From: Escherichia phage phiG7
Sequence record: OQ791410.1
Length of the DNA: 60,274 nt
Direction: 5' to 3' (one strand)
The notes beneath the pieces were generated by a model. The model ran no database searches and was not told the origin of the DNA. It was given only the letters and a program-made list of their open reading frames with translations. Below are positions 1 through 60,274 of this stretch, piece after piece; within the stretch, counting starts at the first letter, position 1; the number at the start of each line of letters is the position of its first letter. The translations under genes were made by a program, and so were the position numbers.

Positions 1-127
1 TAAACCGCGTTTTGCTAACTTTATGCATTTCCGCGATGAAACTGATCAGGCTTTAGATTAAAAAGTAATTGAGGGTTCAAAGTATATTACGTTACAATGA
101 GCACGAACTTAAAAGAGAGGCGTTAAA
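1..127. repeat. 127-bp exact duplicate of window end (60148..60274); positions 1..61 are the 3' end of the DNA ligase CDS
   Basis: Positions 1-127 are identical to 60148-60274 by direct comparison; consistent with circular contig overlap or terminal redundancy. Confidence 0.9.
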
Positions 128-855
128 TGGCCATTGAAATTAAAATGTCTTCACAAGTAGTGCAAGACACAGGCGTTAAAATTCTGGTTTACGGTGAAGC
201 TGGTATGGGTAAAACCAGCCTTGTAGCCACACTACCTAAACCAATTTTGATCAGCGCAGAGTCCGGTCTGTTATCTATTGCAGCGGAAAACCTTAATCGC
301 GTTTATGGTAACATGGGATTGCCGATCGTTTATGACATTCCTGTTATCGAAGTTAAATGTCTGGAGGACGTTGAAGCTGCTTATCAGTGGTGTGTAACTC
401 CAGCTAACCAGCAGTATTTCGATTCTATTGCGCTTGACAGCTTGAGCGAAATTGCTGAACAATGTTTAAACAATGCGAAAAAAGGAACAAAAGATCCTCG
501 TCAAGCTTATGGTACTTTGCTTGAAAAGATGCAAGATCTGATCCGTAAATTTCGCGATATTCCTGGCAAACATGTTTATATGTCTGCTAAAATGGGCAAA
601 GACAAAGATGAAGTCTCCGGTGTTACCGCGTATGCTCCATCTATGCCTGGGTCCAAATTGGGGCAAATGCTCCCTTACTTCTTCGACGAAGTGTTTCGTC
701 TGAATGTAAATAAGGATCAGCAAGGTAACTCATATCGTTACTTGCAAACTCAACCGGACTTTAATACAATCGCTAAGGATCGTTCGGGACGTTTAGATGC
801 GGTTGAAGTCCCACACTTAGGTTCTGTTATCAACAAAATGAAAGGTATCAACTAA
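127..855 (+). CDS. Sak4-like RecA-family ATPase (single-strand annealing/recombination ATPase)
   Basis: Walker A GEAGMGKTS near N-terminus; RBS AGAGAGG upstream; adjacent to SSB-like gene. Confidence 0.6.
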   Translation: MAIEIKMSSQVVQDTGVKILVYGEAGMGKTSLVATLPKPILISAESGLLSIAAENLNRVYGNMGLPIVYDIPVIEVKCLEDVEAAYQWCVTPANQQYFDSIALDSLSEIAEQCLNNAKKGTKDPRQAYGTLLEKMQDLIRKFRDIPGKHVYMSAKMGKDKDEVSGVTAYAPSMPGSKLGQMLPYFFDEVFRLNVNKDQQGNSYRYLQTQPDFNTIAKDRSGRLDAVEVPHLGSVINKMKGIN

Positions 856-1736
856 TGACTATGCCAACTAATTTCCACTTTGACGCGAGCAGTTATCAAG
901 CACCTTCTTACGGCGCATTGCCGAAAGGTTGGTATAAAGCAGTAATTCAAGAATCTGAATTTAAACCGACCAAAAATGGCGGTATGGCGATCCAGGTAAC
1001 GTTCAGCATCATTGACGGTTTTGCTAAAGGTCGTAAAATCTTTGCTCGCTACAACGTCATCAATGACAATGAAGATACTGTGCGTATCGCTTACGAGCAA
1101 TTGGGCGCTCTGTCTCATGCAGTTGGTGTAATTCGCTGGGATACTCCTGCTCAACTGCATAACATTCCGCTGAACCTTCGTCTGAAAGTTCGTTCTCAGG
1201 AAGGTTATGAAGACAGCAACGAGCCGAACGGTTACGCTAACATCAACGATCCGGTTAAGTATGCAGAAAAAGCAGCAGAGGCTCCATCAATGGGCGCTCC
1301 AGCAGTAGCTAACCCGTTTGGTGCAGGTGCTCCAGCACAGCAGCCAGCATTCCCGGGCGCAGCACCACAGCAGCCAGCAGCTAACCCGTTTGCTCAGCAA
1401 CAGCAAGCACCTGTACAACAGCAAGCTCCGGTGCAGCAACAGCAGCCAGTTCAGCAGCCTGTGCAGCAACCAGCACCGCAGCAGGGCGCAGCAGCGCAAC
1501 CGTGGCAGAACGCCGCACCGCAGCCGTGGGATAATCCTGCTCAAAACGCAGCACCACAGCAGCCAGTTCAGCAATCTCCGGTACAACAGCCAGTAGCACC
1601 GGAAGCAGCTCAGCAGCCGTGGGCGCAGCAGGTAGCACAGCCGGGCCAGGCAGCAGCACCGCAACAGCAAGCGCAGCCACAGCAGCAAGCTGAACCGCAT
1701 CCGGCACAAGCAGCAGTCCCGCCGTGGCAGCAGTAA
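855..1736 (+). CDS. putative ssDNA-binding protein (DUF669-like) with Q/P/A-rich low-complexity C-terminal tail
   Basis: ATGA start/stop overlap with upstream ATPase; globular N-domain then repetitive QQPAxQQ tail; followed by terminator. Confidence 0.45.
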   Translation: MTMPTNFHFDASSYQAPSYGALPKGWYKAVIQESEFKPTKNGGMAIQVTFSIIDGFAKGRKIFARYNVINDNEDTVRIAYEQLGALSHAVGVIRWDTPAQLHNIPLNLRLKVRSQEGYEDSNEPNGYANINDPVKYAEKAAEAPSMGAPAVANPFGAGAPAQQPAFPGAAPQQPAANPFAQQQQAPVQQQAPVQQQQPVQQPVQQPAPQQGAAAQPWQNAAPQPWDNPAQNAAPQQPVQQSPVQQPVAPEAAQQPWAQQVAQPGQAAAPQQQAQPQQQAEPHPAQAAVPPWQQ

Positions 1737-1762
1737 GTTAACCCTCCCTCTGTAGTGTCCCT

Positions 1763-1790
1763 AAGCCGTCGAAAGACGGCTTATTTTTCT
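1763..1790 (+). terminator. rho-independent terminator
   Basis: Hairpin AAGCCGTC-GAAA-GACGGCTT followed by ATTTTTCT. Confidence 0.7.
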
Positions 1791-1801
1791 AAGGTACTCC
1801 A

Positions 1802-2710
1802 ATGGCTATTTATATTGCAGAAAAAACACTTCAAGCAATCAATGACGGTGTGCAAAAAGATCAGGGTGGGACTTACCGTAAGTATCTTGGCGTAGTCATT
1901 CCCACAATTGAAGACGCATATCGCCCCGAAAGCGGAAACCGCAGCCACTTAGGCGCTTCCCTTATTGGACAACAATGTGCTCGCAAGCTGTTCTACGGAT
2001 ATCGCTGGGCTACGCGTAAAGAGTTCGATGGACGCCAGCTCCGCCTATTTAACCGCGGACATCTGGAAGAAGCGCGTTTCATTGCTATGCTTCTTGCGGC
2101 AGGTATGCAGGTCTACCAGCAGGATGAAAACGGACACCAGTTCCGCATCAGCGAAGCGGGTGGACACTTTGGCGGTTCCTGCGATGGTGTGGTTATAGGT
2201 TGTCCGGACGTTCAGCCTGGAATGCCTGTGCTTACTGAAATGAAGACCCACAACGATAAGTCTTTCAAGAAGCTGAAAGCTAAAGGTGTCAAAGAAGCTA
2301 AACCTGAGCACTATGTGCAGATGAACGTGTACATGCGAAAGCTTGGACTTGGTGCAGCGTTATATCTTGCTGTAAACAAGAACGATGATGAAGTTTACGC
2401 AGAAATTATTCCATTTGATCCTGTCACTGCGGATATGTATATTGATCGTGGTGTGCAGATTGCTATTGCTACGGATATTCCTGACCGTGCATTCAAAGAC
2501 TCTACCTTCTTCGAATGCAAATGGTGCGACCACTCCTCATTGTGCTGGCGTAAAACTATGCCGGAAGTAAACTGTCGCACATGTCAATTTCTTGAGCCAA
2601 AAGATGATGGAACATGGTATTGCAATTTCCATTCCGTTGCAGTAGATACGCAGGGTCAAAAAGTTGGTTGTCAAAACTATCAAGTAGCTAACTATTACGG
2701 GAAAGATTGA
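1802..2710 (+). CDS. PD-(D/E)xK exonuclease, Cas4/RecB-like with C-terminal Cys cluster
   Basis: Motif D...EMK (CDGVV...LTEMKTH) and four C-terminal cysteines (CKWCDHSSLC...CRTC). Confidence 0.55.
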   Translation: MAIYIAEKTLQAINDGVQKDQGGTYRKYLGVVIPTIEDAYRPESGNRSHLGASLIGQQCARKLFYGYRWATRKEFDGRQLRLFNRGHLEEARFIAMLLAAGMQVYQQDENGHQFRISEAGGHFGGSCDGVVIGCPDVQPGMPVLTEMKTHNDKSFKKLKAKGVKEAKPEHYVQMNVYMRKLGLGAALYLAVNKNDDEVYAEIIPFDPVTADMYIDRGVQIAIATDIPDRAFKDSTFFECKWCDHSSLCWRKTMPEVNCRTCQFLEPKDDGTWYCNFHSVAVDTQGQKVGCQNYQVANYYGKD

Positions 2711-2712
2711 TT

Positions 2713-4689
2713 ATGCAGCTCCGCGATTATCAACAGGAAGCAGTTTATAGCGTATTCCGCTATTTTGATGCTGAAAAGGGTAACGCGGGGAACCCTTTGA
2801 TCCTGTTACCAACAGGGACAGGAAAATCGCTCGTTATCGCGGGGTTCCTCGATCTGCTTTATAAATGGTATCCAAACCAGCGCGTAATGATGTTAACTCA
2901 CGTCAAAGAGTTAATTGCACAAAACTATGATAAATTAATGAAAGTCTGGCCGGAAGCGCCAGCAGGTATTTACAGCGCAGGTTTGAAGCGTAAAGAAGTT
3001 TATAATCTTATCACATTTGCGGGGATTGCATCTGTTGCTAAGCATCCTAAAAAGTTTGGCAAGGTTGATCTAATCTTTGTGGATGAAGCGCACCTTATTA
3101 GTCCGCGTGATGCAACAATGTATAAGAAGTTCTTTGCAGCATTGCGTGAAGTTAACCCGTATTTAAAAATTATCGGTCTTACCGCTACACCTTATCGACT
3201 GGGTTACGGCTCAATTGTTAAGGAAAACGAAGACGATGATGCTTTATTTGATAAAGTAACGTTTGATGCGACTACCCCTGAAGCCTTTAACTGGTTCCTG
3301 GAGCAAGGTTATTTGCTTCCGGTTGTGCCAAAGCGTACAAAGATGGAACTGGACCTCAATGGTGTAGGGAAACGCGGTGGTGAGTTTATTCAAAGTGAGC
3401 TGCAAAGTGCGGTGAACCGCGACGACGCAACACTCCGCGCACTTGAGGAAGCCATTGAATGTGGTGAAGACCGTCAAAGCTGGCTTATATTTTGTTCTGG
3501 TATTGAACACGCTAAAGATGCGTGTGATATGCTGAACGATATGGGTATTAGTTGCGGATGTATTCACTCAAAGCTTGATGCAAAAGAGCGTGATGAAATT
3601 ATTGAAAAATTCAAGCGTGGAGAGTTTCGAGCGCTGACGAACAACAACGTCTTAACCACAGGTTTCGACCATCCGATGCTTGATCTAATTATCATGCTTC
3701 GCCCCACTGCCTCGGCGGTGCTATGGGTTCAGATGTTGGGTCGCGGTACGCGTCCGGTATATGCGGAGGGCTTTGATCTTTCCACGCAGGAAGGTCGCTT
3801 GCAAGCTATTGCAGCAAGCCCTAAGCAGAACTGCCTTGTACTGGATTTCAGCGGTAATACGCGTCGTTTGGGCCCTATTAACGACCCTGTTAAACCCAAG
3901 CGACCGGGCGAAAAAGGTGCTGGTACTGCTCCGGTTAAAGAATGCGATGTGTGCGGGTCGTATAATCATGCATCTGCTCGCTATTGCGGTGGCTTTGCAC
4001 CAATTCCTATGGACAGCGTTACACAGGAACAAGTTCAACAATTATATTTGAAGGGATTCAGACTACGTGGAACGGATTATGTTAAAGAAGGATTTTGCGG
4101 TCATGAGTTTAAGTTCCAGACGAAACTTAAAAAGGCAGCAAGTACCGAAGCACTGATCAAACAGGACATTCCGGTAGTTGAAGACTTCAAAGTTACGCAT
4201 GTGACTTATGCGAAGCACACTAAACGCAATGACAGCTCCAAACCTCCAACAATGAAGGTGACTTATTATTGCGGTAGTAAAATATTCAGCGAATGGGTAG
4301 CTCTACTTCATGGTGACTGGGCAGGTCGTAAAGCGGTTGCATGGTGGAAGAAAAGGACGCATCTTCCTTTACCACAAACTATTGAAGAAGCTCTTGATGT
4401 TGCTGCAATGCTTAAAACACCGAAATACATCAAAGTTCATACCAATAAGAAATGGCCTGAGATATTGAACTATGATTATGATGGTACGTGTTTCGGTAAG
4501 TTTGAAGCACCGCAGGACGACGAAGCTATTCAAGTTAAAGTATACGGGCAGGATGGAACAACCGAAGGTCCAAGCTATAACGATGATGTGAGCTGGGATG
4601 ATATTGTTTCGCAGAATACGCAAGGTATAACGGTGAACAATGTGGTTAATCCTGTGCAAGTAGATGATCCGGATTACGTTCCGTTCTAA
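2713..4689 (+). CDS. SF2 DEAH-box DNA helicase with C-terminal zinc-ribbon extension
   Basis: Walker A PTGTGKS, DEAH box (FVDEAHL), LTATP motif; CDVCGSYNHASARYC downstream; ATG at 2713 preferred over TTG at 2707. Confidence 0.7.
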   Translation: MQLRDYQQEAVYSVFRYFDAEKGNAGNPLILLPTGTGKSLVIAGFLDLLYKWYPNQRVMMLTHVKELIAQNYDKLMKVWPEAPAGIYSAGLKRKEVYNLITFAGIASVAKHPKKFGKVDLIFVDEAHLISPRDATMYKKFFAALREVNPYLKIIGLTATPYRLGYGSIVKENEDDDALFDKVTFDATTPEAFNWFLEQGYLLPVVPKRTKMELDLNGVGKRGGEFIQSELQSAVNRDDATLRALEEAIECGEDRQSWLIFCSGIEHAKDACDMLNDMGISCGCIHSKLDAKERDEIIEKFKRGEFRALTNNNVLTTGFDHPMLDLIIMLRPTASAVLWVQMLGRGTRPVYAEGFDLSTQEGRLQAIAASPKQNCLVLDFSGNTRRLGPINDPVKPKRPGEKGAGTAPVKECDVCGSYNHASARYCGGFAPIPMDSVTQEQVQQLYLKGFRLRGTDYVKEGFCGHEFKFQTKLKKAASTEALIKQDIPVVEDFKVTHVTYAKHTKRNDSSKPPTMKVTYYCGSKIFSEWVALLHGDWAGRKAVAWWKKRTHLPLPQTIEEALDVAAMLKTPKYIKVHTNKKWPEILNYDYDGTCFGKFEAPQDDEAIQVKVYGQDGTTEGPSYNDDVSWDDIVSQNTQGITVNNVVNPVQVDDPDYVPF

Positions 4690-4704
4690 TTGACTTCAAC
4701 ATCT

Positions 4705-4740
4705 AATGCCCCTACTATTGGGGCATTACTTATTTATAGG
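4705..4740 (+). terminator. rho-independent terminator
   Basis: Hairpin AATGCCCC-TACTATT-GGGGCATT followed by T-rich tract. Confidence 0.65.
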
Positions 4741-4748
4741 GGATTGCA

Positions 4749-5252
4749 ATGTACGTCCTAATTGATACAGATAAATTTGAACTCTTGGCAAAGCATCCCA
4801 ATTGGCTGACACTACACCAACTTGGAATTATTTGTTGCCCTGAGTCAACACTGGTAACACCAGTAGACGATTTACACGATCTTGAAGATGTTGATCTTCA
4901 AATGCTTTATATTAACTTGACAGAAAACTTAGGAGCTGCACCTTATGAACGGGAAATCGTTGAGCGCATTTTGTTTGATTACTTTACGCAACTTCCAGAA
5001 ACAATCATGGATCACGCCCAAATCAGCGCACAAGCCGAATTCTGTGTGGAATACGATATCCAAGGCTTTTGCTCACCTCAAATTGGGCAATACGTTCCGT
5101 CAATGGATGAAGGACTTTGGAAACCTGTCCGTGTCAAATACGATGCTGAACGGGAGGGTGGTATTATTTCCGGTGCCAGGGTCGTTTGTGAGCGACCCGC
5201 ATTGCAAGCTACATGGACGCCGGGCAGAGGGCAAAGAGCTAGTAAGTTCTAA
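4749..5252 (+). CDS. hypothetical protein
   Basis: 167-aa ORF with RBS AGGGGA upstream; no recognisable motif. Confidence 0.4.
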   Translation: MYVLIDTDKFELLAKHPNWLTLHQLGIICCPESTLVTPVDDLHDLEDVDLQMLYINLTENLGAAPYEREIVERILFDYFTQLPETIMDHAQISAQAEFCVEYDIQGFCSPQIGQYVPSMDEGLWKPVRVKYDAEREGGIISGARVVCERPALQATWTPGRGQRASKF

Positions 5253-5360
5253 GCTTGATCAAAAATATTTTTAAAAATGTTCAGATAAGGGGTTGCGTGT
5301 CACAAAATCCTTTGGTACATTTAACCCCGTTGGTAACAAACGAACCCATAACAATTCGGA

Positions 5361-6173
5361 GTGAAGAGAATGAGCAACATTGAAGACAAAAAAGCCGCTG
5401 CCGCTGCTGCCGCTGCTGCCGCTGCAAAATCTGCTAAACCTGCAAAGAAAGAAGCTACTGTGAATGATGCAGAAGCTAAGAAAGCCGCTGCTGCTGAAGC
5501 TGCACGCGTAGCAAAAGAGAAAAAAGAAGCAGAGAAAAAAGCTGCCGCTGAAAAGAAACAAGCTGAAATCCGCACTGAAGCGGAAAACAAATTTAATGCG
5601 ATTGCTAACGCTGCTGAAATCCTGAAAAACTCTTTGGCTACCGTCACCGACGAAAGTACTGTTGAACAAATCACGGAAGCAGAAACTCAGGGATCTGCAA
5701 ACCTGAAGACCATTAAAGAAGCTCTGAAAGAGCTGAAAGCTGTCGTTAAGAAGTCTAAAGGTGAAGACCTGTCCGGTGCTGTAACTTCTGCCCAGGGTCT
5801 GGTGGATGGTCTGGAAGCTACTATTAAAGGCTTCAAAGACAAGATCCGTGCTGCAAAACAGGCAGAAAAAGAAGCGGAAAAAGCACGCGCTAAAGAGCTT
5901 CGTGAGAAAGAAAAAGAAGCTAACCGTATGCCGGAACAGAACGGTGTTCGCCGTCCGCAACCGGAAACTTCCTGCGGTCGTGCCTGGGCTCTGATGGACC
6001 AGATTAGCGCTACGCTGGGTCAGCCTGCTCCGATCTCTTATGTTCTGAACCTGGCTGGTCGACATGGTCTGAACGAAGATACCGTTAAAACCCAGTATGC
6101 ACGCTGGAAGAAATTTAATGGTGTGACTGGTCGCGTACCTGTACCAGTACCGGAAGCCCTGAACGGCTTGTAA
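5361..6173 (+). CDS. Ala/Lys-rich coiled-coil protein with poly-Ala run (histone H1-like composition)
   Basis: RBS GGAG upstream; 12 consecutive Ala encoded by GCCGCTGCT-type 9-bp repeats; AEKKAAAEKK repeats; followed by terminator. Confidence 0.5.
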   Translation: MKRMSNIEDKKAAAAAAAAAAAKSAKPAKKEATVNDAEAKKAAAAEAARVAKEKKEAEKKAAAEKKQAEIRTEAENKFNAIANAAEILKNSLATVTDESTVEQITEAETQGSANLKTIKEALKELKAVVKKSKGEDLSGAVTSAQGLVDGLEATIKGFKDKIRAAKQAEKEAEKARAKELREKEKEANRMPEQNGVRRPQPETSCGRAWALMDQISATLGQPAPISYVLNLAGRHGLNEDTVKTQYARWKKFNGVTGRVPVPVPEALNGL

Positions 6174-6198
6174 TATCAAAACATATCACGTTATAATG

Positions 6199-6227
6199 AA
6201 AGCGCCCAATGAGGCGCTTTCTTTTTC
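6199..6227 (+). terminator. rho-independent terminator
   Basis: Hairpin AAAGCGCC-CAATGA-GGCGCTTT then CTTTTTC. Confidence 0.7.
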
Positions 6228-6242
6228 ACTGGAGGATTTAAG

Positions 6243-6950
6243 ATGAGTATTAATCAACAAGCTCCCGAGTCTCGTTCTAAAGAAAACGATATGTATTTAG
6301 ACGTGCATTCGGTATTCTCTACCATTCAGGGTGAAGGTCCATTCTGCGGTCAACCTGCGGTATTTGTGCGCCTTGCTGGATGTAACCTGCAATGCCCGGG
6401 CTGCGACACGGATTATACTGTTGGTCGTTCTCTTTATCACATTGTTGATATCATGCGCTTGATTGAAAGCCGCAAACTGGAGTCTGGCAATAACACCTCA
6501 CTTGTGGTTATTACTGGGGGTGAACCATTCCGTCAGCAAATTAACCCGTTTGTTGAACAACTGTTATCACGCGGGTATCTTGTGCAGATTGAAACGAATG
6601 GGTCTATGCCTTTACCTAAGAACTTTTCCCAGCTACCTGTCATTGTATGCAGTCCTAAGACTTCAAAAATTCATCCTACTGTGCTGTACCGAGCAAACGC
6701 ATTTAAATATGTGCTTAAAGCGTGCTGTGTAAACGTGGAAGACGGTTTACCGCTTCAGGCATTAGATCATCAAGCTACGCCATTTATCGCTAGACCTCCG
6801 AAGGGGTTCAAGGGTAAGATATATTTACAGCCAATGGACGAGCAGGATGAAGATCTTAACCACAGTAACATCCAAGCGGTTGTCCAAAGCTGTATGAAAC
6901 ACGGGTACACGTTGCAGCTTCAGGTTCACAAATATATCGGGGTGGAATAA
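6243..6950 (+). CDS. queE: 7-carboxy-7-deazaguanine synthase (radical SAM)
   Basis: Radical-SAM CxxxCxxC motif (GCNLQCPGCDT) and QGEG motif; RBS GGAGG. Confidence 0.75.
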   Translation: MSINQQAPESRSKENDMYLDVHSVFSTIQGEGPFCGQPAVFVRLAGCNLQCPGCDTDYTVGRSLYHIVDIMRLIESRKLESGNNTSLVVITGGEPFRQQINPFVEQLLSRGYLVQIETNGSMPLPKNFSQLPVIVCSPKTSKIHPTVLYRANAFKYVLKACCVNVEDGLPLQALDHQATPFIARPPKGFKGKIYLQPMDEQDEDLNHSNIQAVVQSCMKHGYTLQLQVHKYIGVE

Positions 6951-7249
6951 TGCGTGTATTAAGTCAGGTTGTGCATACTAAAGAAGTTGAATACTTTGGT
7001 AATAAGCTTGATGTCCCTGAATGGGTACGGTGGTTGGCTACGGATCAAGACGGTACAGTTTACGGATTCGAGTATGAGCCAACGTTGATGGACAGTCAAA
7101 CTAAATGGACATCATACTGGGAAGATGATAACTTTTGTGAAATGGCAGAAGTTGACCTTGAAGGTATGGATTATAAACAAACATTAGTGAAGGTGAAAAG
7201 AAATGATCACTTTGGAAGAAGCGAAACAGCATCAGGAAATGATCACTGA
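6950..7249 (+). CDS. hypothetical protein
   Basis: 99-aa ORF, ATGA-type coupling to queE. Confidence 0.35.
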   Translation: MRVLSQVVHTKEVEYFGNKLDVPEWVRWLATDQDGTVYGFEYEPTLMDSQTKWTSYWEDDNFCEMAEVDLEGMDYKQTLVKVKRNDHFGRSETASGNDH

Positions 7250-7415
7250 GCTGGTAGAAAAACTTAATTCTGCAATTGCTCACGCTACTATGCAGGGCGT
7301 GCATGTAGAATTAGATATTAATCACGTTAGTACAATCGGGGCACGCAATCATCCAATTGTGATGTCAAACGTAACAATCAACCCTTGTGATATTAAAGGT
7401 GTAGAAGATGAATGA
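7203..7415 (+). CDS. hypothetical small protein (paralogue of next ORF)
   Basis: RBS AAGGTGA; sequence pattern similar to 7408..7596 product. Confidence 0.35.
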   Translation: MITLEEAKQHQEMITELVEKLNSAIAHATMQGVHVELDINHVSTIGARNHPIVMSNVTINPCDIKGVEDE

Positions 7416-7596
7416 AGAAACTGTAATTCTTATGCAGAAAATTCAACGTTTGCAAGACGAGTTGAATGACGCTATCTGTCGTGCTGCATCCAAGAACATA
7501 CATTCGGAGCTTGAGATTCATAAGCGTCAGATGACATCTGATGATGTAGTTGAACAAGTAGTCGTTAACCTTAATATTAGCCTTAAAGGTTTCTAA
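7408..7596 (+). CDS. hypothetical small protein
   Basis: 62-aa ORF overlapping previous by 8 nt. Confidence 0.35.
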   Translation: MNEETVILMQKIQRLQDELNDAICRAASKNIHSELEIHKRQMTSDDVVEQVVVNLNISLKGF

Positions 7597-7597
7597 A

Positions 7598-8320
7598 ATG
7601 AATAAATTAGATAAACTGGTATTCCCTGTAAAAAATCATAACTCCGCCGTTGTCGTCCTGTCTGGCGGCCAGGACAGCGTAACCTGTTTGGGCCTTGCCC
7701 TTAATAACTATGATAAGGTCTACGCTATTGGTTTTGCATACGGTCAACGTCATAACATTGAGCTGGCTTGTGCTAATCAAATTTGTAAAGAGCACGATGT
7801 CCCATTTGTTGTCTTTGAATTACCTGCTTTGAAACAGATTGGCAATAGCACTTTAATCGGGAACGAAGGTGATGTTAACGAACATCACGAACAGCACAAC
7901 AACCTTCCGGCAAGCTTTGTGCCAAACCGTAATGCGCTTTTCCTGACTACTGCGCACGCCTACGCGCAGAAAGTTGGCGCCAGATATGTGGTTACAGGCG
8001 TGTGTGAAACAGACTATAGCGGTTATCCAGATTGCCGCCAGCAGTTTGTAGACCTGCTTGAAGCTACATTAAACGTTGGATATGAAACTGATATTCATTT
8101 TGTTACACCGCTTATGCGTTTAAACAAAGCGGAAACGTTTGAGCTGGCGGATAAGGTTGGCTTCTTAACCACAGTAATTGAACAGTCCCATACTTGCTAT
8201 AACGGCGTCCGTCGCACTCTGCATGACTGGGGATATGGCTGCGGGGAATGCCCTGCGTGCAAACTTCGTGCTAAAGGGTACAGTGAATTTATGGATAACG
8301 CTTACAGTAAACACGTTTGA
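7598..8320 (+). CDS. queC: 7-cyano-7-deazaguanine (preQ0) synthase
   Basis: PP-loop SGGQDS motif, VTGVCETDYSGYPDC block, C-terminal zinc site CYNG...CGECPAC. Confidence 0.85.
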   Translation: MNKLDKLVFPVKNHNSAVVVLSGGQDSVTCLGLALNNYDKVYAIGFAYGQRHNIELACANQICKEHDVPFVVFELPALKQIGNSTLIGNEGDVNEHHEQHNNLPASFVPNRNALFLTTAHAYAQKVGARYVVTGVCETDYSGYPDCRQQFVDLLEATLNVGYETDIHFVTPLMRLNKAETFELADKVGFLTTVIEQSHTCYNGVRRTLHDWGYGCGECPACKLRAKGYSEFMDNAYSKHV

Positions 8321-8440
8321 TCTTACCGCGAAAACCGCACCGCTAGCGCATTGTTTAGGGTGCGGGAACCCAACTATACTACTAAAGCTTTTAAACCCAA
8401 CAACCAGCGAATACCGCTGTTAAAACTGGAGAACAAAAGT

Positions 8441-8920
8441 ATGAAATTTATCGTCGCTTATTTGGCTGCAATTACATTCGTAAACCTGGGCTTTTCCTAC
8501 CTTCCAATGCTTAACACGCCTCTTGGCGTGGTCCCGATGATGGCTTTCTTTGTAGGTATTATCTTTGTTCTGCGTGATTACGCACAGCGTAACGCTGGCA
8601 AAGGCGTCATCCCTGCAATGATTGTAGGTTGTATCCTTAGCTGGGTGTTCGGAGATCCTGCTGTTGTAGTTGCATCCGTTGCATCCTTTGCTCTTAGCGA
8701 GTTTGCGGATTATGCGGTATACACGATTACTAAGAAGCCTTTCCATCAACGCGTATTTATCAGCTCTTTGGTAGCTGTACCGATTGACTCCATTGTGTTC
8801 TTAAGTATTATAGGTATTGTTAATCCGGGATCAATGGTAGCAATGAGCTTAAGTAAGTTCACAGCATCTGCCATCCTTTGGGTCGTTTACGAAGTTCATT
8901 CACGTACAGCGAGAGCGTAA
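8441..8920 (+). CDS. small multi-pass membrane protein, possibly YhhQ/VUT-family queuosine-precursor transporter-like
   Basis: Several hydrophobic helices; embedded in deazaguanine cluster; start at MKFIV (RBS GGAG) preferred over 8351. Confidence 0.4.
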   Translation: MKFIVAYLAAITFVNLGFSYLPMLNTPLGVVPMMAFFVGIIFVLRDYAQRNAGKGVIPAMIVGCILSWVFGDPAVVVASVASFALSEFADYAVYTITKKPFHQRVFISSLVAVPIDSIVFLSIIGIVNPGSMVAMSLSKFTASAILWVVYEVHSRTARA

Positions 8921-8921
8921 A

Positions 8922-9479
8922 ATGAAAGATAATTTGAATAAAATTTGGCACCAACACGACGGTAAAGGAATGCCTATTTTTCTTCGTAATGAGAAGTTTG
9001 AAGTTCGTTTGCGCAACGGTACACACGTTAAGAATCTATTACATGGATGGGATTGGGCTATAGAAGGGCGTTCAGCTATGGATGAGGATAGCCCTTATAA
9101 AATTCAAGATATTATAGCCTGGCGATATATCGTTGCGGATGATTACGTCAAACAATCTATTGAAGCAAATTTGCCCGATTGGAGAACTGATAAAACCGCA
9201 ATTTTTACCAAATATGAACCATCTAAAATTCCCATGAATAAATATCAGAAAATTATTTATGGTAAAGATCAAAACGGCAATGTTGTAAAATGCATCGTGG
9301 ACGTGTATGATGTCTTGGAAGCTTGGAAAACAACTAACCCAGCTTTACAACATTTAATTAAAAAGGCGTTGCAGCTGGGCGAACGCGGTCATAAAAGTCT
9401 GGTAGAAGATTTGAAAGACATTATTGCGTCCGCACAGCGTGCATTAGAAATTGAACAGTCTAAAGAGGTATCAAAATGA
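8922..9479 (+). CDS. hypothetical protein
   Basis: 185-aa ORF, RBS GAGAG. Confidence 0.4.
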   Translation: MKDNLNKIWHQHDGKGMPIFLRNEKFEVRLRNGTHVKNLLHGWDWAIEGRSAMDEDSPYKIQDIIAWRYIVADDYVKQSIEANLPDWRTDKTAIFTKYEPSKIPMNKYQKIIYGKDQNGNVVKCIVDVYDVLEAWKTTNPALQHLIKKALQLGERGHKSLVEDLKDIIASAQRALEIEQSKEVSK

Positions 9480-9985
9480 GCTATACAGTAATTCGTTCAC
9501 ATGAAATTTGCGCCGGGCATCGTGTTGTAGGTCACGAAAGCAAATGTCGCCACCTCCACGGTCACAACTATAAGTTTCACTTTAAGGTTGCTCCGAAGCA
9601 TGGATGCGGAAAAGTAGTGACACGAGGAAAGCTGATTGAGGACGGTCTGGACAGCGTTGGGCGCGTGATCGACTTTAGTGTGGTTAAAACTACACTCTGC
9701 CAGTGGTTGGAAGATAATTGGGATCATAAATTTTTAGCCTTTGAAAAAGATCCTATGATTAAAGCGTTATATTACGCAACACCAAAGGACATTAATGCAA
9801 CGTTTAACGATATGTATACATTCCAACAATCCGTTGTATTTTTACCTTTCAACCCAACTGCGGAAAACCTAGCTGCATATATGGTTGAAGTAATTGGTCC
9901 GCTACTGCTTGACGAGCATGGTGTTCAACTTGTAGAATGCACCATCGAAGAAACTTCGAAATGTCACGTAAACTATAGCCTGTAA
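9476..9985 (+). CDS. queD: 6-carboxy-5,6,7,8-tetrahydropterin synthase
   Basis: CxxxHxH-type motif (CAGHRVVGHESKCRHLHGHNY) typical of QueD/PTPS. Confidence 0.75.
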   Translation: MSYTVIRSHEICAGHRVVGHESKCRHLHGHNYKFHFKVAPKHGCGKVVTRGKLIEDGLDSVGRVIDFSVVKTTLCQWLEDNWDHKFLAFEKDPMIKALYYATPKDINATFNDMYTFQQSVVFLPFNPTAENLAAYMVEVIGPLLLDEHGVQLVECTIEETSKCHVNYSL

Positions 9986-10021
9986 GTATGACCACATTAA
10001 CAAACAAGGAAACTGCAAACC

Positions 10022-10633
10022 ATGAGTGAATTTACCAAAATGATTAACGATGCGGAAATTAGACACAGCATTGAGAAGATTTTAAAGTTAATTGAAAATG
10101 GAGACACAGATACAGAGTTACGCGAAGGTCTTATCGAAACTCCGGCGCGTGTAGCAAAAGCTTATGCTACATGGTTTGGCGGTTATGGTGTCGATATTGG
10201 CGGGCTGTTTAAAACCTTTGAAGATGGTGCGGAAGGTACGGATGAAATGGTCATTGTCCGTGATATTCCTGTATACAGTCATTGTGAGCATCACATGGCC
10301 CCTATCATCGGTCGTGCTGTTGTGGGTTATGTTCCCAATGGGAAGATCGTTGGGCTTAGTAAACTGTCTCGCGTAGTTGATGCTTTTAGCCGTCGCTTGC
10401 AAGTCCAAGAGCGTCTAACTAACCAGATTGCAGACGCTATCCAGGAGCATTTAAACCCGAAAGCTGTATGCGTTTATATTGACGCCAAACATATGTGCAT
10501 GGAATCGCGCGGAGTTAAGCAGGTATGCGGCAGCTCTACTATTACCAAAGCGTTCCGGGGCGCTACAGAACTGGAGCATGGTAGCGATATTGGTAAAGAA
10601 TGGCGCCGGGAGTTCCTGGAAGCTTGTAAATAA
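10022..10633 (+). CDS. folE: GTP cyclohydrolase I
   Basis: [17 protein letters not shown] and GLSKLSR blocks characteristic of FolE. Confidence 0.8.
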
Positions 10634-10651
10634 TAGATAGCTTTACAGATC

Positions 10652-10690
10652 AAGCCCATATCGGTCATAATACTGGTATGGGCTTTTTAG
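10652..10690 (+). terminator. rho-independent terminator (long loop)
   Basis: AAGCCCATA ... TATGGGCTT stem then TTTAG. Confidence 0.5.
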
Positions 10691-10704
10691 TCATTGGGGG
10701 AAAT

Positions 10705-10911
10705 ATGTCAAGACAACTAATCTTAGAGACAGCATTCTACCAGCTTAAAGCAGGTACTGCGGATGCTTGTTCTGCAATACAGAATGATGCGCCTACAGAT
10801 GTCTTAAAGCAGCAGCTTATTGACGCTAAACATCGCGCGGACGAAGCATTTAATGAAGCGTGGCGTACTTTAGAACTAATTGATCAGTTTGGAGGACCGT
10901 TCCAAAAATGA
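10705..10911 (+). CDS. hypothetical small protein
   Basis: Start at MSRQL preferred; overlaps next gene start. Confidence 0.35.
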   Translation: MSRQLILETAFYQLKAGTADACSAIQNDAPTDVLKQQLIDAKHRADEAFNEAWRTLELIDQFGGPFQK

Positions 10912-11828
10912 ACGTTTTTATGGCAGCAGTTTACACGAACGGATATATGCCTGGACAGCAGCGTTATGAAAAACTGTCCGAGCATGAGAAAAATATCACG
11001 CGCAATCTGCCCCATATTTTGGAATCATATCACTACGTTGGGCGTCAGAAGTATGTTGATCAAATGCGTGCGGACGGGGCTAAAGTGTTTCTCGACTCCG
11101 GTGCATTCTCTGCGCACTCTTTGGGTGCGCACATTGATATTGTTGAATACTGCGAATACATTAAGCGCAACAAAGACATCCTTCGCGTAGAAGATGGTGC
11201 AGTAATGGCCTCGGTGCTTGATGGTATCGGTGATCCACTGCAAACCTACCGTAACCAGCTTGAAATGGAAGCACGCGGTGCTAAACCGTTACCGTGCTTT
11301 CACTTTGGTGAGGACTTCCGCTATCTTGAATATTACATGAAGAACTACGAATATATCACGATTGGTGGCATGGTAGGGCGTTCAACGGACACGCTTAAAA
11401 CTTGGCTGGACCGCATGTGGGACAAATACATTTGCGACGGTAGCGGTCGTCCTAAGATTAAGCTTCATGCATTTGGTATTACGTCCACAACCATTATGGA
11501 GCGTTACCCGTGGTATAGCTGTGACTCATCCTCCTGGATTCAAGCGGCAGCGTTTGGAAGTGTGGTTACTCCTCCGTGGGGCCCAATGCGCGTATCTGAT
11601 AAGTCACCAGACCGTCACCATTTTGGTAAGCATGTTTCAACGCTAACTGAAATTGAACAGGACGCTGTCCTTAAATACCTTGAGCAAAACGGTTTCACTT
11701 ACGAACGTTTATCAACAATCTATGAATCACGTGCCGCCTTCAACTTATGGGCGTATGGTGTAATTGCTGCAAACATTAACGCTACCCATGACGGCACATT
11801 CCGTGATCGTGTAATGGAGTTGTTCTGA
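10908..11828 (+). CDS. dpdA: DpdA-like DNA-guanine transglycosylase (TGT-fold)
   Basis: TGT-like blocks FLDSGAFS, ITIGGMVG, YSCDSSSW; location with queCDE/folE. Confidence 0.6.
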   Translation: MNVFMAAVYTNGYMPGQQRYEKLSEHEKNITRNLPHILESYHYVGRQKYVDQMRADGAKVFLDSGAFSAHSLGAHIDIVEYCEYIKRNKDILRVEDGAVMASVLDGIGDPLQTYRNQLEMEARGAKPLPCFHFGEDFRYLEYYMKNYEYITIGGMVGRSTDTLKTWLDRMWDKYICDGSGRPKIKLHAFGITSTTIMERYPWYSCDSSSWIQAAAFGSVVTPPWGPMRVSDKSPDRHHFGKHVSTLTEIEQDAVLKYLEQNGFTYERLSTIYESRAAFNLWAYGVIAANINATHDGTFRDRVMELF

Positions 11829-12055
11829 TGGCTAACTTAAGAAGACCAAAAGGTAAACGTAAATATACTCACACAGGCGTAAGAATTAATTATTACGGTG
11901 AAAACAGAGTAGTATTCCTCCACAAGACACCTAAGCAGTGGCAGGATCCGTCAGGTACATGGTTTAATGCACAAGGAAAACAAATGGGACTTTATGGATA
12001 CCCTCCTACTTGTGAATTAGATTTAACCACAATTAGAGCAATCGAGGATCGCTAA
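11828..12055 (+). CDS. hypothetical small protein
   Basis: 75-aa ORF, translationally coupled. Confidence 0.3.
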   Translation: MANLRRPKGKRKYTHTGVRINYYGENRVVFLHKTPKQWQDPSGTWFNAQGKQMGLYGYPPTCELDLTTIRAIEDR

Positions 12056-12291
12056 TGATACCAGTGTGTGAAGAATATATTACTTCCCAATCTAAAGCTG
12101 GGGGTAAAGCGGTAGGTCGTGTTGCTATCGCTAAGTTAACAAACGCGGGCTATGTACCAAAAGTTACCCCACCACCCCCTGAGCCCTGGATATGGGAGAA
12201 AAACGAGGGCCGTATTATGGCCATTACATCGTATATGGGACCTTTTAGATTAAAGATTGAGTATCTTGTAGACTTAGATGGGGACTCCTAA
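12055..12291 (+). CDS. hypothetical small protein
   Basis: 78-aa ORF, translationally coupled. Confidence 0.3.
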   Translation: MIPVCEEYITSQSKAGGKAVGRVAIAKLTNAGYVPKVTPPPPEPWIWEKNEGRIMAITSYMGPFRLKIEYLVDLDGDS

Positions 12292-13244
12292 TGCTTAACG
12301 CTCTTAAATTCGTTCAAGGCTCCGTTGCTAAAAAGGAACTGGTAGAAGGGCTTACCAGTTTTCTTATTCGTGACGGACAGGTACAAGGCTTTAACGGTGT
12401 TATTGCACTGGGCAGCCCTATTGAGCTGGATATTGATTGCAAGCCTGAAGCCGGTCCAATGATCAAGGCTATTTCAAACTGTGATGAAACAGTGCAGTTA
12501 ACAATGATGGCTAACGGTAAGCTGAATATTAAGTCAGGTCCGTTTCGTGTCGCTATACGCTGCATCGATAAAGAAACTCCGCATGTATTCCCTGAAGGGG
12601 ATCTGTATGAAATAGATGGTGCTCGCTTCGTTCATGGTGTGAAGTCAGTTGCTCCATTTGTAGGCTCGGATGCTTCCCGTCCGTGGGCTTGCGGTATTCT
12701 GATTAATAACGGTAGCCTGTTTGCTACAAATAACGTCACCATTGCGGAATACTGGTTTGGTAATCAGTTCCCTATCGATTGCATAATACCTTCCGTCGCA
12801 ATTAAAGAAATACTGCGTATTAAAGCTAACCCGACGCATATTCAGGTTAGTAAAAATAACGTAACGTTTCATTATCCGGAAGGTCGCTGGTTGCGGACAC
12901 AGCTTATTGATGCAGAGTGGCCCGATATACGTCGTATTTTAAATGTTCAATGTAATGCACATCCTGTTGATCCAGGTCTTTTCGAAGGCTTGCATAAAAT
13001 CAAACCTTTCGCTGAAGACAGACCTCGTGTATATATTGAAAACGGTCTAGCCCGTACTCACTACGATGATGCGGAAGGCGCAAGCTTCGTATTGCAGGAC
13101 CGGACAATTACGGGAGTGTACAATATTGATATCCTGCTATTGCTTGAAAATGTGGTTAAGACTGCGGACTTTAGTTTGTATCCGCAACCTTGCGCATTCT
13201 TTGGGGAAAATCTTCGCGGTGTATTAATTGGAGAACGTGTTTAA
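12291..13244 (+). CDS. DnaN-like DNA polymerase sliding clamp (beta clamp)
   Basis: Blocks resembling E. coli DnaN by eye: LIDAEWPDIRRIL vs LVDGRFPDYRRVL, IIPSVAIKEILRI vs VIVPRKGVIELMRM. Confidence 0.55.
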   Translation: MLNALKFVQGSVAKKELVEGLTSFLIRDGQVQGFNGVIALGSPIELDIDCKPEAGPMIKAISNCDETVQLTMMANGKLNIKSGPFRVAIRCIDKETPHVFPEGDLYEIDGARFVHGVKSVAPFVGSDASRPWACGILINNGSLFATNNVTIAEYWFGNQFPIDCIIPSVAIKEILRIKANPTHIQVSKNNVTFHYPEGRWLRTQLIDAEWPDIRRILNVQCNAHPVDPGLFEGLHKIKPFAEDRPRVYIENGLARTHYDDAEGASFVLQDRTITGVYNIDILLLLENVVKTADFSLYPQPCAFFGENLRGVLIGERV

Positions 13245-13836
13245 TGAAATTTTTGATTGACGGTCATCGTGACCGTATAGCTTTCCGTAAGACCCAATGG
13301 CCGGAAGGCGTTGTTGGACAATTATTAACACCATTGACCAGATATACTCGCGGTGAACCTGTATTTGCAATTGATAACGGCGCATACAGCGGGTTTCGTG
13401 AGAAAGAGTTTATTTCTCTTCTTAAACGAGAATATCATGTTAAAGAGCAATGCTTATTTGTCTGCGTTCCAGATAAAGTTGGGGATCATAAGGCTACTCT
13501 TGAAATGTGGGGCAATACAACCATCTAGCGGACGGTTGGAAGAAAGCATTTGTAGCCCAAGACGGTTGTGATAGTATTCCAAATGAAGCGGATTGTATCT
13601 TTATTGGCGGAACTACGGAGTTTAAAGATTCTGAACATGCTGCGGATATTGTTTTATGGGGATTGGAAAATAATAAGCATGTTCATATTGGACGTGTAAA
13701 CGGACCTGAGCGTTTTGCTAAATTTCACGTACTTGGCGCACATACTTGCGACGGTAGTGGTGTCAGTCGTTATGACCATATGATTCTAGCAATTAAAGAA
13801 GCAATGGAGCGGATTAAATGCGAACCGATGCTATAG
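13244..13836 (+). pseudogene. second, shorter DpdA/TGT-like paralogue interrupted by a frameshift at a G4 run (13509-13512)
   Basis: ORFs 13244..13528 and 13507..13836 in different frames; one extra G fuses them (..LEMW|GQYNHLAD..); blocks AIDNGAYSGF, IFIGGTTEF, HTCDGSGV parallel the DpdA gene. Confidence 0.5.
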
Positions 13837-15803
13837 GTTTCTTTTGGCAGGACTTACCGCCTGAGCCAAAAGCAAAGAAAGAAAAGATCAAACGTTTACC
13901 GCCGGAGCGGACTTGGGAGCGCCCGGATTATTTGCCTAACCTTGAGGAAGCGCGGAACTTCCAATACAACCTGTATACGCAGGACGAACTTATTCAAGCA
14001 TGGATTAACCGCGAACCGCTTGTATACGATATTGAATGTTATCCAAACTATTTCTTAATCGCGTTTCGCGGAGTACGGACTAAGAAAGTTGTCTACTTCG
14101 AAATGTATCACGGTTGTAGTTTGAATTGCTTGTTACTTAACTGGATAATGACAAACTTCCTTATCGTAAGCTTTAACGGTAACGGGTACGATATGCCAAT
14201 TGCTACGCTTGCGCTTAACGGCTGCTCTAATGCTCAGCTTAAAGATGCAACCGATAAGATAATCGTGGAAGACTGGCGTCCTTCCGATGTGTTGAAGAGT
14301 TACCGCCTTAAGCGTATGCAGAACGTTAACCACATTGATATTATGGAAGTTCTGCCTGGATCTGGTGGTTTGAAACAATATGGCGGACGTGTACATACTC
14401 GCCGTATGCAGGATTTACCGTTCAAGCCAAATACAATGTTGACGCAGGACCAGATGTTAATTGTACGCTGGTACTGTATTAACGACCTTGTACAGACAGA
14501 AGAATGTTTTATTGCATTACAAGAACCTTTGCACCTTCGTGAAATTATGTCGCAAGAATACGGTGTGGATCTGCGTTCACGTTCTGATGCGCAGATTGCA
14601 GAAGACGTAATTAAACACGAAATTCAAGCATTAACTGGTGTGCGTCCCCAGCGTCCCCAAGTTTATCCTGGAACAAAGTATGCGTATAACATACCGGACT
14701 TTATTCGTTTTCAAACACCTCTGATGAATAGTGTTTTGGATATTGTTCGGGACTGCCGTTTTGTTGTTAGCGATAACGGTGGCGTTAGCTTGCCCCCAGC
14801 GTTAACAGGTCTTGAAATCAAGATTGCGGACGGTGTCTACCGTATGGGTATTGGCGGTTTGCATAGCTCCGAAGAGTGTGCTGGTCACGGTAAAGAGCCT
14901 GGTATTAAGAAGCGGGACATTGACGTAACGTCTTATTACCCTTCAATTATTCTTAATCAGGGATTATACCCTGAGCAGTTGGGACCAGCGTTCCTTCGTG
15001 TTTATAAAAGTATTGTAGATCGCCGTATTGCAGCTAAGCACTCAGGGGACAAGAACACAGCCAACACGCTGAAGATCGTAATCAACGGATCGTTCGGTAA
15101 GTTAGGGTCTATGTGGTCCGTACTGTACGCGCCGCAATTATTGATACAGGTAACTATCACAGGGCAACTATCACTGTTAATGCTTATTGAAGCATTTGAG
15201 CTGAACGGTGTTAAAGTAATTTCAGCGAATACCGATGGTATTGTGGTTAAGTATCCCGACCACATGCAGGACTTCGTTGATAACATGATCAAGTGGTGGG
15301 AATCCGTCACAGGTTTTGAAATGGAATCCACTTATTATGACAAGCTATATAGCGCGAACGTTAACAACTATGTAGCTGTCAAAGAACCTGATGCAGAAGG
15401 TAACGTTGAAGTTAAGCGTAAGGGCTGGTTTGCCAAGACAGGACTTCAAAAGAACTGTACTGGTGAAATTATTATGGAAGCTGTATGTGAATGTTTGGCC
15501 CACGGTACGCCTGTTTCTCGTACTATACGCAATTGCAACGATATTAAAAAATTCATTATCCTACGTGCGGTGAAAGGTGGCGCGGTATGGAATGGCGAAT
15601 TTTTGGGTAAGGTTGTACGCTGGTATTTAAGCACCAATGAAGAAACCCCTGAAATAATCTATGCTAACTCGGGCAACCGTGTAGCTGGTAGCGCGGGAGG
15701 TGTCCCAATCATGACGCTACCGGATAAAATACCGGACGACATAGATTATGATGCTTATATAGCTAAAGCAGAGAAGTATCTCGAAGACATGGGATACGCC
15801 TAA
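13818..15803 (+). CDS. family B DNA polymerase with 3'-5' exonuclease domain
   Basis: Exo motifs YDIE, FNGNGYD, YCINDL; polymerase motifs DVTSYYPSII, KIVINGSFGKLG, NTDG. Confidence 0.75.
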   Translation: MRTDAIGFFWQDLPPEPKAKKEKIKRLPPERTWERPDYLPNLEEARNFQYNLYTQDELIQAWINREPLVYDIECYPNYFLIAFRGVRTKKVVYFEMYHGCSLNCLLLNWIMTNFLIVSFNGNGYDMPIATLALNGCSNAQLKDATDKIIVEDWRPSDVLKSYRLKRMQNVNHIDIMEVLPGSGGLKQYGGRVHTRRMQDLPFKPNTMLTQDQMLIVRWYCINDLVQTEECFIALQEPLHLREIMSQEYGVDLRSRSDAQIAEDVIKHEIQALTGVRPQRPQVYPGTKYAYNIPDFIRFQTPLMNSVLDIVRDCRFVVSDNGGVSLPPALTGLEIKIADGVYRMGIGGLHSSEECAGHGKEPGIKKRDIDVTSYYPSIILNQGLYPEQLGPAFLRVYKSIVDRRIAAKHSGDKNTANTLKIVINGSFGKLGSMWSVLYAPQLLIQVTITGQLSLLMLIEAFELNGVKVISANTDGIVVKYPDHMQDFVDNMIKWWESVTGFEMESTYYDKLYSANVNNYVAVKEPDAEGNVEVKRKGWFAKTGLQKNCTGEIIMEAVCECLAHGTPVSRTIRNCNDIKKFIILRAVKGGAVWNGEFLGKVVRWYLSTNEETPEIIYANSGNRVAGSAGGVPIMTLPDKIPDDIDYDAYIAKAEKYLEDMGYA

Positions 15804-15812
15804 TTCTACCTG

Positions 15813-15838
15813 CAGACCCTTCGCGGGTCTGTTTTAAT
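15813..15838 (+). terminator. rho-independent terminator
   Basis: CAGACCC-TTCGC-GGGTCTG then TTTTAAT. Confidence 0.7.
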
Positions 15839-15866
15839 ATATGCATACAACAAGAGGAGATGCAAA

Positions 15867-16151
15867 ATGAGCTTAGTAGACGATTACAACAAAGGTAAAA
15901 TCGACGCGGTGGAACTTAACCGTCAGCTTAATAAACAAAATGAAGAACGCAAACAAGGTAAATACCTTACAATGATTGTTGCGCTTATCTTCACTGTTAT
16001 TGGGGGATGTGTTTACGGCTACATTAACCACACTGTTGAAGTTGGCAACGAATGTCGCGCTAAATATCCAATTCACGTTGGTGTAACTCCACAGGAAGAC
16101 ATTGATGCGCTTCTGGAACTTCAAGCCTTATGTCGTAAAGGGAAAGCATAA
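15867..16151 (+). CDS. small membrane protein
   Basis: RBS AGGAG; one predicted TM helix. Confidence 0.4.
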   Translation: MSLVDDYNKGKIDAVELNRQLNKQNEERKQGKYLTMIVALIFTVIGGCVYGYINHTVEVGNECRAKYPIHVGVTPQEDIDALLELQALCRKGKA

Positions 16152-16444
16152 TGAAACGTTTATTACTCGTAGCTTTGCTGATAGCGCCTGGCGTCCAAGC
16201 TGTGGATTTAAAGGATGCAGCAAAGAAACTATGCCAAGACCATCCTATTAAGTTACAATGTGAAGAACTTGTATCAAGCATGTTAACCCATTCTTACGTG
16301 ATGGGCCAAACGCAGCTTGGATGTGAGTTAGGTATTATTGATGCGTGCAAAGCAGCGCGCACCAATAAACATTTTGAAAAGAACGCACGTTGGCTGGAGC
16401 AGCGCATTAGAACCCTTGATCATAGGGGTACTTTTGGGGGCTAG
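16151..16444 (+). CDS. small secreted Cys-containing protein
   Basis: N-terminal signal-peptide-like MKRLLLVALLIAPGVQA; six Cys. Confidence 0.4.
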   Translation: MKRLLLVALLIAPGVQAVDLKDAAKKLCQDHPIKLQCEELVSSMLTHSYVMGQTQLGCELGIIDACKAARTNKHFEKNARWLEQRIRTLDHRGTFGG

Positions 16445-16476
16445 CCGCGTGTAAAACCTTAAAGGGGTATATTAGC

Positions 16477-16683
16477 ATGGCTGGTAAAGAAAAGAGCGTA
16501 GCAAGCGATTTAGGTGTGGATGTAGTAAGTCGCGAACCGTGGCAACATGGGGATAAACCAGTAGTTTACATTCATGTCTATTACTGGAATAATATGACCG
16601 CTGAGCAACAAGAAGCGTTAAAGGTTTTAGCCGACGTTATTGTTGTTCCAGATGAGCCAACTCCGGAATCACCGGAAGCGTAA
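16477..16683 (+). CDS. hypothetical small protein
   Basis: 68-aa ORF, followed by terminator. Confidence 0.35.
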   Translation: MAGKEKSVASDLGVDVVSREPWQHGDKPVVYIHVYYWNNMTAEQQEALKVLADVIVVPDEPTPESPEA

Positions 16684-16690
16684 TAAAATA

Positions 16691-16716
16691 ATACCCGCGT
16701 TCGCGCGGGTATTTTA
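16691..16716 (+). terminator. rho-independent terminator
   Basis: ATACCCGCG-TTCG-CGCGGGTAT then TTTAAGG. Confidence 0.7.
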
Positions 16717-16720
16717 AGGA

Positions 16721-16909
16721 GTGAATATGGCTAGAGCAGCAAAAGGTTACAGACAGACTTTTAAGCTAATTGGGGGACCGTGGGACGGACAAAAAGTTCA
16801 ATTATATAGCGCGGGAACTTTAGAATTTTCCGTTGCAAGTTTTGATCCTCGCCCTGGGCGTTATGTACCATCAAGCTATCGTAATACTTTAGAATGGGAG
16901 TTTACTTAA
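16721..16909 (+). CDS. hypothetical small protein
   Basis: 62-aa ORF, RBS AGGAG. Confidence 0.35.
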   Translation: MNMARAAKGYRQTFKLIGGPWDGQKVQLYSAGTLEFSVASFDPRPGRYVPSSYRNTLEWEFT

Positions 16910-17115
16910 TGAATGAATATGTAGTTATTTATTTCATTATTGGTGCTGTGATTGCAGCAATGACTTATTTCTTTTGTTGGAATAATTATGATTATGCGCT
17001 AGCTCATAAGAAACGTTGGGAGAAAATTGTGAGTCTTCTATGCATACTTGTTTGCTGGCCAGTCGCTATTATTGCGACTACTTATGATCAATACATGTAC
17101 AGGAGAAGACGTTGA
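16894..17115 (+). CDS. small membrane protein
   Basis: Two hydrophobic helices. Confidence 0.4.
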   Translation: MGVYLMNEYVVIYFIIGAVIAAMTYFFCWNNYDYALAHKKRWEKIVSLLCILVCWPVAIIATTYDQYMYRRRR

Positions 17116-17393
17116 TGGAATACTTGCTAGTAATTGTTGCGCTGTTTCTTATTATTGTGGTTATAATGACAGGAGACAGTAACGAGAAAGGTTTCACAGC
17201 AATGAGCAGGGCGTTATTACGTGCCCTTGCTGTCGCACTGCTTGGAACCAGCTTTGCTATGGCGTTTGGGATTGTGGAGATCCCTAGCACCTATTACGGT
17301 TTTGTTAAAGTTCAACATCAACTCACTTATGCTACCGTCGTCGGATTGGGTGCTGTAACACTTGCAATCCTGTCAGCTTTTCATAAGCGTTAA
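17112..17393 (+). CDS. small membrane protein
   Basis: Three hydrophobic segments; last gene of plus arm. Confidence 0.4.
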   Translation: MMEYLLVIVALFLIIVVIMTGDSNEKGFTAMSRALLRALAVALLGTSFAMAFGIVEIPSTYYGFVKVQHQLTYATVVGLGAVTLAILSAFHKR

Positions 17394-17395
17394 AG

Positions 17396-17420
17396 AAAGG
17401 GGCGTTTGCCCCTTTTCTCT
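17396..17420. terminator. bidirectional rho-independent terminator at convergence of the two arms
   Basis: AAA-GGGGC-GTTT-GCCCC-TTTT, A-tract and T-tract on either side. Confidence 0.7.
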
Positions 17421-17595
17421 TCTTAGAATATACGAAAGAAAGCACCGTATGGGTATACGCCAAAAGTATTGAAAACAGGCGGTGCAAAAGCATTCACAAA
17501 CACCGGAGTTGGCGCTACTGGTTGAAACGTCTTGCAATTACACGCTGCTTGAGCCAATTGCCCCTGAAGTATACCTGCTTGTGTTGCAGGACTGC

Positions 17596-17867
17596 CTAAA
17601 CAGTCAGGTTAGTACCGTTCTGCCCCTGAATGGTCTGAAGAGTACCGTTGTTAATGGCTTGCAGAATTGCGTTGGTGTCAACAGAAGCTTGAACTTCCAC
17701 CGGACCAGCGAAGTTACCGCGACCACCCCAACCACCATTGCCACCCCAACCGTTACCGATCCAGGAACCAATCAAACCACCGATCGCACCACCAATACCA
17801 GCCGCACCAGCTTCACCGCCGAAACCGTGCCACCGAGATTAGTAGGTAAAAGAGTCATGTCAGACAT
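17596..17867 (-). pseudogene. glycine-zipper, microcin-like small protein (possible double-glycine leader MSDMTLLPTNLGG), reading frame broken after the GG motif
   Basis: RBS GGAG 8 nt before ATG at 17867; frame 1 stops after 31 aa; the adjacent frame is open for 81 codons rich in GxxxG (AGAAGIGGAIGGLIGSWIGNGWGG); one extra G in ACGG would fuse leader and core. Confidence 0.4.
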
Positions 17868-17993
17868 AGGAAAATCTCCATATATGGATTTGTTAAGCGG
17901 ATGTAACCAACTGGTTACGAAGTAAAGCATACCCATTAACATGCTTTTTACAATGATCCATATGTAAAGATTTTGTAAATTAGGATTGACAGC

Positions 17994-18022
17994 CAATAAA
18001 AAGCGCGCCCGGAGACGCGCTG
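17994..18022 (-). terminator. rho-independent terminator after tail fibre gene (minus strand)
   Basis: AGCGCG-8 nt loop-CGCGCT followed on minus strand by TTTTATT. Confidence 0.65.
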
Positions 18023-18038
18023 AGGAAGTTAGATGTGG

Positions 18039-19799
18039 TTATGGAAGGTTAGTTTGCTGTGAACCATTCGCTTCTTTTAGTGCAGCTAATTCCGCTTCTA
18101 GGTTCTCCACCTTTTCCATCAAAGCAAGAATTGCTTCATGGTGCAATGCCGCAGCTATACCGGAAGTGTTTACAGACTTCACATCACTCACGGATGAACC
18201 ATTGCGTAAGGTAACAGGAGAGAACTTTGTTTCGGATACTGCTTCAGGGAAATCCTTCTCTACATCCTGAGCAATAAATCCATACCCAACTGACCCATTT
18301 GTTTCCAATGTCCATTTAACGCCTTTAATGTTCCGCATCTTGGACAGTGGATCGTTTATACGCTCAATATTACTTTTAATGCGTTTGTCGGATAAACTTC
18401 TCCATTCTTGGCATTTTGCTATACCGTCCGACCCAAAAAGATAAGATGCAGCTCCTCCGCTTCCGTCATAGACGTTAAGCTGCATCCTATCTAACAACGT
18501 ACTATCGGAGCGAATACCACCAAGAATCCAGCTTCCATCATACCAATCGCCGCTTATAGTGTTTACAAAATACCCTTCTCCAACATTGGCGTAGTTTATC
18601 ATCCTTATGGCGTTTCTTTCTATGGCGCTAACTCCAACGGAGTTTAATGGCTGTGCAAGGAAGTCTTTTGCTCGTACATATGCGTCAACCTGTATTGCCC
18701 CATCACTTCTCAGTGTCCCGATCTGTGACTCTGCGTTTGGAAGGCGCAATGTACCATCCTGACCAAATGCCCATTCCTGAACACCATTTGATAACACCGC
18801 CCCTGATTCGCTGCTCAATCCATCAATCTTTCCGTAAGATTGCAAATACGCTTGATGTGTGGTAGTCGTACCTATCTTGTATTCTGATTTTACACTACCC
18901 CCTCTTACAATTGTTCCAGAAGAAGGTTTGACAGCGTCAGCGTTTATTACACTCCATGCTGTATTTGCCGCAACGAAACCACCTGACGCACGGATTACCC
19001 ACACACCGACAAAGTTTCGTGTAAGAATTTCATCAGTTGATTGTCCGTAAATTGGACTTGAAATTGAGGCATTGAAATCACAGGTGTTATAACGCCCAGC
19101 GAGCACCGCTGGGCCTGGGGGTATACCATCTCCTTTTCCTTCCGGAAATGCATTATTATTTGCGGTAAAACAACCACCTGTATGACCTAATACCTGGCCG
19201 TAAGTTTGAGCGGAATATGTGGTGAAAAAACCTGTAATATTTGGCGCAGCGGATTCGAACAGTTGCCCATTTGCAGAGGAGTTTCCACCATCACCTCGAC
19301 CATAAAGTGCGCGAATGGACCCCTCTTGAACACCGTTTTTATCTGGTACGCGGAAAGTTGTTACTCCGTCGCCAGAGGAATATCTGCCGCGTTTAAATTT
19401 ATTAGACAGCCATTCACTATCATCTATAAGCCCGACCATTTGAGCGTAATTCCATAATTCAGGCCAGTCTGCACGGTTAAGTAATTGCCCGTCCGATGTA
19501 ACCTCATAAGGTTGAACGTAAGCGCGACTATCCCGGAGATGGAAATCCCCTACCCCGTAATTCATTACCCCGTTCATTGTTGGACCAACTGTACCTGTGT
19601 TGATTAAGTTCTCAACCCAACGTTTAGTTGCTGCATCATAATCGCTAACTGGGTCCCCAGCTAATGGCGTAGACCCAATTGGTCGAACGTTTAACCACGC
19701 GGCAGCGCGGTCCGCAAGATCAGATAAATTATTACTTTTATCCATCTTTTCGTCTTTAAGTTTTGTAATGTCCTGAGGGATATTAGTATAAGTAGTCAT
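18039..19799 (-). CDS. tail fibre protein with C-terminal intramolecular chaperone (peptidase S74-like) domain
   Basis: C-terminal SDKRIKSNIE motif and coiled coil typical of self-cleaving chaperone domains. Confidence 0.6.
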   Translation of the reverse strand: MTTYTNIPQDITKLKDEKMDKSNNLSDLADRAAAWLNVRPIGSTPLAGDPVSDYDAATKRWVENLINTGTVGPTMNGVMNYGVGDFHLRDSRAYVQPYEVTSDGQLLNRADWPELWNYAQMVGLIDDSEWLSNKFKRGRYSSGDGVTTFRVPDKNGVQEGSIRALYGRGDGGNSSANGQLFESAAPNITGFFTTYSAQTYGQVLGHTGGCFTANNNAFPEGKGDGIPPGPAVLAGRYNTCDFNASISSPIYGQSTDEILTRNFVGVWVIRASGGFVAANTAWSVINADAVKPSSGTIVRGGSVKSEYKIGTTTTHQAYLQSYGKIDGLSSESGAVLSNGVQEWAFGQDGTLRLPNAESQIGTLRSDGAIQVDAYVRAKDFLAQPLNSVGVSAIERNAIRMINYANVGEGYFVNTISGDWYDGSWILGGIRSDSTLLDRMQLNVYDGSGGAASYLFGSDGIAKCQEWRSLSDKRIKSNIERINDPLSKMRNIKGVKWTLETNGSVGYGFIAQDVEKDFPEAVSETKFSPVTLRNGSSVSDVKSVNTSGIAAALHHEAILALMEKVENLEAELAALKEANGSQQTNLP

Positions 19800-19809
19800 T
19801 GATCACCTC

Positions 19810-20076
19810 TTATGCCCATTTACGTACACAGGGATTCTTAATAATGAATTGTTCAAGCTCTAACAAGTCTACATTGTTATCTATTATTCTTATGTTTATA
19901 TAATAACCCTCTTTGCCAATGACAACTGGAGTCCTACTTTTCGGGTCATCTACTATGAGGACAAAACCAATTTCATCTACAAACACTTTACCGTAGTTTG
20001 TCTTAAGCCAGTTACTATTAATGACAACATCCCGATAATGTTTTTCGTCTTTAAATTGCAAATGAATATCTTTCAT
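19810..20076 (-). CDS. hypothetical small protein between tail fibre genes
   Basis: 88-aa ORF. Confidence 0.35.
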   Translation of the reverse strand: MKDIHLQFKDEKHYRDVVINSNWLKTNYGKVFVDEIGFVLIVDDPKSRTPVVIGKEGYYINIRIIDNNVDLLELEQFIIKNPCVRKWA

Positions 20077-20077
20077 T

Positions 20078-22186
20078 TTAAACTTTCTCCCTCATTTGAC
20101 TATCCGTTAATACTCGATTCCATATTCTAAGATTACGAATATGACCATACAATTTAGTTGGATCTGAAGGTCTACCACCTATCTCCAGCAAGGAATCCGG
20201 AGATAGTCCTTCCCACGTTGAACCGGAGGATGTTACATTCTTAAAACCATTCAAAAACGATGTTACATCCCCGTTTTTTGTATGTATAAAACCCCATATG
20301 GAGGGGATGCCAACACCACTAAATGAAGCTCCGTTTGAGCCTGTAGAACGTCCAGTTTCCTTATTTAAAAAGTAAACGCTAGGCACTCTTGTAGCTATAA
20401 GCATCTCCGATACAAAAGATTCCCCTGCTATATTATATTTACTGTTATCCATTATCATCGGGTACGTATTAACTAATTCAAAGCTATCCCAGTTAATACT
20501 TACCTCAGCAAGGAATGAAATATTCGTCCCTGAGAAATTATTTCTTGCAGGTATGGTAACATAATCCAGAGCCCTTGTTGCAGGCGTGCTTCCCGTAATA
20601 ATGAAGGAGGATGCACAAAAACCCTTTTCAAATTGCGGAGTACAAAATGATATTGTATCCCCAACTTGCAAGTTATCCCCGTTAGAGCCGCGAGCATAGT
20701 TAATACTCCCAATCATGGCACCTGCAATAGCAGAAAATTTACATGTTATTTCAACTTTCAGCCATCCATTATCTTCTTTGATGATTCTGTGTGTTACAGT
20801 TCCTCTAGCTTCAAGTTTAGATGTCACCTCCCCTGTGTCGCACGACACTATAGATCTTACAACAAGAATAAGGGCATTATCTTCTCCTAACGCATAGAAT
20901 TGAGGAATTATGGAAATATTAGTTGCTTTCACTCTAATAGATAAGGTTGCGTATTCGTTCTGTTCACAATATATGTTGTTATTGTATTCGCAATAAAATA
21001 GTGATGGTGTATCACCTTGACCGTTTTCATTTGCAGTTGCGGTAGTATATGTAAATCCATATTTATCAACGCCGTGGGTAACGTCGCTACGATACTTATC
21101 ACTATTCAATGAAGCTGGGTCATTGCTGTAAGTTATGTGGTTTGTCCTCTGGCCTTCAATCAAGAGTCCTTGCTTTTCAAATCTAGGTTCATCGATATTG
21201 GCAATGCAAAATTCACCATGTTTATTTATGTATGTTGCATTTGACGCACGCGAGAAACTAACAACCTTATCAGAAGGCATTGTAATAACATCTTCACCAA
21301 CTGTTATTTTCTTATACCCGGGCGAGTAACCTGCAATCATATCAAGCGAGTCATTAAATGGAATCCATACGTCAGGGAATGGCTGAAGATCCGGAGCCCT
21401 GTTAGCTGCAACTTCCGCACGATCTGCTTCTGCCTTTGCACGGTCCGCGTCGCCCTTAGCGCTATTTGCGCTACCAGCAGCGTTACCAGCTTGTTGTCCC
21501 GCTTCGGTAGCACTATTACTTGCTTGTGCGGCTGAAGCAGCGGCAGCGTCTTTTAGCGTGGTAGTTTCCGTTACTGCGCTGTCCTTAATACCCTGTGTGT
21601 CTGTTTTTAACTGCTCAACATCAGATTTTAGACCTTGAATTGTGGTCACAGCTTGTGATGCAGTATTAGCGGAACCAGCAGCGCCAGCCTGTGCTTGTTT
21701 AGCAGCGTCTTCGCTAGCTTTAGCATCATTTTTATAGACAAGTGCATCCGAAGCAGATTGAGCAGCCGAAGCCTTACTATTGCGAGCGTCCGTAGCATCT
21801 GCGTTTGCCGCCGCAGCAGAGCGACCAGCTTGCAAAGCATATTCTTCAGAGTTAGCTACAAGTTGTTGGACTTGTTTAATAACGTTCGGAGTTAATTCTT
21901 CTGGTGCCCAGTTAATTAAATAACCGTTCAGCGAACCTTCAGGGCTGTCGGAATAAATGACGATCTCACCAGCTTTATAAGGCTCAAGACCCTGCGGCCC
22001 AATAATTACTTTGTAATGCCCTGCTTGTACAGTTACATTATAAGCACCTTCACCATCTGTACGAAATACAGCCTCGCTACCATTAAGAACGGTAATTGTG
22101 TTCCCTTTTGCTAAAAGGGCAACAGTAGCGTTAACAATCGGTTTATTTAAACCATCTGTCAAAATACCATATAAACGAGTTGCCAT
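20078..22186 (-). CDS. side tail fibre protein with Ala-rich central region and LamG-like C-terminal domain
   Basis: Start at MATRLYG with RBS AGAGG; Ala-rich region; C-terminal LRIWNRVLTDSQM resembles LamG/ConA-like domain end. Confidence 0.5.
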   Translation of the reverse strand: MATRLYGILTDGLNKPIVNATVALLAKGNTITVLNGSEAVFRTDGEGAYNVTVQAGHYKVIIGPQGLEPYKAGEIVIYSDSPEGSLNGYLINWAPEELTPNVIKQVQQLVANSEEYALQAGRSAAAANADATDARNSKASAAQSASDALVYKNDAKASEDAAKQAQAGAAGSANTASQAVTTIQGLKSDVEQLKTDTQGIKDSAVTETTTLKDAAAASAAQASNSATEAGQQAGNAAGSANSAKGDADRAKAEADRAEVAANRAPDLQPFPDVWIPFNDSLDMIAGYSPGYKKITVGEDVITMPSDKVVSFSRASNATYINKHGEFCIANIDEPRFEKQGLLIEGQRTNHITYSNDPASLNSDKYRSDVTHGVDKYGFTYTTATANENGQGDTPSLFYCEYNNNIYCEQNEYATLSIRVKATNISIIPQFYALGEDNALILVVRSIVSCDTGEVTSKLEARGTVTHRIIKEDNGWLKVEITCKFSAIAGAMIGSINYARGSNGDNLQVGDTISFCTPQFEKGFCASSFIITGSTPATRALDYVTIPARNNFSGTNISFLAEVSINWDSFELVNTYPMIMDNSKYNIAGESFVSEMLIATRVPSVYFLNKETGRSTGSNGASFSGVGIPSIWGFIHTKNGDVTSFLNGFKNVTSSGSTWEGLSPDSLLEIGGRPSDPTKLYGHIRNLRIWNRVLTDSQMREKV

Positions 22187-22310
22187 TTTTACCTCTTGTT
22201 TCGCAGAGTTGATCAATTAATGGATGCACTATGGCATACAAATATGGTAAATTAAATTAGAATATAAAACAATATTGTCTACCATCTTTAACCACATTGT
22301 TGGAGTAATT

Positions 22311-23276
22311 ATGCCAGAGGGTATTTATATAAACTACAATGACGGCAGACCTGCAATGCAAATAACAGCAGGATTACGCGCTCCGTCTTTCTGCGCCAAC
22401 TTCAATCAACGCTGTCAATCCGATAAGACGCTAACCATCAATACACCTCTGACGCCAGGATCGCAGCTTGTCGTTATTATGACTAACCCAGTTGAAGTAC
22501 TGGAAGTATTTGATCAGACGCTAGTTATCCCCGATCCAATGTATGTAACGTCCGTAACCCGAAACGGGGACGGTGGAGTTACGTTGCGAGGTGCGGACGG
22601 ACTGGGTGCCTATAGGGGACTGCCGCAATGGGCAGGGGTGATTATGGAACTGCTACCTGTAGGAACGCGAAACGAGGGTCTATTTGCGGCTAACTCCACG
22701 GACTTCACAGCAATATCCAACGCAGCCTTTCTCATGACTTGTCAGTATTCCCAGTACGTATGGGTTAACGGCAGTATGCCATTACCTGTCGGTGGTGTTC
22801 CGTTTGCTCGCTGGAACGACCCTAACGTGTCAGTAGGTTTTGATGGTTCGAATATTATCGTTCGTAACGCAGCATATGGTGGAATTGATGACGTAGCGGC
22901 TTCTGTTGGAATGGAATTAGTAATATTTAACAATACTCCCCCACAGCCTGGTGATGGTATTACCATGACGAACAGCGCGGGGCAGGTTACGTTCTCCACG
23001 GTTAAGAAGCCTTTTGTATTCAACGGAACAGTAGATCTTAGCGCAGGCTGGCAAAATATTGGTAACAGCTTAATACAACTTGCATACACAGGCACGCTTA
23101 TTGAGAACAACGGAGGTTATAATCATATTCGCATGAACGGGATTCGCATGGCAGATAATGTGGTAGGTGCTGCAAGAAACCGCGTGGTAGGCAACTACTC
23201 GCGACAACAATTCCAAATGCCCGGTCGTAACGTGGTGATCTCAACACCGCTCATAGCTATACCAAATATGTATTAA
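22311..23276 (+). CDS. hypothetical protein on the opposite strand inside the tail module
   Basis: 321-aa ORF, RBS GGAG, AT-rich upstream region, terminator directly downstream. Confidence 0.45.
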   Translation: MPEGIYINYNDGRPAMQITAGLRAPSFCANFNQRCQSDKTLTINTPLTPGSQLVVIMTNPVEVLEVFDQTLVIPDPMYVTSVTRNGDGGVTLRGADGLGAYRGLPQWAGVIMELLPVGTRNEGLFAANSTDFTAISNAAFLMTCQYSQYVWVNGSMPLPVGGVPFARWNDPNVSVGFDGSNIIVRNAAYGGIDDVAASVGMELVIFNNTPPQPGDGITMTNSAGQVTFSTVKKPFVFNGTVDLSAGWQNIGNSLIQLAYTGTLIENNGGYNHIRMNGIRMADNVVGAARNRVVGNYSRQQFQMPGRNVVISTPLIAIPNMY

Positions 23277-23277
23277 T

Positions 23278-23299
23278 AAACGGGGCATGGGCCCCGTTT
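23278..23299. terminator. bidirectional terminator
   Basis: AAACGGGGC-ATGG-GCCCCGTTT. Confidence 0.65.
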
Positions 23300-23309
23300 G
23301 AATGTTTAA

Positions 23310-25961
23310 TTACCAGCGTCCTACTATGACAACACCACCGCCGGATAACGGAACGCGAATACCGTTACTATCAATTGTAATACCTCCATTTCCGTTGAAA
23401 CCAAATTGACCAGCGTTAGCGACGACCGTCCCTCTGACGGTAACGTTATTAAATACGCAATAACCGTCTTTTGTAATTGCCCAACCTTGATCGTTACCAT
23501 TCCAGTTATTGGACTGAATAACATTACCAATCTTGGCATTGGTGATTGAGCCATTCTCAATAAAGGCTTCTTGTAAGAAACTTTGACCGTTTTTAATAGC
23601 AAAAGCAAGCTGTGCTGCTCCAGCTACAGGATTATAAATAGCAAAGTTGTCCGCACTCACCATGAAGTAAGACTGGAATTGTCCTCCGCTACCTTCAATA
23701 CCTAACTGCATACCTGCAACGTATTTGTTACCATTATTGTCTATTTGAACCTTTTGGCCCCATTGAGCGGAAAGTTTGCCGTTAAGGTCTGCTAGTGCCT
23801 GTGACTGTTCTTGCACGGTGACAACAACATCACTCACTCTGGTCTGAACAGAATCTATCTTTGTAGCCTGTCCTTCAACTACTTTGGACAATTCCGTTAC
23901 ACCGTCATCAACCTTTTGCACAGTCTCCATGAGGTTTTTGAAAGTCTCAGTTTCTTGAAACTCTTTATCCATGATTTCTATAATCTGTGCGGTTTCTGCC
24001 CATACACGAGCTTCAACTTCCACAAACGCGGACGAGCCAAAGGCGTTGATTGTTCTTATATACCAGTAATAAGTGTGGTCATTGAGTAAGTTATTTTTCT
24101 GCCATATAGTTCCCATACCTTCACGGGTAGCATCACGCTCGACAACATCTGTATTAGCAGATGGCAGTTTTGTTTCACCAGATGTCCAGAAATCAAATTG
24201 TGTGCTAACACTAGTCAGCTCTGCAATCTTTGGTATAAGAGTTAAAGAAAAATAACCGTTCTGTATCTCAACAGATGAAGGTGGCGGTGGAGCTTGAATA
24301 TTAAACTCCAGATAAGCTTCTGGTGATATTGCACCGCTGTGAGATACAGCTTGAACGTGTGCGGTATACGCCCCACGCAGCAACCCAGTAACGCGGACGC
24401 TTTGGCCAGGGACTTGTGCGGTCCAAATAGTAACGCCTCCCTGTCGCACAGCTACGCGGTTATATGCGACTTGCCCCATGTTTGTCCAGGATAATACCCC
24501 CTGTACCACATCACTGATTTGCAATATCTGGTATTGAAGATTTTGAGGTTGAGCAACACCACCACTTGGCAAGTCTACAAGATCCGGTCTGTCCATAGGT
24601 TTACCAATTGCATCGTCCCACATTTCCAGGAAATCTTGACGTAATGTAAGGTTAACACCACCTTTAGGGTTAAAAGACCATTTGGTAACGCGCATTTCAA
24701 CATTCTTCATGCCAATCTGCGTAATGGTAACTTTTACATACATTCCTGGACGGAACTTATAACCCTTCATGTTACAAGGGATTTCAATTGTACGTCCAAC
24801 ACGTTTACGACGTAGAATAATATTAGACAAACGTTGTGCCTGATATTCACTAGTTACAAAACGAAAATCCATGTCCTGAGTTATTTCCCCGCCATCCTTT
24901 TCCACCCATTCCTTAACCACAACTGGGGGGAAGTCTGCTTCAACGTAGTTCTGCTTCGGATCAATAAATGTCCCTGTGATGGTGTTTGTGCGCTCCTTAT
25001 AAGAAGTCTCTGGAACAATCTTAATATCCCCAGCAATACAACTTTCGTCCAGCGTCATTGTTGCTGGACCGTAATATGCGCCAACCAGAAGACCGTGTTT
25101 ACCCGCCACATACGTTAGCTCGCCACCACAAGCTTGCAACATAGCATCCAGAATTTTGGAGGGGGCTTCATCTACTTCAAATTCACCGTTAATTTTATAA
25201 CGGCGCTCTGTAGAACCATCAGCGTTATTGACGTATTCATCACAGATGTTAGCAGCTTCTTTGAACTGGTCCCAGTTAATATCTTCATCTTTTCGCTTTA
25301 AATACGTGCGGAAGTAATCAAGTATTACTAAAGCTGCATTATCGCTAAATATGGTATAGCCAGAACGAGGATCATATACACGGCGTCCTCTTTTAAGAAG
25401 CTTAATGTTTGGCAAACCAGAAGGGAATTTTTCTGCATTAAATTTAAAGCTAATGCGAAGCCATGCAATCCCTTTCCCAATCATATCCTCTTTCCAGGAA
25501 GGGCAATTGCTTAACATGAATGGATCTACAGTCTGACGGTCGTTATGAAATTCCCAAGTAACATACTGTTCGAAAGTCTGTACAAGATCATCCCCAAGCC
25601 AAATATCACCAATCCCCTCCAATGGATGTGAAGCTACAACAAGCGCCATATGCAGGAGTTCGTCTTCGTCTTGATCACCAGGCTGCTCCTCGGCAAACGT
25701 CATAACACCGGAAGCAACCGTTGTCCCGTATACTACTGTTCGGGACGCTGCGGCTGCTCGTAAAACCTGCTTACGCTCTTGTTGACCTTTATAAGCATTA
25801 AAGTTCATATTAGGTGTCTTAGTTAAAAGAGCACCTGCCGCAGTTGCAGCCATACCAATAGCTAAAGCTACACCCGTAGCAATCCACCCCGCCGCAGCGG
25901 CAGCGGAAGCGCCTAAAGCTATTGCTGCTCCAATTATTGCTGGTGGCATTAGACCCTCCAA
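23310..25961 (-). CDS. central tail fibre / host-specificity protein (lambda gpJ-like)
   Basis: C-terminal region resembles lambda J by eye (GYFSLTLIP...FDFWTSGE...YYWYIRTINAFGSSAFVE vs GYFQITATP...FEFWFSEK...YYFYIRSVNTVGKSAFVE). Confidence 0.65.
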   Translation of the reverse strand: MEGLMPPAIIGAAIALGASAAAAAGWIATGVALAIGMAATAAGALLTKTPNMNFNAYKGQQERKQVLRAAAASRTVVYGTTVASGVMTFAEEQPGDQDEDELLHMALVVASHPLEGIGDIWLGDDLVQTFEQYVTWEFHNDRQTVDPFMLSNCPSWKEDMIGKGIAWLRISFKFNAEKFPSGLPNIKLLKRGRRVYDPRSGYTIFSDNAALVILDYFRTYLKRKDEDINWDQFKEAANICDEYVNNADGSTERRYKINGEFEVDEAPSKILDAMLQACGGELTYVAGKHGLLVGAYYGPATMTLDESCIAGDIKIVPETSYKERTNTITGTFIDPKQNYVEADFPPVVVKEWVEKDGGEITQDMDFRFVTSEYQAQRLSNIILRRKRVGRTIEIPCNMKGYKFRPGMYVKVTITQIGMKNVEMRVTKWSFNPKGGVNLTLRQDFLEMWDDAIGKPMDRPDLVDLPSGGVAQPQNLQYQILQISDVVQGVLSWTNMGQVAYNRVAVRQGGVTIWTAQVPGQSVRVTGLLRGAYTAHVQAVSHSGAISPEAYLEFNIQAPPPPSSVEIQNGYFSLTLIPKIAELTSVSTQFDFWTSGETKLPSANTDVVERDATREGMGTIWQKNNLLNDHTYYWYIRTINAFGSSAFVEVEARVWAETAQIIEIMDKEFQETETFKNLMETVQKVDDGVTELSKVVEGQATKIDSVQTRVSDVVVTVQEQSQALADLNGKLSAQWGQKVQIDNNGNKYVAGMQLGIEGSGGQFQSYFMVSADNFAIYNPVAGAAQLAFAIKNGQSFLQEAFIENGSITNAKIGNVIQSNNWNGNDQGWAITKDGYCVFNNVTVRGTVVANAGQFGFNGNGGITIDSNGIRVPLSGGGVVIVGRW

Positions 25962-26365
25962 ATATCCGTAATTTCGATCTTATTAAGCGGGAACGTTTCC
26001 ACACCGTTTGGGCCCATGGCCCATACATATCCCGTCCATAATATGCCAGCAGTTAAGCCTAAAGCTCCCTTAAATGTAACCACATCGCCTCTTTGCGCAT
26101 AATTTTTATCAACACGCTCACTCAGGTAAGCATCCAGCAAGGTTGGAAGATAAGCTGTTCCGACTTTTTCAATTGAAAATCGCTTGCTTCCAAGCTCTGT
26201 GCTATATTTACCTGCTATCTGATTATAAATATTTGTGTTGTATTGTGCATCAACACATTTAGCGGCAAACGTACAGCAATCGTTTTCGCCCCAAGAAAAA
26301 GGAGTCGATGCTAACTCCTTTACTGTGGTTAATAAACGTGTCTGCCATCCTGGCATTTTACTCAT
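25949..26365 (-). CDS. tail assembly protein, NlpC/P60-like (gpK-like)
   Basis: Position between minor tail protein and J-like gene; Cys-containing GENDCC block; start moved to MSKMPGW to avoid 175-bp overlap. Confidence 0.4.
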   Translation of the reverse strand: MSKMPGWQTRLLTTVKELASTPFSWGENDCCTFAAKCVDAQYNTNIYNQIAGKYSTELGSKRFSIEKVGTAYLPTLLDAYLSERVDKNYAQRGDVVTFKGALGLTAGILWTGYVWAMGPNGVETFPLNKIEITDIWRV

Positions 26366-26942
26366 ACGTGAATCCTGGCGCATCTTTTTTACTCCCCCAA
26401 AAGATTGAACGTTCAGCCATTTGCGCAACATATCTAAAGAACCGATCACCCGGATGTAAACGTTGCTGACTTTCATCCGTATAGCGATCCGGTAAACCCT
26501 GCGACCAACGCTCAAAGACATTGGCAATAACATAACTCAACGCATTCTGTTGCCCTGCTTGTAAAGCAGTGTCTGTGATAAACCCTTCAAATAATACGTT
26601 TGCACCAGTGACAACGCCTTGATCGTTCATAACCGCAAGATAGCAAATAACATTGCGACCAATAACTTCTTCGTTTAACGTTTCTCCTACAAGACTCATA
26701 TCCAGACCGCTAAGTGCCATGGACATAGTGCTTGAGCTTGTGCTGTTTTCTTCTGTAACCGATCCAACATCCCCTAGAGTGCCTACACCAAGAAAAGTCT
26801 GACCATTGATAATAACAGTTCCTGTTCCAGTATGAACGCGGGTTATACCGGAAGGGAAGTCTATTTCCGCTGCCAACACTAGCGCAACGTTTGGTTGCTC
26901 CATTGCGCTAAGAAGGCTGTCGCTAAACGGACTGAATAACAT
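26358..26942 (-). CDS. minor tail protein
   Basis: Position in tail module between tape measure and J-like genes. Confidence 0.4.
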   Translation of the reverse strand: MLFSPFSDSLLSAMEQPNVALVLAAEIDFPSGITRVHTGTGTVIINGQTFLGVGTLGDVGSVTEENSTSSSTMSMALSGLDMSLVGETLNEEVIGRNVICYLAVMNDQGVVTGANVLFEGFITDTALQAGQQNALSYVIANVFERWSQGLPDRYTDESQQRLHPGDRFFRYVAQMAERSIFWGSKKDAPGFTYE

Positions 26943-27526
26943 TAAAATGCCTCCGAGAATTTTAAAGTAAAGGAGTTATTAAAAGCAGGCTGACGTTTAA
27001 CTCCATTTGTGTTTTCGGCTAAACGGAAAGATCCTTGTGGTTTCTGAGTTTCAATCTTTGCACCGTTTGGAGGGATGCTTCTTAACATCGGGGCAATATT
27101 TAAAATCACGTTACCAGAAGAATCACTCCAAGCATCTTCTGTTATTAATTTTAATTCATTGTTCACTGCGATGTAGTCCCCTTCCCATAATACCTTACGG
27201 TCAGGAGTCCAGCCCTTAGTTGACAAAGTTGTCCCAGTGTTATTTGCCCCATTAACCACAGGTGATCCCATTGGAGGTCGACCCCAGCGACCAAAATCCT
27301 GAAGCATAATCCGACCAGCTTTACCATCAAGTTTGGCTAACGTTGATTCAAGCTTTCTAGACTGCCAATCATTTAAATTGCTGAATGTTAGCGTAGCTTC
27401 CCATCGCGATCCAGGATAGGACACAGTTTGGGAAGCCCCATTGAAGGGGCTTGTAAATTCTACAGCGTTTGAGACTAGATACCATTCCATTTCCGATGGT
27501 CTAAGCTCTTCGGGCCAAGTGAGCAT
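26942..27526 (-). CDS. minor/distal tail protein
   Basis: Position immediately downstream of tape measure gene. Confidence 0.4.
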   Translation of the reverse strand: MLTWPEELRPSEMEWYLVSNAVEFTSPFNGASQTVSYPGSRWEATLTFSNLNDWQSRKLESTLAKLDGKAGRIMLQDFGRWGRPPMGSPVVNGANNTGTTLSTKGWTPDRKVLWEGDYIAVNNELKLITEDAWSDSSGNVILNIAPMLRSIPPNGAKIETQKPQGSFRLAENTNGVKRQPAFNNSFTLKFSEAF

Positions 27527-27529
27527 ATA

Positions 27530-30500
27530 TTACCCCATTGCAGTTCTACGAATTGTTCCTCGGGATGCAAAGTCAGTAAGAACTTTATTATATCCCTGCT
27601 CCGCACCATCACGAGCTGCTTGCTGCATGGCTTGCGTGAGCGCAGCATCGCCATTTCCTTGCACCGTGATATACTGAACAATGCTAACACCACCGGACAT
27701 ATTCACGCCACCTTGTTGTGAAGATTGACTATCCAGGAAGCGGTTTAACTTGTCATTAGACGGGGCATTAAGTACACGTTCACCTTTATCCAATAACCAT
27801 GTACCTTCGCGCGGAACATTATCAATACCGTCATGCGCCATACCAGCGATTGCTAAGCCACCCACAGTAGCAGCAGACGCATAACCCATAGCTTTCACTA
27901 TACCAGCCATAGCTGCGCCCATTGTAGCACCGCCTTGCTGTGTACCCCACGCAAGCGCCGCTGATGCCGCTGTCTCCGTGTTAGCAAGGATTGATGGGAT
28001 TTGCATTGCTTTCTGTGCGGCAAACATTGCCTTATAAATAAAGTTCTGTTTACTAACACCTTCTTCCAGCCCTGACAGTATAATACCCAACGATTCCTGA
28101 GAAAAGGATATCATTCGGTTCATAAGAACTTTATCCAGATTTTCCCTTTCCATGCTCGCTTTCTTCAAGACTTGGGTTTTAGCATCTTCGTAAAGCTGAT
28201 AGTAAGCTAGATCATCGGCTCGTTGTTTTGCATTAAGCTCTGCAATCTTTGTATTTTGCTCGTACGCGATTTTTTCATAGTCTGTCATACCTTCATCTAA
28301 CAGACCCTGAGCAAACTTACGATTCTTCTTACGCTCGTCCAGTTTCTTTTGAGCTTCTTCTGCATCGTAAATTGCAGCAGCAAGACTAACGACTTCTGCT
28401 TTTTCCGCAGCCGTTGCAGACGCATTGAGCTTATTAAGTGCCACCGCTTGCGCTTTCGCTTTGGCGTTTTCCTTAACCCCCGTGGTTACTTCGTTAAGCT
28501 TGTTTCGTAAATCGTCAATAACCTTAGCGTTTTGTTGATCCGCCTTAATAGCGTCTTTTGTAGCTTTAGTCCGGTTTCTCTCTGCTTCTTCAAGATCATA
28601 GTTTTTGCCAAGAGCTTGGGCTAAATCTTGAGCATATTTAACAAGCTCTTTAGCGGATTCGCTTGTTGCCTCTGAGCTAACGTCCTGACCCATAGCTACT
28701 TTGCGAATAAGACTTCCGTATGTATCCGCATCCTTGCCCAGCGTCTGATACAGTCCACTAAGGATTGCAGCTTGGCGAGCATTGCCAGCACCCTTAACCG
28801 TGTTAACATCAATCTCACGGTTAACGTCCCCGAGTTGACCTTTAAAGCGATCCAATACTTTTTCGTCAATTAACGGACCGGATTTAATGCTAAGGACAGC
28901 CTTCATATCCGCAGCAAGCTGACGCGCTAGAGGGATTATTTTCTCTATAGCGGGGCTTGTCATTTCAAGCACATTGTTATATCGACGTTGTGCGTCTTCC
29001 GCGCGTTCAGCAGCTAGCTTGACGTTATCCGTAGCAATCTGTAAGTTCTTTTCCGCACTAGCAGTATCACGACCGGACGCAGCACGGCGTTTTAATTGTG
29101 CTTCATAGAACTTCTGTGTTTCTGTAGCAGATTTTAAAGCGGTCTGTTCCCGCTTCATTTGCTCTTCAAGTTCAGGAAGAATTGCTCTAGCTTTGACCGC
29201 GTTAGCTGCCAACTGAGCTTCAGTCATTTGCATCAGTTTTTCGCGTACACTGTCAACACTATCTGCAAATTGATTATTTTCAGCACGACCTGCTTCCAGC
29301 GACGCTTTATAGGAGTAAATTGCACCCGCTGCCAGCATTGCTACACCAACAGGACCGCCAATTAACCCCATAGCACCGCGCAGCACGCTCATTGCTGTAG
29401 CTGCCCGGCTTGCGGCTGGTACAGTTGCATTAAGAGCAGCATTGAGCGCTTGCCGCGCTTGTACGTCCGCCATAATTGCCGCAGAGTGAGCACGGGTAGC
29501 ATTGATAAGCGCAAGGCGAGCACCCGCTTCCGCTGCCGTACCCTTAGCAACCGCTAACGCACCGCGTGCAACCTGCAAAGATGCAAGGGAAGCAGCACGG
29601 TCCGCAGCCGCTTTTTGTGCAGTAACGCCAATGGAGCTTTGCATCACCGCCGTAGTTGCCGCAGTTTGTGCAGCTTCCATCTGAGATGCTTTTGCAGCAG
29701 CTATAGACGCTTTAGTCTTAGCAAGCATTGCCGTAATGATACGGGCGGTGATCACTGTGGCTAAAGCTGAACCAACCGTTACAACCGTTCCTAAGTTTTC
29801 GGATAATGCAACAAACGTCTGTCCCAATGCAGCGACCGCACCTTGAGTCTTTTGGGATTCGCCCATAAACTTAGTCAGGTTGTTTGTTGCAACTGTCCAT
29901 TGCTGGTTGAACGTTGGCATAGTGCGGCTAAATTCTTTATCAATTGTATCCGCAGCACCAGACAACGATTTGATAACCACATCTGATGTTAACTTTCCGC
30001 TGTACGCCAGCTCACGCAATTGTCCAATGGTAACGCCTAACGAATCGGACATGATTTGAGTTAAGCGCGGTGCCTGTTCTGCAACAGATCGGAATTCATC
30101 CCCGCGCAAAACACCGGATGCCATCGCTTGCGAAAACTGAATAAGAGCAGCACTTGCTTCATGGGATGTTGCACCGGAAACAATCATTGCTTTGTTAATT
30201 GTTTCCGTGATACGTCCAAGCTCCATACCAGTCATACCAGTATTCTTCATCGCACGCTGGAGACGGGAGTACAGAGTTGCAGTCGCTTCCAAGCTTGTAC
30301 GTGACCGCTGGGCAATATCAAACACGCGTTGCTGCGCATCCGCAACGGTTTCATTACCCGTACGAGCCAGTTCAAGTTTGTTGGTGAGGATAGTCCAGGA
30401 GTCCGATAGCGAAATAACACGGCTAATAGTGTCAACGCTAATCATTCCTACAATTGCAGCATCCAAACGACTTGTGACAGTTGCAAGTTCGTTAGATGTG

Positions 30501-30646
30501 TTAGACAATGTTTTATAGCTGGAGGTAACACGTTGAGCAGACCGCTCCGCTGTGTCACCTGTACGCGCTAAGTTCCGCAACATGGAGTCCGCGGTACTAA
30601 TCCCTCTCGCGTCAACTCTGATTACTAGCGAAGCGGTTTCGGCCAT
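27530..30646 (-). CDS. tail tape measure protein
   Basis: 1038 aa, Ala/coiled-coil rich, directly downstream of G/GT chaperone genes. Confidence 0.8.
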   Translation of the reverse strand: MAETASLVIRVDARGISTADSMLRNLARTGDTAERSAQRVTSSYKTLSNTSNELATVTSRLDAAIVGMISVDTISRVISLSDSWTILTNKLELARTGNETVADAQQRVFDIAQRSRTSLEATATLYSRLQRAMKNTGMTGMELGRITETINKAMIVSGATSHEASAALIQFSQAMASGVLRGDEFRSVAEQAPRLTQIMSDSLGVTIGQLRELAYSGKLTSDVVIKSLSGAADTIDKEFSRTMPTFNQQWTVATNNLTKFMGESQKTQGAVAALGQTFVALSENLGTVVTVGSALATVITARIITAMLAKTKASIAAAKASQMEAAQTAATTAVMQSSIGVTAQKAAADRAASLASLQVARGALAVAKGTAAEAGARLALINATRAHSAAIMADVQARQALNAALNATVPAASRAATAMSVLRGAMGLIGGPVGVAMLAAGAIYSYKASLEAGRAENNQFADSVDSVREKLMQMTEAQLAANAVKARAILPELEEQMKREQTALKSATETQKFYEAQLKRRAASGRDTASAEKNLQIATDNVKLAAERAEDAQRRYNNVLEMTSPAIEKIIPLARQLAADMKAVLSIKSGPLIDEKVLDRFKGQLGDVNREIDVNTVKGAGNARQAAILSGLYQTLGKDADTYGSLIRKVAMGQDVSSEATSESAKELVKYAQDLAQALGKNYDLEEAERNRTKATKDAIKADQQNAKVIDDLRNKLNEVTTGVKENAKAKAQAVALNKLNASATAAEKAEVVSLAAAIYDAEEAQKKLDERKKNRKFAQGLLDEGMTDYEKIAYEQNTKIAELNAKQRADDLAYYQLYEDAKTQVLKKASMERENLDKVLMNRMISFSQESLGIILSGLEEGVSKQNFIYKAMFAAQKAMQIPSILANTETAASAALAWGTQQGGATMGAAMAGIVKAMGYASAATVGGLAIAGMAHDGIDNVPREGTWLLDKGERVLNAPSNDKLNRFLDSQSSQQGGVNMSGGVSIVQYITVQGNGDAALTQAMQQAARDGAEQGYNKVLTDFASRGTIRRTAMG

Positions 30647-31451
30647 TATCTTCTCCTTTTTCTTCTACCTTTATTTTGATTTTGCATTTGACTTTCCATG
30701 AGTTTAGCATTTTGTTCAGCTTCTGACACGCGCTTTTCAAGCCATAGCTGCCGCAGTATTTCGCATTCGTACGGTTGAAGACGTAAGCCCATTGTCACTT
30801 GATAGCTGTGCAATTCTGTATAACTAAAATCTCCTCCAGTGTAGATATCATCAAATAAAGTAGATAGATATTCGAAGCAAAGCGGTATTTCCTTTTCCCG
30901 ATATTCTTTAAGCTTAGGTGGCGTCTTACCAGACTGTTCCTCAACCTTTTGCAGTTGCGATAATAAAGAAGATCCCCCGCCGGGGACTTTGCTATTTAGT
31001 TCCCATTGGAGGATCTTCTTATCAATTAACTGTCTGCGCGCTTTTAGAAAAAATTACTATCTTTAGCGGCAAATACGTTAAGGTCTTCTCGGACAGTTGG
31101 GTTCTCCGTTAAGAACTCAAACACGTTATCAACAGTCGGTGGCTCGTCAAAAGTCCAACCTGCTACAAGGTTACACAGTGAACGGGTAAGGATATCTTCC
31201 TTCATAGCATCCGTTACTTCACCGTCTTTACCCTGCATAAGCGCCAACAGTTGACGCTGTGCTTTCAATTCTGCGTCACGATACTCTGTGCAGTAGCGGC
31301 TACGAATGTAGAGTTTTTCGCCAGTGTCGCCTACACCAGGAATAACCACATTCATTGGCTTAGTGTTTGCCGGGTCATTTGCCCGGCTCACAGTTTTAAA
31401 ATCACGGAAGCTTTTAGCTACTGCAACTTTGGCTTTTTTGGTGTCGGTCAT
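30646..31451 (-). CDS. tail assembly chaperone GT fusion via -1 programmed ribosomal frameshift
   Basis: Slippery heptamer T_TTT_TTC at 31047-31053 (minus strand) just before G stop; -1 frame open for about 125 codons ending in TAATG overlap with tape measure start. Confidence 0.7.
31044..31451 (-). CDS. tail assembly chaperone (gpG-like)
   Basis: 135-aa ORF between major tail protein and tape measure genes. Confidence 0.65.
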   Translation of the reverse strand: MTDTKKAKVAVAKSFRDFKTVSRANDPANTKPMNVVIPGVGDTGEKLYIRSRYCTEYRDAELKAQRQLLALMQGKDGEVTDAMKEDILTRSLCNLVAGWTFDEPPTVDNVFEFLTENPTVREDLNVFAAKDSNFF

Positions 31452-31460
31452 TTCTTATCC

Positions 31461-32384
31461 TTATGCTTCCGCTAAAACGCGGGTAATTTTGATGGAACTT
31501 GCGGTTGTTGGGTCCAGCAATCCGCGGTAGCCCATATTAAGCATGATATCGCCTTCACCGTCAATAGGACGCGGAGCCTCTGTGAATTTCACGCGAGGGA
31601 TTTCCACGGTGTATTTTTGTTGCGGATTGCTTGGGTCAATCAGATCAAACTTGATTGAAGTTTCCACTTCATCCAGATACTTCTTACGCAGTTTGTTATC
31701 CAGGAAGTAAACGTTAGCTGTACCAGTTACAGCACGGCGACCAGCAGACGGTTCAATGGAGAACTTCGAGCCAACAACGAAGCGCGGGGAGATATCGTTT
31801 TCAACGGTAAGACCGATTTCCGTAATAACGCTAATTTCCTGACCGCCTTCCAGCAAGCGACCGGAGAAGCCGTCCATCGGTGAAGAAGTTGTACGAGCTT
31901 TAATGGAAGCACCGGCAGGAAGTGATTCAGCAATTTCCATGGAGCGACCAACAATACCAAACTCTACTGTGGTCATGTTTTCAGCTGACAATGCGAAAGT
32001 CATGCTGTTAACTTCACAACCGCGATAGATTGTGTATTTACCTGATGGCAGATCTGCGTTATAGTCTACAAAAGTAAATGACTGGCGAACAATACCACCT
32101 TTAAGGACGTTCTCCTGCCATTCACCGCGCAGCGCTGCCGCAATGAGGTCGTCAAACGTACCGAAGGACATTTCGCCCGTTACCGTACCTTCAACGCTTC
32201 GAGCGCCAAGACGGAAGTCTGCGGTTTCTGCGTCATCACGCAGTTCTTCAGACTCCAGCGTCGCGATGTTAATATCCAGACCGGAACTCGTCACACGAAA
32301 CGGGGTAAACTTTGCGTTCGCTGGAGTTGTGTTGCTCACATCTTCTTTGACGTAATAACACGAATAACGTGAACCTGTAGCCAT
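31461..32384 (-). CDS. major tail protein
   Basis: 307-aa ORF directly upstream of chaperone G/GT. Confidence 0.55.
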   Translation of the reverse strand: MATGSRYSCYYVKEDVSNTTPANAKFTPFRVTSSGLDINIATLESEELRDDAETADFRLGARSVEGTVTGEMSFGTFDDLIAAALRGEWQENVLKGGIVRQSFTFVDYNADLPSGKYTIYRGCEVNSMTFALSAENMTTVEFGIVGRSMEIAESLPAGASIKARTTSSPMDGFSGRLLEGGQEISVITEIGLTVENDISPRFVVGSKFSIEPSAGRRAVTGTANVYFLDNKLRKKYLDEVETSIKFDLIDPSNPQQKYTVEIPRVKFTEAPRPIDGEGDIMLNMGYRGLLDPTTASSIKITRVLAEA

Positions 32385-32398
32385 ATTTAGATCCTCAC

Positions 32399-32848
32399 TT
32401 ACCTCGGCTCACGAGCCGACCAATAGATTGTAATAAAGTTAACGTCCCAGTTGTCTTCAACCCCGCCTTTGGTAAAATCATTGAGCGAAGTTTGTCCACC
32501 CTGCGAAAAGTCTAAGCTGACAATTCGTATCGTGTGGTCATCCGGGCACGGGATACGCAAGCCCAGTTTAAACTTTTTCCGAATGGAATCCAAGATTTGA
32601 TTCTGTTTAGACGTTCCAGTGTTTAACGGACTGTACACTGTGACTTGATAGAATCCTGGAATTTCATTCAGACCGTTGTCACCTAGCGTTGCCGCGTATG
32701 TGGATGCAGGTGCATTGATTGCCTTTAACCACATCTGATTCGCTTTGGGTGTAAACTTCTTGTTCTTCCAAGCTATACCGATATCCGGTCCAACGGCTTC
32801 ACGTAGCATCTTATTAAATGCGTCATTGATAAAATCGTATCCCAGCAT
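32399..32848 (-). CDS. tail terminator / tail completion protein
   Basis: Position upstream of major tail gene. Confidence 0.35.
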   Translation of the reverse strand: MLGYDFINDAFNKMLREAVGPDIGIAWKNKKFTPKANQMWLKAINAPASTYAATLGDNGLNEIPGFYQVTVYSPLNTGTSKQNQILDSIRKKFKLGLRIPCPDDHTIRIVSLDFSQGGQTSLNDFTKGGVEDNWDVNFITIYWSAREPR

Positions 32849-33255
32849 TATAGTTTTCCTTCTACAATAGCTTGGCGTATCAACATTGGTAGCTTCGCTA
32901 CGTTAATACGCACCATGCCATTTGGCGCTTGCTGCGACCAACCAAGATATTCAAGTTTCGGAGCATACGGGGTTAAGTTGCTAAAGTAGAAAGTCCAGTC
33001 TTTATCATCTGGCAACTGTCTTACGATAACCCTAGCTTCCGCTTTAGCTAATTCCCCAGTAGGATCGAGGCGGATAGTTTCCGTCGCATATGGTGCACCA
33101 ATGGATGAACGCCAACCGCCTTTTGTACGTCCGGTCTTAACAGGAGTATCCTGAATTACATTCTCCGTGAACTTGACAACAACCTTCTTGGCTTGCTCCC
33201 CAGTCTGGACAAGCACCTTTTGACTTGCACGCCGTATATCCGCCCCGAATCCCAT
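32848..33255 (-). CDS. head-tail joining / tail completion protein
   Basis: Position in head-tail connector block. Confidence 0.35.
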   Translation of the reverse strand: MGFGADIRRASQKVLVQTGEQAKKVVVKFTENVIQDTPVKTGRTKGGWRSSIGAPYATETIRLDPTGELAKAEARVIVRQLPDDKDWTFYFSNLTPYAPKLEYLGWSQQAPNGMVRINVAKLPMLIRQAIVEGKL

Positions 33256-33635
33256 TATCGCGTCACCTTGAAAGTATAAAGAACAGAAACATTAGCAGGT
33301 CTTGTATCAACAAACTCGTTAATTGTCCATACTTCCAACTCACCATCAGGAGACATACGCTCAATGCGTGCAGTTATTGCTTTATCTCGTGTCAATGGTG
33401 GATTCATTGGATAGGTTAAGACTTTCAATTCGCCAGTAGCAACAAGGCTCCCACCGATCATTTTTTCCTTCGGAGAAAGAAAAGCTCCGATAAATGGGTA
33501 GCGTTTTTCAACACTAGGATCGTCCCACTCATCTTGACCTTCACCTTTTTCCATGACCACAAGGGTACAGTTCACGCCAGCGTCGTTGATCATTTGCTTT
33601 GCAGCTTCAACTAACTGCTCATAAGGAAAGCTCAT
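33255..33635 (-). CDS. head closure / head-tail adaptor protein
   Basis: Position in head-tail connector block. Confidence 0.35.
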   Translation of the reverse strand: MSFPYEQLVEAAKQMINDAGVNCTLVVMEKGEGQDEWDDPSVEKRYPFIGAFLSPKEKMIGGSLVATGELKVLTYPMNPPLTRDKAITARIERMSPDGELEVWTINEFVDTRPANVSVLYTFKVTR

Positions 33636-33638
33636 AAA

Positions 33639-34145
33639 TCACCGTATTAATCTGTTACCCATTTGATAACCCAGCAAAGGTGATAAAAACGTCATAGCTT
33701 TATCATATGTTTTTGCTGGACCTGACTGTGCTGTGCTACCAGTTGCATATTCAATCTCAAGACCTTCTACTTTAGTTCTTTTGACTGCATATGCAGTAGT
33801 TTTCCCATTAAGAGGACCGCCAGTAGCTGAGTCCGCTGTAAGCTGGCAAACAGCGTTTATAAGCGCCTTTGGTAAGGGGCTTTGGGGTAGCTCGAACCCA
33901 TCCACAAACACCCCGTAGCGTGGCCAATTTAGCGGTTGCTGTGGGTCCATTTTATAACCCTTAAACCGTTGACCGTACCCTTCCACAAAATCCATAGCAT
34001 CGAAGATCTTTGTCTTTAAATCTTCATCATCACTTGGAAGAACAATACCTCGCATTGCGGCATACATGCGGACTTGTTCAATGGTCACATAACTGTTGGC
34101 GTCCGGTACACCAGTACCATCTTCAACTATCAGTGGAATCTCCAT
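33639..34145 (-). CDS. head-tail connector protein (gp6-like)
   Basis: N-terminal pattern (TIEQVRMYAAMRG...SDDEDL...IFDAMDFVE) typical of gp6-like connector family. Confidence 0.45.
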   Translation of the reverse strand: MEIPLIVEDGTGVPDANSYVTIEQVRMYAAMRGIVLPSDDEDLKTKIFDAMDFVEGYGQRFKGYKMDPQQPLNWPRYGVFVDGFELPQSPLPKALINAVCQLTADSATGGPLNGKTTAYAVKRTKVEGLEIEYATGSTAQSGPAKTYDKAMTFLSPLLGYQMGNRLIR

Positions 34146-34283
34146 CTTTCTTCCTCATTGCGATGGTTGTAGGGATAAGTGGCGGGAGCTCTTCTTCAGG
34201 AACAGAAACGGCGTCTTCTTGACGCCGTTTTCTATTACGTCGGAGGAGCCACAACACATATTGTCTATGGCTCATTTCCATGA

Positions 34284-34937
34284 TTAACCTCGACGCATCA
34301 CATTACGTGCAACCATACGGGCGACCGGATCGTCAATAGGGTTCTGGAAGCGATGGTCAGAAAGCATGTCTTCCGGTTTACGTTTTTTCTGCGCTTCAAG
34401 ATACATCTGAGTTGCAGTAAGACCGGACTTAGGACGACGACTTTCCTGCTCAACGATAATCTTATCCAGATCCGCTTGAACGTCGGCAATAGCAAGCTCC
34501 AGAGCGTGCTTAGTGTGGGCAATCTCTTTAACCACATCGCTAAGCTTTTCACGCTTCGCTTTTAGCTCTTCATCGCTTAGGCTGGAAGTGTCACCGATTT
34601 TTTCCGGCTCCAGAAGAGCACGCAGTGCTTCGCTAATCTTAACTTCGATTTGCATCGTTGCAACCGCGACTTTCTTTTGTTCTTCATGAGCTTTCTCCTG
34701 TTTGACAGCTTCATGTAAAACTGGATCAGCAGATTTAACAGGTTCCACTGGCTCTGGCTCTTCCAGCACGCGGTTATCGCGGGTAAACAGCGGAGCAGCA
34801 GTTGTAATATCGTCGCGGGTTAAAGACGGGTTAGCAGTAGCGAAACGCAGAGCGTCAACTTTAGGTAGACCGTCGCTAGTCCAATGATTCGGGTTATCCG
34901 GATCAAGTTCTAACAATGCTTCAATTAATGTCTTCAT
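34284..34937 (-). CDS. hypothetical structural-module protein
   Basis: 217-aa ORF between capsid and connector genes. Confidence 0.35.
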   Translation of the reverse strand: MKTLIEALLELDPDNPNHWTSDGLPKVDALRFATANPSLTRDDITTAAPLFTRDNRVLEEPEPVEPVKSADPVLHEAVKQEKAHEEQKKVAVATMQIEVKISEALRALLEPEKIGDTSSLSDEELKAKREKLSDVVKEIAHTKHALELAIADVQADLDKIIVEQESRRPKSGLTATQMYLEAQKKRKPEDMLSDHRFQNPIDDPVARMVARNVMRRG

Positions 34938-34954
34938 TGTTTAATCCTTATTTT

Positions 34955-35278
34955 TTAGGTCACATTAATAACACATGTACCAGTAACACTATCCTTTGCC
35001 TTGGACCTTACTGTCAAGTTTGAAGTACCACTGCTTGCGGTTGTGGTCACGGTAATTGTACCGTCCCCGTTGTCTTTAATTGTAGCAGAGGAACCGTCAA
35101 CTGACGCGCTATACGCTTTGTTTGTAGTTCCGCCTGGGACAAAGTTTATTTTAACAGTAACCGTCTTTACTTCTGAAGTTGTGGTGTCAATCTTAGCAGG
35201 ATCGAGAGTAATCGAAATTGGCTCCACCTGCAACGATTTTTCCATCAAGTCATGTCGTTCATAACGTTGATAACGCAT
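34955..35278 (-). CDS. Ig-like domain protein (possible capsid decoration)
   Basis: Beta-rich T/S/V composition typical of Ig-like domains; immediately downstream of capsid gene. Confidence 0.4.
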   Translation of the reverse strand: MRYQRYERHDLMEKSLQVEPISITLDPAKIDTTTSEVKTVTVKINFVPGGTTNKAYSASVDGSSATIKDNGDGTITVTTTASSGTSNLTVRSKAKDSVTGTCVINVT

Positions 35279-35347
35279 GGTTGTTCTCCTAAAAAAGAGG
35301 GGACATAAATGTCCCCAAAATACTACAGCGCGGCGTTGAGTGAAGCC

Positions 35348-36409
35348 TTAGGAACCCTGATACTCACGAGTGATCAGGCGTGCGACTTTAAGCTGCTTGC
35401 GCTCAGGGAACGCACGACGCCAGGAATCTTCATGGGCCAGGTTGTTAGTGGTAGCAGCGTTAGACGGACCACCTTTAGCAGTTTGGGCAGCAGCCCAAGC
35501 ATGACCGACCGGATGCAGAATCCATTCAACACGGTTGTGAAGAACTTCTTCACCAGCGCCATTGTTAGCAGCTTCGTCACGAACCACAGCAGTCGGAACT
35601 TTTGGTGAACCAGCACCCATTGCAGTCGCGCCCGGACCGAACAGCCAGCTTTCGAAGACACCAGTAGCCGGATCATGTGGCATGGAGTCGTCTTCGATAA
35701 TGCGCAGGCCCTGATAATACTCAAACTGAGTTTCACCGCGAGCATCTGGAATGAAGTCGATCAGGTTCAGCTGACGCATACGGTTACGGACGGTAGAGTG
35801 TACCATAATCATGGTCAGACCACGAGCAGCATCACCCATCGTTGCCGTTGCGTTGATGAAGTTAGACGCGGTAAAGTTGGTCTGGTTGTTTACAAACGAA
35901 GAACCGGAAATATCGAAAGTCAAATCGTCGTTATGGGATTTCTTCGCATTAGCAAATACACCTTTCCAGGTTGCGATGTATGCAGCTTGCAGACGGCGAA
36001 CCCACCACGCAGACACGCGGTTGCCGATAGCGGTCATTGGGTCGTTACCGATCAAAGCTGATACCAGATCCGCAGAACCCCAGGATTTCGAACGACTCAT
36101 ACGAACCTGAACTTCAGAACCGGTAGTGATGTTTGACGGTTTGGACGGAGCACCTTTATCGATCGCAATATCTTCGTCTTCGTCTTTCAGGTCATTATAG
36201 AACGGCTCGTTAAAAGTCAAACCTGCACCAGCAAGGTTAGCAGATAAACGCTCGTCCATTACAACCGCACCGGATTGGATCAGGGCAGAAAGTTCAGCGG
36301 TCTGCGTCTGCACATAACCAGTGAAGATCTCAGGGACAATGACATCCTTCAAACGAGTCAGGTCAGTTTCGCCACGACCAAATGGTAGAATAATTTTAGA
36401 TTTAGACAT
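35348..36409 (-). CDS. major capsid protein
   Basis: 353-aa ORF downstream of portal/scaffold; RBS GGAGA. Confidence 0.6.
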   Translation of the reverse strand: MSKSKIILPFGRGETDLTRLKDVIVPEIFTGYVQTQTAELSALIQSGAVVMDERLSANLAGAGLTFNEPFYNDLKDEDEDIAIDKGAPSKPSNITTGSEVQVRMSRSKSWGSADLVSALIGNDPMTAIGNRVSAWWVRRLQAAYIATWKGVFANAKKSHNDDLTFDISGSSFVNNQTNFTASNFINATATMGDAARGLTMIMVHSTVRNRMRQLNLIDFIPDARGETQFEYYQGLRIIEDDSMPHDPATGVFESWLFGPGATAMGAGSPKVPTAVVRDEAANNGAGEEVLHNRVEWILHPVGHAWAAAQTAKGGPSNAATTNNLAHEDSWRRAFPERKQLKVARLITREYQGS

Positions 36410-36484
36410 ACTTGTCTCCAGGAAAAGGATTGATTTGTTTACTGTTGGTAGCCTTTCCCCGTGGAAGGCTGTTTAGGAACCCGT

Positions 36485-36517
36485 GTCCCTGATGTGTTGA
36501 AACTTAACATCAGGGAC
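36485..36517. promoter_or_regulatory. perfect 11-bp inverted repeat (stem-loop) between scaffold and capsid genes
   Basis: GTCCCTGATGT-11 nt loop-ACATCAGGGAC; not followed by a U-tract. Confidence 0.5.
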
Positions 36518-36531
36518 GTCGGGATGTCAAC

Positions 36532-37404
36532 TTATTTCTTAGCAGGACGTACAGGCTTCAGCGGATCTACGCCATTCTTTTCAGCTAAGCGTTTAGCTAA
36601 AGATTGATTAGTTTTCCAGAGATTCATCTGCTTAGAGATGTTCCAACCGTCGTGACTGTATGGATCTTCACCGTGATGGCCACCCGCGCCCGGACCAGAT
36701 GCACCACCACCAGCAGATCCTTCAACCCAGTGCGGACGTTTCGGAAGGATTTCGTTCAGCCAGTCAGCCGGAGTTAGGTAAGGAGTTACACCAGCCCCAT
36801 CTTTCGTAACCACATTACCGTTCTCGTCGACAGTCATTTGCAACTGCGCATAAGTTACAGCGTCTTCGATAGCAGATGGACGCAATTTAGCACCAGAAGC
36901 AGCGGCAATAACTGCATCTTTAATCTTCGCTTTAGTTTCGCGAGCGCGGTAGCCTTCAATTTCCTGCTTAACCGTGTCACGCTCGGTGATAACAGTTTGC
37001 AATTGGCGCTCAAGCGGAGCAAGACGGGCTTTGACCATCTTCTCAATGTCTTCCGGATTGCCTTTACCGCTAGCAGCAGCTTCCAGCTCAGGAATACGAT
37101 CCAAATCCGCCAGGACTTCTTCAACCGGACGCCCCAGTGCGCTAATTTGTTGTTTCACCTGACGATGATCGTTACGCTCTTTTGCTAACGCACTTTCCAG
37201 ACGACGAACGCTATCAGCAGGTGCTACACCTTTGACTTTTGCAAGAACGTATTTACCACCCTGCTCTGCGTAAAGAGTTGCAAATTCCGCTGGGATTTCT
37301 TCCGCAGATGCATACTCGTATTGCAATTCCACATCACCTTCACCGCGAGCGCGTGGATTAATTAGAGCAAAACCAACACTAATAGCTACAGAACTCTTTT
37401 TCAT
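36532..37404 (-). CDS. putative scaffolding protein
   Basis: Position between portal and capsid; coiled-coil-like central region. Confidence 0.4.
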   Translation of the reverse strand: MKKSSVAISVGFALINPRARGEGDVELQYEYASAEEIPAEFATLYAEQGGKYVLAKVKGVAPADSVRRLESALAKERNDHRQVKQQISALGRPVEEVLADLDRIPELEAAASGKGNPEDIEKMVKARLAPLERQLQTVITERDTVKQEIEGYRARETKAKIKDAVIAAASGAKLRPSAIEDAVTYAQLQMTVDENGNVVTKDGAGVTPYLTPADWLNEILPKRPHWVEGSAGGGASGPGAGGHHGEDPYSHDGWNISKQMNLWKTNQSLAKRLAEKNGVDPLKPVRPAKK

Positions 37405-37499
37405 TTCTTATCTCCGTTGTCACCCGTGTGACGTTTTTGGGGCTGAGCCGTCCCAGCCCCGTGTTCGTTAATATAAACCAATCAATTTGGAAGTTGCAA

Positions 37500-38996
37500 C
37501 TATTCTTTATCGGAAGCGTCGTCTTCCTTAGGATCTTTGTTTACTTGCTGCTCTGCGTTTAAATCCGCTTTAGCATCATCGGGCAGAGGCCACTTCTTAA
37601 GCTCTTCTTCAAGAATTGCCATTTCTTCTTCAAAGCTTAATGTGGTTAAGCCCTGATCAACAAGCCATCCATGAATAGACTGCAAGCTGATCGGGGCCTT
37701 AAGGTTGCGTGCAGTAATAATTTGAACAAAGTCCTGACCGTTAAACATGCTCTTGGTAAATTCAAGATTAGGCTTAACCACAACTTTCTCTGGATCAGCA
37801 CCCATCCATTTAGCGCAGACCTTCAGCAAGTTTTCCAAACCTGCCGCACCAGTATACGCAATTCGAATCAGGCTAGCGGTACGCGCAGCAATACGCGTTT
37901 TCATAGCTTCGCCTGACTCCTGCGTGCTCTTGGTGTTGTTCACCATCTGCCCGGCTTTAATCTGAGCTTCTTGTTTATCCGCTGCTAGTGCAAGGCGTTG
38001 CTCGGACAAACCGTCACCGCTAACGCCTACATATTTAGCGTCACCCCCAAGAGCAACGTTAATGACCGCTCCAGGACCGATGCGCTGAGGGGCTTTATCT
38101 CCATTCTCACCCGAGCCACCAACAACAACTAACGTGTCCTGACCCTGCATATGCAGACTTTGACGGTAATCAGCGTCGCTTCGGTACATGCTTAGGCAGA
38201 TGTTAGCTAGCCCCAACAATGGAGGCGCTTCCGGTGCTGGTGTAATATCTGTTGTATTGACAAACTGGAAAGGTATTTCGTCCAGCGTGTTACCTTTATA
38301 ATAAGGAGCAATCATTTGCCCTTCATCATAATTAGTATTGTTGATAAATAAATGCTGGGAGTAGACCGCCCCACCTGCAACTTCATCTGTGTCCATCGGA
38401 CCTAATTGCAGGACGCGATAACGCTTCTCTTCTTTCCAGTCAAACTGATTGACACGTACAGGACCGCTTTCATCCAGTACAACCATGTTCAAGTTGATAT
38501 TACCCAGTTCATCTTTACCATCATCCCAGTTGATAATGGATAAAGCATCATAAACGCTAATATACGGTCTGTTATTTACATCCTCACCTTTTGGCAAGTC
38601 CAGAAGCAGGCCCAAACGTCCATTTTTTAACTGCATTTCGTTGATGCGACGTAGCAGAGCAATAATGTCTTCACCATCCGCAGTACACAGCTCCCGCATG
38701 TACTCCATTTCAGGAGGAAGCTGGATTGTAGGGGGCTTCTGGTGCAACAGACCTAAATTATTTGTGACAGCACTTGAATAATCGTCAGGGAAGTTAGCAC
38801 GCAGACGATAAGCGAGCCAACGTTGAAAGCCCAAATCATTAGGATTATTCATCCCATCAATAATCATGGAAGCTAAAGGTGGCAGATATTTAACACCTTC
38901 TTCCTTAATTTTATCTTCACCCTCATAGCAGTCGTTGCACTTAACCCATGCATCCTTCCACTTGTCATATAGCGGGTGAGTTGCATCAATACCCAT
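37500..38996 (-). CDS. portal protein
   Basis: 498-aa ORF immediately downstream of terminase large subunit. Confidence 0.65.
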   Translation of the reverse strand: MGIDATHPLYDKWKDAWVKCNDCYEGEDKIKEEGVKYLPPLASMIIDGMNNPNDLGFQRWLAYRLRANFPDDYSSAVTNNLGLLHQKPPTIQLPPEMEYMRELCTADGEDIIALLRRINEMQLKNGRLGLLLDLPKGEDVNNRPYISVYDALSIINWDDGKDELGNINLNMVVLDESGPVRVNQFDWKEEKRYRVLQLGPMDTDEVAGGAVYSQHLFINNTNYDEGQMIAPYYKGNTLDEIPFQFVNTTDITPAPEAPPLLGLANICLSMYRSDADYRQSLHMQGQDTLVVVGGSGENGDKAPQRIGPGAVINVALGGDAKYVGVSGDGLSEQRLALAADKQEAQIKAGQMVNNTKSTQESGEAMKTRIAARTASLIRIAYTGAAGLENLLKVCAKWMGADPEKVVVKPNLEFTKSMFNGQDFVQIITARNLKAPISLQSIHGWLVDQGLTTLSFEEEMAILEEELKKWPLPDDAKADLNAEQQVNKDPKEDDASDKE

Positions 38997-39007
38997 ATAC
39001 CCTCCAG

Positions 39008-40567
39008 TTAAATACCGATAGTTTTACCGACACCTGTATAAACAGCTTGATCCAGAACCATATAACGTACTTCATCGCCCATATGGTCTTCACATTCCGT
39101 ATCAACGTCGTCCTGATCTACTTCATCGCGCGGAAGACTTGGAACCAGTTCAAAGAAATAATTACAGTTATCGAAAACATACATTGCTGGATTTTCACGC
39201 GGTCCCGGCAAAGGTTTACCGTTTGCATCTTCCCGCAATGCAGCTTTAAGAAACTCACGCATTTTCTGCCATCCGCGTTTACGCGACCCAGCAGATTTAT
39301 CACTTCTCTTCCAATGGATACCGTTATACAGCTTACCGTTAAGACGGATTTTCTTCGCCATTGTTGCGGCGGTGGAGTTATTGTTCTCCAGATCCCAAAT
39401 AGAATTATCCGCAGGTCCAGGAACTACACGGTCGTGTATACCCCAGGCCAATTCCCGCTCCAGTATACCGCTTGCAATCTCTGAGTCCAGCAAATGTAGA
39501 CCTTCGTTTGTTTTACCGTTAGTGCCGTACCATTCGTTAATACGGAACAAGTCACCGCGAACAGTAGAGAAGGTAGTACCATCTTCACGTACAACATCCG
39601 AACCGTCACTAATAGCCCACCAGCCAACGGAGAATGGTTTTGAAGAACCCCAGTCGAAAGAACGTGTAATCTTCCAGCTTGATGGGATTGGGAATGGGCG
39701 TATTTTATGAACAGTGCTACGCCACAGATCATCGAACATACCGCCGGAGGTGATATCCCAGCTACCGCCTAACCATGCAGCTCGTTTGTTCGGGTCTGTG
39801 ATGGACATAAGCTCTGCAATATATTTCGGGCTCAGGTTTTTGTTCTCACGATAAGATCCGAAGATATGGCATTGCGTCGTAACCACATCTTCCTCTTTCT
39901 GCGTCCGCGGGTTAAACACTCGCGTAGTTTTCCTGAGTATCTTACCCATCGGTGCAGCGTCAATGAAGCGTTTCTTAACCCAGTTATGCCCCGCACCAAA
40001 CGGGTTACTGGTAGCAAACACTTCCAGAGGAATGTCTGGTAAATATGTAACAGTACCGTCCGGATTGATGATTGGATTATCTTCGGGTAGGAATGATGAA
40101 CGGTTACAGGACATCATTGCTTCAAACAAACGCCCGTCCGGATACTTTGTTAATTCGTTCCATCCGATAAACGGGTATTCGTGACCATGATAAGACCAAT
40201 AATCCTTTTCTTTGCAAGCAACACGGAACAGCAATTCTTCCCCAGTAGGCCAAACCCATTTATAATCAGACTTGGAACTAAGGAATTTAGCACCGTCTTT
40301 AAATTCAGGAAACCAACGCTGTGACTTAGTTACAAGGTCATCAAGGTTTTTATATTCACGGTCGAATATAATACCCTTCCAAAATTTACCGTACCCTACG
40401 CCAACATTCTTACGGAAACGCATAAGCTGGCAGTCTGTTTTTCCAGGACCGCGAGTTCCGTGGTATAAGATAATATCAGCAGGGCAGGATAGAGCGAGTG
40501 TCTGTGAACCTGGATGTGGCTTCCAGACTACTCGCGGCATGTTATCAGGTTGTCGGTTTAGCTCCAT
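39008..40567 (-). CDS. terminase large subunit
   Basis: Walker A-like HGTRGPGKT; size and position. Confidence 0.75.
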   Translation of the reverse strand: MELNRQPDNMPRVVWKPHPGSQTLALSCPADIILYHGTRGPGKTDCQLMRFRKNVGVGYGKFWKGIIFDREYKNLDDLVTKSQRWFPEFKDGAKFLSSKSDYKWVWPTGEELLFRVACKEKDYWSYHGHEYPFIGWNELTKYPDGRLFEAMMSCNRSSFLPEDNPIINPDGTVTYLPDIPLEVFATSNPFGAGHNWVKKRFIDAAPMGKILRKTTRVFNPRTQKEEDVVTTQCHIFGSYRENKNLSPKYIAELMSITDPNKRAAWLGGSWDITSGGMFDDLWRSTVHKIRPFPIPSSWKITRSFDWGSSKPFSVGWWAISDGSDVVREDGTTFSTVRGDLFRINEWYGTNGKTNEGLHLLDSEIASGILERELAWGIHDRVVPGPADNSIWDLENNNSTAATMAKKIRLNGKLYNGIHWKRSDKSAGSRKRGWQKMREFLKAALREDANGKPLPGPRENPAMYVFDNCNYFFELVPSLPRDEVDQDDVDTECEDHMGDEVRYMVLDQAVYTGVGKTIGI

Positions 40568-41102
40568 CTTCAGTCTCTTTAACTAGTCGTTGTTGAGACT
40601 CGGATGCAGTTTTTTCCCATTCGTCAATATTTGCTACAGCAGGGACTATCATTACGCCGCCTCTGTTAGTAACATCAATTTTAGCCTTCTTGGGCGCATC
40701 CAAATCATAAATTTGTGCAAGCTTGCCCAATGCAGCTACTCTAGCAGCTTGAGAAGATCCCGGTCCTGTATAATGAGCTTCACGTTTTAATGCTTCAATG
40801 ATATGCTGACGCTCTAGGTCTGCTTCAATGTTAGCTTGCTCAGAAGTACGTTGAACACGGGATCTTTCAATCTCCTTGAGCTTCCATCGAACGTAACAGT
40901 CCGTGGCAAAGCGTTGGCCAAGCTCCTGTGCAAACATAGCATTGAACCCGCATCTCATGCAAGCGTTAGTCCAATTGTAGTCGAACATATACTCAGCAAC
41001 AACTTTGTCACGTATTGCCATCTCGTCAGCGGACAAGCTATTTGCATACTGGATATAGTTCGTCCAGTCACGATCATATTGCTCTTGACTTGCCCCGTTC
41101 AT
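40545..41102 (-). CDS. putative terminase small subunit
   Basis: Position immediately upstream of large subunit. Confidence 0.45.
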   Translation of the reverse strand: MNGASQEQYDRDWTNYIQYANSLSADEMAIRDKVVAEYMFDYNWTNACMRCGFNAMFAQELGQRFATDCYVRWKLKEIERSRVQRTSEQANIEADLERQHIIEALKREAHYTGPGSSQAARVAALGKLAQIYDLDAPKKAKIDVTNRGGVMIVPAVANIDEWEKTASESQQRLVKETEDGAKPTT

Positions 41103-41122
41103 GGAAGCTCCCCTTCTTATTG

Positions 41123-41428
41123 CTATTTAGGCTGAATATAATTGCTTGATCCTACAAAATCAAGCGAAACATTTTCAGCTTCATAGCGTATGATTTCCTT
41201 AACCCTTAGCTTACATTCAGTCAGAGCAGTTTCTGTATCCTGTAAACGTCGGATAATATCTCTTGTGTAAACCAAAGGAATTTTCTCAACTTCCCGACAT
41301 TCCACCAGTAGATGCGCGGGTAGTCTTACCTTCACTATCTGTGGAGCTGGAGGAGGTTGAGTCTGCGTCGAGCAACCTGCGCAAATCATCAGGAATACGC
41401 TCGTTAAGATAAGCTTTGACGTCAGCAT
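41123..41428 (-). CDS. o-spanin (Rz1-like lipoprotein)
   Basis: Signal peptide with Cys cluster (LMICAGC), Pro-rich mature region; overlaps i-spanin in another frame. Confidence 0.5.
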   Translation of the reverse strand: MLTSKLILTSVFLMICAGCSTQTQPPPAPQIVKVRLPAHLLVECREVEKIPLVYTRDIIRRLQDTETALTECKLRVKEIIRYEAENVSLDFVGSSNYIQPK

Positions 41429-41762
41429 TGCTTTTCTCCAGTGTCTGCAACTTGTCCTGAAGCAACTTGTGGTTATGTTGTTCATCTTGAATTACAGAAG
41501 TTAGTTTCTTGAAAGAGTCCGTGTCCTTCTCCCTTTGTGCAGCAAGAAATACAACAGCCTCGCCCAGCTTTGCATTGTCTTTCTCCACAACGGTTAAACG
41601 TTCTTCAGCCAAACTTAAATTTGATTTGTTAAGCTCGTTCTGTGACCACAGGTAGGCGGCCACCCCGCATAAAAACACTACCGCGCCGATCATCAAATAC
41701 TCGATAAACAGACGCGGTTTAGCTTTTATAAAGCCGAAGAAGTTATTTAGAATCATTTTCAT
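41286..41762 (-). CDS. i-spanin (Rz-like)
   Basis: N-terminal TM helix, coiled-coil periplasmic domain. Confidence 0.55.
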   Translation of the reverse strand: MKMILNNFFGFIKAKPRLFIEYLMIGAVVFLCGVAAYLWSQNELNKSNLSLAEERLTVVEKDNAKLGEAVVFLAAQREKDTDSFKKLTSVIQDEQHNHKLLQDKLQTLEKSNADVKAYLNERIPDDLRRLLDADSTSSSSTDSEGKTTRASTGGMSGS

Positions 41763-42087
41763 GTTTGCAGTCCTCTGAGTCGAGTTTGATCCCTGTCCGC
41801 GATGCTAGAAGCGACTTTAGAGCTTTTAGCGTAGCACGTGAACCCGCCCAAGCGAATAGGCCAGCAAGGCCAAAAGCGAACCAAAGGCTGATATTAAACT
41901 CCCTGTAGATTGCATACATTATAACGCCAAAGAACGCGGCGGATAAGCCTTCAAGACATGCAATGCTTATCCGTACCTTCTTACCAGCGTCAATTGTACG
42001 CATGACGTAACCGAGAGCTCCCCCAATGAGGGAAATCAGAGCAAACCCCGCTAGAACTGCCCAATGTTCGTTCGATGAGTTGAACAT
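41743..42087 (-). CDS. holin
   Basis: Small protein with multiple TM helices and charged C-terminus; strong RBS GGAGGG before ATG at 42087. Confidence 0.55.
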   Translation of the reverse strand: MFNSSNEHWAVLAGFALISLIGGALGYVMRTIDAGKKVRISIACLEGLSAAFFGVIMYAIYREFNISLWFAFGLAGLFAWAGSRATLKALKSLLASRTGIKLDSEDCKHENDSK

Positions 42088-42096
42088 GTTCCCTCC

Positions 42097-42118
42097 AATA
42101 AAAAGGGGCTGACGCCCC
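42097..42118 (-). terminator. terminator-like hairpin between endolysin-like and holin genes
   Basis: GGGGC-GTCA-GCCCC followed on minus strand by TTTTTATT. Confidence 0.5.
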
Positions 42119-42123
42119 ATCAG

Positions 42124-42561
42124 TTAAATTACCATTGCAATAGCGCGGTTGATTACGTCGTCCGTGTAAGGCATCATGCCATTTTCATGACGAATGATTG
42201 CTTTTACCAAACCTGACATTATCGTCTTGTCGAAGACATTGATTGGATCGTTAGGTTCAACACCAATTGCTTTGGCAACAGAACGGATATACGCTTCCGT
42301 ATCGTTTTCGTTAGGTGGGGCCCAGCGAGCGATAATTTCACGTACAGTGTCGATGTTTTTCTTACCCACATTGGGCAAGCCTTCGCGTTTGGTGTAGTTG
42401 GTCAGGACTTTAGCTAGAGCACGGATGCCGTAAATCGGTTGCGTGAACTGTGCAAAAGATTTGTCGGTCCGCTTATCAACAGGGACCAATCCCTGCCAAT
42501 TATCACCCCAGCGAATGTTACCTGGATTGTTGTTACGAATACCACGAGGTTGAAGCGCCAT
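42124..42561 (-). CDS. putative endolysin (peptidoglycan hydrolase, family not assigned)
   Basis: Position immediately upstream of holin and spanins; IRNNNPGNIR motif; start at MALQPRG chosen. Confidence 0.35.
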   Translation of the reverse strand: MALQPRGIRNNNPGNIRWGDNWQGLVPVDKRTDKSFAQFTQPIYGIRALAKVLTNYTKREGLPNVGKKNIDTVREIIARWAPPNENDTEAYIRSVAKAIGVEPNDPINVFDKTIMSGLVKAIIRHENGMMPYTDDVINRAIAMVI

Positions 42562-42643
42562 ATCGAGTTCCTCCGCTTGACATGAACCACTGAAGGGTAA
42601 CAGAGAAACTTGATACGGCGCAAGGAGAATTGATCTAAGAAGA

Positions 42644-42904
42644 TTACCCGTCAAACCACTCGCTAATGTACCAGCTAACAAGACCTTTTCCACCTTTATC
42701 GACCCCGTAGCTGGAGTAAAAAGTGAAGTTATCGGGTTCGTGTTGCAGGATAACCATAAAGTCATGCTGAGTGCTGTCAATAATTGCAATGGCGATTTCC
42801 TCGTTATCTGTGATAAAGATTTCGCCACCAATTACAACATGCGTCCCGTGGTCAACTACCTTGCTGTGATAAGCAGGTGGGATCAGGTGACTGAATGTAG
42901 TCAT
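42644..42904 (-). CDS. hypothetical protein
   Basis: 86-aa ORF. Confidence 0.35.
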   Translation of the reverse strand: MTTFSHLIPPAYHSKVVDHGTHVVIGGEIFITDNEEIAIAIIDSTQHDFMVILQHEPDNFTFYSSYGVDKGGKGLVSWYISEWFDG

Positions 42905-43366
42905 TTAAAAACCCTCAAACGATATTGTATCAACGCCAAGAAATGCACATGTAGTATGCTTGATTGCTAGCTCGATAGCTTCGCGTGCGCTTGCACCAGC
43001 AGCTAGAGCACCCGCAGCAAACACGCAGCCACTGCCATCCGACCCCCATCCATCCAGCATGGGTTCGCTCAAAGTACCATCATTATAAATAAAATGGCAA
43101 GTACCTTCCGGAGTAACCGCAAGACCGCAAGTTTGCCCGTAATCATCTTTGCTGTAAAGTTTAATATCAGGGAACTTAACAGGCTCAGGACTATTAAAAT
43201 AACGCAGCACTTGGTCAGTGAATGCAGTCAAACCGCACAAGCCCAGTAAAAACCGTCCACGATGTCCATTTACACTATGAACTTTCTTATAAGCAGTCAC
43301 AGCTTCCCCGCGCATAACTCCACGGTCCGCAGCTAATACTTTTCCATCGTAAGCAATGGTTGTCAT
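42905..43366 (-). CDS. HslV/proteasome-like Ntn-hydrolase family protein
   Basis: N-terminal MTTIA (Thr nucleophile after Met), GDG-like and GSDGSG...SAREAIELAI blocks resembling E. coli HslV by eye. Confidence 0.55.
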   Translation of the reverse strand: MTTIAYDGKVLAADRGVMRGEAVTAYKKVHSVNGHRGRFLLGLCGLTAFTDQVLRYFNSPEPVKFPDIKLYSKDDYGQTCGLAVTPEGTCHFIYNDGTLSEPMLDGWGSDGSGCVFAAGALAAGASAREAIELAIKHTTCAFLGVDTISFEGF

Positions 43367-43548
43367 TTAATTTTCCTTTGGTCTTGGATAATAACAATAC
43401 ATAAAACAAACAGAATAAGACAGATGCACAGTCCTGTACTTGCAAAGATTCGGATAACCGTGGAAGGTTGTTCGACTACTGTATAGGTATAAAGCCCAGC
43501 GAACATTAACGTCGCAAATAAAAACAATTCGGCGTATAGTTTGGTCAT
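43363..43548 (-). CDS. small membrane protein
   Basis: 61-aa ORF with hydrophobic helices. Confidence 0.35.
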   Translation of the reverse strand: MTKLYAELFLFATLMFAGLYTYTVVEQPSTVIRIFASTGLCICLILFVLCIVIIQDQRKIK

Positions 43549-43610
43549 TGTGTACCCCTCTTATTCGATGGGTACACAATACAATGAAGGGTTATCTGAT
43601 AGCAAGGTTT

Positions 43611-44033
43611 TTAATTAAGCACAATCTCAACGTCTTTAACCCAAGTATGAATGATAAATGCTCCTGGCTGTTCAGGATCTTGATCCGGGCCAACGTAGAA
43701 CTTTTTACCTTCCCAACCTTTAATTGGGTCATGTACAATAAACTTGTGATTAGTTGTATCGATCACAACCTGATGCAGTGCTCCAGGAACATTGAGACTT
43801 GGGACAGTGCACAAAAACAAACCACCCATGTATATAGTTTCACGCCCACCGCCTACAGAACAGATGTGGTCAACATTGTTTTGTACTAGATATTCGGAAA
43901 TTGTTATTTCCCAATTGTTGTAATATCGATCATGAAATTCCGCAATTACTTCTTCTACAGGTCTATTAAGGATCATTGCCAGACACGCAGAAACGCATGT
44001 ATTCAATGTTGGTTGCTTGACATGTTTAATCAT
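43611..44033 (-). CDS. C39-like (papain-fold) cysteine peptidase
   Basis: Cys motif QPTLNTCVSACLAMIL and His/Asp motif HQVVID...IVHDP as in bacteriocin-processing C39 domains. Confidence 0.55.
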   Translation of the reverse strand: MIKHVKQPTLNTCVSACLAMILNRPVEEVIAEFHDRYYNNWEITISEYLVQNNVDHICSVGGGRETIYMGGLFLCTVPSLNVPGALHQVVIDTTNHKFIVHDPIKGWEGKKFYVGPDQDPEQPGAFIIHTWVKDVEIVLN

Positions 44034-44034
44034 T

Positions 44035-44505
44035 TTACGCCTCGTATATAACTTCCGGCTCGTTATTATAAGGACGCAGCAGCAAACGCGCTACCAGCGC
44101 CGTACGCTCGCTTAACCCTTGCGGATGCACAAACCCAACAAACTGGTAGTGACAACCGCGCAGGTGGTGCAAGCTCTTAGCACAATGACACGCTTCCAAA
44201 CGAAGTGTCTCGCCCGACTGCCATTTAACCACAATGGTAGAGCTCGCGGTCATGTTAATTTCTACATCACCGATTTCAACCTGAAGACGCAGAACATCTT
44301 CTACAACGTTGCGGACATATAGCAGGATCTGCGATGTAGGCATAACAATGAGCCCATTCCAGTCCTTCCCGCGACCCAATCCGCAATAACGCGCAAAGTT
44401 GGCTATCAACTGCGTTTCTGTAACCTGTTTTACTTCAAACGACTTCTTCAGTTGGCAGTCTTTGGATTCGTCCATTGCATCAACAATAGTTTTAACGTCA
44501 GCCAT
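44035..44505 (-). CDS. hypothetical protein
   Basis: 156-aa ORF. Confidence 0.35.
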   Translation of the reverse strand: MADVKTIVDAMDESKDCQLKKSFEVKQVTETQLIANFARYCGLGRGKDWNGLIVMPTSQILLYVRNVVEDVLRLQVEIGDVEINMTASSTIVVKWQSGETLRLEACHCAKSLHHLRGCHYQFVGFVHPQGLSERTALVARLLLRPYNNEPEVIYEA

Positions 44506-44508
44506 TAT

Positions 44509-44901
44509 TTACTCCGCTAATGTGTAAGGAATACCGGATGCTTTAATCCGTCTGTACATGTCCATAGTACCAGCTCCGCCTGGAAACACAATAGCGTGAT
44601 CTGGTTTGGGATCAGTATCCAGCATTAATTGATTGCGGTAAGCGCCCGCTTGTGCATTATAAGCACCTCTGGCGTTATACCGTATCTTTGTATTCGGTAA
44701 GGAAAGATTGTTCCACGGCGCAGGAAACGCCTCCGTCTTAATACCGTTTCGCTCCGCCCAATGTGCGCAAATGCGGTCAACACCGTCAGCGTCACCGTGG
44801 CGAAGTGTGGTTATCCTTCTTTGCATATGCAGCTTATCCAATTGAGCGTAAATATACTCCACATGCTTAAAATCTCGACCTCCGGTGACGACTAATAGCA
44901 T
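44509..44901 (-). CDS. possible SLOG/DUF2493-like protein
   Basis: N-terminal LLVVTGGRDF motif. Confidence 0.3.
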   Translation of the reverse strand: MLLVVTGGRDFKHVEYIYAQLDKLHMQRRITTLRHGDADGVDRICAHWAERNGIKTEAFPAPWNNLSLPNTKIRYNARGAYNAQAGAYRNQLMLDTDPKPDHAIVFPGGAGTMDMYRRIKASGIPYTLAE

Positions 44902-44964
44902 TATTTCTTCTCCAATGGTTTTAACATTTCGTCAATGAAGCCTTTCCAATATTTGATATTCTCT

Positions 44965-45237
44965 TCAATCACCAATAATCTCCTTAAAACGATTATACAA
45001 ATCACGATAGAACAAAGGACCATATTTATTACGACGCAGGAAGTCCTTTGCTACAGATTCCAGGGCATCCGCCCGTTTAGCTTTTTCTTGTAAATCAAGA
45101 ATCTTCTGAGCAACATCTTCAGCTTCTTCTCTTTCTCCTTGAAATATATAAAGCTCTTGCCCAAAAGCGCGAATCAAAGGTGCATCAGAACCAACATAAA
45201 ACTTCACCATACGTTTAGCAGCTTCAGTGACGTTCAT
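44965..45237 (-). CDS. hypothetical small protein
   Basis: 90-aa ORF. Confidence 0.3.
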   Translation of the reverse strand: MNVTEAAKRMVKFYVGSDAPLIRAFGQELYIFQGEREEAEDVAQKILDLQEKAKRADALESVAKDFLRRNKYGPLFYRDLYNRFKEIIGD

Positions 45238-45523
45238 ATGTAGTAATCTCCTTCAATGTACCGCGCCAGTCACTACCTTCAAGGTCAACTTCACCGCAGT
45301 AGCGAACTCGCCAACCATCAAAGTTTATCAACCATTGTTTCTCCGCTTCATAGAAAGCAGGTTTTTCGTCATAGCAATGTACTTTACCGTCTGCATCTAC
45401 AGCGATAAAGTTAGCCCACGGCTCAACAGGGATAGCAGACCCGTAATAGTCTGTAAATACTTGCGTTTCTTTGTTAACAGAAGGAATTGCGTGTCCTGTT
45501 TCATCCATTCCTAAATACAACAT
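45224..45523 (-). CDS. hypothetical small protein
   Basis: 99-aa ORF. Confidence 0.3.
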   Translation of the reverse strand: MLYLGMDETGHAIPSVNKETQVFTDYYGSAIPVEPWANFIAVDADGKVHCYDEKPAFYEAEKQWLINFDGWRVRYCGEVDLEGSDWRGTLKEITTYERH

Positions 45524-45525
45524 AG

Positions 45526-45768
45526 TCAGTACCCTTTAAGTTTACGGCATTCATTGCAGCGCCAGCGCCCTTTGCGGTATACCCGTTCGTGCCCGCGCTT
45601 GCATCTGTTTGTTACTAAGGACAACTTTAGCCTACTTGCTTTGATATGTACAGATTCAACGTCTCTTCTAAGATAGTAAGCTATTTCTTCCGCCGAAATC
45701 TTGCCAGCGTTGACCTTTAGCAAAGCAAGATCCCTTGCGGTCCACTTTAAACCATTCCGCGGAAACAC
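45526..45768 (-). CDS. small DNA-binding-like protein with C-terminal zinc ribbon
   Basis: CKRGH...CNEC Cys/His cluster; basic residues. Confidence 0.3.
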   Translation of the reverse strand: MFPRNGLKWTARDLALLKVNAGKISAEEIAYYLRRDVESVHIKASRLKLSLVTNRCKRGHERVYRKGRWRCNECRKLKGY

Positions 45769-45818
45769 ATCTCCTCCAGATAATTAAGGGCTCCGTAGAG
45801 CCCATTATAGATTGATAA

Positions 45819-46097
45819 TTATACTTCTTCCAGGAAATTGGCGCCTACAAGACCAGTATAACTGATTTCGTAAGCACCCTCTTCTTCATCGTATTCATCG
45901 CCACCCTGGCTAACAATTACAGTATGCTTCCACTGCCCGAAAAGGATATGCAGATCAAACACCACCTTATTTACAGTGACAATAGAACCGGCTTTCAGTT
46001 CTCCGAACACCGTACCATCGCCCGGAGTATAGCCTACAGCGCCAATATCTGTGGTTAAACGATACTCTTTACCTTCAACAATCTCTTCTACAAGCAT
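45819..46097 (-). CDS. hypothetical small protein
   Basis: 92-aa ORF. Confidence 0.3.
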   Translation of the reverse strand: MLVEEIVEGKEYRLTTDIGAVGYTPGDGTVFGELKAGSIVTVNKVVFDLHILFGQWKHTVIVSQGGDEYDEEEGAYEISYTGLVGANFLEEV

Positions 46098-46349
46098 TTA
46101 AGCCTCCGAACTAACATTAACTAAAGAATTTACCCAACGACCTTCTTCGAAAGGAAACTTGCAGATATATTCGGATTTACCCATATCCTCATACCATTTG
46201 TCGTAATCGTCGCATTCGTCTATATAAGGTTCCTTTTCATATGCGTATAGATCTTCGCATTTATCAACTGCAAGCCAGTTTGCCCAGGCAGGTACTACAA
46301 CCTGAGTCCCAAAATAGTTAACAATCTTTTTCCCCTCTTCTATACGCAT
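46098..46349 (-). CDS. hypothetical small protein
   Basis: 83-aa ORF. Confidence 0.3.
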   Translation of the reverse strand: MRIEEGKKIVNYFGTQVVVPAWANWLAVDKCEDLYAYEKEPYIDECDDYDKWYEDMGKSEYICKFPFEEGRWVNSLVNVSSEA

Positions 46350-46525
46350 TCTTCTTGCTCCTCTACATATTTAGTGACACATTTTTGAAAATTAAGAACG
46401 ATATTTTTCTCTTTTACACTATGAAATGTAAAACGATCCGGTGTAATCAGCCAACCTTCAAACCTTTTAGTTTCATCATTCCAAAAAGCCCGACCATAAT
46501 AACCAAGATAAGGTCCAAGTCTCAC
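46340..46525 (-). CDS. hypothetical small protein
   Basis: 61-aa ORF. Confidence 0.3.
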   Translation of the reverse strand: MRLGPYLGYYGRAFWNDETKRFEGWLITPDRFTFHSVKEKNIVLNFQKCVTKYVEEQEECV

Positions 46526-46544
46526 AATTTCCTCCGCTTAACCA

Positions 46545-47018
46545 TCATTTACCGTGGTTTTCGTGGAAATTATACAGCAATTCCGCTTCCTTTCGTACCT
46601 TAACTGCTTCATCAAATTTGTCAAAACGACCTAAAAATACATTCTTTTTATTCGCTCTTATAGTTACAAACCATTTTAAATTCTTTCTGTCCCAACTTAC
46701 ACCAGTAACTCCGCTTGTGTTACTGATATATTTTCCTTTATTTTGACAGTTTACTACAGCACTAACTAAACGTAAATTTTCAATTCGGTCATTTTGTCGG
46801 TCATGGTCAATGTGATCAATTTCCATACCTTCCGGAATAGTTCTTCCGTGCATTAACCACACAATGCGGTGCCGTAGGTATTGCTTACCTTCAAATACTA
46901 TTCTCGTGTATCCATCCTCTTGAACACATCCTGCTCTGCTACCTGCGTTTATACATCGTCTACTTACTTTCCAATAAAGGACTCCGTCCCTATATTCAAA
47001 TATATCGTTCCAGTTCAT
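46545..47018 (-). CDS. HNH endonuclease with AP2-type DNA-binding domain
   Basis: HNH motif EIDHIDHDRQNDRIENLRLV; AP2-like GVSWDRKNLKWFVTIRANKKNVFLGRFD. Confidence 0.65.
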   Translation of the reverse strand: MNWNDIFEYRDGVLYWKVSRRCINAGSRAGCVQEDGYTRIVFEGKQYLRHRIVWLMHGRTIPEGMEIDHIDHDRQNDRIENLRLVSAVVNCQNKGKYISNTSGVTGVSWDRKNLKWFVTIRANKKNVFLGRFDKFDEAVKVRKEAELLYNFHENHGK

Positions 47019-47038
47019 ATCAATACCTTGTCACCAGA

Positions 47039-47134
47039 CTAATTTCGCATTGCCAGTACAACAATTAGCACCATTAACATTGCTCCAGCTACCATACCGA
47101 GCACAAATGCACTAGCTAATCCAATTAAACTCAT
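47039..47134 (-). CDS. 31-aa hydrophobic peptide
   Basis: RBS GGAG 8 nt upstream; single TM-like helix; below ORF-track threshold. Confidence 0.25.
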   Translation of the reverse strand: MSLIGLASAFVLGMVAGAMLMVLIVVLAMRN

Positions 47135-47228
47135 TTCAATATCTCCGATCAGTTTTATGTCATCAATATTTTAGCAATAACCCCCAAATTTTCAATGATG
47201 AATATGTTGATAGGGGTAGTTTCTAAGG

Positions 47229-47520
47229 TGGGTCGGGTCCATCTTCGCATGTAGGTGGATATTAAAATGACAGGTGTGTATGTGGGCAACAACATAGTTG
47301 ACGAGTTAGATTTTCAAACAAGGATACTATCAGGATGGACAGGGCACTCCCCAGCGCTCCAAGTACCTGGAAAAGGATGGGTCGGGTCGCGCGGCTGGGC
47401 CTGCGTGGGTCGGTGTGCGCTGTGCGAGCTGTGCGCGACGCTGTGCGCCTGTTTCGCCCGAGCTAATGCATTACCATTACCTATGTGCATTAGCTCGCTA
47501 GCGTGGCGCTGTGTGCGTTA
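47229..47520. repeat. GC-rich short direct repeats (TGTGCG x5, GGGTCGGGTC x2) plus 9-bp inverted repeat GCTAATGCA/TGCATTAGC
   Basis: Read directly; the only plus ORF here (47255..47560) gives a Cys-rich product that looks like a repeat artefact. Confidence 0.6.
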
Positions 47521-47676
47521 TAGCACCGCTCCTCCTTTACGGGCTTTACGAGCTGCATAACGCTGTTCCATTACTTCGTTGTATTTGCGATCCCATTTAG
47601 CATCCATTACTTCGGTCACGATCAGTGCTACCAGTGGACCTACTACTGCGACGACCATCATTATTAAGATTAACAT
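47518..47676 (-). CDS. 52-aa small membrane protein
   Basis: RBS GGAG; N-terminal hydrophobic helix then basic tail. Confidence 0.3.
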   Translation of the reverse strand: MLILIMMVVAVVGPLVALIVTEVMDAKWDRKYNEVMEQRYAARKARKGGAVL

Positions 47677-47888
47677 TTTGTTTTCTCCGTTGTTTGGTTG
47701 ATGTGTGTAGTATCAGGTATCCAAGCGAAGTTGATTAGGCCAATTGTGCTATTTGCACAATTCAGCATATATACTTTTACCGCGTATCATGGCGCTATAC
47801 CAGCCGTGAGCCGCATACTCTTCACGCATAGCTGCAATCAATAACGCGTGCTGTGCGCGTGTAAGCGAGTATTTGCGTGTCATAGTAG

Positions 47889-48173
47889 TTACCCCTTAAT
47901 CGCAATGAAGAACGTGATGCCGAGCGCTTTGTGCATGATTTCGCGTGCTGCGCGGATACCTTTATTCTTCGCAGCATGAGCAGCTTGCAACGCTGTATCG
48001 TGAACGATATTTTTAGCTGTGGTGTTGTCCACGTTAAGGCGGAAAGCAAAATCGGTTAGCGCGATGCATTGGCGGTTAGCATTGCGTGCAACGACAGACC
48101 CTTTTTGCAGGTTAACGATGATTTGTTTTTCGTTATTGCAATGGTCGAAGAACGACATAGTAACGATGGACAT
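47889..48173 (-). CDS. hypothetical protein, first gene of minus arm
   Basis: RBS AAAGGGG; 94-aa ORF. Confidence 0.35.
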   Translation of the reverse strand: MSIVTMSFFDHCNNEKQIIVNLQKGSVVARNANRQCIALTDFAFRLNVDNTTAKNIVHDTALQAAHAAKNKGIRAAREIMHKALGITFFIAIKG

Positions 48174-48435
48174 GATGTAAACCCCTTTAAGTTAATTTGT
48201 AGTACCCTTGCGGTATGTGTATATAGTAGTGCTAGACCGATCATGTGTCTACACCTTTTTGCATCTTTTTATAAAAATATTTTTGGCAGCTTTATATGTA
48301 TGTGTGCGCCCGCGCGAATACTCCAGATGATGTGATGTTAGTTAGGCCGTTTGTGCTAAACATGCAAGGCAAGCATAATTTTCACTAGATGCAAAACAAT
48401 ATCAAAATAGCACTTTTGGCCTATTCAATATCACG
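48174..48435. promoter_or_regulatory. AT-rich divergent intergenic region (probable divergent promoters)
   Basis: No credible ORF; flanked by divergently oriented genes. Confidence 0.45.
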
Positions 48436-48648
48436 ATGCAAGGCTATTATTACTTCAACAAAGCAATACTGCTTAACCACATCAAGGGTTGCATCATGGA
48501 ATTCAAATTAGTGGAACTCGCGTCCGGTAAAATAGCTGGTTATGTATCTGCTCCAAGTTGGGAGGAGGCCGAAATCTTCTTAATGGGTCAGTTCGATATG
48601 TACATTAGCGAAATTTACAAGGAATACAATTTGGTACAAATTAAGTGA
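48436..48648 (+). CDS. hypothetical small protein (possible start at MEFKL, 48496)
   Basis: First plus-arm ORF. Confidence 0.3.
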   Translation: MQGYYYFNKAILLNHIKGCIMEFKLVELASGKIAGYVSAPSWEEAEIFLMGQFDMYISEIYKEYNLVQIK

Positions 48649-48716
48649 TTTATATCTTTCCTAGTTGATCTGACTGGGCAATAATAAGTCAACTTAAACA
48701 AAACGAGGATTACATC

Positions 48717-48965
48717 ATGGCTACTTCTATCATCACCAAATTTTTGGCACCAACTAACACCAAAGGCGCACGCATTGCAGTTAAAGGTTTTGGCAAGCGC
48801 AAAGTCTATAGCTGGGACTATGCTATCGACGTAACGCTTAACCATAAAGCAGCAGTACAGCAGTTCCTCAAAGCGTTTAACGCCGAAAACGACACCGACT
48901 ATGGCATCGTTGCTTTCGCAAGCATGGATATCGCAACCGCCGATTTCGTAGCAATCGTGCAATAA
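48717..48965 (+). CDS. hypothetical protein
   Basis: RBS GAGGA; 82 aa. Confidence 0.4.
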   Translation: MATSIITKFLAPTNTKGARIAVKGFGKRKVYSWDYAIDVTLNHKAAVQQFLKAFNAENDTDYGIVAFASMDIATADFVAIVQ

Positions 48966-49038
48966 GTTTTCTTATACCTTGCCTACTATCACGGTAGGCA
49001 ATAATAAGCAAACTAACTTTAACGAAAGGAGCTATACC

Positions 49039-49653
49039 ATGTCTAAAGTAACTCACCGCGAACAGGACAAAATGCGTTACACCATGAAAACGAATGCACG
49101 CCGCGCTCTTAAGACCCGCTGGGGCCAGGTTGCACGCGACGCACACGAACAGTTAATCCATCAGGACGACATTGGTTTTTACATTATCGAGAAGGAAGTC
49201 CTTCAGGTGCTGCGCGAGCACGAAAAAGCTCAAAAGCCCGAGCAGAAAGTCCCCGCACCGACCGCCGCGCCAGCTGCTAGCGTCTCGGTACTGCGCCCGA
49301 TGGTAAATCCGGAAATTGTCAAAAGCTGCCTCGAAGCTTTGGAGCAGGAGGAAGAGAAAGATATGAAACACGCAAAAGCTGCCACGCAGGTTTCTGAAAT
49401 CAAAATTGAAGAGCCAAAAGCTGCCGCGCCAAAACAAAATGCAAAAGCTGCTCGCTGCGATTTCAAAAATGGCGCTCGCAAGCCGCTTAAAGGGAAAACT
49501 GCCGAAGTGTGGGCAATGGGTGACAAGCTTCTGAAGGAACTGGGCCTCACGCCGGAGCTGAAAGAGATGAAAGCTGCAATGCCTTCTTACAACGGGACAA
49601 CGGTCGCCATTCAGTTCTACGCCTGGCGCAAATACAACGGACTGGAGGGTTAA
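49039..49653 (+). CDS. hypothetical protein
   Basis: RBS AAAGGAG before ATG at 49039. Confidence 0.4.
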   Translation: MSKVTHREQDKMRYTMKTNARRALKTRWGQVARDAHEQLIHQDDIGFYIIEKEVLQVLREHEKAQKPEQKVPAPTAAPAASVSVLRPMVNPEIVKSCLEALEQEEEKDMKHAKAATQVSEIKIEEPKAAAPKQNAKAARCDFKNGARKPLKGKTAEVWAMGDKLLKELGLTPELKEMKAAMPSYNGTTVAIQFYAWRKYNGLEG

Positions 49654-50004
49654 TTAAATGCAAGCGCTCATTCAATTCTGGCTGGACTATAATGATTTTC
49701 TGGTTGTTATACCTGTATGTAAAATTATCGCAGCAAATCAAAAATTAAAAGCAAGGTATTCACTGGCATAATCTATAACCACACTGTTCACTGACGGGCT
49801 TCTGCGGGAGCCCTAAGGATAAGAAAATGCAATTAGATAGCTTCGCAACTCAATACTTAAAAGACCTTCAACGTCGTGTAAATGAAGCTCGCGCCAAAGA
49901 AGGCCTTAAACCTCTAAACCAGTCCCAGCTTGTTGGCGAATTAATCGAGCAAGCTGCTACTCAGTCAACATTATTTGTTGGCTCTGTATTCGTCCGCAAA
50001 TAAA

Positions 50005-50677
50005 TTCTAACTTCTCCGGGCCAGCCCTCCTACTGGTCCGGTTAACCGCGCAATAAAGTCCTCCTCCAATATCCCGCGATTAAGCGCATTATAGCTTGAT
50101 ATACCTTCCGATCACAATAGTTCAATAAATTTCCCTCAAAAGCACTTGACTTCTCATTTTTGATCTGCATCCGTTCAGGTTTATGAAGTTTTATATGGTT
50201 TATATAATGACCATAAACTCGTCAAATAATACCAATAGGTAATATATGCATTAATAATAAATCCTTATTTTATATATATTTATAGTTATTATTTACTATT
50301 AGTTTAATTATATTTGTTTTAGTTAGTTGACTGAAAGTTTATAAGTTTATAGGGAGCGAGCCAACCGAGATTTCATAAAATGCATAGTATAGTGGTATAG
50401 TGACATTCACTATGTTTCACTACTACTACTAATTCTTTGTTTGAAAACGGGGTAATAAGGGGAAAACCGTAAACTTATAAACTTTGCTCTGTGTCAAAAA
50501 TAAAAATTAGTGAATAGTGAAATAGTGGTTTATAGTGGCAAACTTTTACAAAGCCAGTAACGGCGCACTATACACATTTTGCCCACTATGTACGCCACTA
50601 AGCACTATATTAAAACAATCCTTGCAAATAGCTAATGTCTGTTTTATAGTGGCTTCACCAGTTGACTAGGAGGATTT
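50005..50677. repeat. AT-rich intergenic region with at least 8 TATAGTG(G) copies in both orientations and a 16-bp inverted repeat pair (50334-50349 / 50470-50485)
   Basis: Direct reading; no ORF of 60 aa or more. Confidence 0.7.
50622..50650 (+). promoter_or_regulatory. sigma70-like promoter candidate
   Basis: -35 TTGCAA, 17-bp spacer, -10 TATAGT, about 27 bp upstream of RBS AGGAGG of the 50678 gene. Confidence 0.45.
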
Positions 50678-51421
50678 ATGAGCGAAGAAACTATCACATC
50701 CGCACCATTAACATCTAAAACTGTGGTTAAAGATTTGTGTTTTGCTGCGTGGGTTGTGCAAGCTTGCTCGCAGTTGCGCGGTGCGCCAACCAAATCACAG
50801 GCGCTTGCTATGGTGGAGGATTACTTCAACGAAGATGTGGAACAGCCTGTTAAAAAAGCTGTAAGACAAAAAGCGGGAAAGCTGGATGCAGAACGGGCGG
50901 CTTTCCTTGCATGGGTTAGCGATAAGCTAGGACATGATCTGGATGCCAAAGAGCTTCGCAGCTATACGGGCAAATTCAATTACCACATGGGCAAGGGTAA
51001 CGACCCATATGAAGAAGCATTTAAGGTAAAAGAAGATAAGGGTAAGGCGGGGCGCAAGGAAAACGTCGATCTTAAAGCATGGATAGAGCGCCAAGCCTTG
51101 CTCAAAGGAGATCCTTTGACAGATAAGGAAGCGGATAAATTGACACATCGTTGGTACAGGATGCGCCGGAGCGGCGATGTTCGGGACTGGGATAATCGCG
51201 GTCGCTGGCCTACCTGTTCCCTGCACCATTATGAAACCGCTACTGCTATCCGTGTCAAGCTCGGCGCTCATTGGGTAGACCTTGCACTATACAGGGATGC
51301 TGAGCAGGCTAAAAATATTCTTCCGAACATTGATAATTGGCTTATTAGCTTAAGACAGGGAAGGGAGCCGCAGGACGTTATGTTAGAAGTTAGTAACCAT
51401 ATTATCACAACTCCGCAATAA
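50678..51421 (+). CDS. hypothetical protein (first gene downstream of iteron region)
   Basis: Strong RBS AGGAGG; 247 aa. Confidence 0.45.
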   Translation: MSEETITSAPLTSKTVVKDLCFAAWVVQACSQLRGAPTKSQALAMVEDYFNEDVEQPVKKAVRQKAGKLDAERAAFLAWVSDKLGHDLDAKELRSYTGKFNYHMGKGNDPYEEAFKVKEDKGKAGRKENVDLKAWIERQALLKGDPLTDKEADKLTHRWYRMRRSGDVRDWDNRGRWPTCSLHHYETATAIRVKLGAHWVDLALYRDAEQAKNILPNIDNWLISLRQGREPQDVMLEVSNHIITTPQ

Positions 51422-51485
51422 TGCAAAATAGTTGCAAAGTAAGGCTTTACTGTGTATTGTGTGGACGGTTGTAACGGAGGGTATT

Positions 51486-51689
51486 ATGGATCACGAATCG
51501 GAATTTGATTTGAACTACATAACGGCGGCGGAAATCGAAGACCGTTATGGCATATCTAAGTTTAAGATGTCGCGCATACGTGACAGCATCCCGGGCGCTA
51601 TCAGAATTGCTAACCAGTACATCTACAAACGCTCCTTAGCAGTGCCCGCTCTGGAAAAGATGCAAGGCGATAAGCGTCGGAGGTCATGA
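51486..51689 (+). CDS. small DNA-binding (HTH-like) protein
   Basis: Start at MDHESEF with RBS GGAGGG; ITAAEIEDRYGISKFKMSRIR resembles a helix-turn-helix. Confidence 0.35.
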   Translation: MDHESEFDLNYITAAEIEDRYGISKFKMSRIRDSIPGAIRIANQYIYKRSLAVPALEKMQGDKRRRS

Positions 51690-51901
51690 TGGTACTTTAT
51701 GAATTTGGTCAAACTAAGCTTCGGGAACAGGGTTGGTTTATTGGGCATTACATGCATTACCGCACAGCTTATATTATGGTTGCAGACGCTATCGTTTACC
51801 TTGGACATTATGAGAGCTATCTGGATGCCGAGAAAGCCATTAACAAGACTAAGGAATGTTTATTAGCTGCGGTTGGTCGTGCAATGGTTGGTTCTCTGTA
51901 A
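51686..51901 (+). CDS. hypothetical small protein
   Basis: 71-aa ORF. Confidence 0.3.
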   Translation: MMVLYEFGQTKLREQGWFIGHYMHYRTAYIMVADAIVYLGHYESYLDAEKAINKTKECLLAAVGRAMVGSL

Positions 51902-51912
51902 AAGGATAAGTC

Positions 51913-54255
51913 ATGGAACTATTTCCCGCTGAAATTAAAGCTTTCCCACAATGGGCGGTCGCCGATGCAGATAAAAAGCCGCTTGTATGGGATAACGATA
52001 TCGGACGTTTGATGGCGGCGGACGTTACCGATCCGGATATGCTAATGACGTTTGAAGCTGCCAAAGGTTGCGCCGCTCATTTCAATAAACCTTACATCGG
52101 CTTCGTGCTTACTGCACAAGACCCGTTCACCTGCATCGACCTGGATGTGAAGAACGCAACCAACGAACCGGATCCCAAGAAGCACACAACGCCAGAACAG
52201 TTGCGCCGCTTCGAACAGATCATGACCGCGTTCGATACTTACACCGAAGTAAGTCGCTCAGGCTTGGGCGTCCACCTGTGGTTAAGAGGGAACATCGGTA
52301 AAGGTCGTCGACGTGATGGTGTCGAGGTTTATAGTCAGGAGCGTTTTATTATTTGCACGGGCAATCCTGTTTATAACAAACCAGTTGCCGAACGTAATCA
52401 TTACCTTACTATGCTTGTGAATGAAATTGATCTTCAGCGCAAGACATATGAAATTGAACTGGTAGAAAAAGATCCGGTAGAAGACGATGCGACTATTCAC
52501 CAGCGCGCACTTGAAGCGGACAACGGGGATAAGTATGCACGCCTATTCAATGGCGAATGGGTTGAAATGGGATTCCCTTCCCAGTCTGAAGCAGATCTTG
52601 CTCTTATTTCTATGTATGCATTTTACACAGAAAGTAATGAGCAATGCCGCCGTCTGTTCCGTTATAGTGCACTGGGCAAACGTGAGAAGGCTAATAAGAA
52701 CAATGTTCATATTGACCGTTGTTTGCGTATGTGTCGCGGTCGTATGGAGCGTGAGCGCATTGCTCAGGAAAACGTAGCGGCGCTGGCGCGGGATTACGCT
52801 GCTCGTATGCAAGCCGCACACAGTGCAATTCAGCAGGTAACGGAAATGCCTGTAATTGTCGAAACAACACAGGGGCAGACAGTAGTTGCGGAAAGTACAT
52901 CCATTGATGCAACAGCTATTGACTGGCCACCGGGACTCGCTGGGGAGCTTGCGAAGTACATCTACAAAGCATCCGTCCGACCAGTAAAAGAAATCTCTAT
53001 TGTGACCGCGCTCGGCTTTATGGCTGGGGTATGCGGGAAAGTATGGCAGATCCCGCAATCCGGTCTTAATGGCTATTTTGTCTTAATTGCTCGTTCTGGT
53101 GTTGGTAAAGAGACGTTGAACAGCGGGCTGTCTAATATAGTTAGCCAGATTCAGGACAAGTTTCCGCAGATTCATAGCTTTGTATCTTTTGATAGATGCG
53201 CTTCTGGATCTGCACTGCGTAAATCTTTTGCAGACAAACAATCTTTTATCAACCTGAATGGTGAGTTCGGTAAGATTATCAAAGCAATGGCAACGGCTCC
53301 AGCAGGCTCGCCGATGCAAAGTTTCAAGAATGATCTTACCGATGTTTATCAAAAGTCCGGTCAGATGTCTATTGTTGGTGGTATGTCTTATTCTGATAAG
53401 GCTAATAATACTGAAGCTCAACAAGGTGTGGCATATAGCATCATGGGTGAAACGACACCGGATACGTTCTTTGAAGCATTAACCCGAGAAATGATGGAGG
53501 ATGGATTCTTATCCCGTTTCCATGTTGTACGCTATGAAGGTGATCGACCACCTTTAAACAAAAATCAGCAGACTACAATGGATCAGCATTTGAAGGACAT
53601 GGTGTGCCATCTTGTTAACCACACTTTAGTAACCATGGCAAAGCATCAGAGTATTGAAGTACAGTTTAGCCCGGATGCGGAAGCATTATGCGATCAGTTT
53701 AACGATGAATGTGATCGCAATATTAACGCAACCAAAGACGAAGCGATCCGTCAGCCGTGGAACCGTGCTCACCTAAAGGTCTTGCGACTTTCTGCCTTGT
53801 TAGCTGTTGGTGAGAACTGGATCAATCCGGTGGTACAAACCTATCATGTGCAATGGGCTTTGGACTTCGTGCGTCATGGGCAGGATATTATTATGAAGGA
53901 ATGGCATAGCGGAGGCATTGGGACTAATGATGAAGCTCGTATCCGTACTATGTGTCAGGTCTGTGTGAATTATCTAACTAAAGACTGGGTGAAAGTTAAA
54001 CGTGTAGATTTGCGCAAAGAAGGTATTATCACGCGGGGTGATATTACTACGCGTCTTGCAAGTAAGTCCGCGTTTAAAAACTATCATCACGGATTATCCG
54101 CTGCAATCGAGTCTACAATCAAGGAGATGGTTGCTATGGGTGCACTTGTTCCGGTAACACGGGAGGAGACTATTAAACTGGGATTTACTGGGGCAGCTTG
54201 GCGCATTACGCAAGATGTTGAAGGAATTATGGCAAACTTAGGTGAAGAGGAATAA
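51913..54255 (+). CDS. primase-helicase (AEP-type prim-pol domain fused to P-loop helicase)
   Basis: Prim-pol motifs CIDLDV and SRSGLGVHLW; Walker A ARSGVGKET. Confidence 0.65.
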   Translation: MELFPAEIKAFPQWAVADADKKPLVWDNDIGRLMAADVTDPDMLMTFEAAKGCAAHFNKPYIGFVLTAQDPFTCIDLDVKNATNEPDPKKHTTPEQLRRFEQIMTAFDTYTEVSRSGLGVHLWLRGNIGKGRRRDGVEVYSQERFIICTGNPVYNKPVAERNHYLTMLVNEIDLQRKTYEIELVEKDPVEDDATIHQRALEADNGDKYARLFNGEWVEMGFPSQSEADLALISMYAFYTESNEQCRRLFRYSALGKREKANKNNVHIDRCLRMCRGRMERERIAQENVAALARDYAARMQAAHSAIQQVTEMPVIVETTQGQTVVAESTSIDATAIDWPPGLAGELAKYIYKASVRPVKEISIVTALGFMAGVCGKVWQIPQSGLNGYFVLIARSGVGKETLNSGLSNIVSQIQDKFPQIHSFVSFDRCASGSALRKSFADKQSFINLNGEFGKIIKAMATAPAGSPMQSFKNDLTDVYQKSGQMSIVGGMSYSDKANNTEAQQGVAYSIMGETTPDTFFEALTREMMEDGFLSRFHVVRYEGDRPPLNKNQQTTMDQHLKDMVCHLVNHTLVTMAKHQSIEVQFSPDAEALCDQFNDECDRNINATKDEAIRQPWNRAHLKVLRLSALLAVGENWINPVVQTYHVQWALDFVRHGQDIIMKEWHSGGIGTNDEARIRTMCQVCVNYLTKDWVKVKRVDLRKEGIITRGDITTRLASKSAFKNYHHGLSAAIESTIKEMVAMGALVPVTREETIKLGFTGAAWRITQDVEGIMANLGEEE

Positions 54256-54280
54256 ATAAAGGACCTTTCGGCCCTTTATT
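54256..54280. terminator. bidirectional terminator-like hairpin
   Basis: AAAGGACC-TTTC-GGCCCTTT (one mismatch) with flanking A/T tracts. Confidence 0.45.
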
Positions 54281-54281
54281 G

Positions 54282-54506
54282 TTAGTTGAGATAGTAATCA
54301 TCGACGTCGTACCTTGCCATAATTTCGGATGCTTCCGCCGCACTTTCCGCTTCTTCATAGGCTTGCTCAGCGTCGTCATAAGTACCGTAATACATCCAAC
54401 CTTCACCCATTGGACGGATATATGCTTCAAATTTGCCAGTACGCGGGTGACGTACAACTTTATAATCCGCGCCCATTGTGCTATATACTTTATTCAGCAT
54501 GACCAT
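54282..54506 (-). CDS. small acidic protein on the opposite strand within the replication arm
   Basis: RBS GGAGG; promoter-like TTTACA-17 bp-TACTAT upstream on minus strand. Confidence 0.45.
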   Translation of the reverse strand: MVMLNKVYSTMGADYKVVRHPRTGKFEAYIRPMGEGWMYYGTYDDAEQAYEEAESAAEASEIMARYDVDDYYLN

Positions 54507-54747
54507 TTTGTAATCCTCCGCTCTGTTTATGGGTTAATAGTACAGTTAGACTGATCAGATGTAAAGGCAAATCGTGCTATTTTATAGATGCATTTCAAGT
54601 CTAAAGTTGTTGCATACATCGCAAGTCCTGCTATACTTACAGCATAAAGTTAACGGAGGGAACAATGTTCGAGCTTTTAAAATTATTTGCGGGTGCTATT
54701 TTCGTAGCTGGTTATTTCTGGTTTATGTATATTCTGTGAGGTGTAAG

Positions 54748-54975
54748 ATGAAAATTGAATTAGAAGTTATTGAAGGTCAGGCTCCGGTTGATGAATTTGG
54801 TCACATTGACAATGATGTAATTATTATCGGATTAGACGGTTCTTTACATGCTGTAGGTAATCAAAATGTAATGGGAGGTCTTTGTAATTGTTGCAGTGAT
54901 AATTTTCCAAAACACAATCGATATATTCTCATCCCTAAAAATATCAAAGACTGTGAGGTGTGTGATGAACATTAA
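54748..54975 (+). CDS. hypothetical small Cys-containing protein
   Basis: RBS GAGGTG; CNCC and CEVC pairs. Confidence 0.35.
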   Translation: MKIELEVIEGQAPVDEFGHIDNDVIIIGLDGSLHAVGNQNVMGGLCNCCSDNFPKHNRYILIPKNIKDCEVCDEH

Positions 54976-55219
54976 AGATTTTCCTGTGTTACCTAGAGTG
55001 ATACCGCCTAAGTCTACTAGCACATATTTCAGAATAGGATTTATCTTAGAATACCAATTAAATCTTCTCGGCCATTTAACAAAAGAGTTAGAAAAACTGA
55101 AAATTAATAATATTGGGCAATTGCGCAAAAAGCTCAGGGTTAAACTCCGTATAAGTGAATTGAATAAATGTATTGCACAGCTTTCTAGATATAGAACAGT
55201 AGTCAAGTTTAAGCTGTAA
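54965..55219 (+). CDS. hypothetical small protein
   Basis: ATG overlapping upstream stop. Confidence 0.3.
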   Translation: MNIKDFPVLPRVIPPKSTSTYFRIGFILEYQLNLLGHLTKELEKLKINNIGQLRKKLRVKLRISELNKCIAQLSRYRTVVKFKL

Positions 55220-55267
55220 GTATTAACTAACTTATACAATGTATTAACGAAACAGAAAAGGTGGACT

Positions 55268-55585
55268 GTGATGAGTATTGTAAACACTATCTGTGAAGCA
55301 ATTTATGCGGAGCTTATTCGTATTGAAACTAATCTGCATAAAGAAGGGCGAAAAGAAATCAAAAGAATTCTTGTAGATTTCCCAACGGCAATGGATATTC
55401 GAAGAGATGGTCATTTATACTATTGGGGTAGTGAATACATCGACGAATGTGATGGGGGGCATTGTATCCACATGGCTATTATGAATTACCCTATTGTTCC
55501 AACCGATCAAGTAACAGGTTTTGAGTTGATGTTAAATGATGGTACTTTAGCACCAAAAGCGGCAAAGGGAACCGCGCAAAATTGA
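55268..55585 (+). CDS. hypothetical protein
   Basis: RBS AAGGTGG; 105 aa. Confidence 0.4.
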   Translation: MMSIVNTICEAIYAELIRIETNLHKEGRKEIKRILVDFPTAMDIRRDGHLYYWGSEYIDECDGGHCIHMAIMNYPIVPTDQVTGFELMLNDGTLAPKAAKGTAQN

Positions 55586-55897
55586 AGCTTGCCATTCAAG
55601 ACTGCATCCTTTAAGATAACCACAGTTAACGAGGTTTAACAATTTAACAACATTAACTTAGTGAACGATGCTTAACTCAAGCCCTTGAAAGCGGTAGCTG
55701 TACCTCCTTACAGCAACTACTTTCGCTGGGCTTCCTGGAGCGGACAGGATAAACCCGCAACTTACTGAACGATGTGAACGATGTTTAACGCGACGGCGCC
55801 AGATGTACCAAACCGTCACCAGCCTTTGGCGAGGCTGTACAAGTAGGCCAGGATAGACGAAGACGGCAGTCAAAGTAAGCTATCCGACAATCAAGAG

Positions 55898-55930
55898 AGC
55901 CCAGGAATCCTTATGCCTGGGCTTTTTTGT
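55898..55930 (+). terminator. strong rho-independent terminator
   Basis: AGCCCAGG-10 nt loop-CCTGGGCT followed by TTTTTTGTT. Confidence 0.8.
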
Positions 55931-56002
55931 TCCTTGAGATCAACAGAACTTCAATATAAAATTCTTTATGAAGTGTTTTACATTAAAGTTATGGAGACAA
56001 AC

Positions 56003-56470
56003 ATGGCAGTAAATATTCGCGCTAAAGGTCAACGCGGTGAGCGGGAAGTATGCGATTTCTTTAATGCAATTTATGCCGAAATCTACGCAGAGCTGGGGAT
56101 GCAGTTACCGGAAAAACCTATTGCTCAGCGTAACCAGAATCAAAGTGCGGTCGGTGGTTGCGATATTAGCAATACATGCCACCATGCGGTTGAAGTAAAA
56201 AACCATGCTACGCCACAGGTGAACACATGGTGGAAGCAGACTGTTCAATCCGCTAAAGAGCTTGGCAGATATCCAGTTCTGATGTATAAAATAGAACGTA
56301 AAGGATGGAAGGTTGTTCTACCACTCAATCCAGTTGTCTTTAGCAATGGCGAGTGGCAGTGGTACGAAGTTAAAGATTCCATCCGCGCGGAGATTAGTCT
56401 TGATGACTACCGCATTATTTTTAAAGCGCACGCGAAACAATGGTTGATTGATCGCGGTTCAATCCAATAA
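56003..56470 (+). CDS. PD-(D/E)xK nuclease, Hjc/RecU-like Holliday junction resolvase candidate
   Basis: KGQRGEREV N-terminal motif and D...EVK catalytic motif (GGCDIS...AVEVKN). Confidence 0.45.
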   Translation: MAVNIRAKGQRGEREVCDFFNAIYAEIYAELGMQLPEKPIAQRNQNQSAVGGCDISNTCHHAVEVKNHATPQVNTWWKQTVQSAKELGRYPVLMYKIERKGWKVVLPLNPVVFSNGEWQWYEVKDSIRAEISLDDYRIIFKAHAKQWLIDRGSIQ

Positions 56471-56479
56471 GGTGAAATT

Positions 56480-57073
56480 ATGACTGACGTATTAAATAAC
56501 ACGCACACTATTTCTATAACTAATTCTAGCGTAACTGCTACATCCTTTGCGCCAACTCTTCTCGGGGTGAAGCGGTTAACTGATACGGCAATTCTACCAG
56601 CGTTCGCTACTGCTGGGGCAGCTTGCTTTGACCTGCACGCGGATCTCAAAAGTGAAGACGGTTGTGAACAAATCATTTTCTCATACGAGCACGTATTCCG
56701 TACAGGGTTAGCATTTGATATCCCTAAAGGATATGCGCTTATGGTCTATTCCCGGAGTGGGCATGGATTCAAAAATGACGTGCGTTTGGCAAACTGCGTG
56801 GGCGTTATTGATAGCGATTACACTGGCGAAGTTAAAGTTAAGCTCACTATTGATAATGATGGTAGTTTTATAGTCAGTCATGGCGACCGTATTGCGCAAG
56901 CTATGCTTATTAAGGTGCCTTGCGTGCAACTGGTAGAAGTAGACGAGCTCAAAACTACTGAGCGCGGTGCTAATGGCTTTGGGTCCACTGGCACGTCTGC
57001 CAATGTGGTTACATCAGAGGAAGAAGCTGCTACGCATCCGATCATGACTTCACGTCATTTAGATAAAAAATAA
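56480..57073 (+). CDS. dut: dUTP diphosphatase (dUTPase)
   Basis: Motifs RSGHGFK, GVIDSDYTGEV, GDRIAQ, RGANGFGSTG. Confidence 0.85.
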   Translation: MTDVLNNTHTISITNSSVTATSFAPTLLGVKRLTDTAILPAFATAGAACFDLHADLKSEDGCEQIIFSYEHVFRTGLAFDIPKGYALMVYSRSGHGFKNDVRLANCVGVIDSDYTGEVKVKLTIDNDGSFIVSHGDRIAQAMLIKVPCVQLVEVDELKTTERGANGFGSTGTSANVVTSEEEAATHPIMTSRHLDKK

Positions 57074-57136
57074 GTCTTGCCTAAGCACATGGATGTGCTA
57101 TTATACATACATCGAAACACAACAGAGGACAGAAAA

Positions 57137-57547
57137 ATGTTCGACGCAGATAAAGCAGTACAAGCAACAGAAGCAGATGTAATTGAGTGGTATAAAACTA
57201 AAGCGGAATTGCAGAAGCTGCAAGCTCGTGAGCGAGCACTCCGTGATAAGATTATTAAGTCCTATTTCCCAGCGCCGTCTGAGGGGACTAATAAAGTTGA
57301 AATTACTGGCGGGGTTATGAAAATGACCCACAAGATTGATCGTAAGATTGATCTTCCAAGTCTTAACGGAATCCTGGGCGATCTGATTAAAGTTGGTGTT
57401 AACGTTGATCAGCTTGTGGAAAATAAACCTGTATTGAAAGTTGCGGCTTGGCGTAAACTTACAGCGGAGCAAGCCGCAGTCTTCAACCAGTGTGTTGAAT
57501 CTAAAGTTGGATCTGCATCACTGGAAATCGTTCCAAATAAAGCTTAA
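57137..57547 (+). CDS. hypothetical protein
   Basis: RBS GAGGA before ATG at 57137. Confidence 0.4.
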   Translation: MFDADKAVQATEADVIEWYKTKAELQKLQARERALRDKIIKSYFPAPSEGTNKVEITGGVMKMTHKIDRKIDLPSLNGILGDLIKVGVNVDQLVENKPVLKVAAWRKLTAEQAAVFNQCVESKVGSASLEIVPNKA

Positions 57548-57589
57548 CTACATTAACGGGCGGTCAATCCGCCCAAGAGGAAACTAAAA

Positions 57590-58381
57590 ATGCGTAAAGA
57601 ATTTCAGAAAGCTTATCATGCCCTGTTAAAAGGTGTTGTAACTGTCAAAGTTAAGTTTGAAGCAGGTGGTCGTCTTTATACCTACCGTGCCCTGGAAAGC
57701 GACGAACTACAACCGGGCGATACTGTTGTTATTCAATATAACGGCAAGTTCTTTACTACGGAAGTAGTAGAAGTGGATCAGTATCCGGACTTCAGCAAGG
57801 ATGTTGAATATAAATGGATTGTGTGCAAAGTGGACGAAGAACGCTATGCCCACTTCCTGGAACAGGAACACATGTTCGAACAACAGATGTTAGCTCTGTC
57901 TGCAAATAAAGAAGCAGAAGCGACCAAGAAAGAACTGATCGAGTTGTACGGTGAAGAAAATGTTGGTTATTTGGCAGGTATTGCCCAGGGCAAAGTGACG
58001 GTTCCAACATTGAATGACGTTATTGAAACTATGCTACACAACTTTGCGGATGGTGCAGATCTTAACGGTAGTGTTGTTGAGTTTAAAACCGGACCGTATA
58101 ATAGCGAAGCTGTACAACGTCAGAAAGATTTATATGTACAGGTGCTTGGGCGCGGTTTACGCAAGATGGAAGGTCCGCGTGTGGACTGGGAAAGTCGTTA
58201 CAATAAACACATCGCTAAGATGCATAATCTGAACGGTTTTACATGGCGTGATTTTATGGCACCGGGCGCAAGTAAAGAGAGCGGCGAAGACGTAGAATCT
58301 GCTAAAATCTTGTTTGATCGTTTCAAGCGCAAGCAGTATCCGATCGAGCAATATATCGAAGAGTTCAAAGACAAATTATAA
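57590..58381 (+). CDS. hypothetical protein
   Basis: 263-aa ORF, RBS AGAGGA. Confidence 0.4.
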   Translation: MRKEFQKAYHALLKGVVTVKVKFEAGGRLYTYRALESDELQPGDTVVIQYNGKFFTTEVVEVDQYPDFSKDVEYKWIVCKVDEERYAHFLEQEHMFEQQMLALSANKEAEATKKELIELYGEENVGYLAGIAQGKVTVPTLNDVIETMLHNFADGADLNGSVVEFKTGPYNSEAVQRQKDLYVQVLGRGLRKMEGPRVDWESRYNKHIAKMHNLNGFTWRDFMAPGASKESGEDVESAKILFDRFKRKQYPIEQYIEEFKDKL

Positions 58382-58393
58382 ACGGGGGGAATA

Positions 58394-58624
58394 ATGGCTG
58401 TAAGAAAGATCAAAGCGACAGATGCGCTTCCTGGAATGATTTACCGTGACTTTTACGGTAACGAAATGAAAGTAGAAAGTATCTGTCATTACGAGCAGGA
58501 TAATACGATAGCCCTTACCTTTGCTTTCGGGCGCCCAGGAGATGGTTTCCGTCTAACCTTCCAAAATGAAGAAGAGATTGAAATCGTGATCCCTGAAGAA
58601 CCGGAAGAATCTATTCCTGCATAA
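58394..58624 (+). CDS. hypothetical small protein
   Basis: 76-aa ORF. Confidence 0.35.
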   Translation: MAVRKIKATDALPGMIYRDFYGNEMKVESICHYEQDNTIALTFAFGRPGDGFRLTFQNEEEIEIVIPEEPEESIPA

Positions 58625-58668
58625 CTTACAAGGGAGTCTTTCGACCCCCTTTTTATTAAGGAAAAACA

Positions 58669-59292
58669 ATGAGAGTAACAATTATTTCTGATGCAAGTTT
58701 TTGCCCAAATACAAAAGCCGCGGGATATGGTGGATGGGTAGTCTGTAACCGTGGAAATAATGCTAACGGTGGTCCATTACGCGGTGCTCAGGATAACAAT
58801 GCAGCCGAAACAATGGCAATTTGTAATGTCATTTGGGAAGGATTGAAAGCTAATTTAATTCAATCGGGTGATCATTTAATTGTGCAAACAGATTGTTCAA
58901 CAGCTATTAAAGTGTATAAAGAGGCAAGCTGGAAAAGCGAACAGGAAGGTACAGCTTTCAAATGGTTGAACGATCAACTTCGTAAATATAACCTTACTAT
59001 TGAGTTTCGCCACGTTAAAGGTCATACAAGTAATCAGGACCAGCGTAGCAAAGCTCAAAGATTTTGTGATGAACGTGCGCGTTCTGCTATGCGATTGGAA
59101 AGAAGTAAGATCCGTTTGCAGGAATGCAAAGAGCTTATTTCCGAAGCAAAGAAAAAGGAAAATAGACCTAAAAAGGGTAGCGGACATTTACGTCGTAATA
59201 CCCGTATGAAAGAGAAAGCTGATATGCTTACTAAACGTGAGCGTGAACAGCATTATACAGAAGCTGACTATCAAACTTGGATGAGGTTGTAG
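58669..59292 (+). CDS. ribonuclease H-like protein
   Basis: RNase H blocks DAS...GYGGW, NNAAETMAI, TDCSTAI, VKGHTSN. Confidence 0.55.
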   Translation: MRVTIISDASFCPNTKAAGYGGWVVCNRGNNANGGPLRGAQDNNAAETMAICNVIWEGLKANLIQSGDHLIVQTDCSTAIKVYKEASWKSEQEGTAFKWLNDQLRKYNLTIEFRHVKGHTSNQDQRSKAQRFCDERARSAMRLERSKIRLQECKELISEAKKKENRPKKGSGHLRRNTRMKEKADMLTKREREQHYTEADYQTWMRL

Positions 59293-59293
59293 T

Positions 59294-60208
59294 ATGTCTT
59301 TTAAACCACATTTAGCAACTGACGCGGTTGAAGAAAAGATTAAGTTTCCGTGCTGCATACTGCCTAAAATTGACGGTGTACGCGGTTTAAATCCGGATGG
59401 GCAAATAGTAGGGCGTAGCTTAAAGTTGTTTAAAAACCGCCATACAAGCGCAATTTTCAGCGGTCCCCAGTACATGGGCTATGACGGTGAACTTGCAGCA
59501 GGGGTGGAGACAGATCCGGACCTGTGCCGTAAAACAACCAGTGCGGTAAACACAATTGAAGGTGAACCGTTCCTGAAATGGCACATCTTTGATCTGTGCG
59601 CTGAAAGTGTTGCAGGGATGGGCTATGAAGCACGCTACAACATGATGAAAGATTTCATAACCACACAGCACGCGAAAGGTGAACTGCTCGATTTGCAAGT
59701 TGTGCCCATGTATGTGGTTAAGTCTTTAGAAGAGCTGCTCTACTGGGAAAACATCTGGCTTGATATGGGTTATGAAGGTATTATTATCCGTGATCCAAAC
59801 AAGCCTTACAAACATGGGCGCGGTACAGTTCGAGAAGGCGGATACCTTCGTATTAAACGCTTTATTCAGGAAGATGCTATTGTCCTCGATATTATTGAGG
59901 GTGAAACTAATCTTAATGAAGCCACTGTTAACGAGCTGGGAAGGACTACACGATCTTCACATCAGGAAAATAAAGTTCCTAACGGTATGATCGGGACGCT
60001 TGTTTGTAAAGACGTTAAGACTGGCAATACAATCAACGTTAGTCCTGGTAAACTAACACAAGAGGATAAGATTTATTATTGGAATAACCCTGACAAGATT
60101 AAAGGTCGGACTATTTCATATAAACACTTTCCTCATGGCGTTAAAGATAAACCGCGTTTTGCTAACTTTATGCATTTCCGCGATGAAACTGATCAGGCTT
60201 TAGATTAA
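59294..60208 (+). CDS. ATP-dependent DNA ligase
   Basis: Adenylation motif KIDGVRG, motif EGIIIR, C-terminal OB-like region. Confidence 0.75.
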   Translation: MSFKPHLATDAVEEKIKFPCCILPKIDGVRGLNPDGQIVGRSLKLFKNRHTSAIFSGPQYMGYDGELAAGVETDPDLCRKTTSAVNTIEGEPFLKWHIFDLCAESVAGMGYEARYNMMKDFITTQHAKGELLDLQVVPMYVVKSLEELLYWENIWLDMGYEGIIIRDPNKPYKHGRGTVREGGYLRIKRFIQEDAIVLDIIEGETNLNEATVNELGRTTRSSHQENKVPNGMIGTLVCKDVKTGNTINVSPGKLTQEDKIYYWNNPDKIKGRTISYKHFPHGVKDKPRFANFMHFRDETDQALD

Positions 60209-60274
60209 AAAGTAATTGAGGGTTCAAAGTATATTACGTTACAATGAGCACGAACTTAAAAGAGAGGCGTTAAA

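Follow-up and report, generated by a model that had tools for sequence, protein, structure and literature searches.

A predicted CAjan-type dPreQ0 DNA-modification module in Escherichia phage phiG7 and a frameshifted compact DpdA-like gene downstream of it

Introduction

Seuratvirus coliphages such as CAjan (Queuovirinae; Hutinet 2019, Kot 2020) exchange about one third of the guanines of their DNA for preQ0, escaping restriction. The DNA of CAjan contains 70,628 dPreQ0 per 10^6 nucleotides, other deazaguanines being absent, and a dpdA mutant loses dPreQ0 entirely (PMC6884629). The modification is directed to the motifs GA and GGC; its nanopore signal is lost in folE, queC, and dpdA mutants, dropping under the detection cut-off in the first two, and is retained in the yhhQ mutant, a deletion that leaves DNA modification unaltered (PMC7544227). 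In the queC mutant, a residual amount of dPreQ0, about 12-fold lower by LC-MS, is due to host preQ0 (PMC6884629, PMC7544227).

Enterobacteria phage 9g (Nonagvirus, Queuovirinae) has in common with phiG7 the FolE/QueD/QueE and DpdA1 logic (PMC6884629) and carries a Gat-QueC fusion that leads to dG+ (archaeosine), whereas a stand-alone QueC indicates, according to a published rule, a preQ0-type and not an archaeosine-type modification (PMC6884629). In the Seuratvirus DruSM1, phages with deletions across ORF41-48, described as a "moron, auxiliary metabolic gene and host takeover" region, were less infective in the face of BREX type I and restriction-like systems (bioRxiv 10.1101/2024.04.14.589459); we presume that ORF41-48 is the counterpart of the deazaguanine cluster.

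Organization of the phiG7 cluster

The window analysed here, 60,274 nucleotides long, is the complete genome of Escherichia phage phiG7 (Seuratvirus; OQ791410.1), in which the genes of QueE, QueC, a YhhQ-like membrane protein, QueD, FolE, and DpdA occupy positions 6243-11828, all on the + strand and exactly from the start codon of QueE to the stop of DpdA, together with five small ORFs (Table 1). This interval is very probably a dPreQ0 module of the CAjan type, in which preQ0 is synthesized and then inserted by DpdA, while a small second DpdA-like gene located downstream, here called X, is probably idle. Seurat, CAjan, and the BASEL phages are among about 30 known Seuratviruses that cover 82-96% of the 5.6-kb interval at 91-96% nucleotide identity, and the order QueE/QueC/YhhQ/QueD/FolE/DpdA is unchanged in their annotations. 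The core cluster is already known and not new, its gene set having been characterised in Seuratvirus coliphages; the sole unusual extra is X, just beyond the interval and broken by a one-base frameshift.

The order QueE, two small ORFs, QueC, YhhQ, ORF, QueD, FolE, small ORF, DpdA, clamp, and PolB is shared by CAjan and phiG7. In comparison to CAjan, phiG7 has an additional orf99 between QueE and orf70, lacks gp39, and gains orf78 (12055-12291) and, between the clamp and polymerase genes, the 0.57-kb X gene. The candidate hairpin and promoter-like site preceding QueE mark the predicted upstream edge of the unit, and the hairpin that follows the DNA polymerase gene is a possible downstream edge of a QueE-to-PolB unit.

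Table 1. Features of the phiG7 deazaguanine locus and its surroundings
Feature	Position	Strand	Basis
Promoter-like site	6168-6197		Consensus scan; pattern match only
Terminator-like hairpin	6198..6221	+	Consensus scan: 9-bp stem, 6 GC pairs, then TTTTT; pattern match only
QueE, 7-carboxy-7-deazaguanine synthase (radical SAM)	6243..6950	+	phrog_2076 3e-68; 97.9% identity to CAjan gp45
orf99	6950..7249	+	phrog_1972 2e-23
orf70, conserved cluster ORF	7203..7415	+	phrog_26258 3e-51; 97% identity to CAjan gp44
orf62, conserved cluster ORF	7408..7596	+	phrog_24420 6e-45; 87% identity to CAjan gp43
QueC, 7-cyano-7-deazaguanine (preQ0) synthase	7598..8320	+	PF06508 2e-74; 98.3% identity to CAjan gp42
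YhhQ-like (Vut_1) small multi-pass membrane protein, putative preQ0 transporter	8441..8920	+	98.7% identity to CAjan gp41
orf185, variable N-terminal part	8922..9479	+	phrog_23361 4e-108; CAjan gp40 homologue, 55% identity
QueD, 6-carboxytetrahydropterin synthase	9476..9985	+	PF01242 (PTPS) 2.6e-22; 74.7% identity to CAjan gp38
FolE, GTP cyclohydrolase I	10022..10633	+	PF01227 (GTP_cyclohydroI) 3e-62; 86.7% identity to CAjan gp37
orf77, conserved small ORF	10678..10911	+	phrog_20065 2e-40; 92.6% identity to CAjan gp36
DpdA (DpdA1 subfamily), DNA guanine transglycosylase inserting preQ0	10908..11828	+	phrog_887 2e-96
X N-terminal half, phiG7_20	13244..13528	+	phrog_15826; 94.5% identity to P0067 residues 1-91; WJN62468.1 exact match
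X C-terminal half, phiG7_21, -1 frame	13507..13836	+	phrog_15826 2e-15; WJN62469.1 exact match
Frameshift site in X	13509..13512	+	G4 run vs G5 in intact alleles; alignment with 10 intact metagenomic copies
Terminator-like hairpin	15812..15832	+	3' of DNA polymerase gene; consensus scan, pattern match only

Enzymes of the cluster

[quoted passage not shown] FolE exceeds the cut-offs of both PF01227 and TIGR00063 (2.5e-56 for the latter), and QueC exceeds that of TIGR00364 (6e-72). Since the PF06508 QueC domain fills residues 17-231 of the 240 residues of QueC, there is no fused amidotransferase and the enzyme is stand-alone. QueE contains the cluster motif CNLQCPGC (CX3CX2C), and its five top NCBIfam matches are all QueE models (1e-27 to 2e-20), all under their equivalog cut-offs. 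QueD shows the motif CRHLHGH and exceeds the gathering score of PF01242, whereas with NCBIfam TIGR03367 it remains under threshold (2.6e-17, 63 bits against a cut-off of 89). Identity to CAjan is clearly lower for QueD (75%) and FolE (87%) than for the rest of the enzymes in the cluster.

DpdA gave no match in the Pfam search, and the phrog_887 family that it matches is annotated as "queuine tRNA-ribosyltransferase". The protein is 99.7% identical to the DpdA of CAjan, the sole difference being A182P, and retains D63, S64, F67, D105, H132, G153, G154, F189, and D206, that is, all nine of the residues that Kot et al. list for the pocket and for catalysis.

The membrane protein, which had been proposed from the sequence as a candidate precursor transporter, is the same as the published YhhQ-like "putative preQ0 transporter". 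It consists of 159 residues with several hydrophobic 19-mers and matches Vut_1 at 3.9e-5 (24.5 bits, cut-off 27.2) over profile positions 58-140 only, and TIGR00697 at 1.8e-4 (21.4 bits, cut-off 50.95); YhhQ of E. coli has about 220 residues. The phage protein would probably salvage external preQ0 and be dispensable. Because QueE, QueD, and the YhhQ-like protein fall under curated cut-offs and DpdA has no Pfam match, their assignments rest on PHROG profiles and orthology with CAjan.

The compact DpdA-like gene X

A second DpdA-like paralogue had been counted with the cluster. The homology is borne out, while the position and the integrity of the gene are not: no second DpdA-like gene was found inside 6243-11828, and the only candidate, X (13244-13836), lies 1.4 kb downstream, flanked by the genes of the sliding clamp and of DNA polymerase, and is split by a frameshift. 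By profile comparison, X is a member of a large family of predicted TIM-barrel proteins of about 200 residues, homologous to DpdA. An hhalign comparison of 111 X-family sequences with 125 diverse DpdA1 sequences gave a probability of 93.1%, an E-value of 3.3e-7, and 132 collinear columns; against a shallow DpdA alignment the match is weaker (E 6e-4). The (beta/alpha)8 barrel catalytic fold was recovered for X, and in the fold searches generic TIM barrels score equal to TGTs.

Among the 111 diverse members, Q106, G122, and G123 are invariant and D44, D77, and D170 are conserved in at least 90%; the conserved residues correspond, at the alignment level only, to D63, D105, H132, G153-G154, and D206 of DpdA, so that the family is predicted to keep the catalytic Asp pair and the residues of base recognition. 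In contrast to bacterial and archaeal TGTs and bacterial DpdA (PDB 3unt, 1iq8, 7ui4), X, with about 197 residues, has neither the Zn-binding subdomain nor the C-terminal nucleic-acid-binding extension; in comparison to DpdA1 it lacks about 50 N-terminal and about 95 C-terminal residues, with no counterpart of DpdA1 residues ~211-306. The intact protein (197 aa) stops 27 residues past the nucleophile and, beyond position 175, Y177, D178, and M180 alone are conserved in close relatives and none across the diverse set.

The proteins of about 200 residues annotated by SEA-PHAGES as "DpdA-like tRNA-guanine transglycosylase" are members of the X family, with tblastn identities of 32-36% and E-values from 1e-14 to 1e-16. 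Examples are gp54 of Mycobacterium phage Majeke and gp81 of Arthrobacter phage Sonali, whose genes are intact, unlike X of phiG7; in Sonali the small protein occurs alongside a full-length DpdA and QueC/D/E, as in the phiG7 lineage. In the searched literature, no experiment characterising this family of small proteins was found.

Frameshift in X

With the intact 197-aa protein P0067 as reference, the N-terminal product of X ends with five out-of-frame codons and a TAG at 13526-13528. The C-terminal product has its GG, HxHxGR, and C-D-G-S-G motifs in a -1 frame that is closed upstream by a TGA at 13501-13503, and it matches residues 90-197 of P0067 at 95% identity. Being frameshifted, X is probably without a role in the sequenced phiG7, which is left with one intact DpdA. 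The gene is intact in all 10 of the inspected metagenomic copies, and index entries for the full 197-aa protein come from more than 40 contigs; in phage SHIN8, an identical G5-to-G4 lesion is present independently on a different allele background.

Two explanations of the lesion deserve consideration. A quite plausible one, although short of probable, is that the frameshift is real and recurrent and that loss of X is selected during isolation or propagation on laboratory E. coli, X being a conditionally costly accessory gene. Split halves are in fact on record for no phages other than phiG7 and SHIN8, both cultured isolates, against ten intact metagenomic copies out of ten, and the two events occurred on distinct backgrounds: the broken alleles differ by 10 nt, and each has its own intact counterpart, at a distance of 0 nt in one case and 1 nt in the other; this has to be set against a sample of two isolates, a G5 run, which is no more than a modest hot spot for mutation, a fitness cost with no known mechanism, and the fact that an artefact fits the same data.

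Such an artefact, a site-specific sequencing or assembly error, is possible on a more tentative footing; the real phiG7 would then have an intact 197-aa X, working beside DpdA as a second deazaguanine transglycosylase with another motif or substrate. Apart from the lesion, phiG7 X matches an intact metagenomic allele (L025, G5) at all other 593 positions, and the change shortens by one base a G run in a GGC context, a predicted dPreQ0 site, in a type of DNA whose modification reduces nanopore read quality (PMC7544227). The recurrence of the contraction in SHIN8 is in agreement with an error, as is the fact that X is truly a DpdA homologue with conserved catalytic residues. However, the phiG7 assembly does resolve 25 further runs of 5-6 G or C, no other gene among those conserved with CAjan is clearly frameshifted, and the lesion is present in two independent submissions.

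Nature of the predicted modification

Gat-QueC, ArcS, QueF, and QueF-L domains were found neither in the cluster ORFs nor in window-specific genes, and the remaining phiG7 genome is collinear with that of CAjan, whose annotation lists none of them. A stand-alone QueC and the lack of any detected amidotransferase, ArcS, or QueF make a preQ0-type modification the best prediction; the sequence-only reading, which had drawn this from QueC, agrees with the published rule, and also with the fact that the rest of the window yielded no Gat, ArcS, or QueF. phiG7 differs from phage 9g in a QueC that consists of the QueC domain only, for which dPreQ0 instead of dG+ is predicted.

The five unexplained small ORFs of the cluster could provide an extra tailoring step, and the final base might be another derivative (dG+, dADG, dPreQ1, or dCDG) made through one of them. 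This is highly improbable: orf99, orf70, orf62, orf185, and orf77 have no assigned function (orf70 gave no match in the Pfam search), but the last four are common to CAjan, whose DNA has dPreQ0 only, and the searches detected no domain of the amidotransferase, QueF, ArcS, or methyltransferase type. Neither CAjan nor Bas24 has orf99, positions 6953-7201 having no CAjan match; its paralogue at 46098-46349 (- strand, BLASTP 2e-10) is distant from the cluster, which argues against a cluster-specific role. That the cluster serves tRNA queuosine/archaeosine metabolism (host tRNA modification, translation tuning) and not DNA, as the older GenBank labels "queuosine biosynthesis" and "queuine tRNA-ribosyltransferase" would have it, can practically be dismissed, given that QueA, QueG, QueH, and QueF are all absent, the window has zero tRNA genes, the DpdA of phage 9g fails to complement an E. 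coli tgt mutant and yet inserts preQ0 into DNA, and DNA modification is gone in the CAjan dpdA mutant (PMC6884629).

In the dPreQ0 module favoured here, FolE, QueD, QueE, and QueC would convert GTP into the free base preQ0, and DpdA, by the base exchange of the TGT fold, would act after replication on double-stranded phage DNA, replacing guanine with preQ0. The cluster had also been read as a recognised phage anti-restriction strategy, in line with CAjan, for which dPreQ0 in virion DNA and resistance to restriction were shown (PMC6884629); by orthology, the modification would protect phiG7 DNA from many restriction enzymes and from BREX-type defence. The insertion sites would likewise be 5'-GA and 5'-GGC, and about 28-32% of the guanines of phiG7 are expected to be modified; guanines within GA or GGC represent 28.5% of all G in phiG7 and 28.1% in CAjan.

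The 7-deazaguanine gene cluster of phiG7

The stretch at 6243–11828, read from the sequence alone as a 7-deazaguanine DNA-modification cluster, is confirmed as such, and its limits are exactly the start of QueE and the stop of DpdA. It contains 11 ORFs, all on the same strand and many of them abutting or overlapping, and six of the 11 were identified by profile searches; in particular, FolE, QueD, QueE, QueC and the DpdA-like enzyme proposed earlier are each recovered, with the qualifications listed for QueE and DpdA in the table. The stand-alone nature of QueC is borne out by a protein of 240 aa in which the domain occupies residues 17–231. The protein read as a small membrane protein is indeed hydrophobic, and the family matches behind its putative assignment as a precursor transporter are weak and sub-threshold.

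The remaining small ORFs (orf99, orf70, orf62, orf185 and orf77) match solely PHROGs of unknown function. One of these, orf99, sits between QueE and orf70 and is missing from Bas24 and from CAjan, the experimentally characterised Seuratvirus. A second phrog_1972 protein, encoded at 46098–46349, is its paralogue (42% identity across 45 aa, BLASTP 2e-10). What occupies the space between QueE and orf70 seems to vary, as a different ORF, of 148 aa, is found there in the comparison locus L005.

Positions of the features discussed, in phiG7 unless another locus (L0xx, a comparison locus) is named
Feature	Position	Strand	Description or best match
Promoter-like site with strong terminator-like hairpin	6168-6221		just upstream of QueE
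Terminator-like hairpin	6198-6221		pattern match only
QueE	6243-6950	+	phrog_2076 3e-68; top NCBIfam matches all QueE models, ~1e-27, below equivalog cut-offs
orf99	6950-7249	+
QueC	7598-8320	+	PF06508 2e-74; TIGR00364 6e-72
YhhQ-like protein, 159 aa	8441-8920	+	Vut_1 and TIGR00697 (queuosine-precursor transporter model), weak and sub-threshold
QueD	9476-9985	+	PTPS 3e-22
FolE	10022-10633	+	3e-62
DpdA, 306 aa	10908-11828	+	phrog_887 'queuine tRNA-ribosyltransferase' 2e-96; without Pfam match
78-aa ORF	12055-12291	+
Sliding clamp	12291-13244
X (compact DpdA-like gene)	13244-13836	+	between clamp and polymerase genes
X, N-terminal half, 94 aa	13244-13528	+	phrog_15826
X, C-terminal half, 109 aa	13507-13836	+	phrog_15826; -1 frame, overlaps N-terminal half
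DNA polymerase (PolB)	13818-15803
Terminator-like hairpin	15812-15832		just downstream of PolB; pattern match only
gp21 start homologue	17599-17996	-
DUF6453 protein, 333 aa	22275-23276	+	2e-130
orf99 paralogue	46098-46349	-
HNH_3 endonuclease	46545-47018	-	3e-17
X-family locus	L008 8001-9546
X-family locus	L010 1048-2153
X-family locus	L012 112-1819
X-family locus	L014 4947-5564 and 7934-10525
X-family locus	L017 369-1431
X-family locus	L019 10001-11373
QueC/X protein P0359	L009 105-734		752-nt ENA contig

A megablast search with the interval returned 52 phage records, 30 of which reach a coverage of 80% or more at 91–96% identity; these 30 are all Seuratvirus or close relatives (Seurat, CAjan, BASEL Bas24 SeppeHuegi and others), and the annotations of the Seuratvirus relatives present the same gene set in the same order. 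An exact protein match identifies the window as the 60,274-bp phiG7 genome, and phiG7 is named as a classified Seuratvirus in a 2026 preprint. It is collinear with CAjan across nearly its whole length, with a circular permutation that places CAjan position 1/59670 at 41102/41103. Since the window is a complete, circularly permuted genome of ~60 kb, no gene of the modification pathway is hidden outside it.

Predicted modification of the phage DNA by dPreQ0

In CAjan DNA dPreQ0 accounts for about 32% of G (70,628 per 10^6 nt), with other 7-deazaguanines absent, and a dpdA mutant has no dPreQ0 and is sensitive to restriction (PMC6884629). Deletion of folE, queC or dpdA abolishes the nanopore modification signal, which is kept on deletion of yhhQ; by LC-MS the queC mutant has ~12-fold less dPreQ0, derived from host preQ0, and modification falls on G within GA and GGC motifs (PMC7544227). 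According to the published rule, FolE, QueD, QueE, a stand-alone QueC and DpdA together yield dPreQ0, and a Gat-QueC fusion yields dG+ (PMC6884629).

The DpdA of phiG7 is 99.7% identical to that of CAjan, the sole difference being A182P, and all nine preQ0-pocket and catalytic residues of Kot et al. are kept (D63, S64, F67, D105, H132, G153, G154, F189 and D206). The identity between the two phages is 98.3% for QueC, 97.9% for QueE, 98.7% for the YhhQ-like protein, 86.7% for FolE and 74.7% for QueD. No amidotransferase, ArcS or QueF was found in the cluster or among the phiG7 genes missing from CAjan, and the search for tailoring enzymes among the window-specific genes returned just the HNH endonuclease and the DUF6453 protein. 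Scanning the window for Rfam families and for tRNAs gave no match, and therefore no preQ1 riboswitch is present.

The CAjan experiments, the published rule, the stand-alone QueC and the lack of tailoring enzymes together lead to dPreQ0 as the explanation, and it is highly probable that the cluster is the Seuratvirus dPreQ0 DNA-modification module. This is a known system: phiG7 is one more Seuratvirus with a well-studied anti-restriction module, and the cluster itself adds nothing new. Modification at GA and GGC sites can be predicted with confidence; these contexts hold 28.5% of the G of the window, versus 28.1% in CAjan. In the Seuratvirus DruSM1, deletions in the auxiliary-metabolic region ORF41-48, which presumably corresponds to the deazaguanine cluster, lower infectivity on hosts that carry BREX type I and restriction-like systems (bioRxiv 10.1101/2024.04.14.589459).

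A compact DpdA homologue outside the cluster

A second DpdA-like paralogue, previously mentioned with the cluster, does exist, but nothing resembling one lies within 6243–11828; the gene, here called X, stands further downstream and is frameshifted. It is a genuine, under-studied side finding, outside the interval and broken in the genome as sequenced. Joined by a -1 shift, its two halves give a protein of 197 aa, which aligns gap-free and at 96% identity with P0067, an intact protein from a metagenome. The gene for P0067 also lies between clamp and polymerase genes, on a Seuratvirus-like contig of 59.5 kb. Neither CAjan nor Bas24 has a gene there. In a collection of 50,697 phage records, DNA-level matches to X were found only in SHIN8, where the gene is split as in phiG7, and in Vibrio phage vB_VpaS_R29Z, where it is intact (194 aa) with the same synteny.

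X has no Pfam or NCBIfam match, its pairwise BLASTP comparison with DpdA is not significant, and PDB searches with a sequence profile of either X or DpdA1, the subfamily of the full-length DpdA of the cluster, gave no meaningful match. The AF2 model is confident (pLDDT 95, pTM 0.91) and depicts a (beta/alpha)8 barrel, with several phage 'queuine tRNA-ribosyltransferases' among its top matches in viral models; membership of the TGT family does not follow from fold searches alone, in which the barrels of pyruvate kinase and transaldolase reach scores just as high. The decisive homology test is that of profile against profile with a deep DpdA alignment: the probability, just 11–28% with a shallow alignment, is 93.1% against 125 diverse DpdA1 sequences (E 3.3e-7, 132 collinear columns). 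In this alignment D44, D77, Q106, G122-G123 and D170 of X are paired respectively with the published active-site residues D63, D105, H132, G153-G154 and D206 of DpdA. Relative to DpdA1, X is missing the N-terminal ~50 and the C-terminal ~95 residues, and the Zn-binding subdomain is absent.

The family is very large: when 1.84 billion representative proteins were searched with its profile, 2,605 clusters were recovered at E <=1e-3, nearly all of 190–230 aa. The clusters, about 2,600, are those at 50% identity, and Pfam has no model for the family. Members in Mycobacterium and Arthrobacter phages bear the SEA-PHAGES label 'DpdA-like tRNA-guanine transglycosylase', and no experimental study of the family was found in the searched literature. 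X, next to the polymerase gene, is the part of the locus that merits further study. The protein P0359 (209 aa) matches QueC in its N-terminal part (4e-22) and the X profile in its C-terminal part, being either a QueC-X fusion or a chimera of two neighbouring genes, one of each kind, joined by a frameshift or in misassembly.

The frameshift in X

The phiG7 gene was compared at the DNA level with L003 and L021–L029. The close intact alleles read ATGTGGGGGCAA, and phiG7 and SHIN8 read ATGTGGGGCAA, with G4 at 13509–13512. At all the other 593 positions X of phiG7 is identical to the intact allele L025, that of SHIN8 is one nucleotide away from the intact alleles L027–L029, and between the two split genes there are 10 differences; the contraction from G5 to G4 is therefore present on two different allele backgrounds.

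That the frameshift is a real, recurrently selected loss is plausible, if short of probable. Half-proteins of X are on record only from the two cultured isolates, phiG7 and SHIN8; for the intact 197-aa form over 40 contigs are indexed, most of them ~60 kb long, and all ten metagenomic gene copies inspected as DNA are intact. The phiG7 assembly resolved 25 other G or C runs of 5–6 bases, and no other clear frameshift was seen in the phiG7 genes common to CAjan. A site-specific sequencing error is a nearly as probable account, and the G run does sit in a GGC context, a predicted dPreQ0 site. If the lesion is real, a second DNA-modifying activity would seem to carry a cost that depends on the host; if it is an artefact, it cautions that base calls in G runs bearing dPreQ0 can be wrong. 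Neither the G4 nor the G5 allele turned up when IMG/VR and the JGI metagenomes were scanned for the exact patterns, and complete E. coli genomes and plasmids were likewise without a match.

Other readings were not borne out. Purifying selection on both halves, suggested by the differences from SHIN8 (7–8 synonymous, 2 non-synonymous), was overturned by closer intact alleles: nine of the 10 differences are polymorphisms among the sampled intact alleles, the tenth being unique to SHIN8, and the argument for selection after the split therefore falls. Programmed -1 frameshifting is unsupported: a canonical slippery heptamer is lacking, the z-score of the RNA fold downstream is just -0.79, and an intact allele is read without recoding. 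A separate start for the C-terminal half is likewise unsupported, the sole upstream AAGG being 13 nt from the GTG and missing in SHIN8. A lost C, deduced from the distant allele L005, is replaced by the G5-to-G4 change seen with closer alleles.

Genomic neighbourhood and possible role of X

In distant loci X overlaps a Vut_1/YhhQ gene (L008, L017, L018), lies between QueC and QueD (L012), or adjoins genes for Dam or N6/N4 DNA methyltransferases (L010, L011, L016, L019, L020). X and a full-length DpdA occur together in unrelated phage groups; Arthrobacter phage Sonali carries both with QueC, QueD and QueE, whereas Fishburnevirus mycobacteriophages carry X alone. These neighbourhoods are compatible with a role in DNA modification that would use 7-deazaguanines.

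The X proteins, of ~200 residues, could be a compact subfamily of their own among the 7-deazaguanine DNA transglycosylases, which, in some Queuovirinae and actinophages, would act beside DpdA1 and provide a second motif or substrate specificity, and which may be counter-selected on laboratory E. coli. Such counter-selection would explain the independent G5-to-G4 changes in both cultured carriers and the intact state of the uncultured copies inspected. Taken jointly, a distinct subfamily that aids DpdA1 and is counter-selected in the laboratory host is an unlikely combination.

A possible transcription unit, and segments that differ from CAjan

Two terminator-like hairpins flank the genes from QueE through PolB, the upstream one accompanied by a promoter-like site. 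Because these hairpins, known by pattern match only, bracket the region, they suggest that the modification genes, the clamp, X and the polymerase may form one long co-transcribed unit.

The 78-aa ORF between orf75 and the sliding-clamp gene has no CAjan counterpart and no Pfam match. The HNH_3 endonuclease gene stands among small early genes in a segment missing from CAjan and was probably inserted there as a mobile, homing-type element. The DUF6453 gene, in another segment not in CAjan, lies on the strand opposite to the flanking tail genes. The homologue of the CAjan gp21 start aligns in two frames (residues 1–56 and 58–133 of the extended ORF); either an indel or a different start may lie behind this, close to a recombination junction with the divergent tail-fibre region.

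Follow-up and report, generated by a model that had tools for sequence, protein, structure and literature searches.

What is encoded between the sliding-clamp and DNA polymerase genes of Escherichia phage phiG7, where two short reading frames overlap? The window analyzed here is the whole 60,274-nucleotide stretch of DNA in record OQ791410.1, from a phage of 60,274 bp, a Seuratvirus (Queuovirinae). The order of genes is folE, dpdA, a small ORF, the sliding clamp, the split gene (hereafter the mini gene) and a family B polymerase, and all the features located below are on the plus strand. The initial annotation read the two overlapping frames as a single 197-aa protein, broken by a frameshift and related to the DpdA/TGT-like enzyme encoded nearby. 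Enzymes of the DpdA type replace guanine in DNA by 7-deazaguanine. Is there one gene or two, what kind of protein would it make, and is the break real?

One gene in two frames

The first frame, ORF1 (phiG7_20; 13244..13528), runs from an ATG at 13244 to a TAG at 13526-13528 and encodes 94 aa. The second, ORF2 (phiG7_21; 13507..13836), is read in the -1 frame from a GTG at 13507 to a TAG at 13834-13836, giving 109 aa. Their 22-nt overlap surrounds the run GGGG at 13509-13512, where the phiG7 sequence reads ATG TGG GGC AAT. Residues 1-90 of the mini protein are encoded by ORF1, followed by four out-of-frame residues (NTTI) such that its translation ends five codons past the deletion, and residues 90-197 are encoded by ORF2. 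The proposal that lengthening GGGG to GGGGG at 13509-13512 would fuse the frames is borne out to the exact coordinate: one additional G in this run yields the 197-aa product, in which the junction peptide is LEMWGQYNHLADGWK.

Intact relatives of this product are abundant. A search of 5.8 billion proteins returned 565 relatives of the fused protein, nearly all of 188-215 aa and unbroken, and PHROG 15826 (unknown function) spans the junction in one stretch (residues 21-178, E=2.4e-25). The 90% identity cluster contains 12 distinct intact alleles on ~46 phage-sized assembled contigs. One of these (P0125), intact on 22 public contigs, matches the fused phiG7 reading with 100% identity, and a second intact allele (P0123) has the same sequence as the fused product of phage SHIN8, in which the mini gene has an identical break. 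A third (P0001), 96% identical to the fused phiG7 reading, occupies the same slot between clamp and polB in a 59.5-kb contig, L003. Alignment to L003 places a 1-nt deletion in the G4 run (13509..13512), as L003 reads TGG GCG CAA vs TGG G-G CAA in both phiG7 and SHIN8. Residue 90 is G, A or E depending on the allele. Alleles with Gly at this position must read TGG GGN CAA, and the G/A/E alternation suggests that they are probably TGG GGG CAA, i.e., that they contain a G5 run. Searches for the DNA of the intact twins gave no match in IMG/VR or in E. coli genomes and plasmids, and two chance matches only in JGI metagenomes.

These intact orthologues prove that the fused reading is ancestral and that the frames are not unrelated separate genes. 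ORF1 and ORF2 are two halves of a single gene, far beyond chance.

The neighboring genes are compact. The full-length DpdA1 gene (10908..11828) encodes 306 aa, and its product is 99.7% identical to CAjan DpdA; deletion of dpdA in CAjan results in loss of dPreQ0 from the phage DNA (PMC6884629). The stop codon of the sliding-clamp gene (12291..13244) overlaps the mini-gene ATG (TAATG), and the family B DNA polymerase gene (13818..15803) starts 19 nt inside the mini-gene end with its own GGAG-N9-ATG. As a cassette of ~574 bp, the mini gene extends precisely from one start codon to the next, and each of its borders carries GGAG-N9-ATG and AATG. It is absent from 31 of the 33 matching related phage records, where the clamp and polymerase genes are directly adjacent, and among cultured relatives SHIN8 alone carries it. 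Given that nearly all related cultured phages lack it, the mini gene is clearly a dispensable, accessory gene.

Fold and predicted active site

Conventional searches say little about what the mini protein is. Neither the fused protein nor an 87-member family profile gave a useful match to Pfam (PF01702), NCBIfam (NF041059), PADLOC DpdA or, by HMMER, the PDB, and the sole stray profile matches are to RPB5 (E=0.02), EAL and DUF6610 (E>0.008). The initial annotation offered the lack of a TGT/DpdA profile hit as a refutation of the proposed relationship. No such hit was found, yet the positive control, DpdA1, likewise has no Pfam or PDB match and reaches E=0.002 and E=0.001 to two DpdA models. As a bona fide DpdA1 also fails in sequence-model searches, these searches have no power as a test and cannot refute a TGT relationship. 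The sequence evidence for TGT homology of the mini protein is weak, and the assignment holds as one of remote homology, resting on profile-profile comparison, fold and the placement of residues strand by strand.

In profile-profile comparison (hhalign), the mini profile aligns with a widened DpdA1 profile over 152 columns with a score of 34.9 (P=2.5e-4, probability 43%), vs a score of at most 22.1 for one reversed and 30 column-shuffled controls. Six collinear blocks are matched between the mini protein and DpdA1: IDNGAF/LDSGAF, PDvVGD/LDGIGD, QDG/HxG, FIGGT/TLGGM, VHvGR/VHGFG and CDGSG/CDSSS. Of the four motif pairs listed in the initial annotation, DNGAYS/DSGAFS, FIGGT/TIGGM and TCDGSG/SCDSSS are recovered in this alignment, but LEMW/LEME at the junction is left unaligned and looks coincidental.

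An AlphaFold model was made for an intact orthologue from the alignment of 87 sequences. It describes a minimal (β/α)8 TIM barrel of eight β/α units with a pLDDT of 97. The top matches in fold searches include TGT, bacterial DpdA and archaeal TGT. Foldseek places transaldolase and TGT side by side near 1e-5, the barrels of pyruvate kinase and transaldolase score equal to TGT, and the matches in viral models alternate between GDPD domains and recurring phage “queuine tRNA-ribosyltransferases.”

The invariant residues of the family all map to the C-terminal ends of strands β3 to β8 in the model. Conservation among the 87 members is near complete: D44 and H148 are each present in 86, and F/Y48, P76-D77, Q106, G122-G123, R151 and D170 in all 87. 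In bacterial DpdA the corresponding layout comprises Asp95, Asp130, His181/Gly182, Gly206/Gly207 and Asp256, plus Phe99 at +4 relative to the first Asp; Asp95 is the general acid/base, Asp130 recognizes the base and Asp256 is the nucleophile (PMC10164549). By position in the model, the three active-site aspartates of this layout are matched by D44 on β3, D77 on β4 and D170 on β8, and both the Gly-Gly loop after β6 and the aromatic residue four positions past the first Asp are present in the mini family. A model of DpdA1 has D63, D105, H132, G153-G154, H187 and D206 on the matching strands.

In phiG7 the codon for D44 (IDNGAY; 13373..13375) falls at the end of β3 and is the counterpart of Asp95 in bacterial DpdA and D63 in DpdA1. 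The D77 codon (PD; 13472..13474) follows β4 and corresponds to Asp130 and D105, respectively. Codons for G122-G123 (FIGGT; 13606..13611) come after β6, equivalent to G206/G207 of bacterial DpdA, and that for D170 (CDGSG; 13750..13752) at the end of β8, equivalent to Asp256 and to D206 of DpdA1. The predicted enzyme core would thus consist of an acid/base Asp on β3, a base-binding Asp on β4, a Gly-Gly loop at β6 and a nucleophilic Asp on β8.

The structural CxCxxC...H zinc site is conserved in DpdA and TGT (PMC10164549). It is absent from the mini protein, together with the Ins8 subdomain: the chain ends 27 residues past D170, there is no Cys cluster, and the only Cys conserved in more than 50% of members is C70. 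Compared with bacterial DpdA (PDB 7UI4) and the TGTs of Z. mobilis and archaea, the mini protein also lacks Ins1, Ins2 and Ins3. Relative to a TGT/DpdA-type barrel, it would have lost the zinc site along with all insertions used to bind nucleic acid. Taken together, these features lead us to regard the mini protein as a stripped-down TGT-like catalytic barrel that would sit outside any named DpdA subfamily.

Cause and consequence of the frameshift

The initial annotation suspected homopolymer error on the grounds that both breaks in the phage, in the mini gene and in a Gly-rich gene, lie in G runs. The break in the Gly-rich gene sits outside any G run. What, then, has happened in the mini gene? 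The broken alleles of phiG7 and SHIN8 differ at 10 positions, eight synonymous and two non-synonymous (P=1e-4 against neutrality). Past the break there are four differences, each of them synonymous in the ORF2 frame alone, and both non-synonymous differences occur in intact alleles. No further stop or indel is present, and the catalytic codons are all intact. An old, decaying pseudogene is rejected by this pattern of substitution, which is not neutral. Since the broken alleles show no decay and each has an intact twin, the lesion must be very recent and recurrent, or unreal, or tolerated. These three outcomes, i.e., a genuine deletion that abolishes function, a sequencing error and a tolerated break, are together very probably exhaustive.

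The leading explanation, to which we give about even credence, is a real and recent one-base deletion that leaves the mini gene inactive in phiG7. The G run would have contracted, probably from G5 to G4, and the resulting early stop of ORF1 would divide the catalytic residues between two frames and so inactivate the gene in a recent loss. The distribution of residues along the barrel is consistent with this. ORF1 encodes strands β1-β4 including D44 and D77, and ORF2 encodes β5-β8 with Q106, G122-G123, H148, R151 and D170. The junction, at residue 89/90, falls not in a loop but in the middle of helix α4 of the model; residue 89 is aromatic in all members of the family alignment and residue 90 is variable. 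Given this β1-β4/β5-β8 split, the model indicates that neither half alone could be active. In the absence of a recoding signal, the mini gene is most likely inactive in phiG7. The occurrence of the identical lesion in a second isolate from a separate record, SHIN8, also counts toward a real deletion.

Alternatively, the true phage may have GGGGG and an intact 197-aa gene, with both GenBank records one G short. We consider an artefact of this kind, in sequencing or assembly, rather unlikely, though a good deal is consistent with it. Intact twins have proteins identical to both broken alleles, purifying selection is visible in both halves of the gene, and the G/A/E codon at residue 90 fits GGG/GCG/GAG and hence a run of five G where the residue is Gly. 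The break is found in two of two GenBank isolate records vs none of ~46 assembled contigs (Fisher p=9e-4), a confinement that fits error in the sequencing of isolates too. The G run ends in GGC, and in CAjan the first G of GGC carries preQ0, which perturbs the nanopore signal (PMC7544227). The SHIN8 preprint does not name the sequencing platform. However, an identical error would be needed in two separate records, and no other coding homopolymer is affected among ~25 G/C and >150 A/T runs of at least five. Where the ~25 other G/C runs could be aligned with CAjan or SHIN8, length differs only at ~58384 and ~58645, both intergenic. The only other broken gene, the Gly-rich one, lost its G outside any run. 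Accuracy at the level of substitutions is high: the assembly is judged accurate because the polB protein remains 98.6% identical to that of CAjan at 92.5% DNA identity. Isolated 1-nt indels relative to CAjan and SHIN8 are intergenic or at gene boundaries, with the exception of the mini and Gly-rich genes, and an assembly with pervasive homopolymer error is rejected on this basis.

It is improbable that the frameshifted allele still functions, either as half-barrels that assemble or through a low level of unprogrammed -1 slippage. In variants of this idea, either translation of ORF2 would reinitiate at the GTG at 13507 once the ORF1 stop, which lies 20 nt further on, has been reached, or the ribosome would slip from GGC to GGG. 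An in-frame ORF2 GTG does overlap the end of ORF1, and DNA identity between phiG7 and SHIN8 is 98.3% in the mini gene vs 90.7-92.5% in the flanking genes, a sign that both backbones may share a single allele. If the break had a single origin, the 8:2 ratio of synonymous to non-synonymous differences would imply continued selection on both halves. Against this, the intact twins explain the substitutions without any selection after the break. The split mid-helix and the division of catalytic residues between the fragments are also unfavorable, neither a slippery site nor a stimulator is present, and the GTG has just one Shine-Dalgarno-like sequence ahead of it, a weak AAGG at a distance of 13 nt.

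Programmed frameshifting at the mini gene, which had been put forward as a -1 ribosomal shift after TGG, and transcriptional slippage as a regulatory split are very improbable, unsupported and largely refuted: a -1 shift at TGG GGC within the 22-nt overlap would recreate the ancestral protein exactly, but this overlap contains no X XXY YYZ heptamer, polymerase slippage needs a run longer than G4, the downstream RNA fold is comparable to that of shuffled sequence (z=-0.96), and the arrangement is not conserved, the frame being unbroken in 12 or more distinct close alleles and in hundreds of homologues. No internal promoter or terminator was found in the mini gene.

The frameshift itself is ordinary, a lesion or an error in an accessory gene, and the two “hypothetical proteins” of phiG7 and SHIN8 are one gene, either broken or mis-called. 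Of more interest is the enzyme family, a very large group of ~200-aa proteins that appears to carry a TGT/DpdA site on a bare TIM barrel.

The mini family and known DpdA systems

The family comprises 1770 clusters at 50% identity. Twelve contexts, in Queuovirinae-like phages that are diverged (50-69% identity in DpdA1), have a mini gene inside a queE-queC-queD-folE-dpdA-clamp-polymerase module, at one of three sites, namely downstream of dpdA, of the clamp or of a family A polymerase. In these phages, as in phiG7, it appears to form part of a 7-deazaguanine/replication module. The L018 homologue matches PHROG 15826 with E=1.7e-22. One unrelated, temperate-type contig contains the operon queD-queC-queE-mini, with mini last and no DpdA1 within 8 kb. 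Arthrobacter phage Sonali encodes both kinds of protein, gp81 being a mini copy and gp87 a TGT-like protein of 296 aa. Other members occur in phages without nearby Que genes, amid genes for recombination and methylases. The link between the mini family and 7-deazaguanine modification is therefore frequent, not obligate. A scan of contigs for mini homologues returned only three Planctomycetes MAG loci, one of which has a frameshift in the opposite direction, ~7 codons further downstream than that of phiG7; a mechanism common to the Planctomycetes and phiG7 frameshifts is rejected as the directions differ.

Could the mini protein instead be a TIM-barrel enzyme functionally unrelated to TGT/DpdA, e.g., aldolase-like or phosphodiesterase-like, with motifs that are convergent? 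This question concerns the identity of the gene and is independent of the cause of the break. The many members in phages without nearby Que genes are compatible with such an enzyme, as is the lack of a match in HMMER, Pfam and NCBIfam searches, and K128, present in 84 of 87 members, lies near β6, where some class I aldolases have their Schiff-base lysine. Set against these points are the six blocks collinear with DpdA1, which score well above controls, and the repeated embedding of the gene in deazaguanine modules. The three Asp residues, the Gly-Gly loop and the aromatic residue at +4 also match the TGT site strand by strand (PMC10164549). An unrelated barrel is accordingly thought unlikely.

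If the protein is a TGT-like barrel, which of the known systems does it most resemble? Phage DpdA1, the DNA-guanine transglycosylase of the CAjan/9g type, is also a TIM barrel, is found in the same module and is often encoded by an adjacent gene. The motifs common to both are DxGAF on β3, xD on β4, H/Q-x-G on β5, GG on β6, H on β7 and CD on β8. However, DpdA1 has 306 aa and the mini protein 197; the latter has a shorter N-terminus and lacks a C-terminal extension of ~100 aa. A full-length alignment of ~300 aa to the 9g or CAjan DpdA fails, with 152 columns only being aligned. The two fall into different PHROGs (15826 for mini, 887 and 7068 for DpdA1), and the link is seen by profile-profile comparison only.

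DpdA3 and DpdA4, distant subfamilies from phages and archaeal viruses, are likewise short and highly diverged TGT-like proteins that are encoded beside 7-deazaguanine genes and recognized by HHpred only (PMC10516641). The model of phiST DpdA3 is among the BFVD matches to the mini protein (TM 0.57), and one member of the mini family matches DUF6610, the DpdA4 family, with E=0.048. At BLAST level there was no link with the genomes of Campylobacter, Cellulophaga or haloviruses, and the literature searched yielded no mention of the mini family within the named DpdA classes (bDpdA, DpdA1-4).

A further comparison is with the “singleton DpdA” proteins of Mycobacterium phage Orion and Salmonella phage 7-11, which are TGT-like proteins of phages without preQ0 genes; the DNA of Orion is unmodified (PMC6884629). 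Actinophage members of the mini family have the same SEA-PHAGES label as these singletons, “DpdA-like tRNA-guanine transglycosylase.” The singleton proteins are longer, and they give no tblastn match to mini.

The mini protein would be a putative base-exchange (transglycosylase-type) enzyme that acts beside DpdA1 or replaces it. A more speculative reading, which we hold to be doubtful as a whole, is that the ~200-aa family represents an unrecognized minimal, zinc-free sixth DpdA-like type that is broken in culture through counter-selection in laboratory hosts. A role as a DpdA replacement is suggested by the queD-queC-queE-mini operon. It could also complement DpdA1 in the replication module, e.g., with a different motif, single-stranded or replicating DNA, or nucleotides as its substrate. 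Counter-selection in the laboratory host could be what is meant by a break in both cultured E. coli phages that have the gene and in none of the ~46 uncultured contigs. If active, the mini family would mark the minimum that base exchange requires, and might explain differences between phages in the level or motif of modification. The natural pairs of broken and intact alleles in similar Seuratviruses provide a ready-made test.

Apparent exchange of the mini-gene cassette

The frameshifted TGT/DpdA-like mini gene of phiG7 (13244-13836) is 98.3% identical to its counterpart in the related phage SHIN8, whereas identity between the two phages in dpdA, the clamp gene and polB is only 90.7-92.5%. 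From sequence comparison, this locus therefore seems to be mosaic, the mini gene having been swapped as a cassette between backbones. At each border of the cassette (13230-13246 and 13805-13820) lies a GGAG-N9-ATG arrangement together with the tetramer AATG, so that gain or loss of the mini gene leaves the ribosome-binding site of the downstream gene intact. An additional 78-aa ORF (12055-12291) separates the clamp gene from a 75-aa ORF; neither CAjan, SHIN8 nor the 59.5-kb contig L003 has it, and it looks like one more small gene cassette.

Relatives in other phages and contigs

In L018, an integrase-bearing phage contig from outside the Queuovirinae, a mini TGT-like gene shares one operon with queD, queC and queE (6418-8594), and no DpdA1 homologue is found in the 16.6 kb of sequence. 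Arthrobacter phage Sonali (L013) carries a mini DpdA-like gene, gp81 (2447-3064), and, 2.4 kb away, a separate gene for a 296-aa queuine tRNA-ribosyltransferase-like protein, gp87 (from 5434). The copy in a prophage region of a Pirellulaceae MAG (L025, 8001-8568) is likewise frameshifted. Its shift, in the +1 direction, falls within a TTGGCC-G-TTGGCC repeat, approximately 7 codons further downstream than the break in phiG7; either this lesion arose independently or it reflects faulty assembly.

A second frameshifted gene and run-length differences

The Gly-rich gene on the minus strand (17596-17996), orthologous to the 235-aa CAjan protein AJT60506, has lost a single G at approximately 17828, causing a frameshift after MSDMTLLPTNLGG. 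Sequence comparison shows that CAjan and L003 have GGCGACGG where phiG7 has GGC-ACGG. The site is not a homopolymer; the missing G is that of a GA motif, one of the preQ0 targets in CAjan. Homology is then cut off by a change from GAG to TAG at 17596-17598.

Among relatives, length varies in an intergenic G run at 58384-58389, which has six Gs in phiG7, five in CAjan and four in SHIN8, with an ATG immediately downstream at 58394. Another difference in run length occurs near 58645.

Follow-up and report, generated by a model that had tools for sequence, protein, structure and literature searches.

A probable gene remnant, truncated and frameshifted, behind the lateral tail-fibre gene of Escherichia phage phiG7

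The window analysed here is the whole stretch of 60,274 nucleotides from Escherichia phage phiG7, a Seuratvirus (Queuovirinae) that a 2026 preprint also names as such, and the locus of interest is a small minus-strand gene at 17596-17867. Its ATG (17867-17865) is preceded, with a spacer of 8 nt, by a Shine-Dalgarno sequence, GGAG, at 17876..17879 on the minus strand, which was read directly and is identical in orthologues. The ATG frame encodes MSDMTLLPTNLGGTVSAVKLVRLVLVVRSVV and ends after 31 aa at a TGA (17772-17774, minus strand). The -1 frame remains open over about 80 codons, from just past codon 9 to a TAG at 17598-17596 (minus strand), and its Gly-rich translation includes ...GFGGEAGAAGIGGAIGGLIGSWIGNGWGGNGGWGGRGNF...GTNLTV (in a fuller reading, ...GFGGEAGAAGIGGAIGGLIGSWIGNGWGGNGGWGGRGNFAGPVEVQASVDTNAILQAINNGTLQTIQGQNGTNLTV). 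By inspection, a glycine zipper, (GxxxG)4, is formed by G26-G30-G34-G38-G42 within a moderately hydrophobic segment of 19 residues. The first-pass annotation had described a minus-strand gene with its own ribosome binding site, a stop at 31 aa in the ATG frame and an open Gly-rich glycine-zipper frame next to it, and was confirmed on each of these points, the open frame extending to 17596. The GenBank record of phiG7 annotates here only a 59-aa fragment started at a TTG (ORF 17596-17775, WJN62477.1), the sequence of which matched exactly on one contig only; the allele was seen only in phiG7. The plus-strand ORF at 17482-17925 is an antisense shadow, as had been suspected: its frame is lost in CAjan, where the plus strand of the same DNA carries a different, Pro-rich ORF of 92 aa.

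The gene is located directly behind the lateral tail-fibre ORF (18039-19799), which has a Peptidase_S74 C-terminus (Pfam PF13884, E=3.4e-12), and it is enclosed by terminators. An intrinsic terminator 3' of the tail-fibre gene was identified in a terminator scan at 18002..18021 on the minus strand and is annotated as a terminator in SA126VB. On the other side, the scan placed a bidirectional terminator between convergent gene blocks at 17395..17416, which is annotated on both strands in SA126VB, so that the intact gene of that phage is bracketed by two annotated terminators. Between the first terminator and the ATG, conservation across phages pointed to a promoter-like element at 17926..17953 (minus strand), with a -35 hexamer TTGTAA (17953-17948), a 16-nt spacer and a -10 hexamer TATGCT (17931-17926). 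The element occurs once in the window and is weak relative to the sigma-70 consensus (8/12), and a consensus scan of 17000-18300 for sigma-70 promoters returned none, the candidate element falling below the threshold. A -10-like hexamer (TATACT, CATACT, TAGAAT or TAGATT) is nevertheless present at the same place in SLUR25, Sasha, aaroes, BHUENT9 and the metagenome contig L015, and the 17926-17953 element may function as a promoter.

A hairpin, GTAACC-AGTT-GGTTAC, follows at 17903..17918 on the minus strand, 7 nt past the -10-like hexamer and 35 nt before the ATG. The upstream order is conserved: a -10-like hexamer, 7 nt, a hairpin of 5-6 bp, about 30-40 nt and the ribosome binding site. The stems are GTAACC/GGTTAC in the window, CAjan, SE1 and Sasha, and covary in aaroes (GTAACA/TGTTGC), L015 (GTGGC/GCCAC), BHUENT9 (GTAGC/GCTAC) and eiAU-183 (TGTAAC/GTTACA). 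As judged from position and conservation, the hairpin is probably a stem-loop at the 5' terminus of the mRNA. In Sasha and PY100 the gene upstream of the family member is divergent, which implies that the family gene must start its own transcription unit. Together with the flanking terminators and the conserved promoter-like element, this makes the earlier suggestion of independent transcription plausible, and reasonable for the intact gene.

The gene order in this part of the genome is shared among relatives. The succession from S74 tail fibre to family gene is common to CAjan, SA126VB, aaroes and a metagenome contig, and the family gene is followed by genes of about 106-124, 169-177 and 78-94 aa. 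In most of these phages the intact gene is located directly past the lateral tail-fibre gene and is the first of a cassette, with three to four small genes behind it. This conserved arrangement, with the family gene at its head, recurs in Queuovirinae, Drexlerviridae and Sashavirus, with the exception of Sasha and its divergent upstream gene.

A megablast search with 17300-18100 retrieved 45 related phage records. In CAjan, SA126VB, ECP2304, SLUR25 and others the same ATG is the start of a gene of 708 nt. Its product in CAjan, gp21 (YP_009196815; 235 aa), carries the annotations hypothetical and pVOG VOG6476. With one G restored, the 90 aa encoded in the window match phrog_9288 (E=1e-43, profile positions 1-88 of 234), and full-length CAjan gp21 matches the same profile with E=1e-129. 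Since the profile match was accompanied by 100% protein identity to six orthologues despite synonymous differences, the Gly-rich frame is real coding sequence and not a chance opening. This disposes of the other possibility raised beforehand, that the frame was a non-coding artefact of low complexity.

The alignments show how the frame was broken. Codons 1-13 of the phrog_9288/VOG6476 gene (MSDMTLLPTNLGG) are read in the ATG frame at 17829..17867 (minus strand), as supported by translation, alignment and profile match. Codons 14-90, which cover the glycine-zipper segment and the first helix, are located at 17599..17828 (minus strand) and have come to be in the -1 frame. Between the bases at 17828..17829 (minus strand) a G is absent: the window reads GGTGGC-ACGGT at the site where CAjan, SA126VB, WildeMaa and others have GGTGGCGACGGT, or, over a slightly shorter span, GGTGGC-ACGG against GGTGGCGACGG in CAjan, SA126VB, WildeMaa, VogelGryff, ECP2304 and SLUR25. 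The missing base is the G at the first position of codon 14 (GAC, Asp) in GGC-GAC-GGT, such that the unbroken form GGCGACGG has become GGCACGG. The proposal that leader and core belong to one gene, the frame of which is broken by a single missing G, was therefore correct, and orthologues read MSDMTLLPTNLGG-D-GFGGEAG... across the site. It had also been described as a break at a G run; one G is indeed missing, but the site is not a G homopolymer. An exact-string scan of IMG/VR for the frameshifted sequence gave no matches.

The same alignments bear on the idea that the two frames are joined by a programmed -1 ribosomal frameshift and that the broken arrangement is a functional design. The direction of the shift would be the one needed, and the fold of the first 108 nt is somewhat more stable than that of shuffled sequence (z = -2.4), if only modestly so. 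Against this, the zone of overlap, from the -1-frame TAA at codon 9 to the 0-frame TGA at codon 32, contains no slippery heptamer of the type X XXY YYZ, the six close orthologues and the family at large use a single frame, and the product would even then be a truncated peptide of 90 aa. We regard a programmed shift, which had been put forward as one way to connect leader and core, as highly implausible.

The second lesion is a deletion. Homology to CAjan and SA126VB stops exactly past ...GTNLTV (codon 90), and a TAG in the window takes the place of the 145 further codons (ERSAAST...) of the relatives. From this point, the sequence at 17423-17614 is about 98-99% identical to the 3' part of a Cys-rich gene of 67 aa, MCGNTNRCCLGSPATQ...FFRIF (phrog_25697; CSP1C_023 and WildeMaa bas23_0026), the final gene ahead of the bidirectional terminator in CSP1C, KS_W4, WildeMaa, KurtStettler, SLUR25 and SA126VB. 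Codons ~10-67 and the stop codon of this gene are present at 17423..17598 (minus strand), and its start codon and ribosome binding site are absent from the window. BLAST against SA126VB produced two segments that overlap at 17599-17614, with TACTAACCTGACTGTT aligned against AATACTAACCGTTGCTGT. Both the overlapping segments and the alignments place the deletion junction within this imperfect microhomology of 16 nt, TACTAACCTGACTGTT, at 17599..17614 on the minus strand, which the Gly-rich gene (codons 85-90) has in common with the 67-aa gene (codons 4-9). Relative to SA126VB, 1733 bp are lost, comprising codons 91-235, the VOG6120, VOG6119 and VOG5767 genes and the first codons of the 67-aa gene.

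The alignments further show that the TAG at 17596..17598 (minus strand), which ends the Gly-rich frame, arose because the junction is out of frame: TGT TTA GGC in the 67-aa gene is here read as ..T TAG G... What had been taken for the natural end of the gene is thus the deletion junction. The string across the junction gave no matches in an exact-string scan of IMG/VR. We also considered the 67-aa Cys-rich protein as a paralogue of the C-terminus of gp21, and rejected this candidate (BLASTP E=1.2).

Damage to this gene is not confined to phiG7. In WildeMaa (Bas23), bas23_0023 retains codons 1-90 in frame, followed by GLWE and a stop, for a total of 94 aa; it is joined there, out of frame and at an ACTGTTG microhomology, to the middle of the VOG6119 gene. 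WildeMaa and phiG7 are thus alike in being cut past codon 90, out of frame and at a short microhomology, and differ in that WildeMaa has kept the frame of codons 1-90 and two more of the downstream genes. The gene of VogelGryff (bas25_0025) retains about 181 codons and is no longer followed by the remainder of the cassette, and in KurtStettler (bas22_0024) residues 19-235 are fused in frame to the C-terminal S74 domain of a tail-fibre protein. The additional loss of 1 nt was found only in phiG7, when compared with these three alleles. Copies in T5-like phages have an in-frame stop and a truncated end, a decayed copy being located in the tail region, and the short members of the family in metagenomes end in aberrant tails of the kind that frameshifts produce. 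The BASEL study singled out the locus of the lateral tail fibre as the region where these genomes vary most, and notes that lateral fibres are dispensable on K-12 (PMC8594841). Deletions mediated by microhomology thus appear to trim the cassette behind the lateral tail-fibre gene repeatedly in Seuratvirus isolates. The in-frame form of 94 aa in WildeMaa, cut at the same codon as in phiG7, is at the same time a caveat to reading such alleles as decay, and a truncated N-terminal module may retain a function of its own.

To place the lesions in time, we compared the repaired codons 1-90 with each of the six Seuratvirus orthologues. The pairs differed at 9-12 codons and by no nonsynonymous substitution. 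Five substitutions were specific to the window, all of them synonymous although only about 25% of the sites are synonymous, and among the six relatives themselves 13 codons vary without any amino-acid change. Because the differences are synonymous only, purifying selection acted on the Gly-rich frame until very recently, and a remnant with no nonsynonymous change lacks the drift of an old pseudogene. This leaves two options: both lesions are young, or the 1-nt loss is a mistake in the record. That the remnant is free of nonsynonymous change is a caveat to the decay reading in its own right, as the 1-nt loss could stem from sequencing or from the consensus.

If it does, an in-frame N-terminal module of 90 aa with the glycine zipper would be made, as in WildeMaa, and might serve the phage as a short membrane-active peptide. 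The synonymous pattern just described agrees with this, as do the WildeMaa version cut at the same codon, the intact promoter-like element, hairpin, ribosome binding site and ATG, and the absence of the frameshift string from IMG/VR. The nature of the lost base is also suggestive. In CAjan, G is replaced by dPreQ0 in two contexts and the modification lowers the quality of Nanopore reads (PMC7544227). What was lost is the G in a GA step adjoining GGC, which are exactly the two dPreQ0 contexts of CAjan, and the dPreQ0 pathway is whole in the window (DpdA, FolE, QueD, YhhQ, QueC and QueE at 6243-11676). A base-calling error at a dPreQ0-modified G as the source of the missing G is only a lead, and we flag position 17828/17829 of the phiG7 record as a possible base error at a modified G. 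On the other hand, the site is not a homopolymer, and the synonymous-only pattern is equally well explained by very recent damage. Furthermore, the truncation itself arose by accident, out of frame and at a microhomology, as in WildeMaa, short members in metagenomes bear the tails expected of frameshifts, and about 170 homologue clusters retain the full length of about 235 aa with invariant residues throughout the C-terminal part. A record error that conceals a useful 90-aa peptide is therefore unlikely. We give equally little credence to the broader proposition that the N-terminal module of about 90 residues is a self-sufficient, independently transcribed membrane-active peptide kept by both WildeMaa and phiG7, with the frameshift as a base-calling error at a dPreQ0-modified G.

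The intact family is large. We collected 169 homologous protein clusters, almost all of 225-240 aa, and tblastn located the gene in 176 phage records that include Queuovirinae, Drexlerviridae (aaroes gp76), Sashavirus, Yersinia PY100-like phages, Edwardsiella eiAU and T5-like Epseptimavirus, the last of these at about 40% identity. A profile search of 1.8 billion representatives yielded 128 clusters at 50% identity, mostly of 200-260 aa, and none of ten distant members tested from these contained a Pfam domain. The family alignment displays a conserved MSDMTLLP start, the Gly-zipper segment, invariant QGFAGLN, CCC (CCCETNLNIER), TR and ICD-K (ICDLK) motifs and a C-terminus NFKLPTPPTPP, often followed by GCC. 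AlphaFold2 modelled the full-length family protein from 35 sequences with low confidence (pLDDT 53): residues 1-64 came out disordered and 89-220 as a single long helix, too poor a model for fold comparison. The family profile gave only chance matches to PDB sequences (E ~0.5), and a literature search on the family identifiers and on phage glycine-zipper proteins near tail fibres found nothing useful. The phiG7 locus corresponds to this family in profile match, in collinearity and in its position after a Peptidase_S74 gene, and ends at codon 90, short of the full-length architecture of about 225-240 aa with its C-terminal motifs and tail. By this alignment it is to be classified as a remnant and not as an intact member.

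The first-pass annotation had interpreted the locus as the precursor of a Gly-rich class II bacteriocin, in which a leader of 13 residues ending in a double glycine would be cut off by the stand-alone C39-like peptidase of the phage, the frame being restored by an extra G or a shift. The Gly-rich hydrophobic composition and the (GxxxG)4 motif are in line with such a precursor. The size is not: microcin precursors are small (well under ~120 aa) and the orthologues here have 225-240 aa, with a C-terminal two-thirds that is long, helical and Cys-rich, so the small microcin-like peptide is a truncated remnant and its size of about 90 aa an artefact of the deletion. Nor does the supposed leader hold. 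It has only 13 residues, compared with 15-25 in leaders that end in GG, GA or GS, and bears no resemblance to leaders of the LSxxELxxIxGG type. In the family alignment NLGG falls in a stretch that varies by indels and is absent from most members, many of which read LLPTG----GF-GGEAG without the GG after residue 11.

Profile searches, including the search of the fused 90 aa against microcin, bacteriocin and Gly-zipper models that had been suggested, were equally unsupportive. With the repaired 90-aa and the full-length proteins as queries, Pfam (E up to 1) returned no microcin, bacteriocin or Gly-zipper match and only DUF6160 (E=0.09), NCBIfam gave no matches and PADLOC nothing relevant. The lack of a Pfam glycine-zipper match contrasts with the motif seen by inspection; the Pfam Gly-zipper families include PF13488, PF13441 and PF05433. 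At the locus in intact relatives there is neither a linked immunity gene nor a C39-ABC exporter (PCAT) with its accessory protein, and the three to four conserved phage genes that adjoin it are small and encode no transporter domains.

The peptidase itself deserves separate mention. ORF 43611-44033, the only C39-like ORF, encodes a stand-alone protein of 140 aa and lies 26 kb from the Gly-rich gene. Its match to Pfam PF03412 is below threshold (13.7 bits at a gathering cut-off of 22, E=0.058, residues 3-24 only), and Q7, C13, H87 and D102 are invariant in 16 sequences. The predicted structure (pLDDT 94) has as its best match in the PDB the C39 domain of PCAT1 (E=3e-3, probability 1.0, TM 0.52), along with ComA and staphopain, and on this model the C39-like, papain-like fold is real. 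The earlier description of the ORF as a C39-like peptidase thus stands with respect to fold and catalytic residues, its strand is to be given as minus, and the role of partner to the Gly-rich gene is not borne out. The peptidase family was found in 196 phage records of unrelated phages, including myophages of about 150-160 kb (EP75, SeSz-1, Ag3), Vibrio phages and Pseudomonas phages, and its distribution does not follow that of the Gly-rich family (176 records), which occurs also in Drexlerviridae and T5-like phages. Moreover, the peptidase is intact in a genome where the Gly-rich gene is destroyed. Taken together, these results make a bacteriocin precursor exceedingly improbable.

We consider it very likely that what remains at 17596-17867 (minus strand) is the decayed 5' end of a conserved CAjan gp21-type gene, disabled by the 1733-bp deletion and by the loss of a G in codon 14. 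Illegitimate recombination at the 16-nt microhomology would have caused the 1733-bp loss, taking with it codons 91-235, three genes and the start of the 67-aa gene. The out-of-frame junction generates the TAG at 17596, and the loss of one G in codon 14 splits the first 13 codons from the rest. If the remnant is still transcribed, as its upstream region would allow, the intact ribosome binding site and ATG would direct the synthesis of only a 31-aa out-of-frame peptide, and if the missing G is an artefact, of a truncated 90-aa peptide at most; the original function has presumably been lost. The microcin interpretation is hereby corrected to ordinary gene decay at a recombination-prone locus, with little import for the phiG7 stretch itself. 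The wider value lies in the family, phrog_9288, which is widespread, strongly conserved and dispensable in culture, and what novelty remains resides in the intact family, in its conserved 5' hairpin and in the two deletion variants that both end at codon 90. Our best guess is that the intact protein is a moron-like accessory, membrane-associated protein tied to the lateral tail-fibre module and not a secreted toxin. Less probably, the family, with its Gly-zipper, predicted helix of about 130 residues and invariant CCC/C clusters, could be a new kind of envelope or exclusion factor of the infected cell, a reading to which we give little credence.

With CAjan gp21, phiG7 shares the same protein over codons 1-90 once the G is restored, and the two are alike in the upstream region, the ribosome binding site and the position after the S74 gene; phiG7 differs in lacking codons 91-235, in the frameshift at codon 14 and in the deletion of the three following cassette genes. 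The likeness to Gly-rich class II microcins of the MccV/MccL type is limited to the Gly/Ala/Ile-rich hydrophobic stretch and the GxxxG spacing, whereas the intact protein of about 235 aa has a long helical Cys-rich domain and is without a conserved GG leader, immunity or exporter genes or HMM similarity. Transmembrane glycine-zipper proteins have the (GxxxG)4 motif in common with it, although no Pfam model matches and membrane insertion is putative here. A further analogy is to morons, which are autonomous promoter-gene-terminator units in the late regions of phages, such as lambda bor and lom or HK97 gp15. Like these, the intact gene is situated at the end of the tail module, between two terminators and with a conserved promoter-like element of its own, and it is dispensable, as indicated by the deleted and broken alleles in viable isolates. 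Unlike typical morons, it is carried by virulent phages and leads a multi-gene cassette rather than forming a single insert, and a role of the superinfection-exclusion type would be hypothetical.

The deletions that truncated the gp21-type gene in phiG7 and in WildeMaa (L001) are separate events, with junctions at 17599-17614 in the window and at approximately 2432-2445 in the WildeMaa locus, and their left breakpoints are only 1-2 nt apart. Both lie past codon 90 (...CTGACTGTT), and CTGTT is present in the short microhomology at each deletion, while the right partners are not the same. The near-identity of the left breakpoints is either coincidental or due to a hotspot of recombination at this site. 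Adjoining the phiG7 remnant, at 17423-17598 on the minus strand, is a 3' fragment, without its 5' end, of a gene for a conserved 67-aa Cys-rich protein (phrog_25697; MCGNTNRCC...ACNCK...FFRIF). This is the final gene ahead of the bidirectional terminator in related phages, and its product showed no significant similarity to the C-terminus of gp21 (E = 1.2).

Altered copies of the gp21-type gene were also found in other phages. The copy in the T5-like Salmonella phage polluks (L007, 4794-5342) has an in-frame stop after 109 codons as well as a truncated C-terminus, and several Epseptimavirus records annotate two hypothetical proteins for the homologue. These sequences point to decay also in the T5-like lineage, or possibly to a split form of the gene. 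In KurtStettler (L008, 3020-4552), a Peptidase_S74 tail-fibre protein carries at its end, through an in-frame fusion, residues 19-235 of the gp21-type protein, and this segment takes the place of the chaperone domain's terminal helix. The fusion product is annotated as a "putative lateral tail fiber chaperone", a label that is based on position and is no evidence of function.

Upstream of the gp21-type gene, a -10-like hexamer and a hairpin at 17903-17953 on the minus strand are conserved across phage families, and the equivalent position is occupied by the same pair in eight of the compared loci (L002, L006, L011, L012, L015, L019, L021 and L022). A gap of 7 nt separates the conserved hexamer from the downstream hairpin, which has 5-6 bp and lies 30-40 nt upstream of the start codon. 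On inspection of the sequences, the stems appear to covary between the families (GTAACC/GGTTAC, GTAACA/TGTTGC, GTGGC/GCCAC, GTAGC/GCTAC, TGTAAC/GTTACA), and the hairpin is probably a 5'-terminal stem-loop of the mRNA.

Since the window encodes a complete 7-deazaguanine (dPreQ0) DNA-modification pathway (6243-11676), phiG7 DNA probably carries the modification at GA and GGC, a point that bears on both sequencing accuracy and restriction resistance. The DpdA, FolE, QueD, YhhQ, QueC and QueE proteins are 75-99% identical to their CAjan counterparts.

The leader-cleaving enzyme proposed in the first-pass annotation for a microcin-like peptide is a stand-alone papain/C39-like cysteine peptidase of 140 aa (43611-44033, minus strand). 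Homologues were present in 196 phage records from very diverse phages, among them myophages of about 150-160 kb, Vibrio phages and Pseudomonas phages, and are variously labelled hypothetical, "T3SS chaperone" or "ABC-type bacteriocin transporter peptidase domain". Residues Q7, C13, H87 and D102 are invariant, and the top PDB matches of the peptidase, for which the AF2 model has a pLDDT of 94, were the C39 domain of PCAT1, ComA and staphopain.

Follow-up and report, generated by a model that had tools for sequence, protein, structure and literature searches.

An opposite-strand gene in the tail module of Escherichia phage phiG7 very probably encodes an exchangeable receptor-binding protein of the LptD class

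The tail module of Escherichia phage phiG7 raises the question of what is encoded by a single plus-strand gene that lies among tail genes which, across 18039..30646, are otherwise all on the minus strand. The whole 60,274-nucleotide stretch of record OQ791410.1, here called the window, was analysed. A preliminary description had reported a 321-aa plus-strand ORF between the side tail fibre gene and a J-like gene with minus-strand neighbours, which was confirmed, and had read it as a moron with its own promoter and terminator, whose product might exclude superinfecting phages, modify the receptor or act as an alternative receptor-binding component. Our results suggest that the ORF very probably encodes the terminal receptor-binding protein (RBP) of the phage, which would sit on J, bind LptD and be expressed from an inverted, separate transcription unit that forms an exchangeable cassette. 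This assignment was reached by sequence comparison and structure modelling, and the receptor, virion location and expression timing are predicted for this phage from homology.

The first and last 127 bases of the window are identical, indicating a closed whole-genome assembly of ~60.1 kb. The window carries the 7-deazaguanine set of the Queuovirinae (a radical-SAM QueE-like protein, QueC, a YhhQ-like transporter, QueD and FolE), and its RBP locus is 99.4% identical to that of ECP2304 and 96% identical to that of vB_EcoS_SA126VB (SA126VB), both members of Seuratvirus in the Queuovirinae. Judged by these features, the window is a complete Seuratvirus genome. The tail features are collected in Table 1. 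The J-like protein matched the Pfam families Phage_Tail_Tip, Ig_J_second and Phage-tail_3, the central tail fibre J family phrog_31 and, in the PDB, lambda J and a J-like gp24. The latter (PDB entry 23gd, "J-like tail tip protein gp24"), for which a literature search found no paper, matched the C terminus of J. Since the phage_tail_N domain covers residues 11-144 of the TTG-initiated reading of the lateral fibre gene, this gene most likely starts at the ATG at 22186 and not at the TTG at 22216.

Table 1. Features in and around the RBP locus of the window
Feature	Position	Strand	Basis or remark
Fibre with endosialidase-chaperone domain	18039..19799	-	
Small ORF	19810..20076	-	
Lateral (side) tail fibre protein	20078..22186 (22216 if TTG start)	-	Pfam phage_tail_N
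Divergent intergenic spacer, lateral fibre (-)/RBP (+)	22187..22310	.	AT-rich; nearly invariant in 5 Queuovirinae
Ribosome-binding site GGAG	22302..22305	+	Sequence read; 5 nt ahead of ATG
Putative RBP gene (321 aa; Pfam DUF6453; Rtp44/RBP-Oekolampad family, LptD class)	22311..23276	+	Family and PDB homology
RBP N-terminal motif MPxGIxIxxNDGRPAMxITxGLRA, codons 1-25	22311..22385	+	Family-wide conservation; docking role probable
Terminator-like hairpin common to convergent RBP and J transcripts	23277..23300	both	Folding, conservation
J last 30 codons, motif FGFNGNGGITIDSNGIRVPLSGGGVVIVGRW	23310..23402	-	J proteins paired with DUF6453 RBP; probable docking site
J-like tail tip protein, 883 aa by ORF call (homologues annotated 879 aa)	23310..25961	-	Pfam, PHROGs, PDB
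Tape measure protein	27530..30646	-	

The ORF was read from an ATG at 22311 to a stop codon ending at 23276, with a product of 321 codons. The GGAG site and the AT-rich upstream region of the preliminary description were both found, and the GGAG is invariant in an alignment of five Queuovirinae. The product matched Pfam DUF6453 (PF20051) with an E value of 2e-130 (residues 4-297 of 321 on profile positions 1-290 of 291), and a homologue search recovered 116 clusters (best E 4.5e-204). Thus, the ORF lies far beyond chance. Its product is 99.1% identical in amino acids to the ECP2304 orthologue, and homologues at 33-56% identity are found in phages and prophages of Klebsiella, Salmonella, Citrobacter and Cronobacter. 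The GC content of the gene (47.6%, compared with 44.4% for the whole window) is unremarkable. Searches of the product against the PADLOC defence and NCBIfam libraries, and of positions 22000..23500 against Rfam at E <= 1, gave zero matches. A longer reading from a TTG at 22275 was unsupported, as every homologue starts with MPEGI or MGAGI, and no evidence was found for a 122-aa antisense ORF (22742..23110) as a gene. A match of Citrobacter phage HCF1 to RBP residues 1-34 was considered as an adaptor common to a different RBP and rejected; the matching stretch is a remnant that lacks annotation, and the assembly is unverified.

The sole relative of the product in the PDB was the "Tail fiber protein" chain of 9RPT, 9RPW and 9RQI (9rpt_C, phmmer E 1.6e-162). 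This chain is the RBP of Oekolampad (Bas18, Dhillonvirus; gene bas18_0025), whose cryo-EM structure was solved together with the lipopolysaccharide translocon LptDE (Dunbar et al. 2025, PMC12685063). All 321 residues of the phiG7 product align with this RBP without a gap, at 75% identity. An AlphaFold2 (AF2) model of the phiG7 product (pLDDT 86.4, pTM 0.86) was aligned to 9rpt_C by Foldseek with an E value of 8.8e-33, a TM score of 0.89 (normalised to the target) and an rmsd of 2.5 A, while no other fold in the PDB was retrieved at E <= 0.001 (runner-up E 0.08). Remote homology and structure prediction, which had been proposed earlier as a check, thus returned a full-length DUF6453 match and one close structural relative.

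The Oekolampad RBP inserts deeply into LptD in its open state, over an interface of ~1,700 A2 formed chiefly with the loops EL3-5 and EL11, and its Gln299 hydrogen-bonds LptD Ser350; either LptD substitution D352Y or Y671N alone abolishes RBP binding and infection (PMC12685063). Gln299, the one contact residue compared, is conserved in the window's RBP. The BASEL study described "bona fide RBP loci" beside the gpJ homologues of Drexlerviridae, Dhillonvirus, Nonagvirus and Seuratvirus and assigned their alleles to receptors (Maffei et al. 2021, PMC8594841). In that study, spontaneous mutations in lptD conferred full resistance to seven phages with an LptD-type RBP module, and genetic dependence on LptD was reported for ChristophMerian and FritzHoffmann (Nonagvirus), VogelGryff (Seuratvirus), Oekolampad and the Rtp-like AugustePiccard (PMC8594841). 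The window's RBP is 95% identical in amino acids to that of ChristophMerian (bas19_0020), 75% to that of Oekolampad, 67% to that of FritzHoffmann, 66% to that of VogelGryff and ~42% to the Rtp44-like protein of EC3a, taken as a stand-in for the Rtp-like type. With these identities to tested phages or a stand-in, the window's RBP nests inside the tested set of LptD users. Collectively, these data suggest that the phiG7 protein binds LptDE, direct binding having been shown for the Oekolampad protein only. The protein is also likely to be a virion component, the support found for this membership being the annotation of the mEp021 homologue as a "virion structural protein".

The first 40 residues of the RBP are 82-100% identical among Queuovirinae, while the bodies are merely ~50-58% identical. 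The N-terminal motif is retained in EC3a, mEp021, the Klebsiella and Salmonella homologues and Rtp44. At the other side of the junction, the C-terminal motif of J follows the pattern ...FGFxGxxxxxIxxxGxxVxLxGGGxVxVGRW and is conserved in Oekolampad, EC3a, FritzHoffmann, Klebsiella phage Tin1 and Salmonella phage SP-016. The two motifs co-occur irrespective of gene orientation. Up to residue 853, the J proteins of KurtStettler (LamB class) and WildeMaa share 72-78% identity with the window's J, and from there on they have a different, longer C terminus; these phages have no separate RBP gene, and their opposite-strand slot holds a 77-aa lipoprotein gene only. Because the two motifs are conserved together and replaced jointly in KurtStettler and WildeMaa, the RBP N terminus probably docks on the C-terminal motif of J. 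This model fits the disorder of the tail-proximal part of the Oekolampad RBP in the cryo-EM map of the LptDE complex (PMC12685063). No tail-tip structure showing a contact between J and RBP was found, and the T1 tail-tip paper is silent on RBP attachment.

The RBP gene abuts the 3' end of J in all loci compared (10 phages and 80 IMG/VR loci). It is convergent with J across the hairpin in eight phage loci, those of the window, SA126VB, ChristophMerian, VogelGryff, FritzHoffmann, Oekolampad, EC3a and mEp021, which represent the Queuovirinae, Dhillonvirus (Oekolampad), the Drexlerviridae (EC3a) and a lambdoid phage (mEp021). Klebsiella phage Tin1_ER1 and Salmonella phage FSL SP-016 instead carry it downstream of J in the same direction, after a gap of 1-8 nt. 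Among the best 80 IMG/VR loci, 73 were co-directional with J and seven convergent; the co-directional ones are mostly isolate-genome records and probably prophages, and the gap between J and RBP in co-directional loci overall was 1-12 nt. The inverted layout is one of two layouts in the RBP family. Given the co-directional position after J in Tin1_ER1, SP-016 and these 73 loci, the RBP gene belongs, by its homology and placement, to the conserved structural genes of the tail module and lies inverted in some lineages, phiG7 among them. The preliminary description had named exactly this outcome as one that would refute its moron reading.

The elements that flank the gene were also compared. The hairpin directly after the RBP stop codon has a 10-bp stem with six GC pairs, and its folding energy is -16.3 kcal/mol on the plus strand and -15.2 on the minus strand (z about -2). 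The J stop codon lies 9 nt beyond it, and the distance from RBP stop to J stop is 33 nt. A hairpin is retained at this junction in five related phages, with differing loops, and is annotated as a terminator in SA126VB, EC3a and mEp021 (on both strands, or between RBP and J). The bidirectional terminator proposed earlier thus corresponds to a structure that folds on both strands and is kept in relatives. On the other side, the spacer measures 124 nt if the lateral fibre starts at its ATG, as annotated in relatives, and its part at 22217..22310 has a GC content of 26.6%, compared with 44.4% for the window. The spacer is presumably the site of both promoters. No sigma-70-like site scoring at least 9/12 was found on its plus strand, the best permissive matches reaching 8/12 on either strand; the sole nearby match of a standard promoter scan falls inside the RBP ORF, and the SA126VB record annotates a minus-strand promoter in this spacer. 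Of the promoter and terminator ascribed to the gene, therefore, the terminator-like hairpin was borne out and a recognisable promoter was not.

The position of the gene had suggested a moron, that is, a horizontally acquired accessory gene for a non-virion product that aids the host or blocks superinfection. The opposite strand, the AT-rich spacer upstream and the separate terminator fit this reading, as do the exclusion lipoprotein gene carried in the slot by sister phages and a match of the product to PHROG 1265, labelled "membrane protein" in the category "moron, auxiliary metabolic gene and host takeover". The same label is attached to gp23 of Sodalis phage SO-1. No experimental basis for this PHROG and RefSeq label was found, and the protein sequence and model contain no signal peptide, lipobox or hydrophobic helix and are predicted to be all-beta. 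The direct structural homologue is a virion RBP, the GC content is unremarkable, PADLOC gave no match, and 73 of the 80 IMG/VR loci place the gene straight after J in the tail operon. Further, the slot was filled in every relative examined, either by an RBP allele or by a lipoprotein gene together with a longer J; a slot that is never empty points to allele replacement, not insertion. The homology to a virion RBP, the conserved position after J and the never-empty slot contradict the moron reading, which we consider highly improbable. A role in superinfection exclusion is likewise contradicted, since the product is 321 aa long, compared with ~60-80 aa for exclusion lipoproteins of the Cor, Llp and Rtp45 types, lacks a signal peptide and lipobox, has no similarity to the exclusion lipoproteins bas18_0026 or Ec3a_39 and has no PADLOC match. 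Receptor modification is also contradicted, the product being by homology an LptD-class terminal RBP; for the same reason, the proposal of an alternative receptor-binding component was right about receptor binding and wrong about "alternative", as the protein would be the terminal RBP of the phage.

A location between two fibre genes would also suit a non-virion assembly factor or chaperone of the central or lateral tail fibre, as fibre chaperones are often encoded beside fibres and the VogelGryff record annotates a lateral fibre chaperone nearby. Against this role, which appears scarcely credible, the homologue, once purified, forms a direct and stable complex with the receptor over its 1,700 A2 interface (PMC12685063), and the mEp021 homologue is annotated as structural. 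The remaining alternative is closest to the LptD-binding RBP that we favour: a protein of the same fold and position whose allele, by drift, has come to recognise another receptor or the LptD of another host. RBP alleles in the slot are often swapped, with bodies down to 50-58% identity within the Queuovirinae; the family reaches Klebsiella, Salmonella, Citrobacter and Cronobacter at 33-56% identity, and three Nonagvirus phages have an RBP module without an assigned receptor (PMC8594841). Such drift is nonetheless improbable here, given the 95% identity to ChristophMerian, the relatives at 75, 67, 66 and ~42% that are all LptD-dependent or of LptD type, the conserved Gln299, and the isolation of the near-identical ECP2304 on E. 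coli.

Exchange of the RBP body was evident from VogelGryff, which has a J 99% identical to that of the window, a nearly identical spacer and 82% identity over the first 40 RBP residues, whereas the whole RBP is 66% identical. DNA similarity to FritzHoffmann and PLYYY01 ends ~200-300 nt into the query. The boundaries of recombination of the cassette probably lie in the spacer and the first 25-40 RBP codons on one side and in the hairpin and the 3' end of J on the other. An exchanged module that includes the last 235 residues of J, as suggested by megablast, was rejected, as protein alignment shows J to be homologous to the J proteins of KurtStettler and WildeMaa up to residue 853, with the last 30 residues different in kind.

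Comparison with known systems places the locus close to described modules. One of these is that of ChristophMerian (Bas19), whose bas19_0020 shares 95% amino acid and 90% nucleotide identity with the window's gene and whose infection depends on LptD (PMC8594841). Its architecture is identical (lateral fibre on the minus strand, 116-124-nt spacer, RBP on the plus strand, hairpin and J on the minus strand, without a lipoprotein gene); it differs in belonging to Nonagvirus, compared with the Seuratvirus-like window, in a J that is 94% identical and in a lateral fibre that diverges past its 5' end. Oekolampad resembles the window in the length of 321 aa and fold of its RBP, in convergence with J across a hairpin, and in the RBP N-terminal and J C-terminal motifs. 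It differs in the lipoprotein gene bas18_0026 that lies 2 nt upstream in the same direction, where the window has none, and in its J, which measures 1148 aa compared with 883 aa and is 26% identical overall. The Rtp44/Rtp45 module of Rtp and its relatives in the Drexlerviridae (EC3a genes 38/39) shares the family (~42% identity) and the inverted cassette convergent with J with the window and has LptD as its assigned receptor, but an Rtp45-type lipoprotein gene always precedes it, and it adjoins recombination genes, not the lateral fibre operon.

Two further systems are alike in working or in scaffold. T5 pb5 (oad) is a monomeric RBP at the tip of the central fibre that binds an outer-membrane beta-barrel, FhuA. 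The T5 pb5/Llp pair resembles the window's RBP in its working, with a disordered tail-proximal part and, in most lineages, an exclusion lipoprotein as partner; Foldseek detected no kinship of fold, and no sequence kinship was detected, between pb5 and the window's RBP. The J proteins with a built-in receptor domain, namely lambda J and KurtStettler bas22_0020 (LamB class), share the tail-tip scaffold, the window's J being 78% identical to KurtStettler J over residues 5-853. In these, J has its own receptor-binding C terminus and no separate RBP exists, whereas the window's J ends in a short motif.

These comparisons are consistent with a model in which an all-beta RBP of ~35 kDa would be carried, by homology, on the far end of the central tail fibre that J forms. 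It would most likely be attached non-covalently, with its N-terminal 25 residues on the 30-residue C-terminal motif of J. Following an initial, reversible contact of the lateral fibres with surface glycans, the RBP body would enter the extracellular mouth of open LptDE, touching EL3-5 and EL11 of LptD. This insertion would lead to irreversible adsorption and DNA ejection, a course of events shown for the 75% identical Oekolampad protein. The RBP transcription unit would begin in the AT-rich spacer that it has in common with the divergent lateral fibre operon and end at the hairpin that it has in common with the J operon, and the gene would serve as an exchangeable host-range cassette that recombines at the spacer and N-terminal codons and at the 3' end of J.

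In type and structure, and very nearly in sequence, an RBP like this one is known already, and the inverted layout has already been described for small coliphages; the known mechanism is unchanged by these results. Their value is mainly one of annotation, as the gene is listed in most of the GenBank records compared as "hypothetical protein" or "membrane protein", in PHROGs as "moron" and in Pfam as "DUF6453". Naming it as an LptD-binding RBP would make the terminal receptor predictable from sequence. The essential role and the conservation of the outer-membrane protein LptD make the phages that use it interesting for phage steering, as well as for engineering of the host range through swapped cassettes. 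Our comparison also provides probable boundaries of cassette recombination in the Queuovirinae and reveals LptD-type members without the cognate exclusion gene.

In Oekolampad, EC3a, mEp021 and five Dhillonvirus-like IMG/VR loci, a gene for a lipoprotein of 72-80 aa ends 0-2 nt before the RBP gene. Rtp45, of the same lipoprotein group, attaches to LptDE on the periplasmic side and shifts loop EL4 from its position, such that RBP binding is blocked. No ORF in the spacer upstream of the window's RBP gene fits an Rtp45-type gene, and tblastn of the Oekolampad (bas18_0026) and EC3a (Ec3a_39) lipoproteins against the whole window gave noise (best E 1.6-2.1). No lipoprotein gene was found beside the RBP gene in four other LptD-type Queuovirinae, in the region of ECP2304 that was examined, or within 5 kb in the 73 co-directional loci. 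Since no Rtp45-type homologue occurs in the whole 60 kb genome, we tentatively raise the suggestion, in which we place little confidence, that LptD-type Queuovirinae either have no receptor-level exclusion at this essential receptor or mask LptD by an undescribed, non-homologous means. Scans of the window for lipoboxes returned three spurious or internal matches and a single weak candidate for an exclusion gene. The latter, an ORF at 15909/15972..16151, has a lipobox-like IGGC and matches phrog_26834; nothing ties it to LptD. In sister Queuovirinae with LamB-type or other receptor alleles, a 77-aa lipoprotein gene occupies the same slot as the RBP gene of phiG7. The earlier guess of an exclusion function thus fits the slot, as held by these sister phages, and not the gene that fills it here.

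Comparison of the termini of the phiG7 sequence revealed 127 identical bases at both ends (positions 1-127 and 60148-60274). The window is therefore a closed assembly, either circular or terminally overlapping, that represents the complete genome (approximately 60.1 kb), and statements of absence thus hold for the whole phage.

No gene for an exclusion lipoprotein of the Rtp45/bas18_0026 type was found beside the receptor-binding protein (RBP) gene (spacer 22187-22310) or elsewhere in the whole genome. In contrast, an exclusion lipoprotein gene lies directly upstream of the RBP gene in Oekolampad, EC3a, and mEp021. ChristophMerian, FritzHoffmann, VogelGryff, and SA126VB likewise lack a gene of this type. 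The sole lipoprotein-like candidate in the phiG7 genome was a small plus-strand ORF, in which the IGGC motif closing the hydrophobic N-terminus forms a weak lipobox, and which matched a PHROG of unknown function. In the Queuovirinae KurtStettler and WildeMaa, which carry other receptor alleles, the J-like tail tip protein (J) is approximately 100 to 160 aa longer and is accompanied by a 77-aa lipoprotein gene, the product of which presumably serves these alleles as their exclusion factor.

Coordinates of features in phiG7 and in two comparison loci (opposite-strand slot, the position between the minus-strand lateral fibre and J genes)
Feature	Coordinates	Strand or position	Remarks
7-deazaguanine DNA-modification cluster	6243-10633	+	radical-SAM QueE-like protein, QueC, YhhQ/Vut_1-like transporter, QueD (PTPS), FolE
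Small ORF, 59-80 aa	15909-16151; alternative start 15972	+	hydrophobic N-terminus, then IGGC; phrog_26834
Lateral fibre ORF	20078-22216, as listed from TTG 22216	-	probable start ATG 22186
122-aa ORF, TTG start	22742-23110	-	antisense within RBP gene
194-aa ORF, first of three	25949-26533	-	carries DUF6950
194-aa ORF, second of three	26358-26942	-	
194-aa ORF, third of three	26942-27526	-	
77-aa lipoprotein gene, KurtStettler	L009 3210-3443	opposite-strand slot	lipobox LSAC/LTAC (pair with WildeMaa); phrog_12984
77-aa lipoprotein gene, WildeMaa	L010 3046-3279	opposite-strand slot	lipobox LSAC/LTAC (pair with KurtStettler); phrog_12984

When the RBP-J region of phiG7 (22311-25961) was compared with that of VogelGryff, the J proteins were 99% identical while the adjoining RBPs were only 66% identical, with conserved ends. 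Judged by these identities, the region is a clear recombination mosaic within one receptor class. In Citrobacter phage HCF1, the assembly of which carries an unverified flag, a remnant of the RBP N-terminus spanning 34 codons was detected at 82% identity (L008 3001-3102). This stretch is unannotated, is flanked by a small ORF and a long J-like gene, and may have been left behind by replacement of the cassette.

The RBP family is named "membrane protein" in PHROG 1265, which PHROGs categorizes as moron, and in several RefSeq records; Sodalis phage SO-1 gp23 also bears this label, and the Pfam name is DUF6453 (PF20051). The structure of one member, however, has been solved as that of an LptD-binding RBP, and these annotations are out of date. 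Near-identical phages were also found deposited under unlikely hosts, namely, Aeromonas phage SD04 (96.6% nucleotide identity), Acinetobacter phage NJ01, Campylobacter phage A131, and Vibrio phage Vc1. These records may represent coliphage contaminants or mislabelled hosts.

The true start of the lateral fibre gene is probably at 22186, as suggested by the Pfam N-terminal domain, which begins at residue 11 of the TTG reading, by an AAGAGG site upstream of the ATG, and by the annotation of relatives from the equivalent codon. The antisense ORF within the RBP gene had no supporting evidence as a gene. The gene content of the 7-deazaguanine cluster, in which QueC is a 240-aa protein without a Gat fusion, is consistent with dPreQ0 modification of the Seuratvirus type. 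J and the tape measure gene are separated by three ORFs (25949-27526), consecutive or overlapping, each of which is exactly 194 aa in length.
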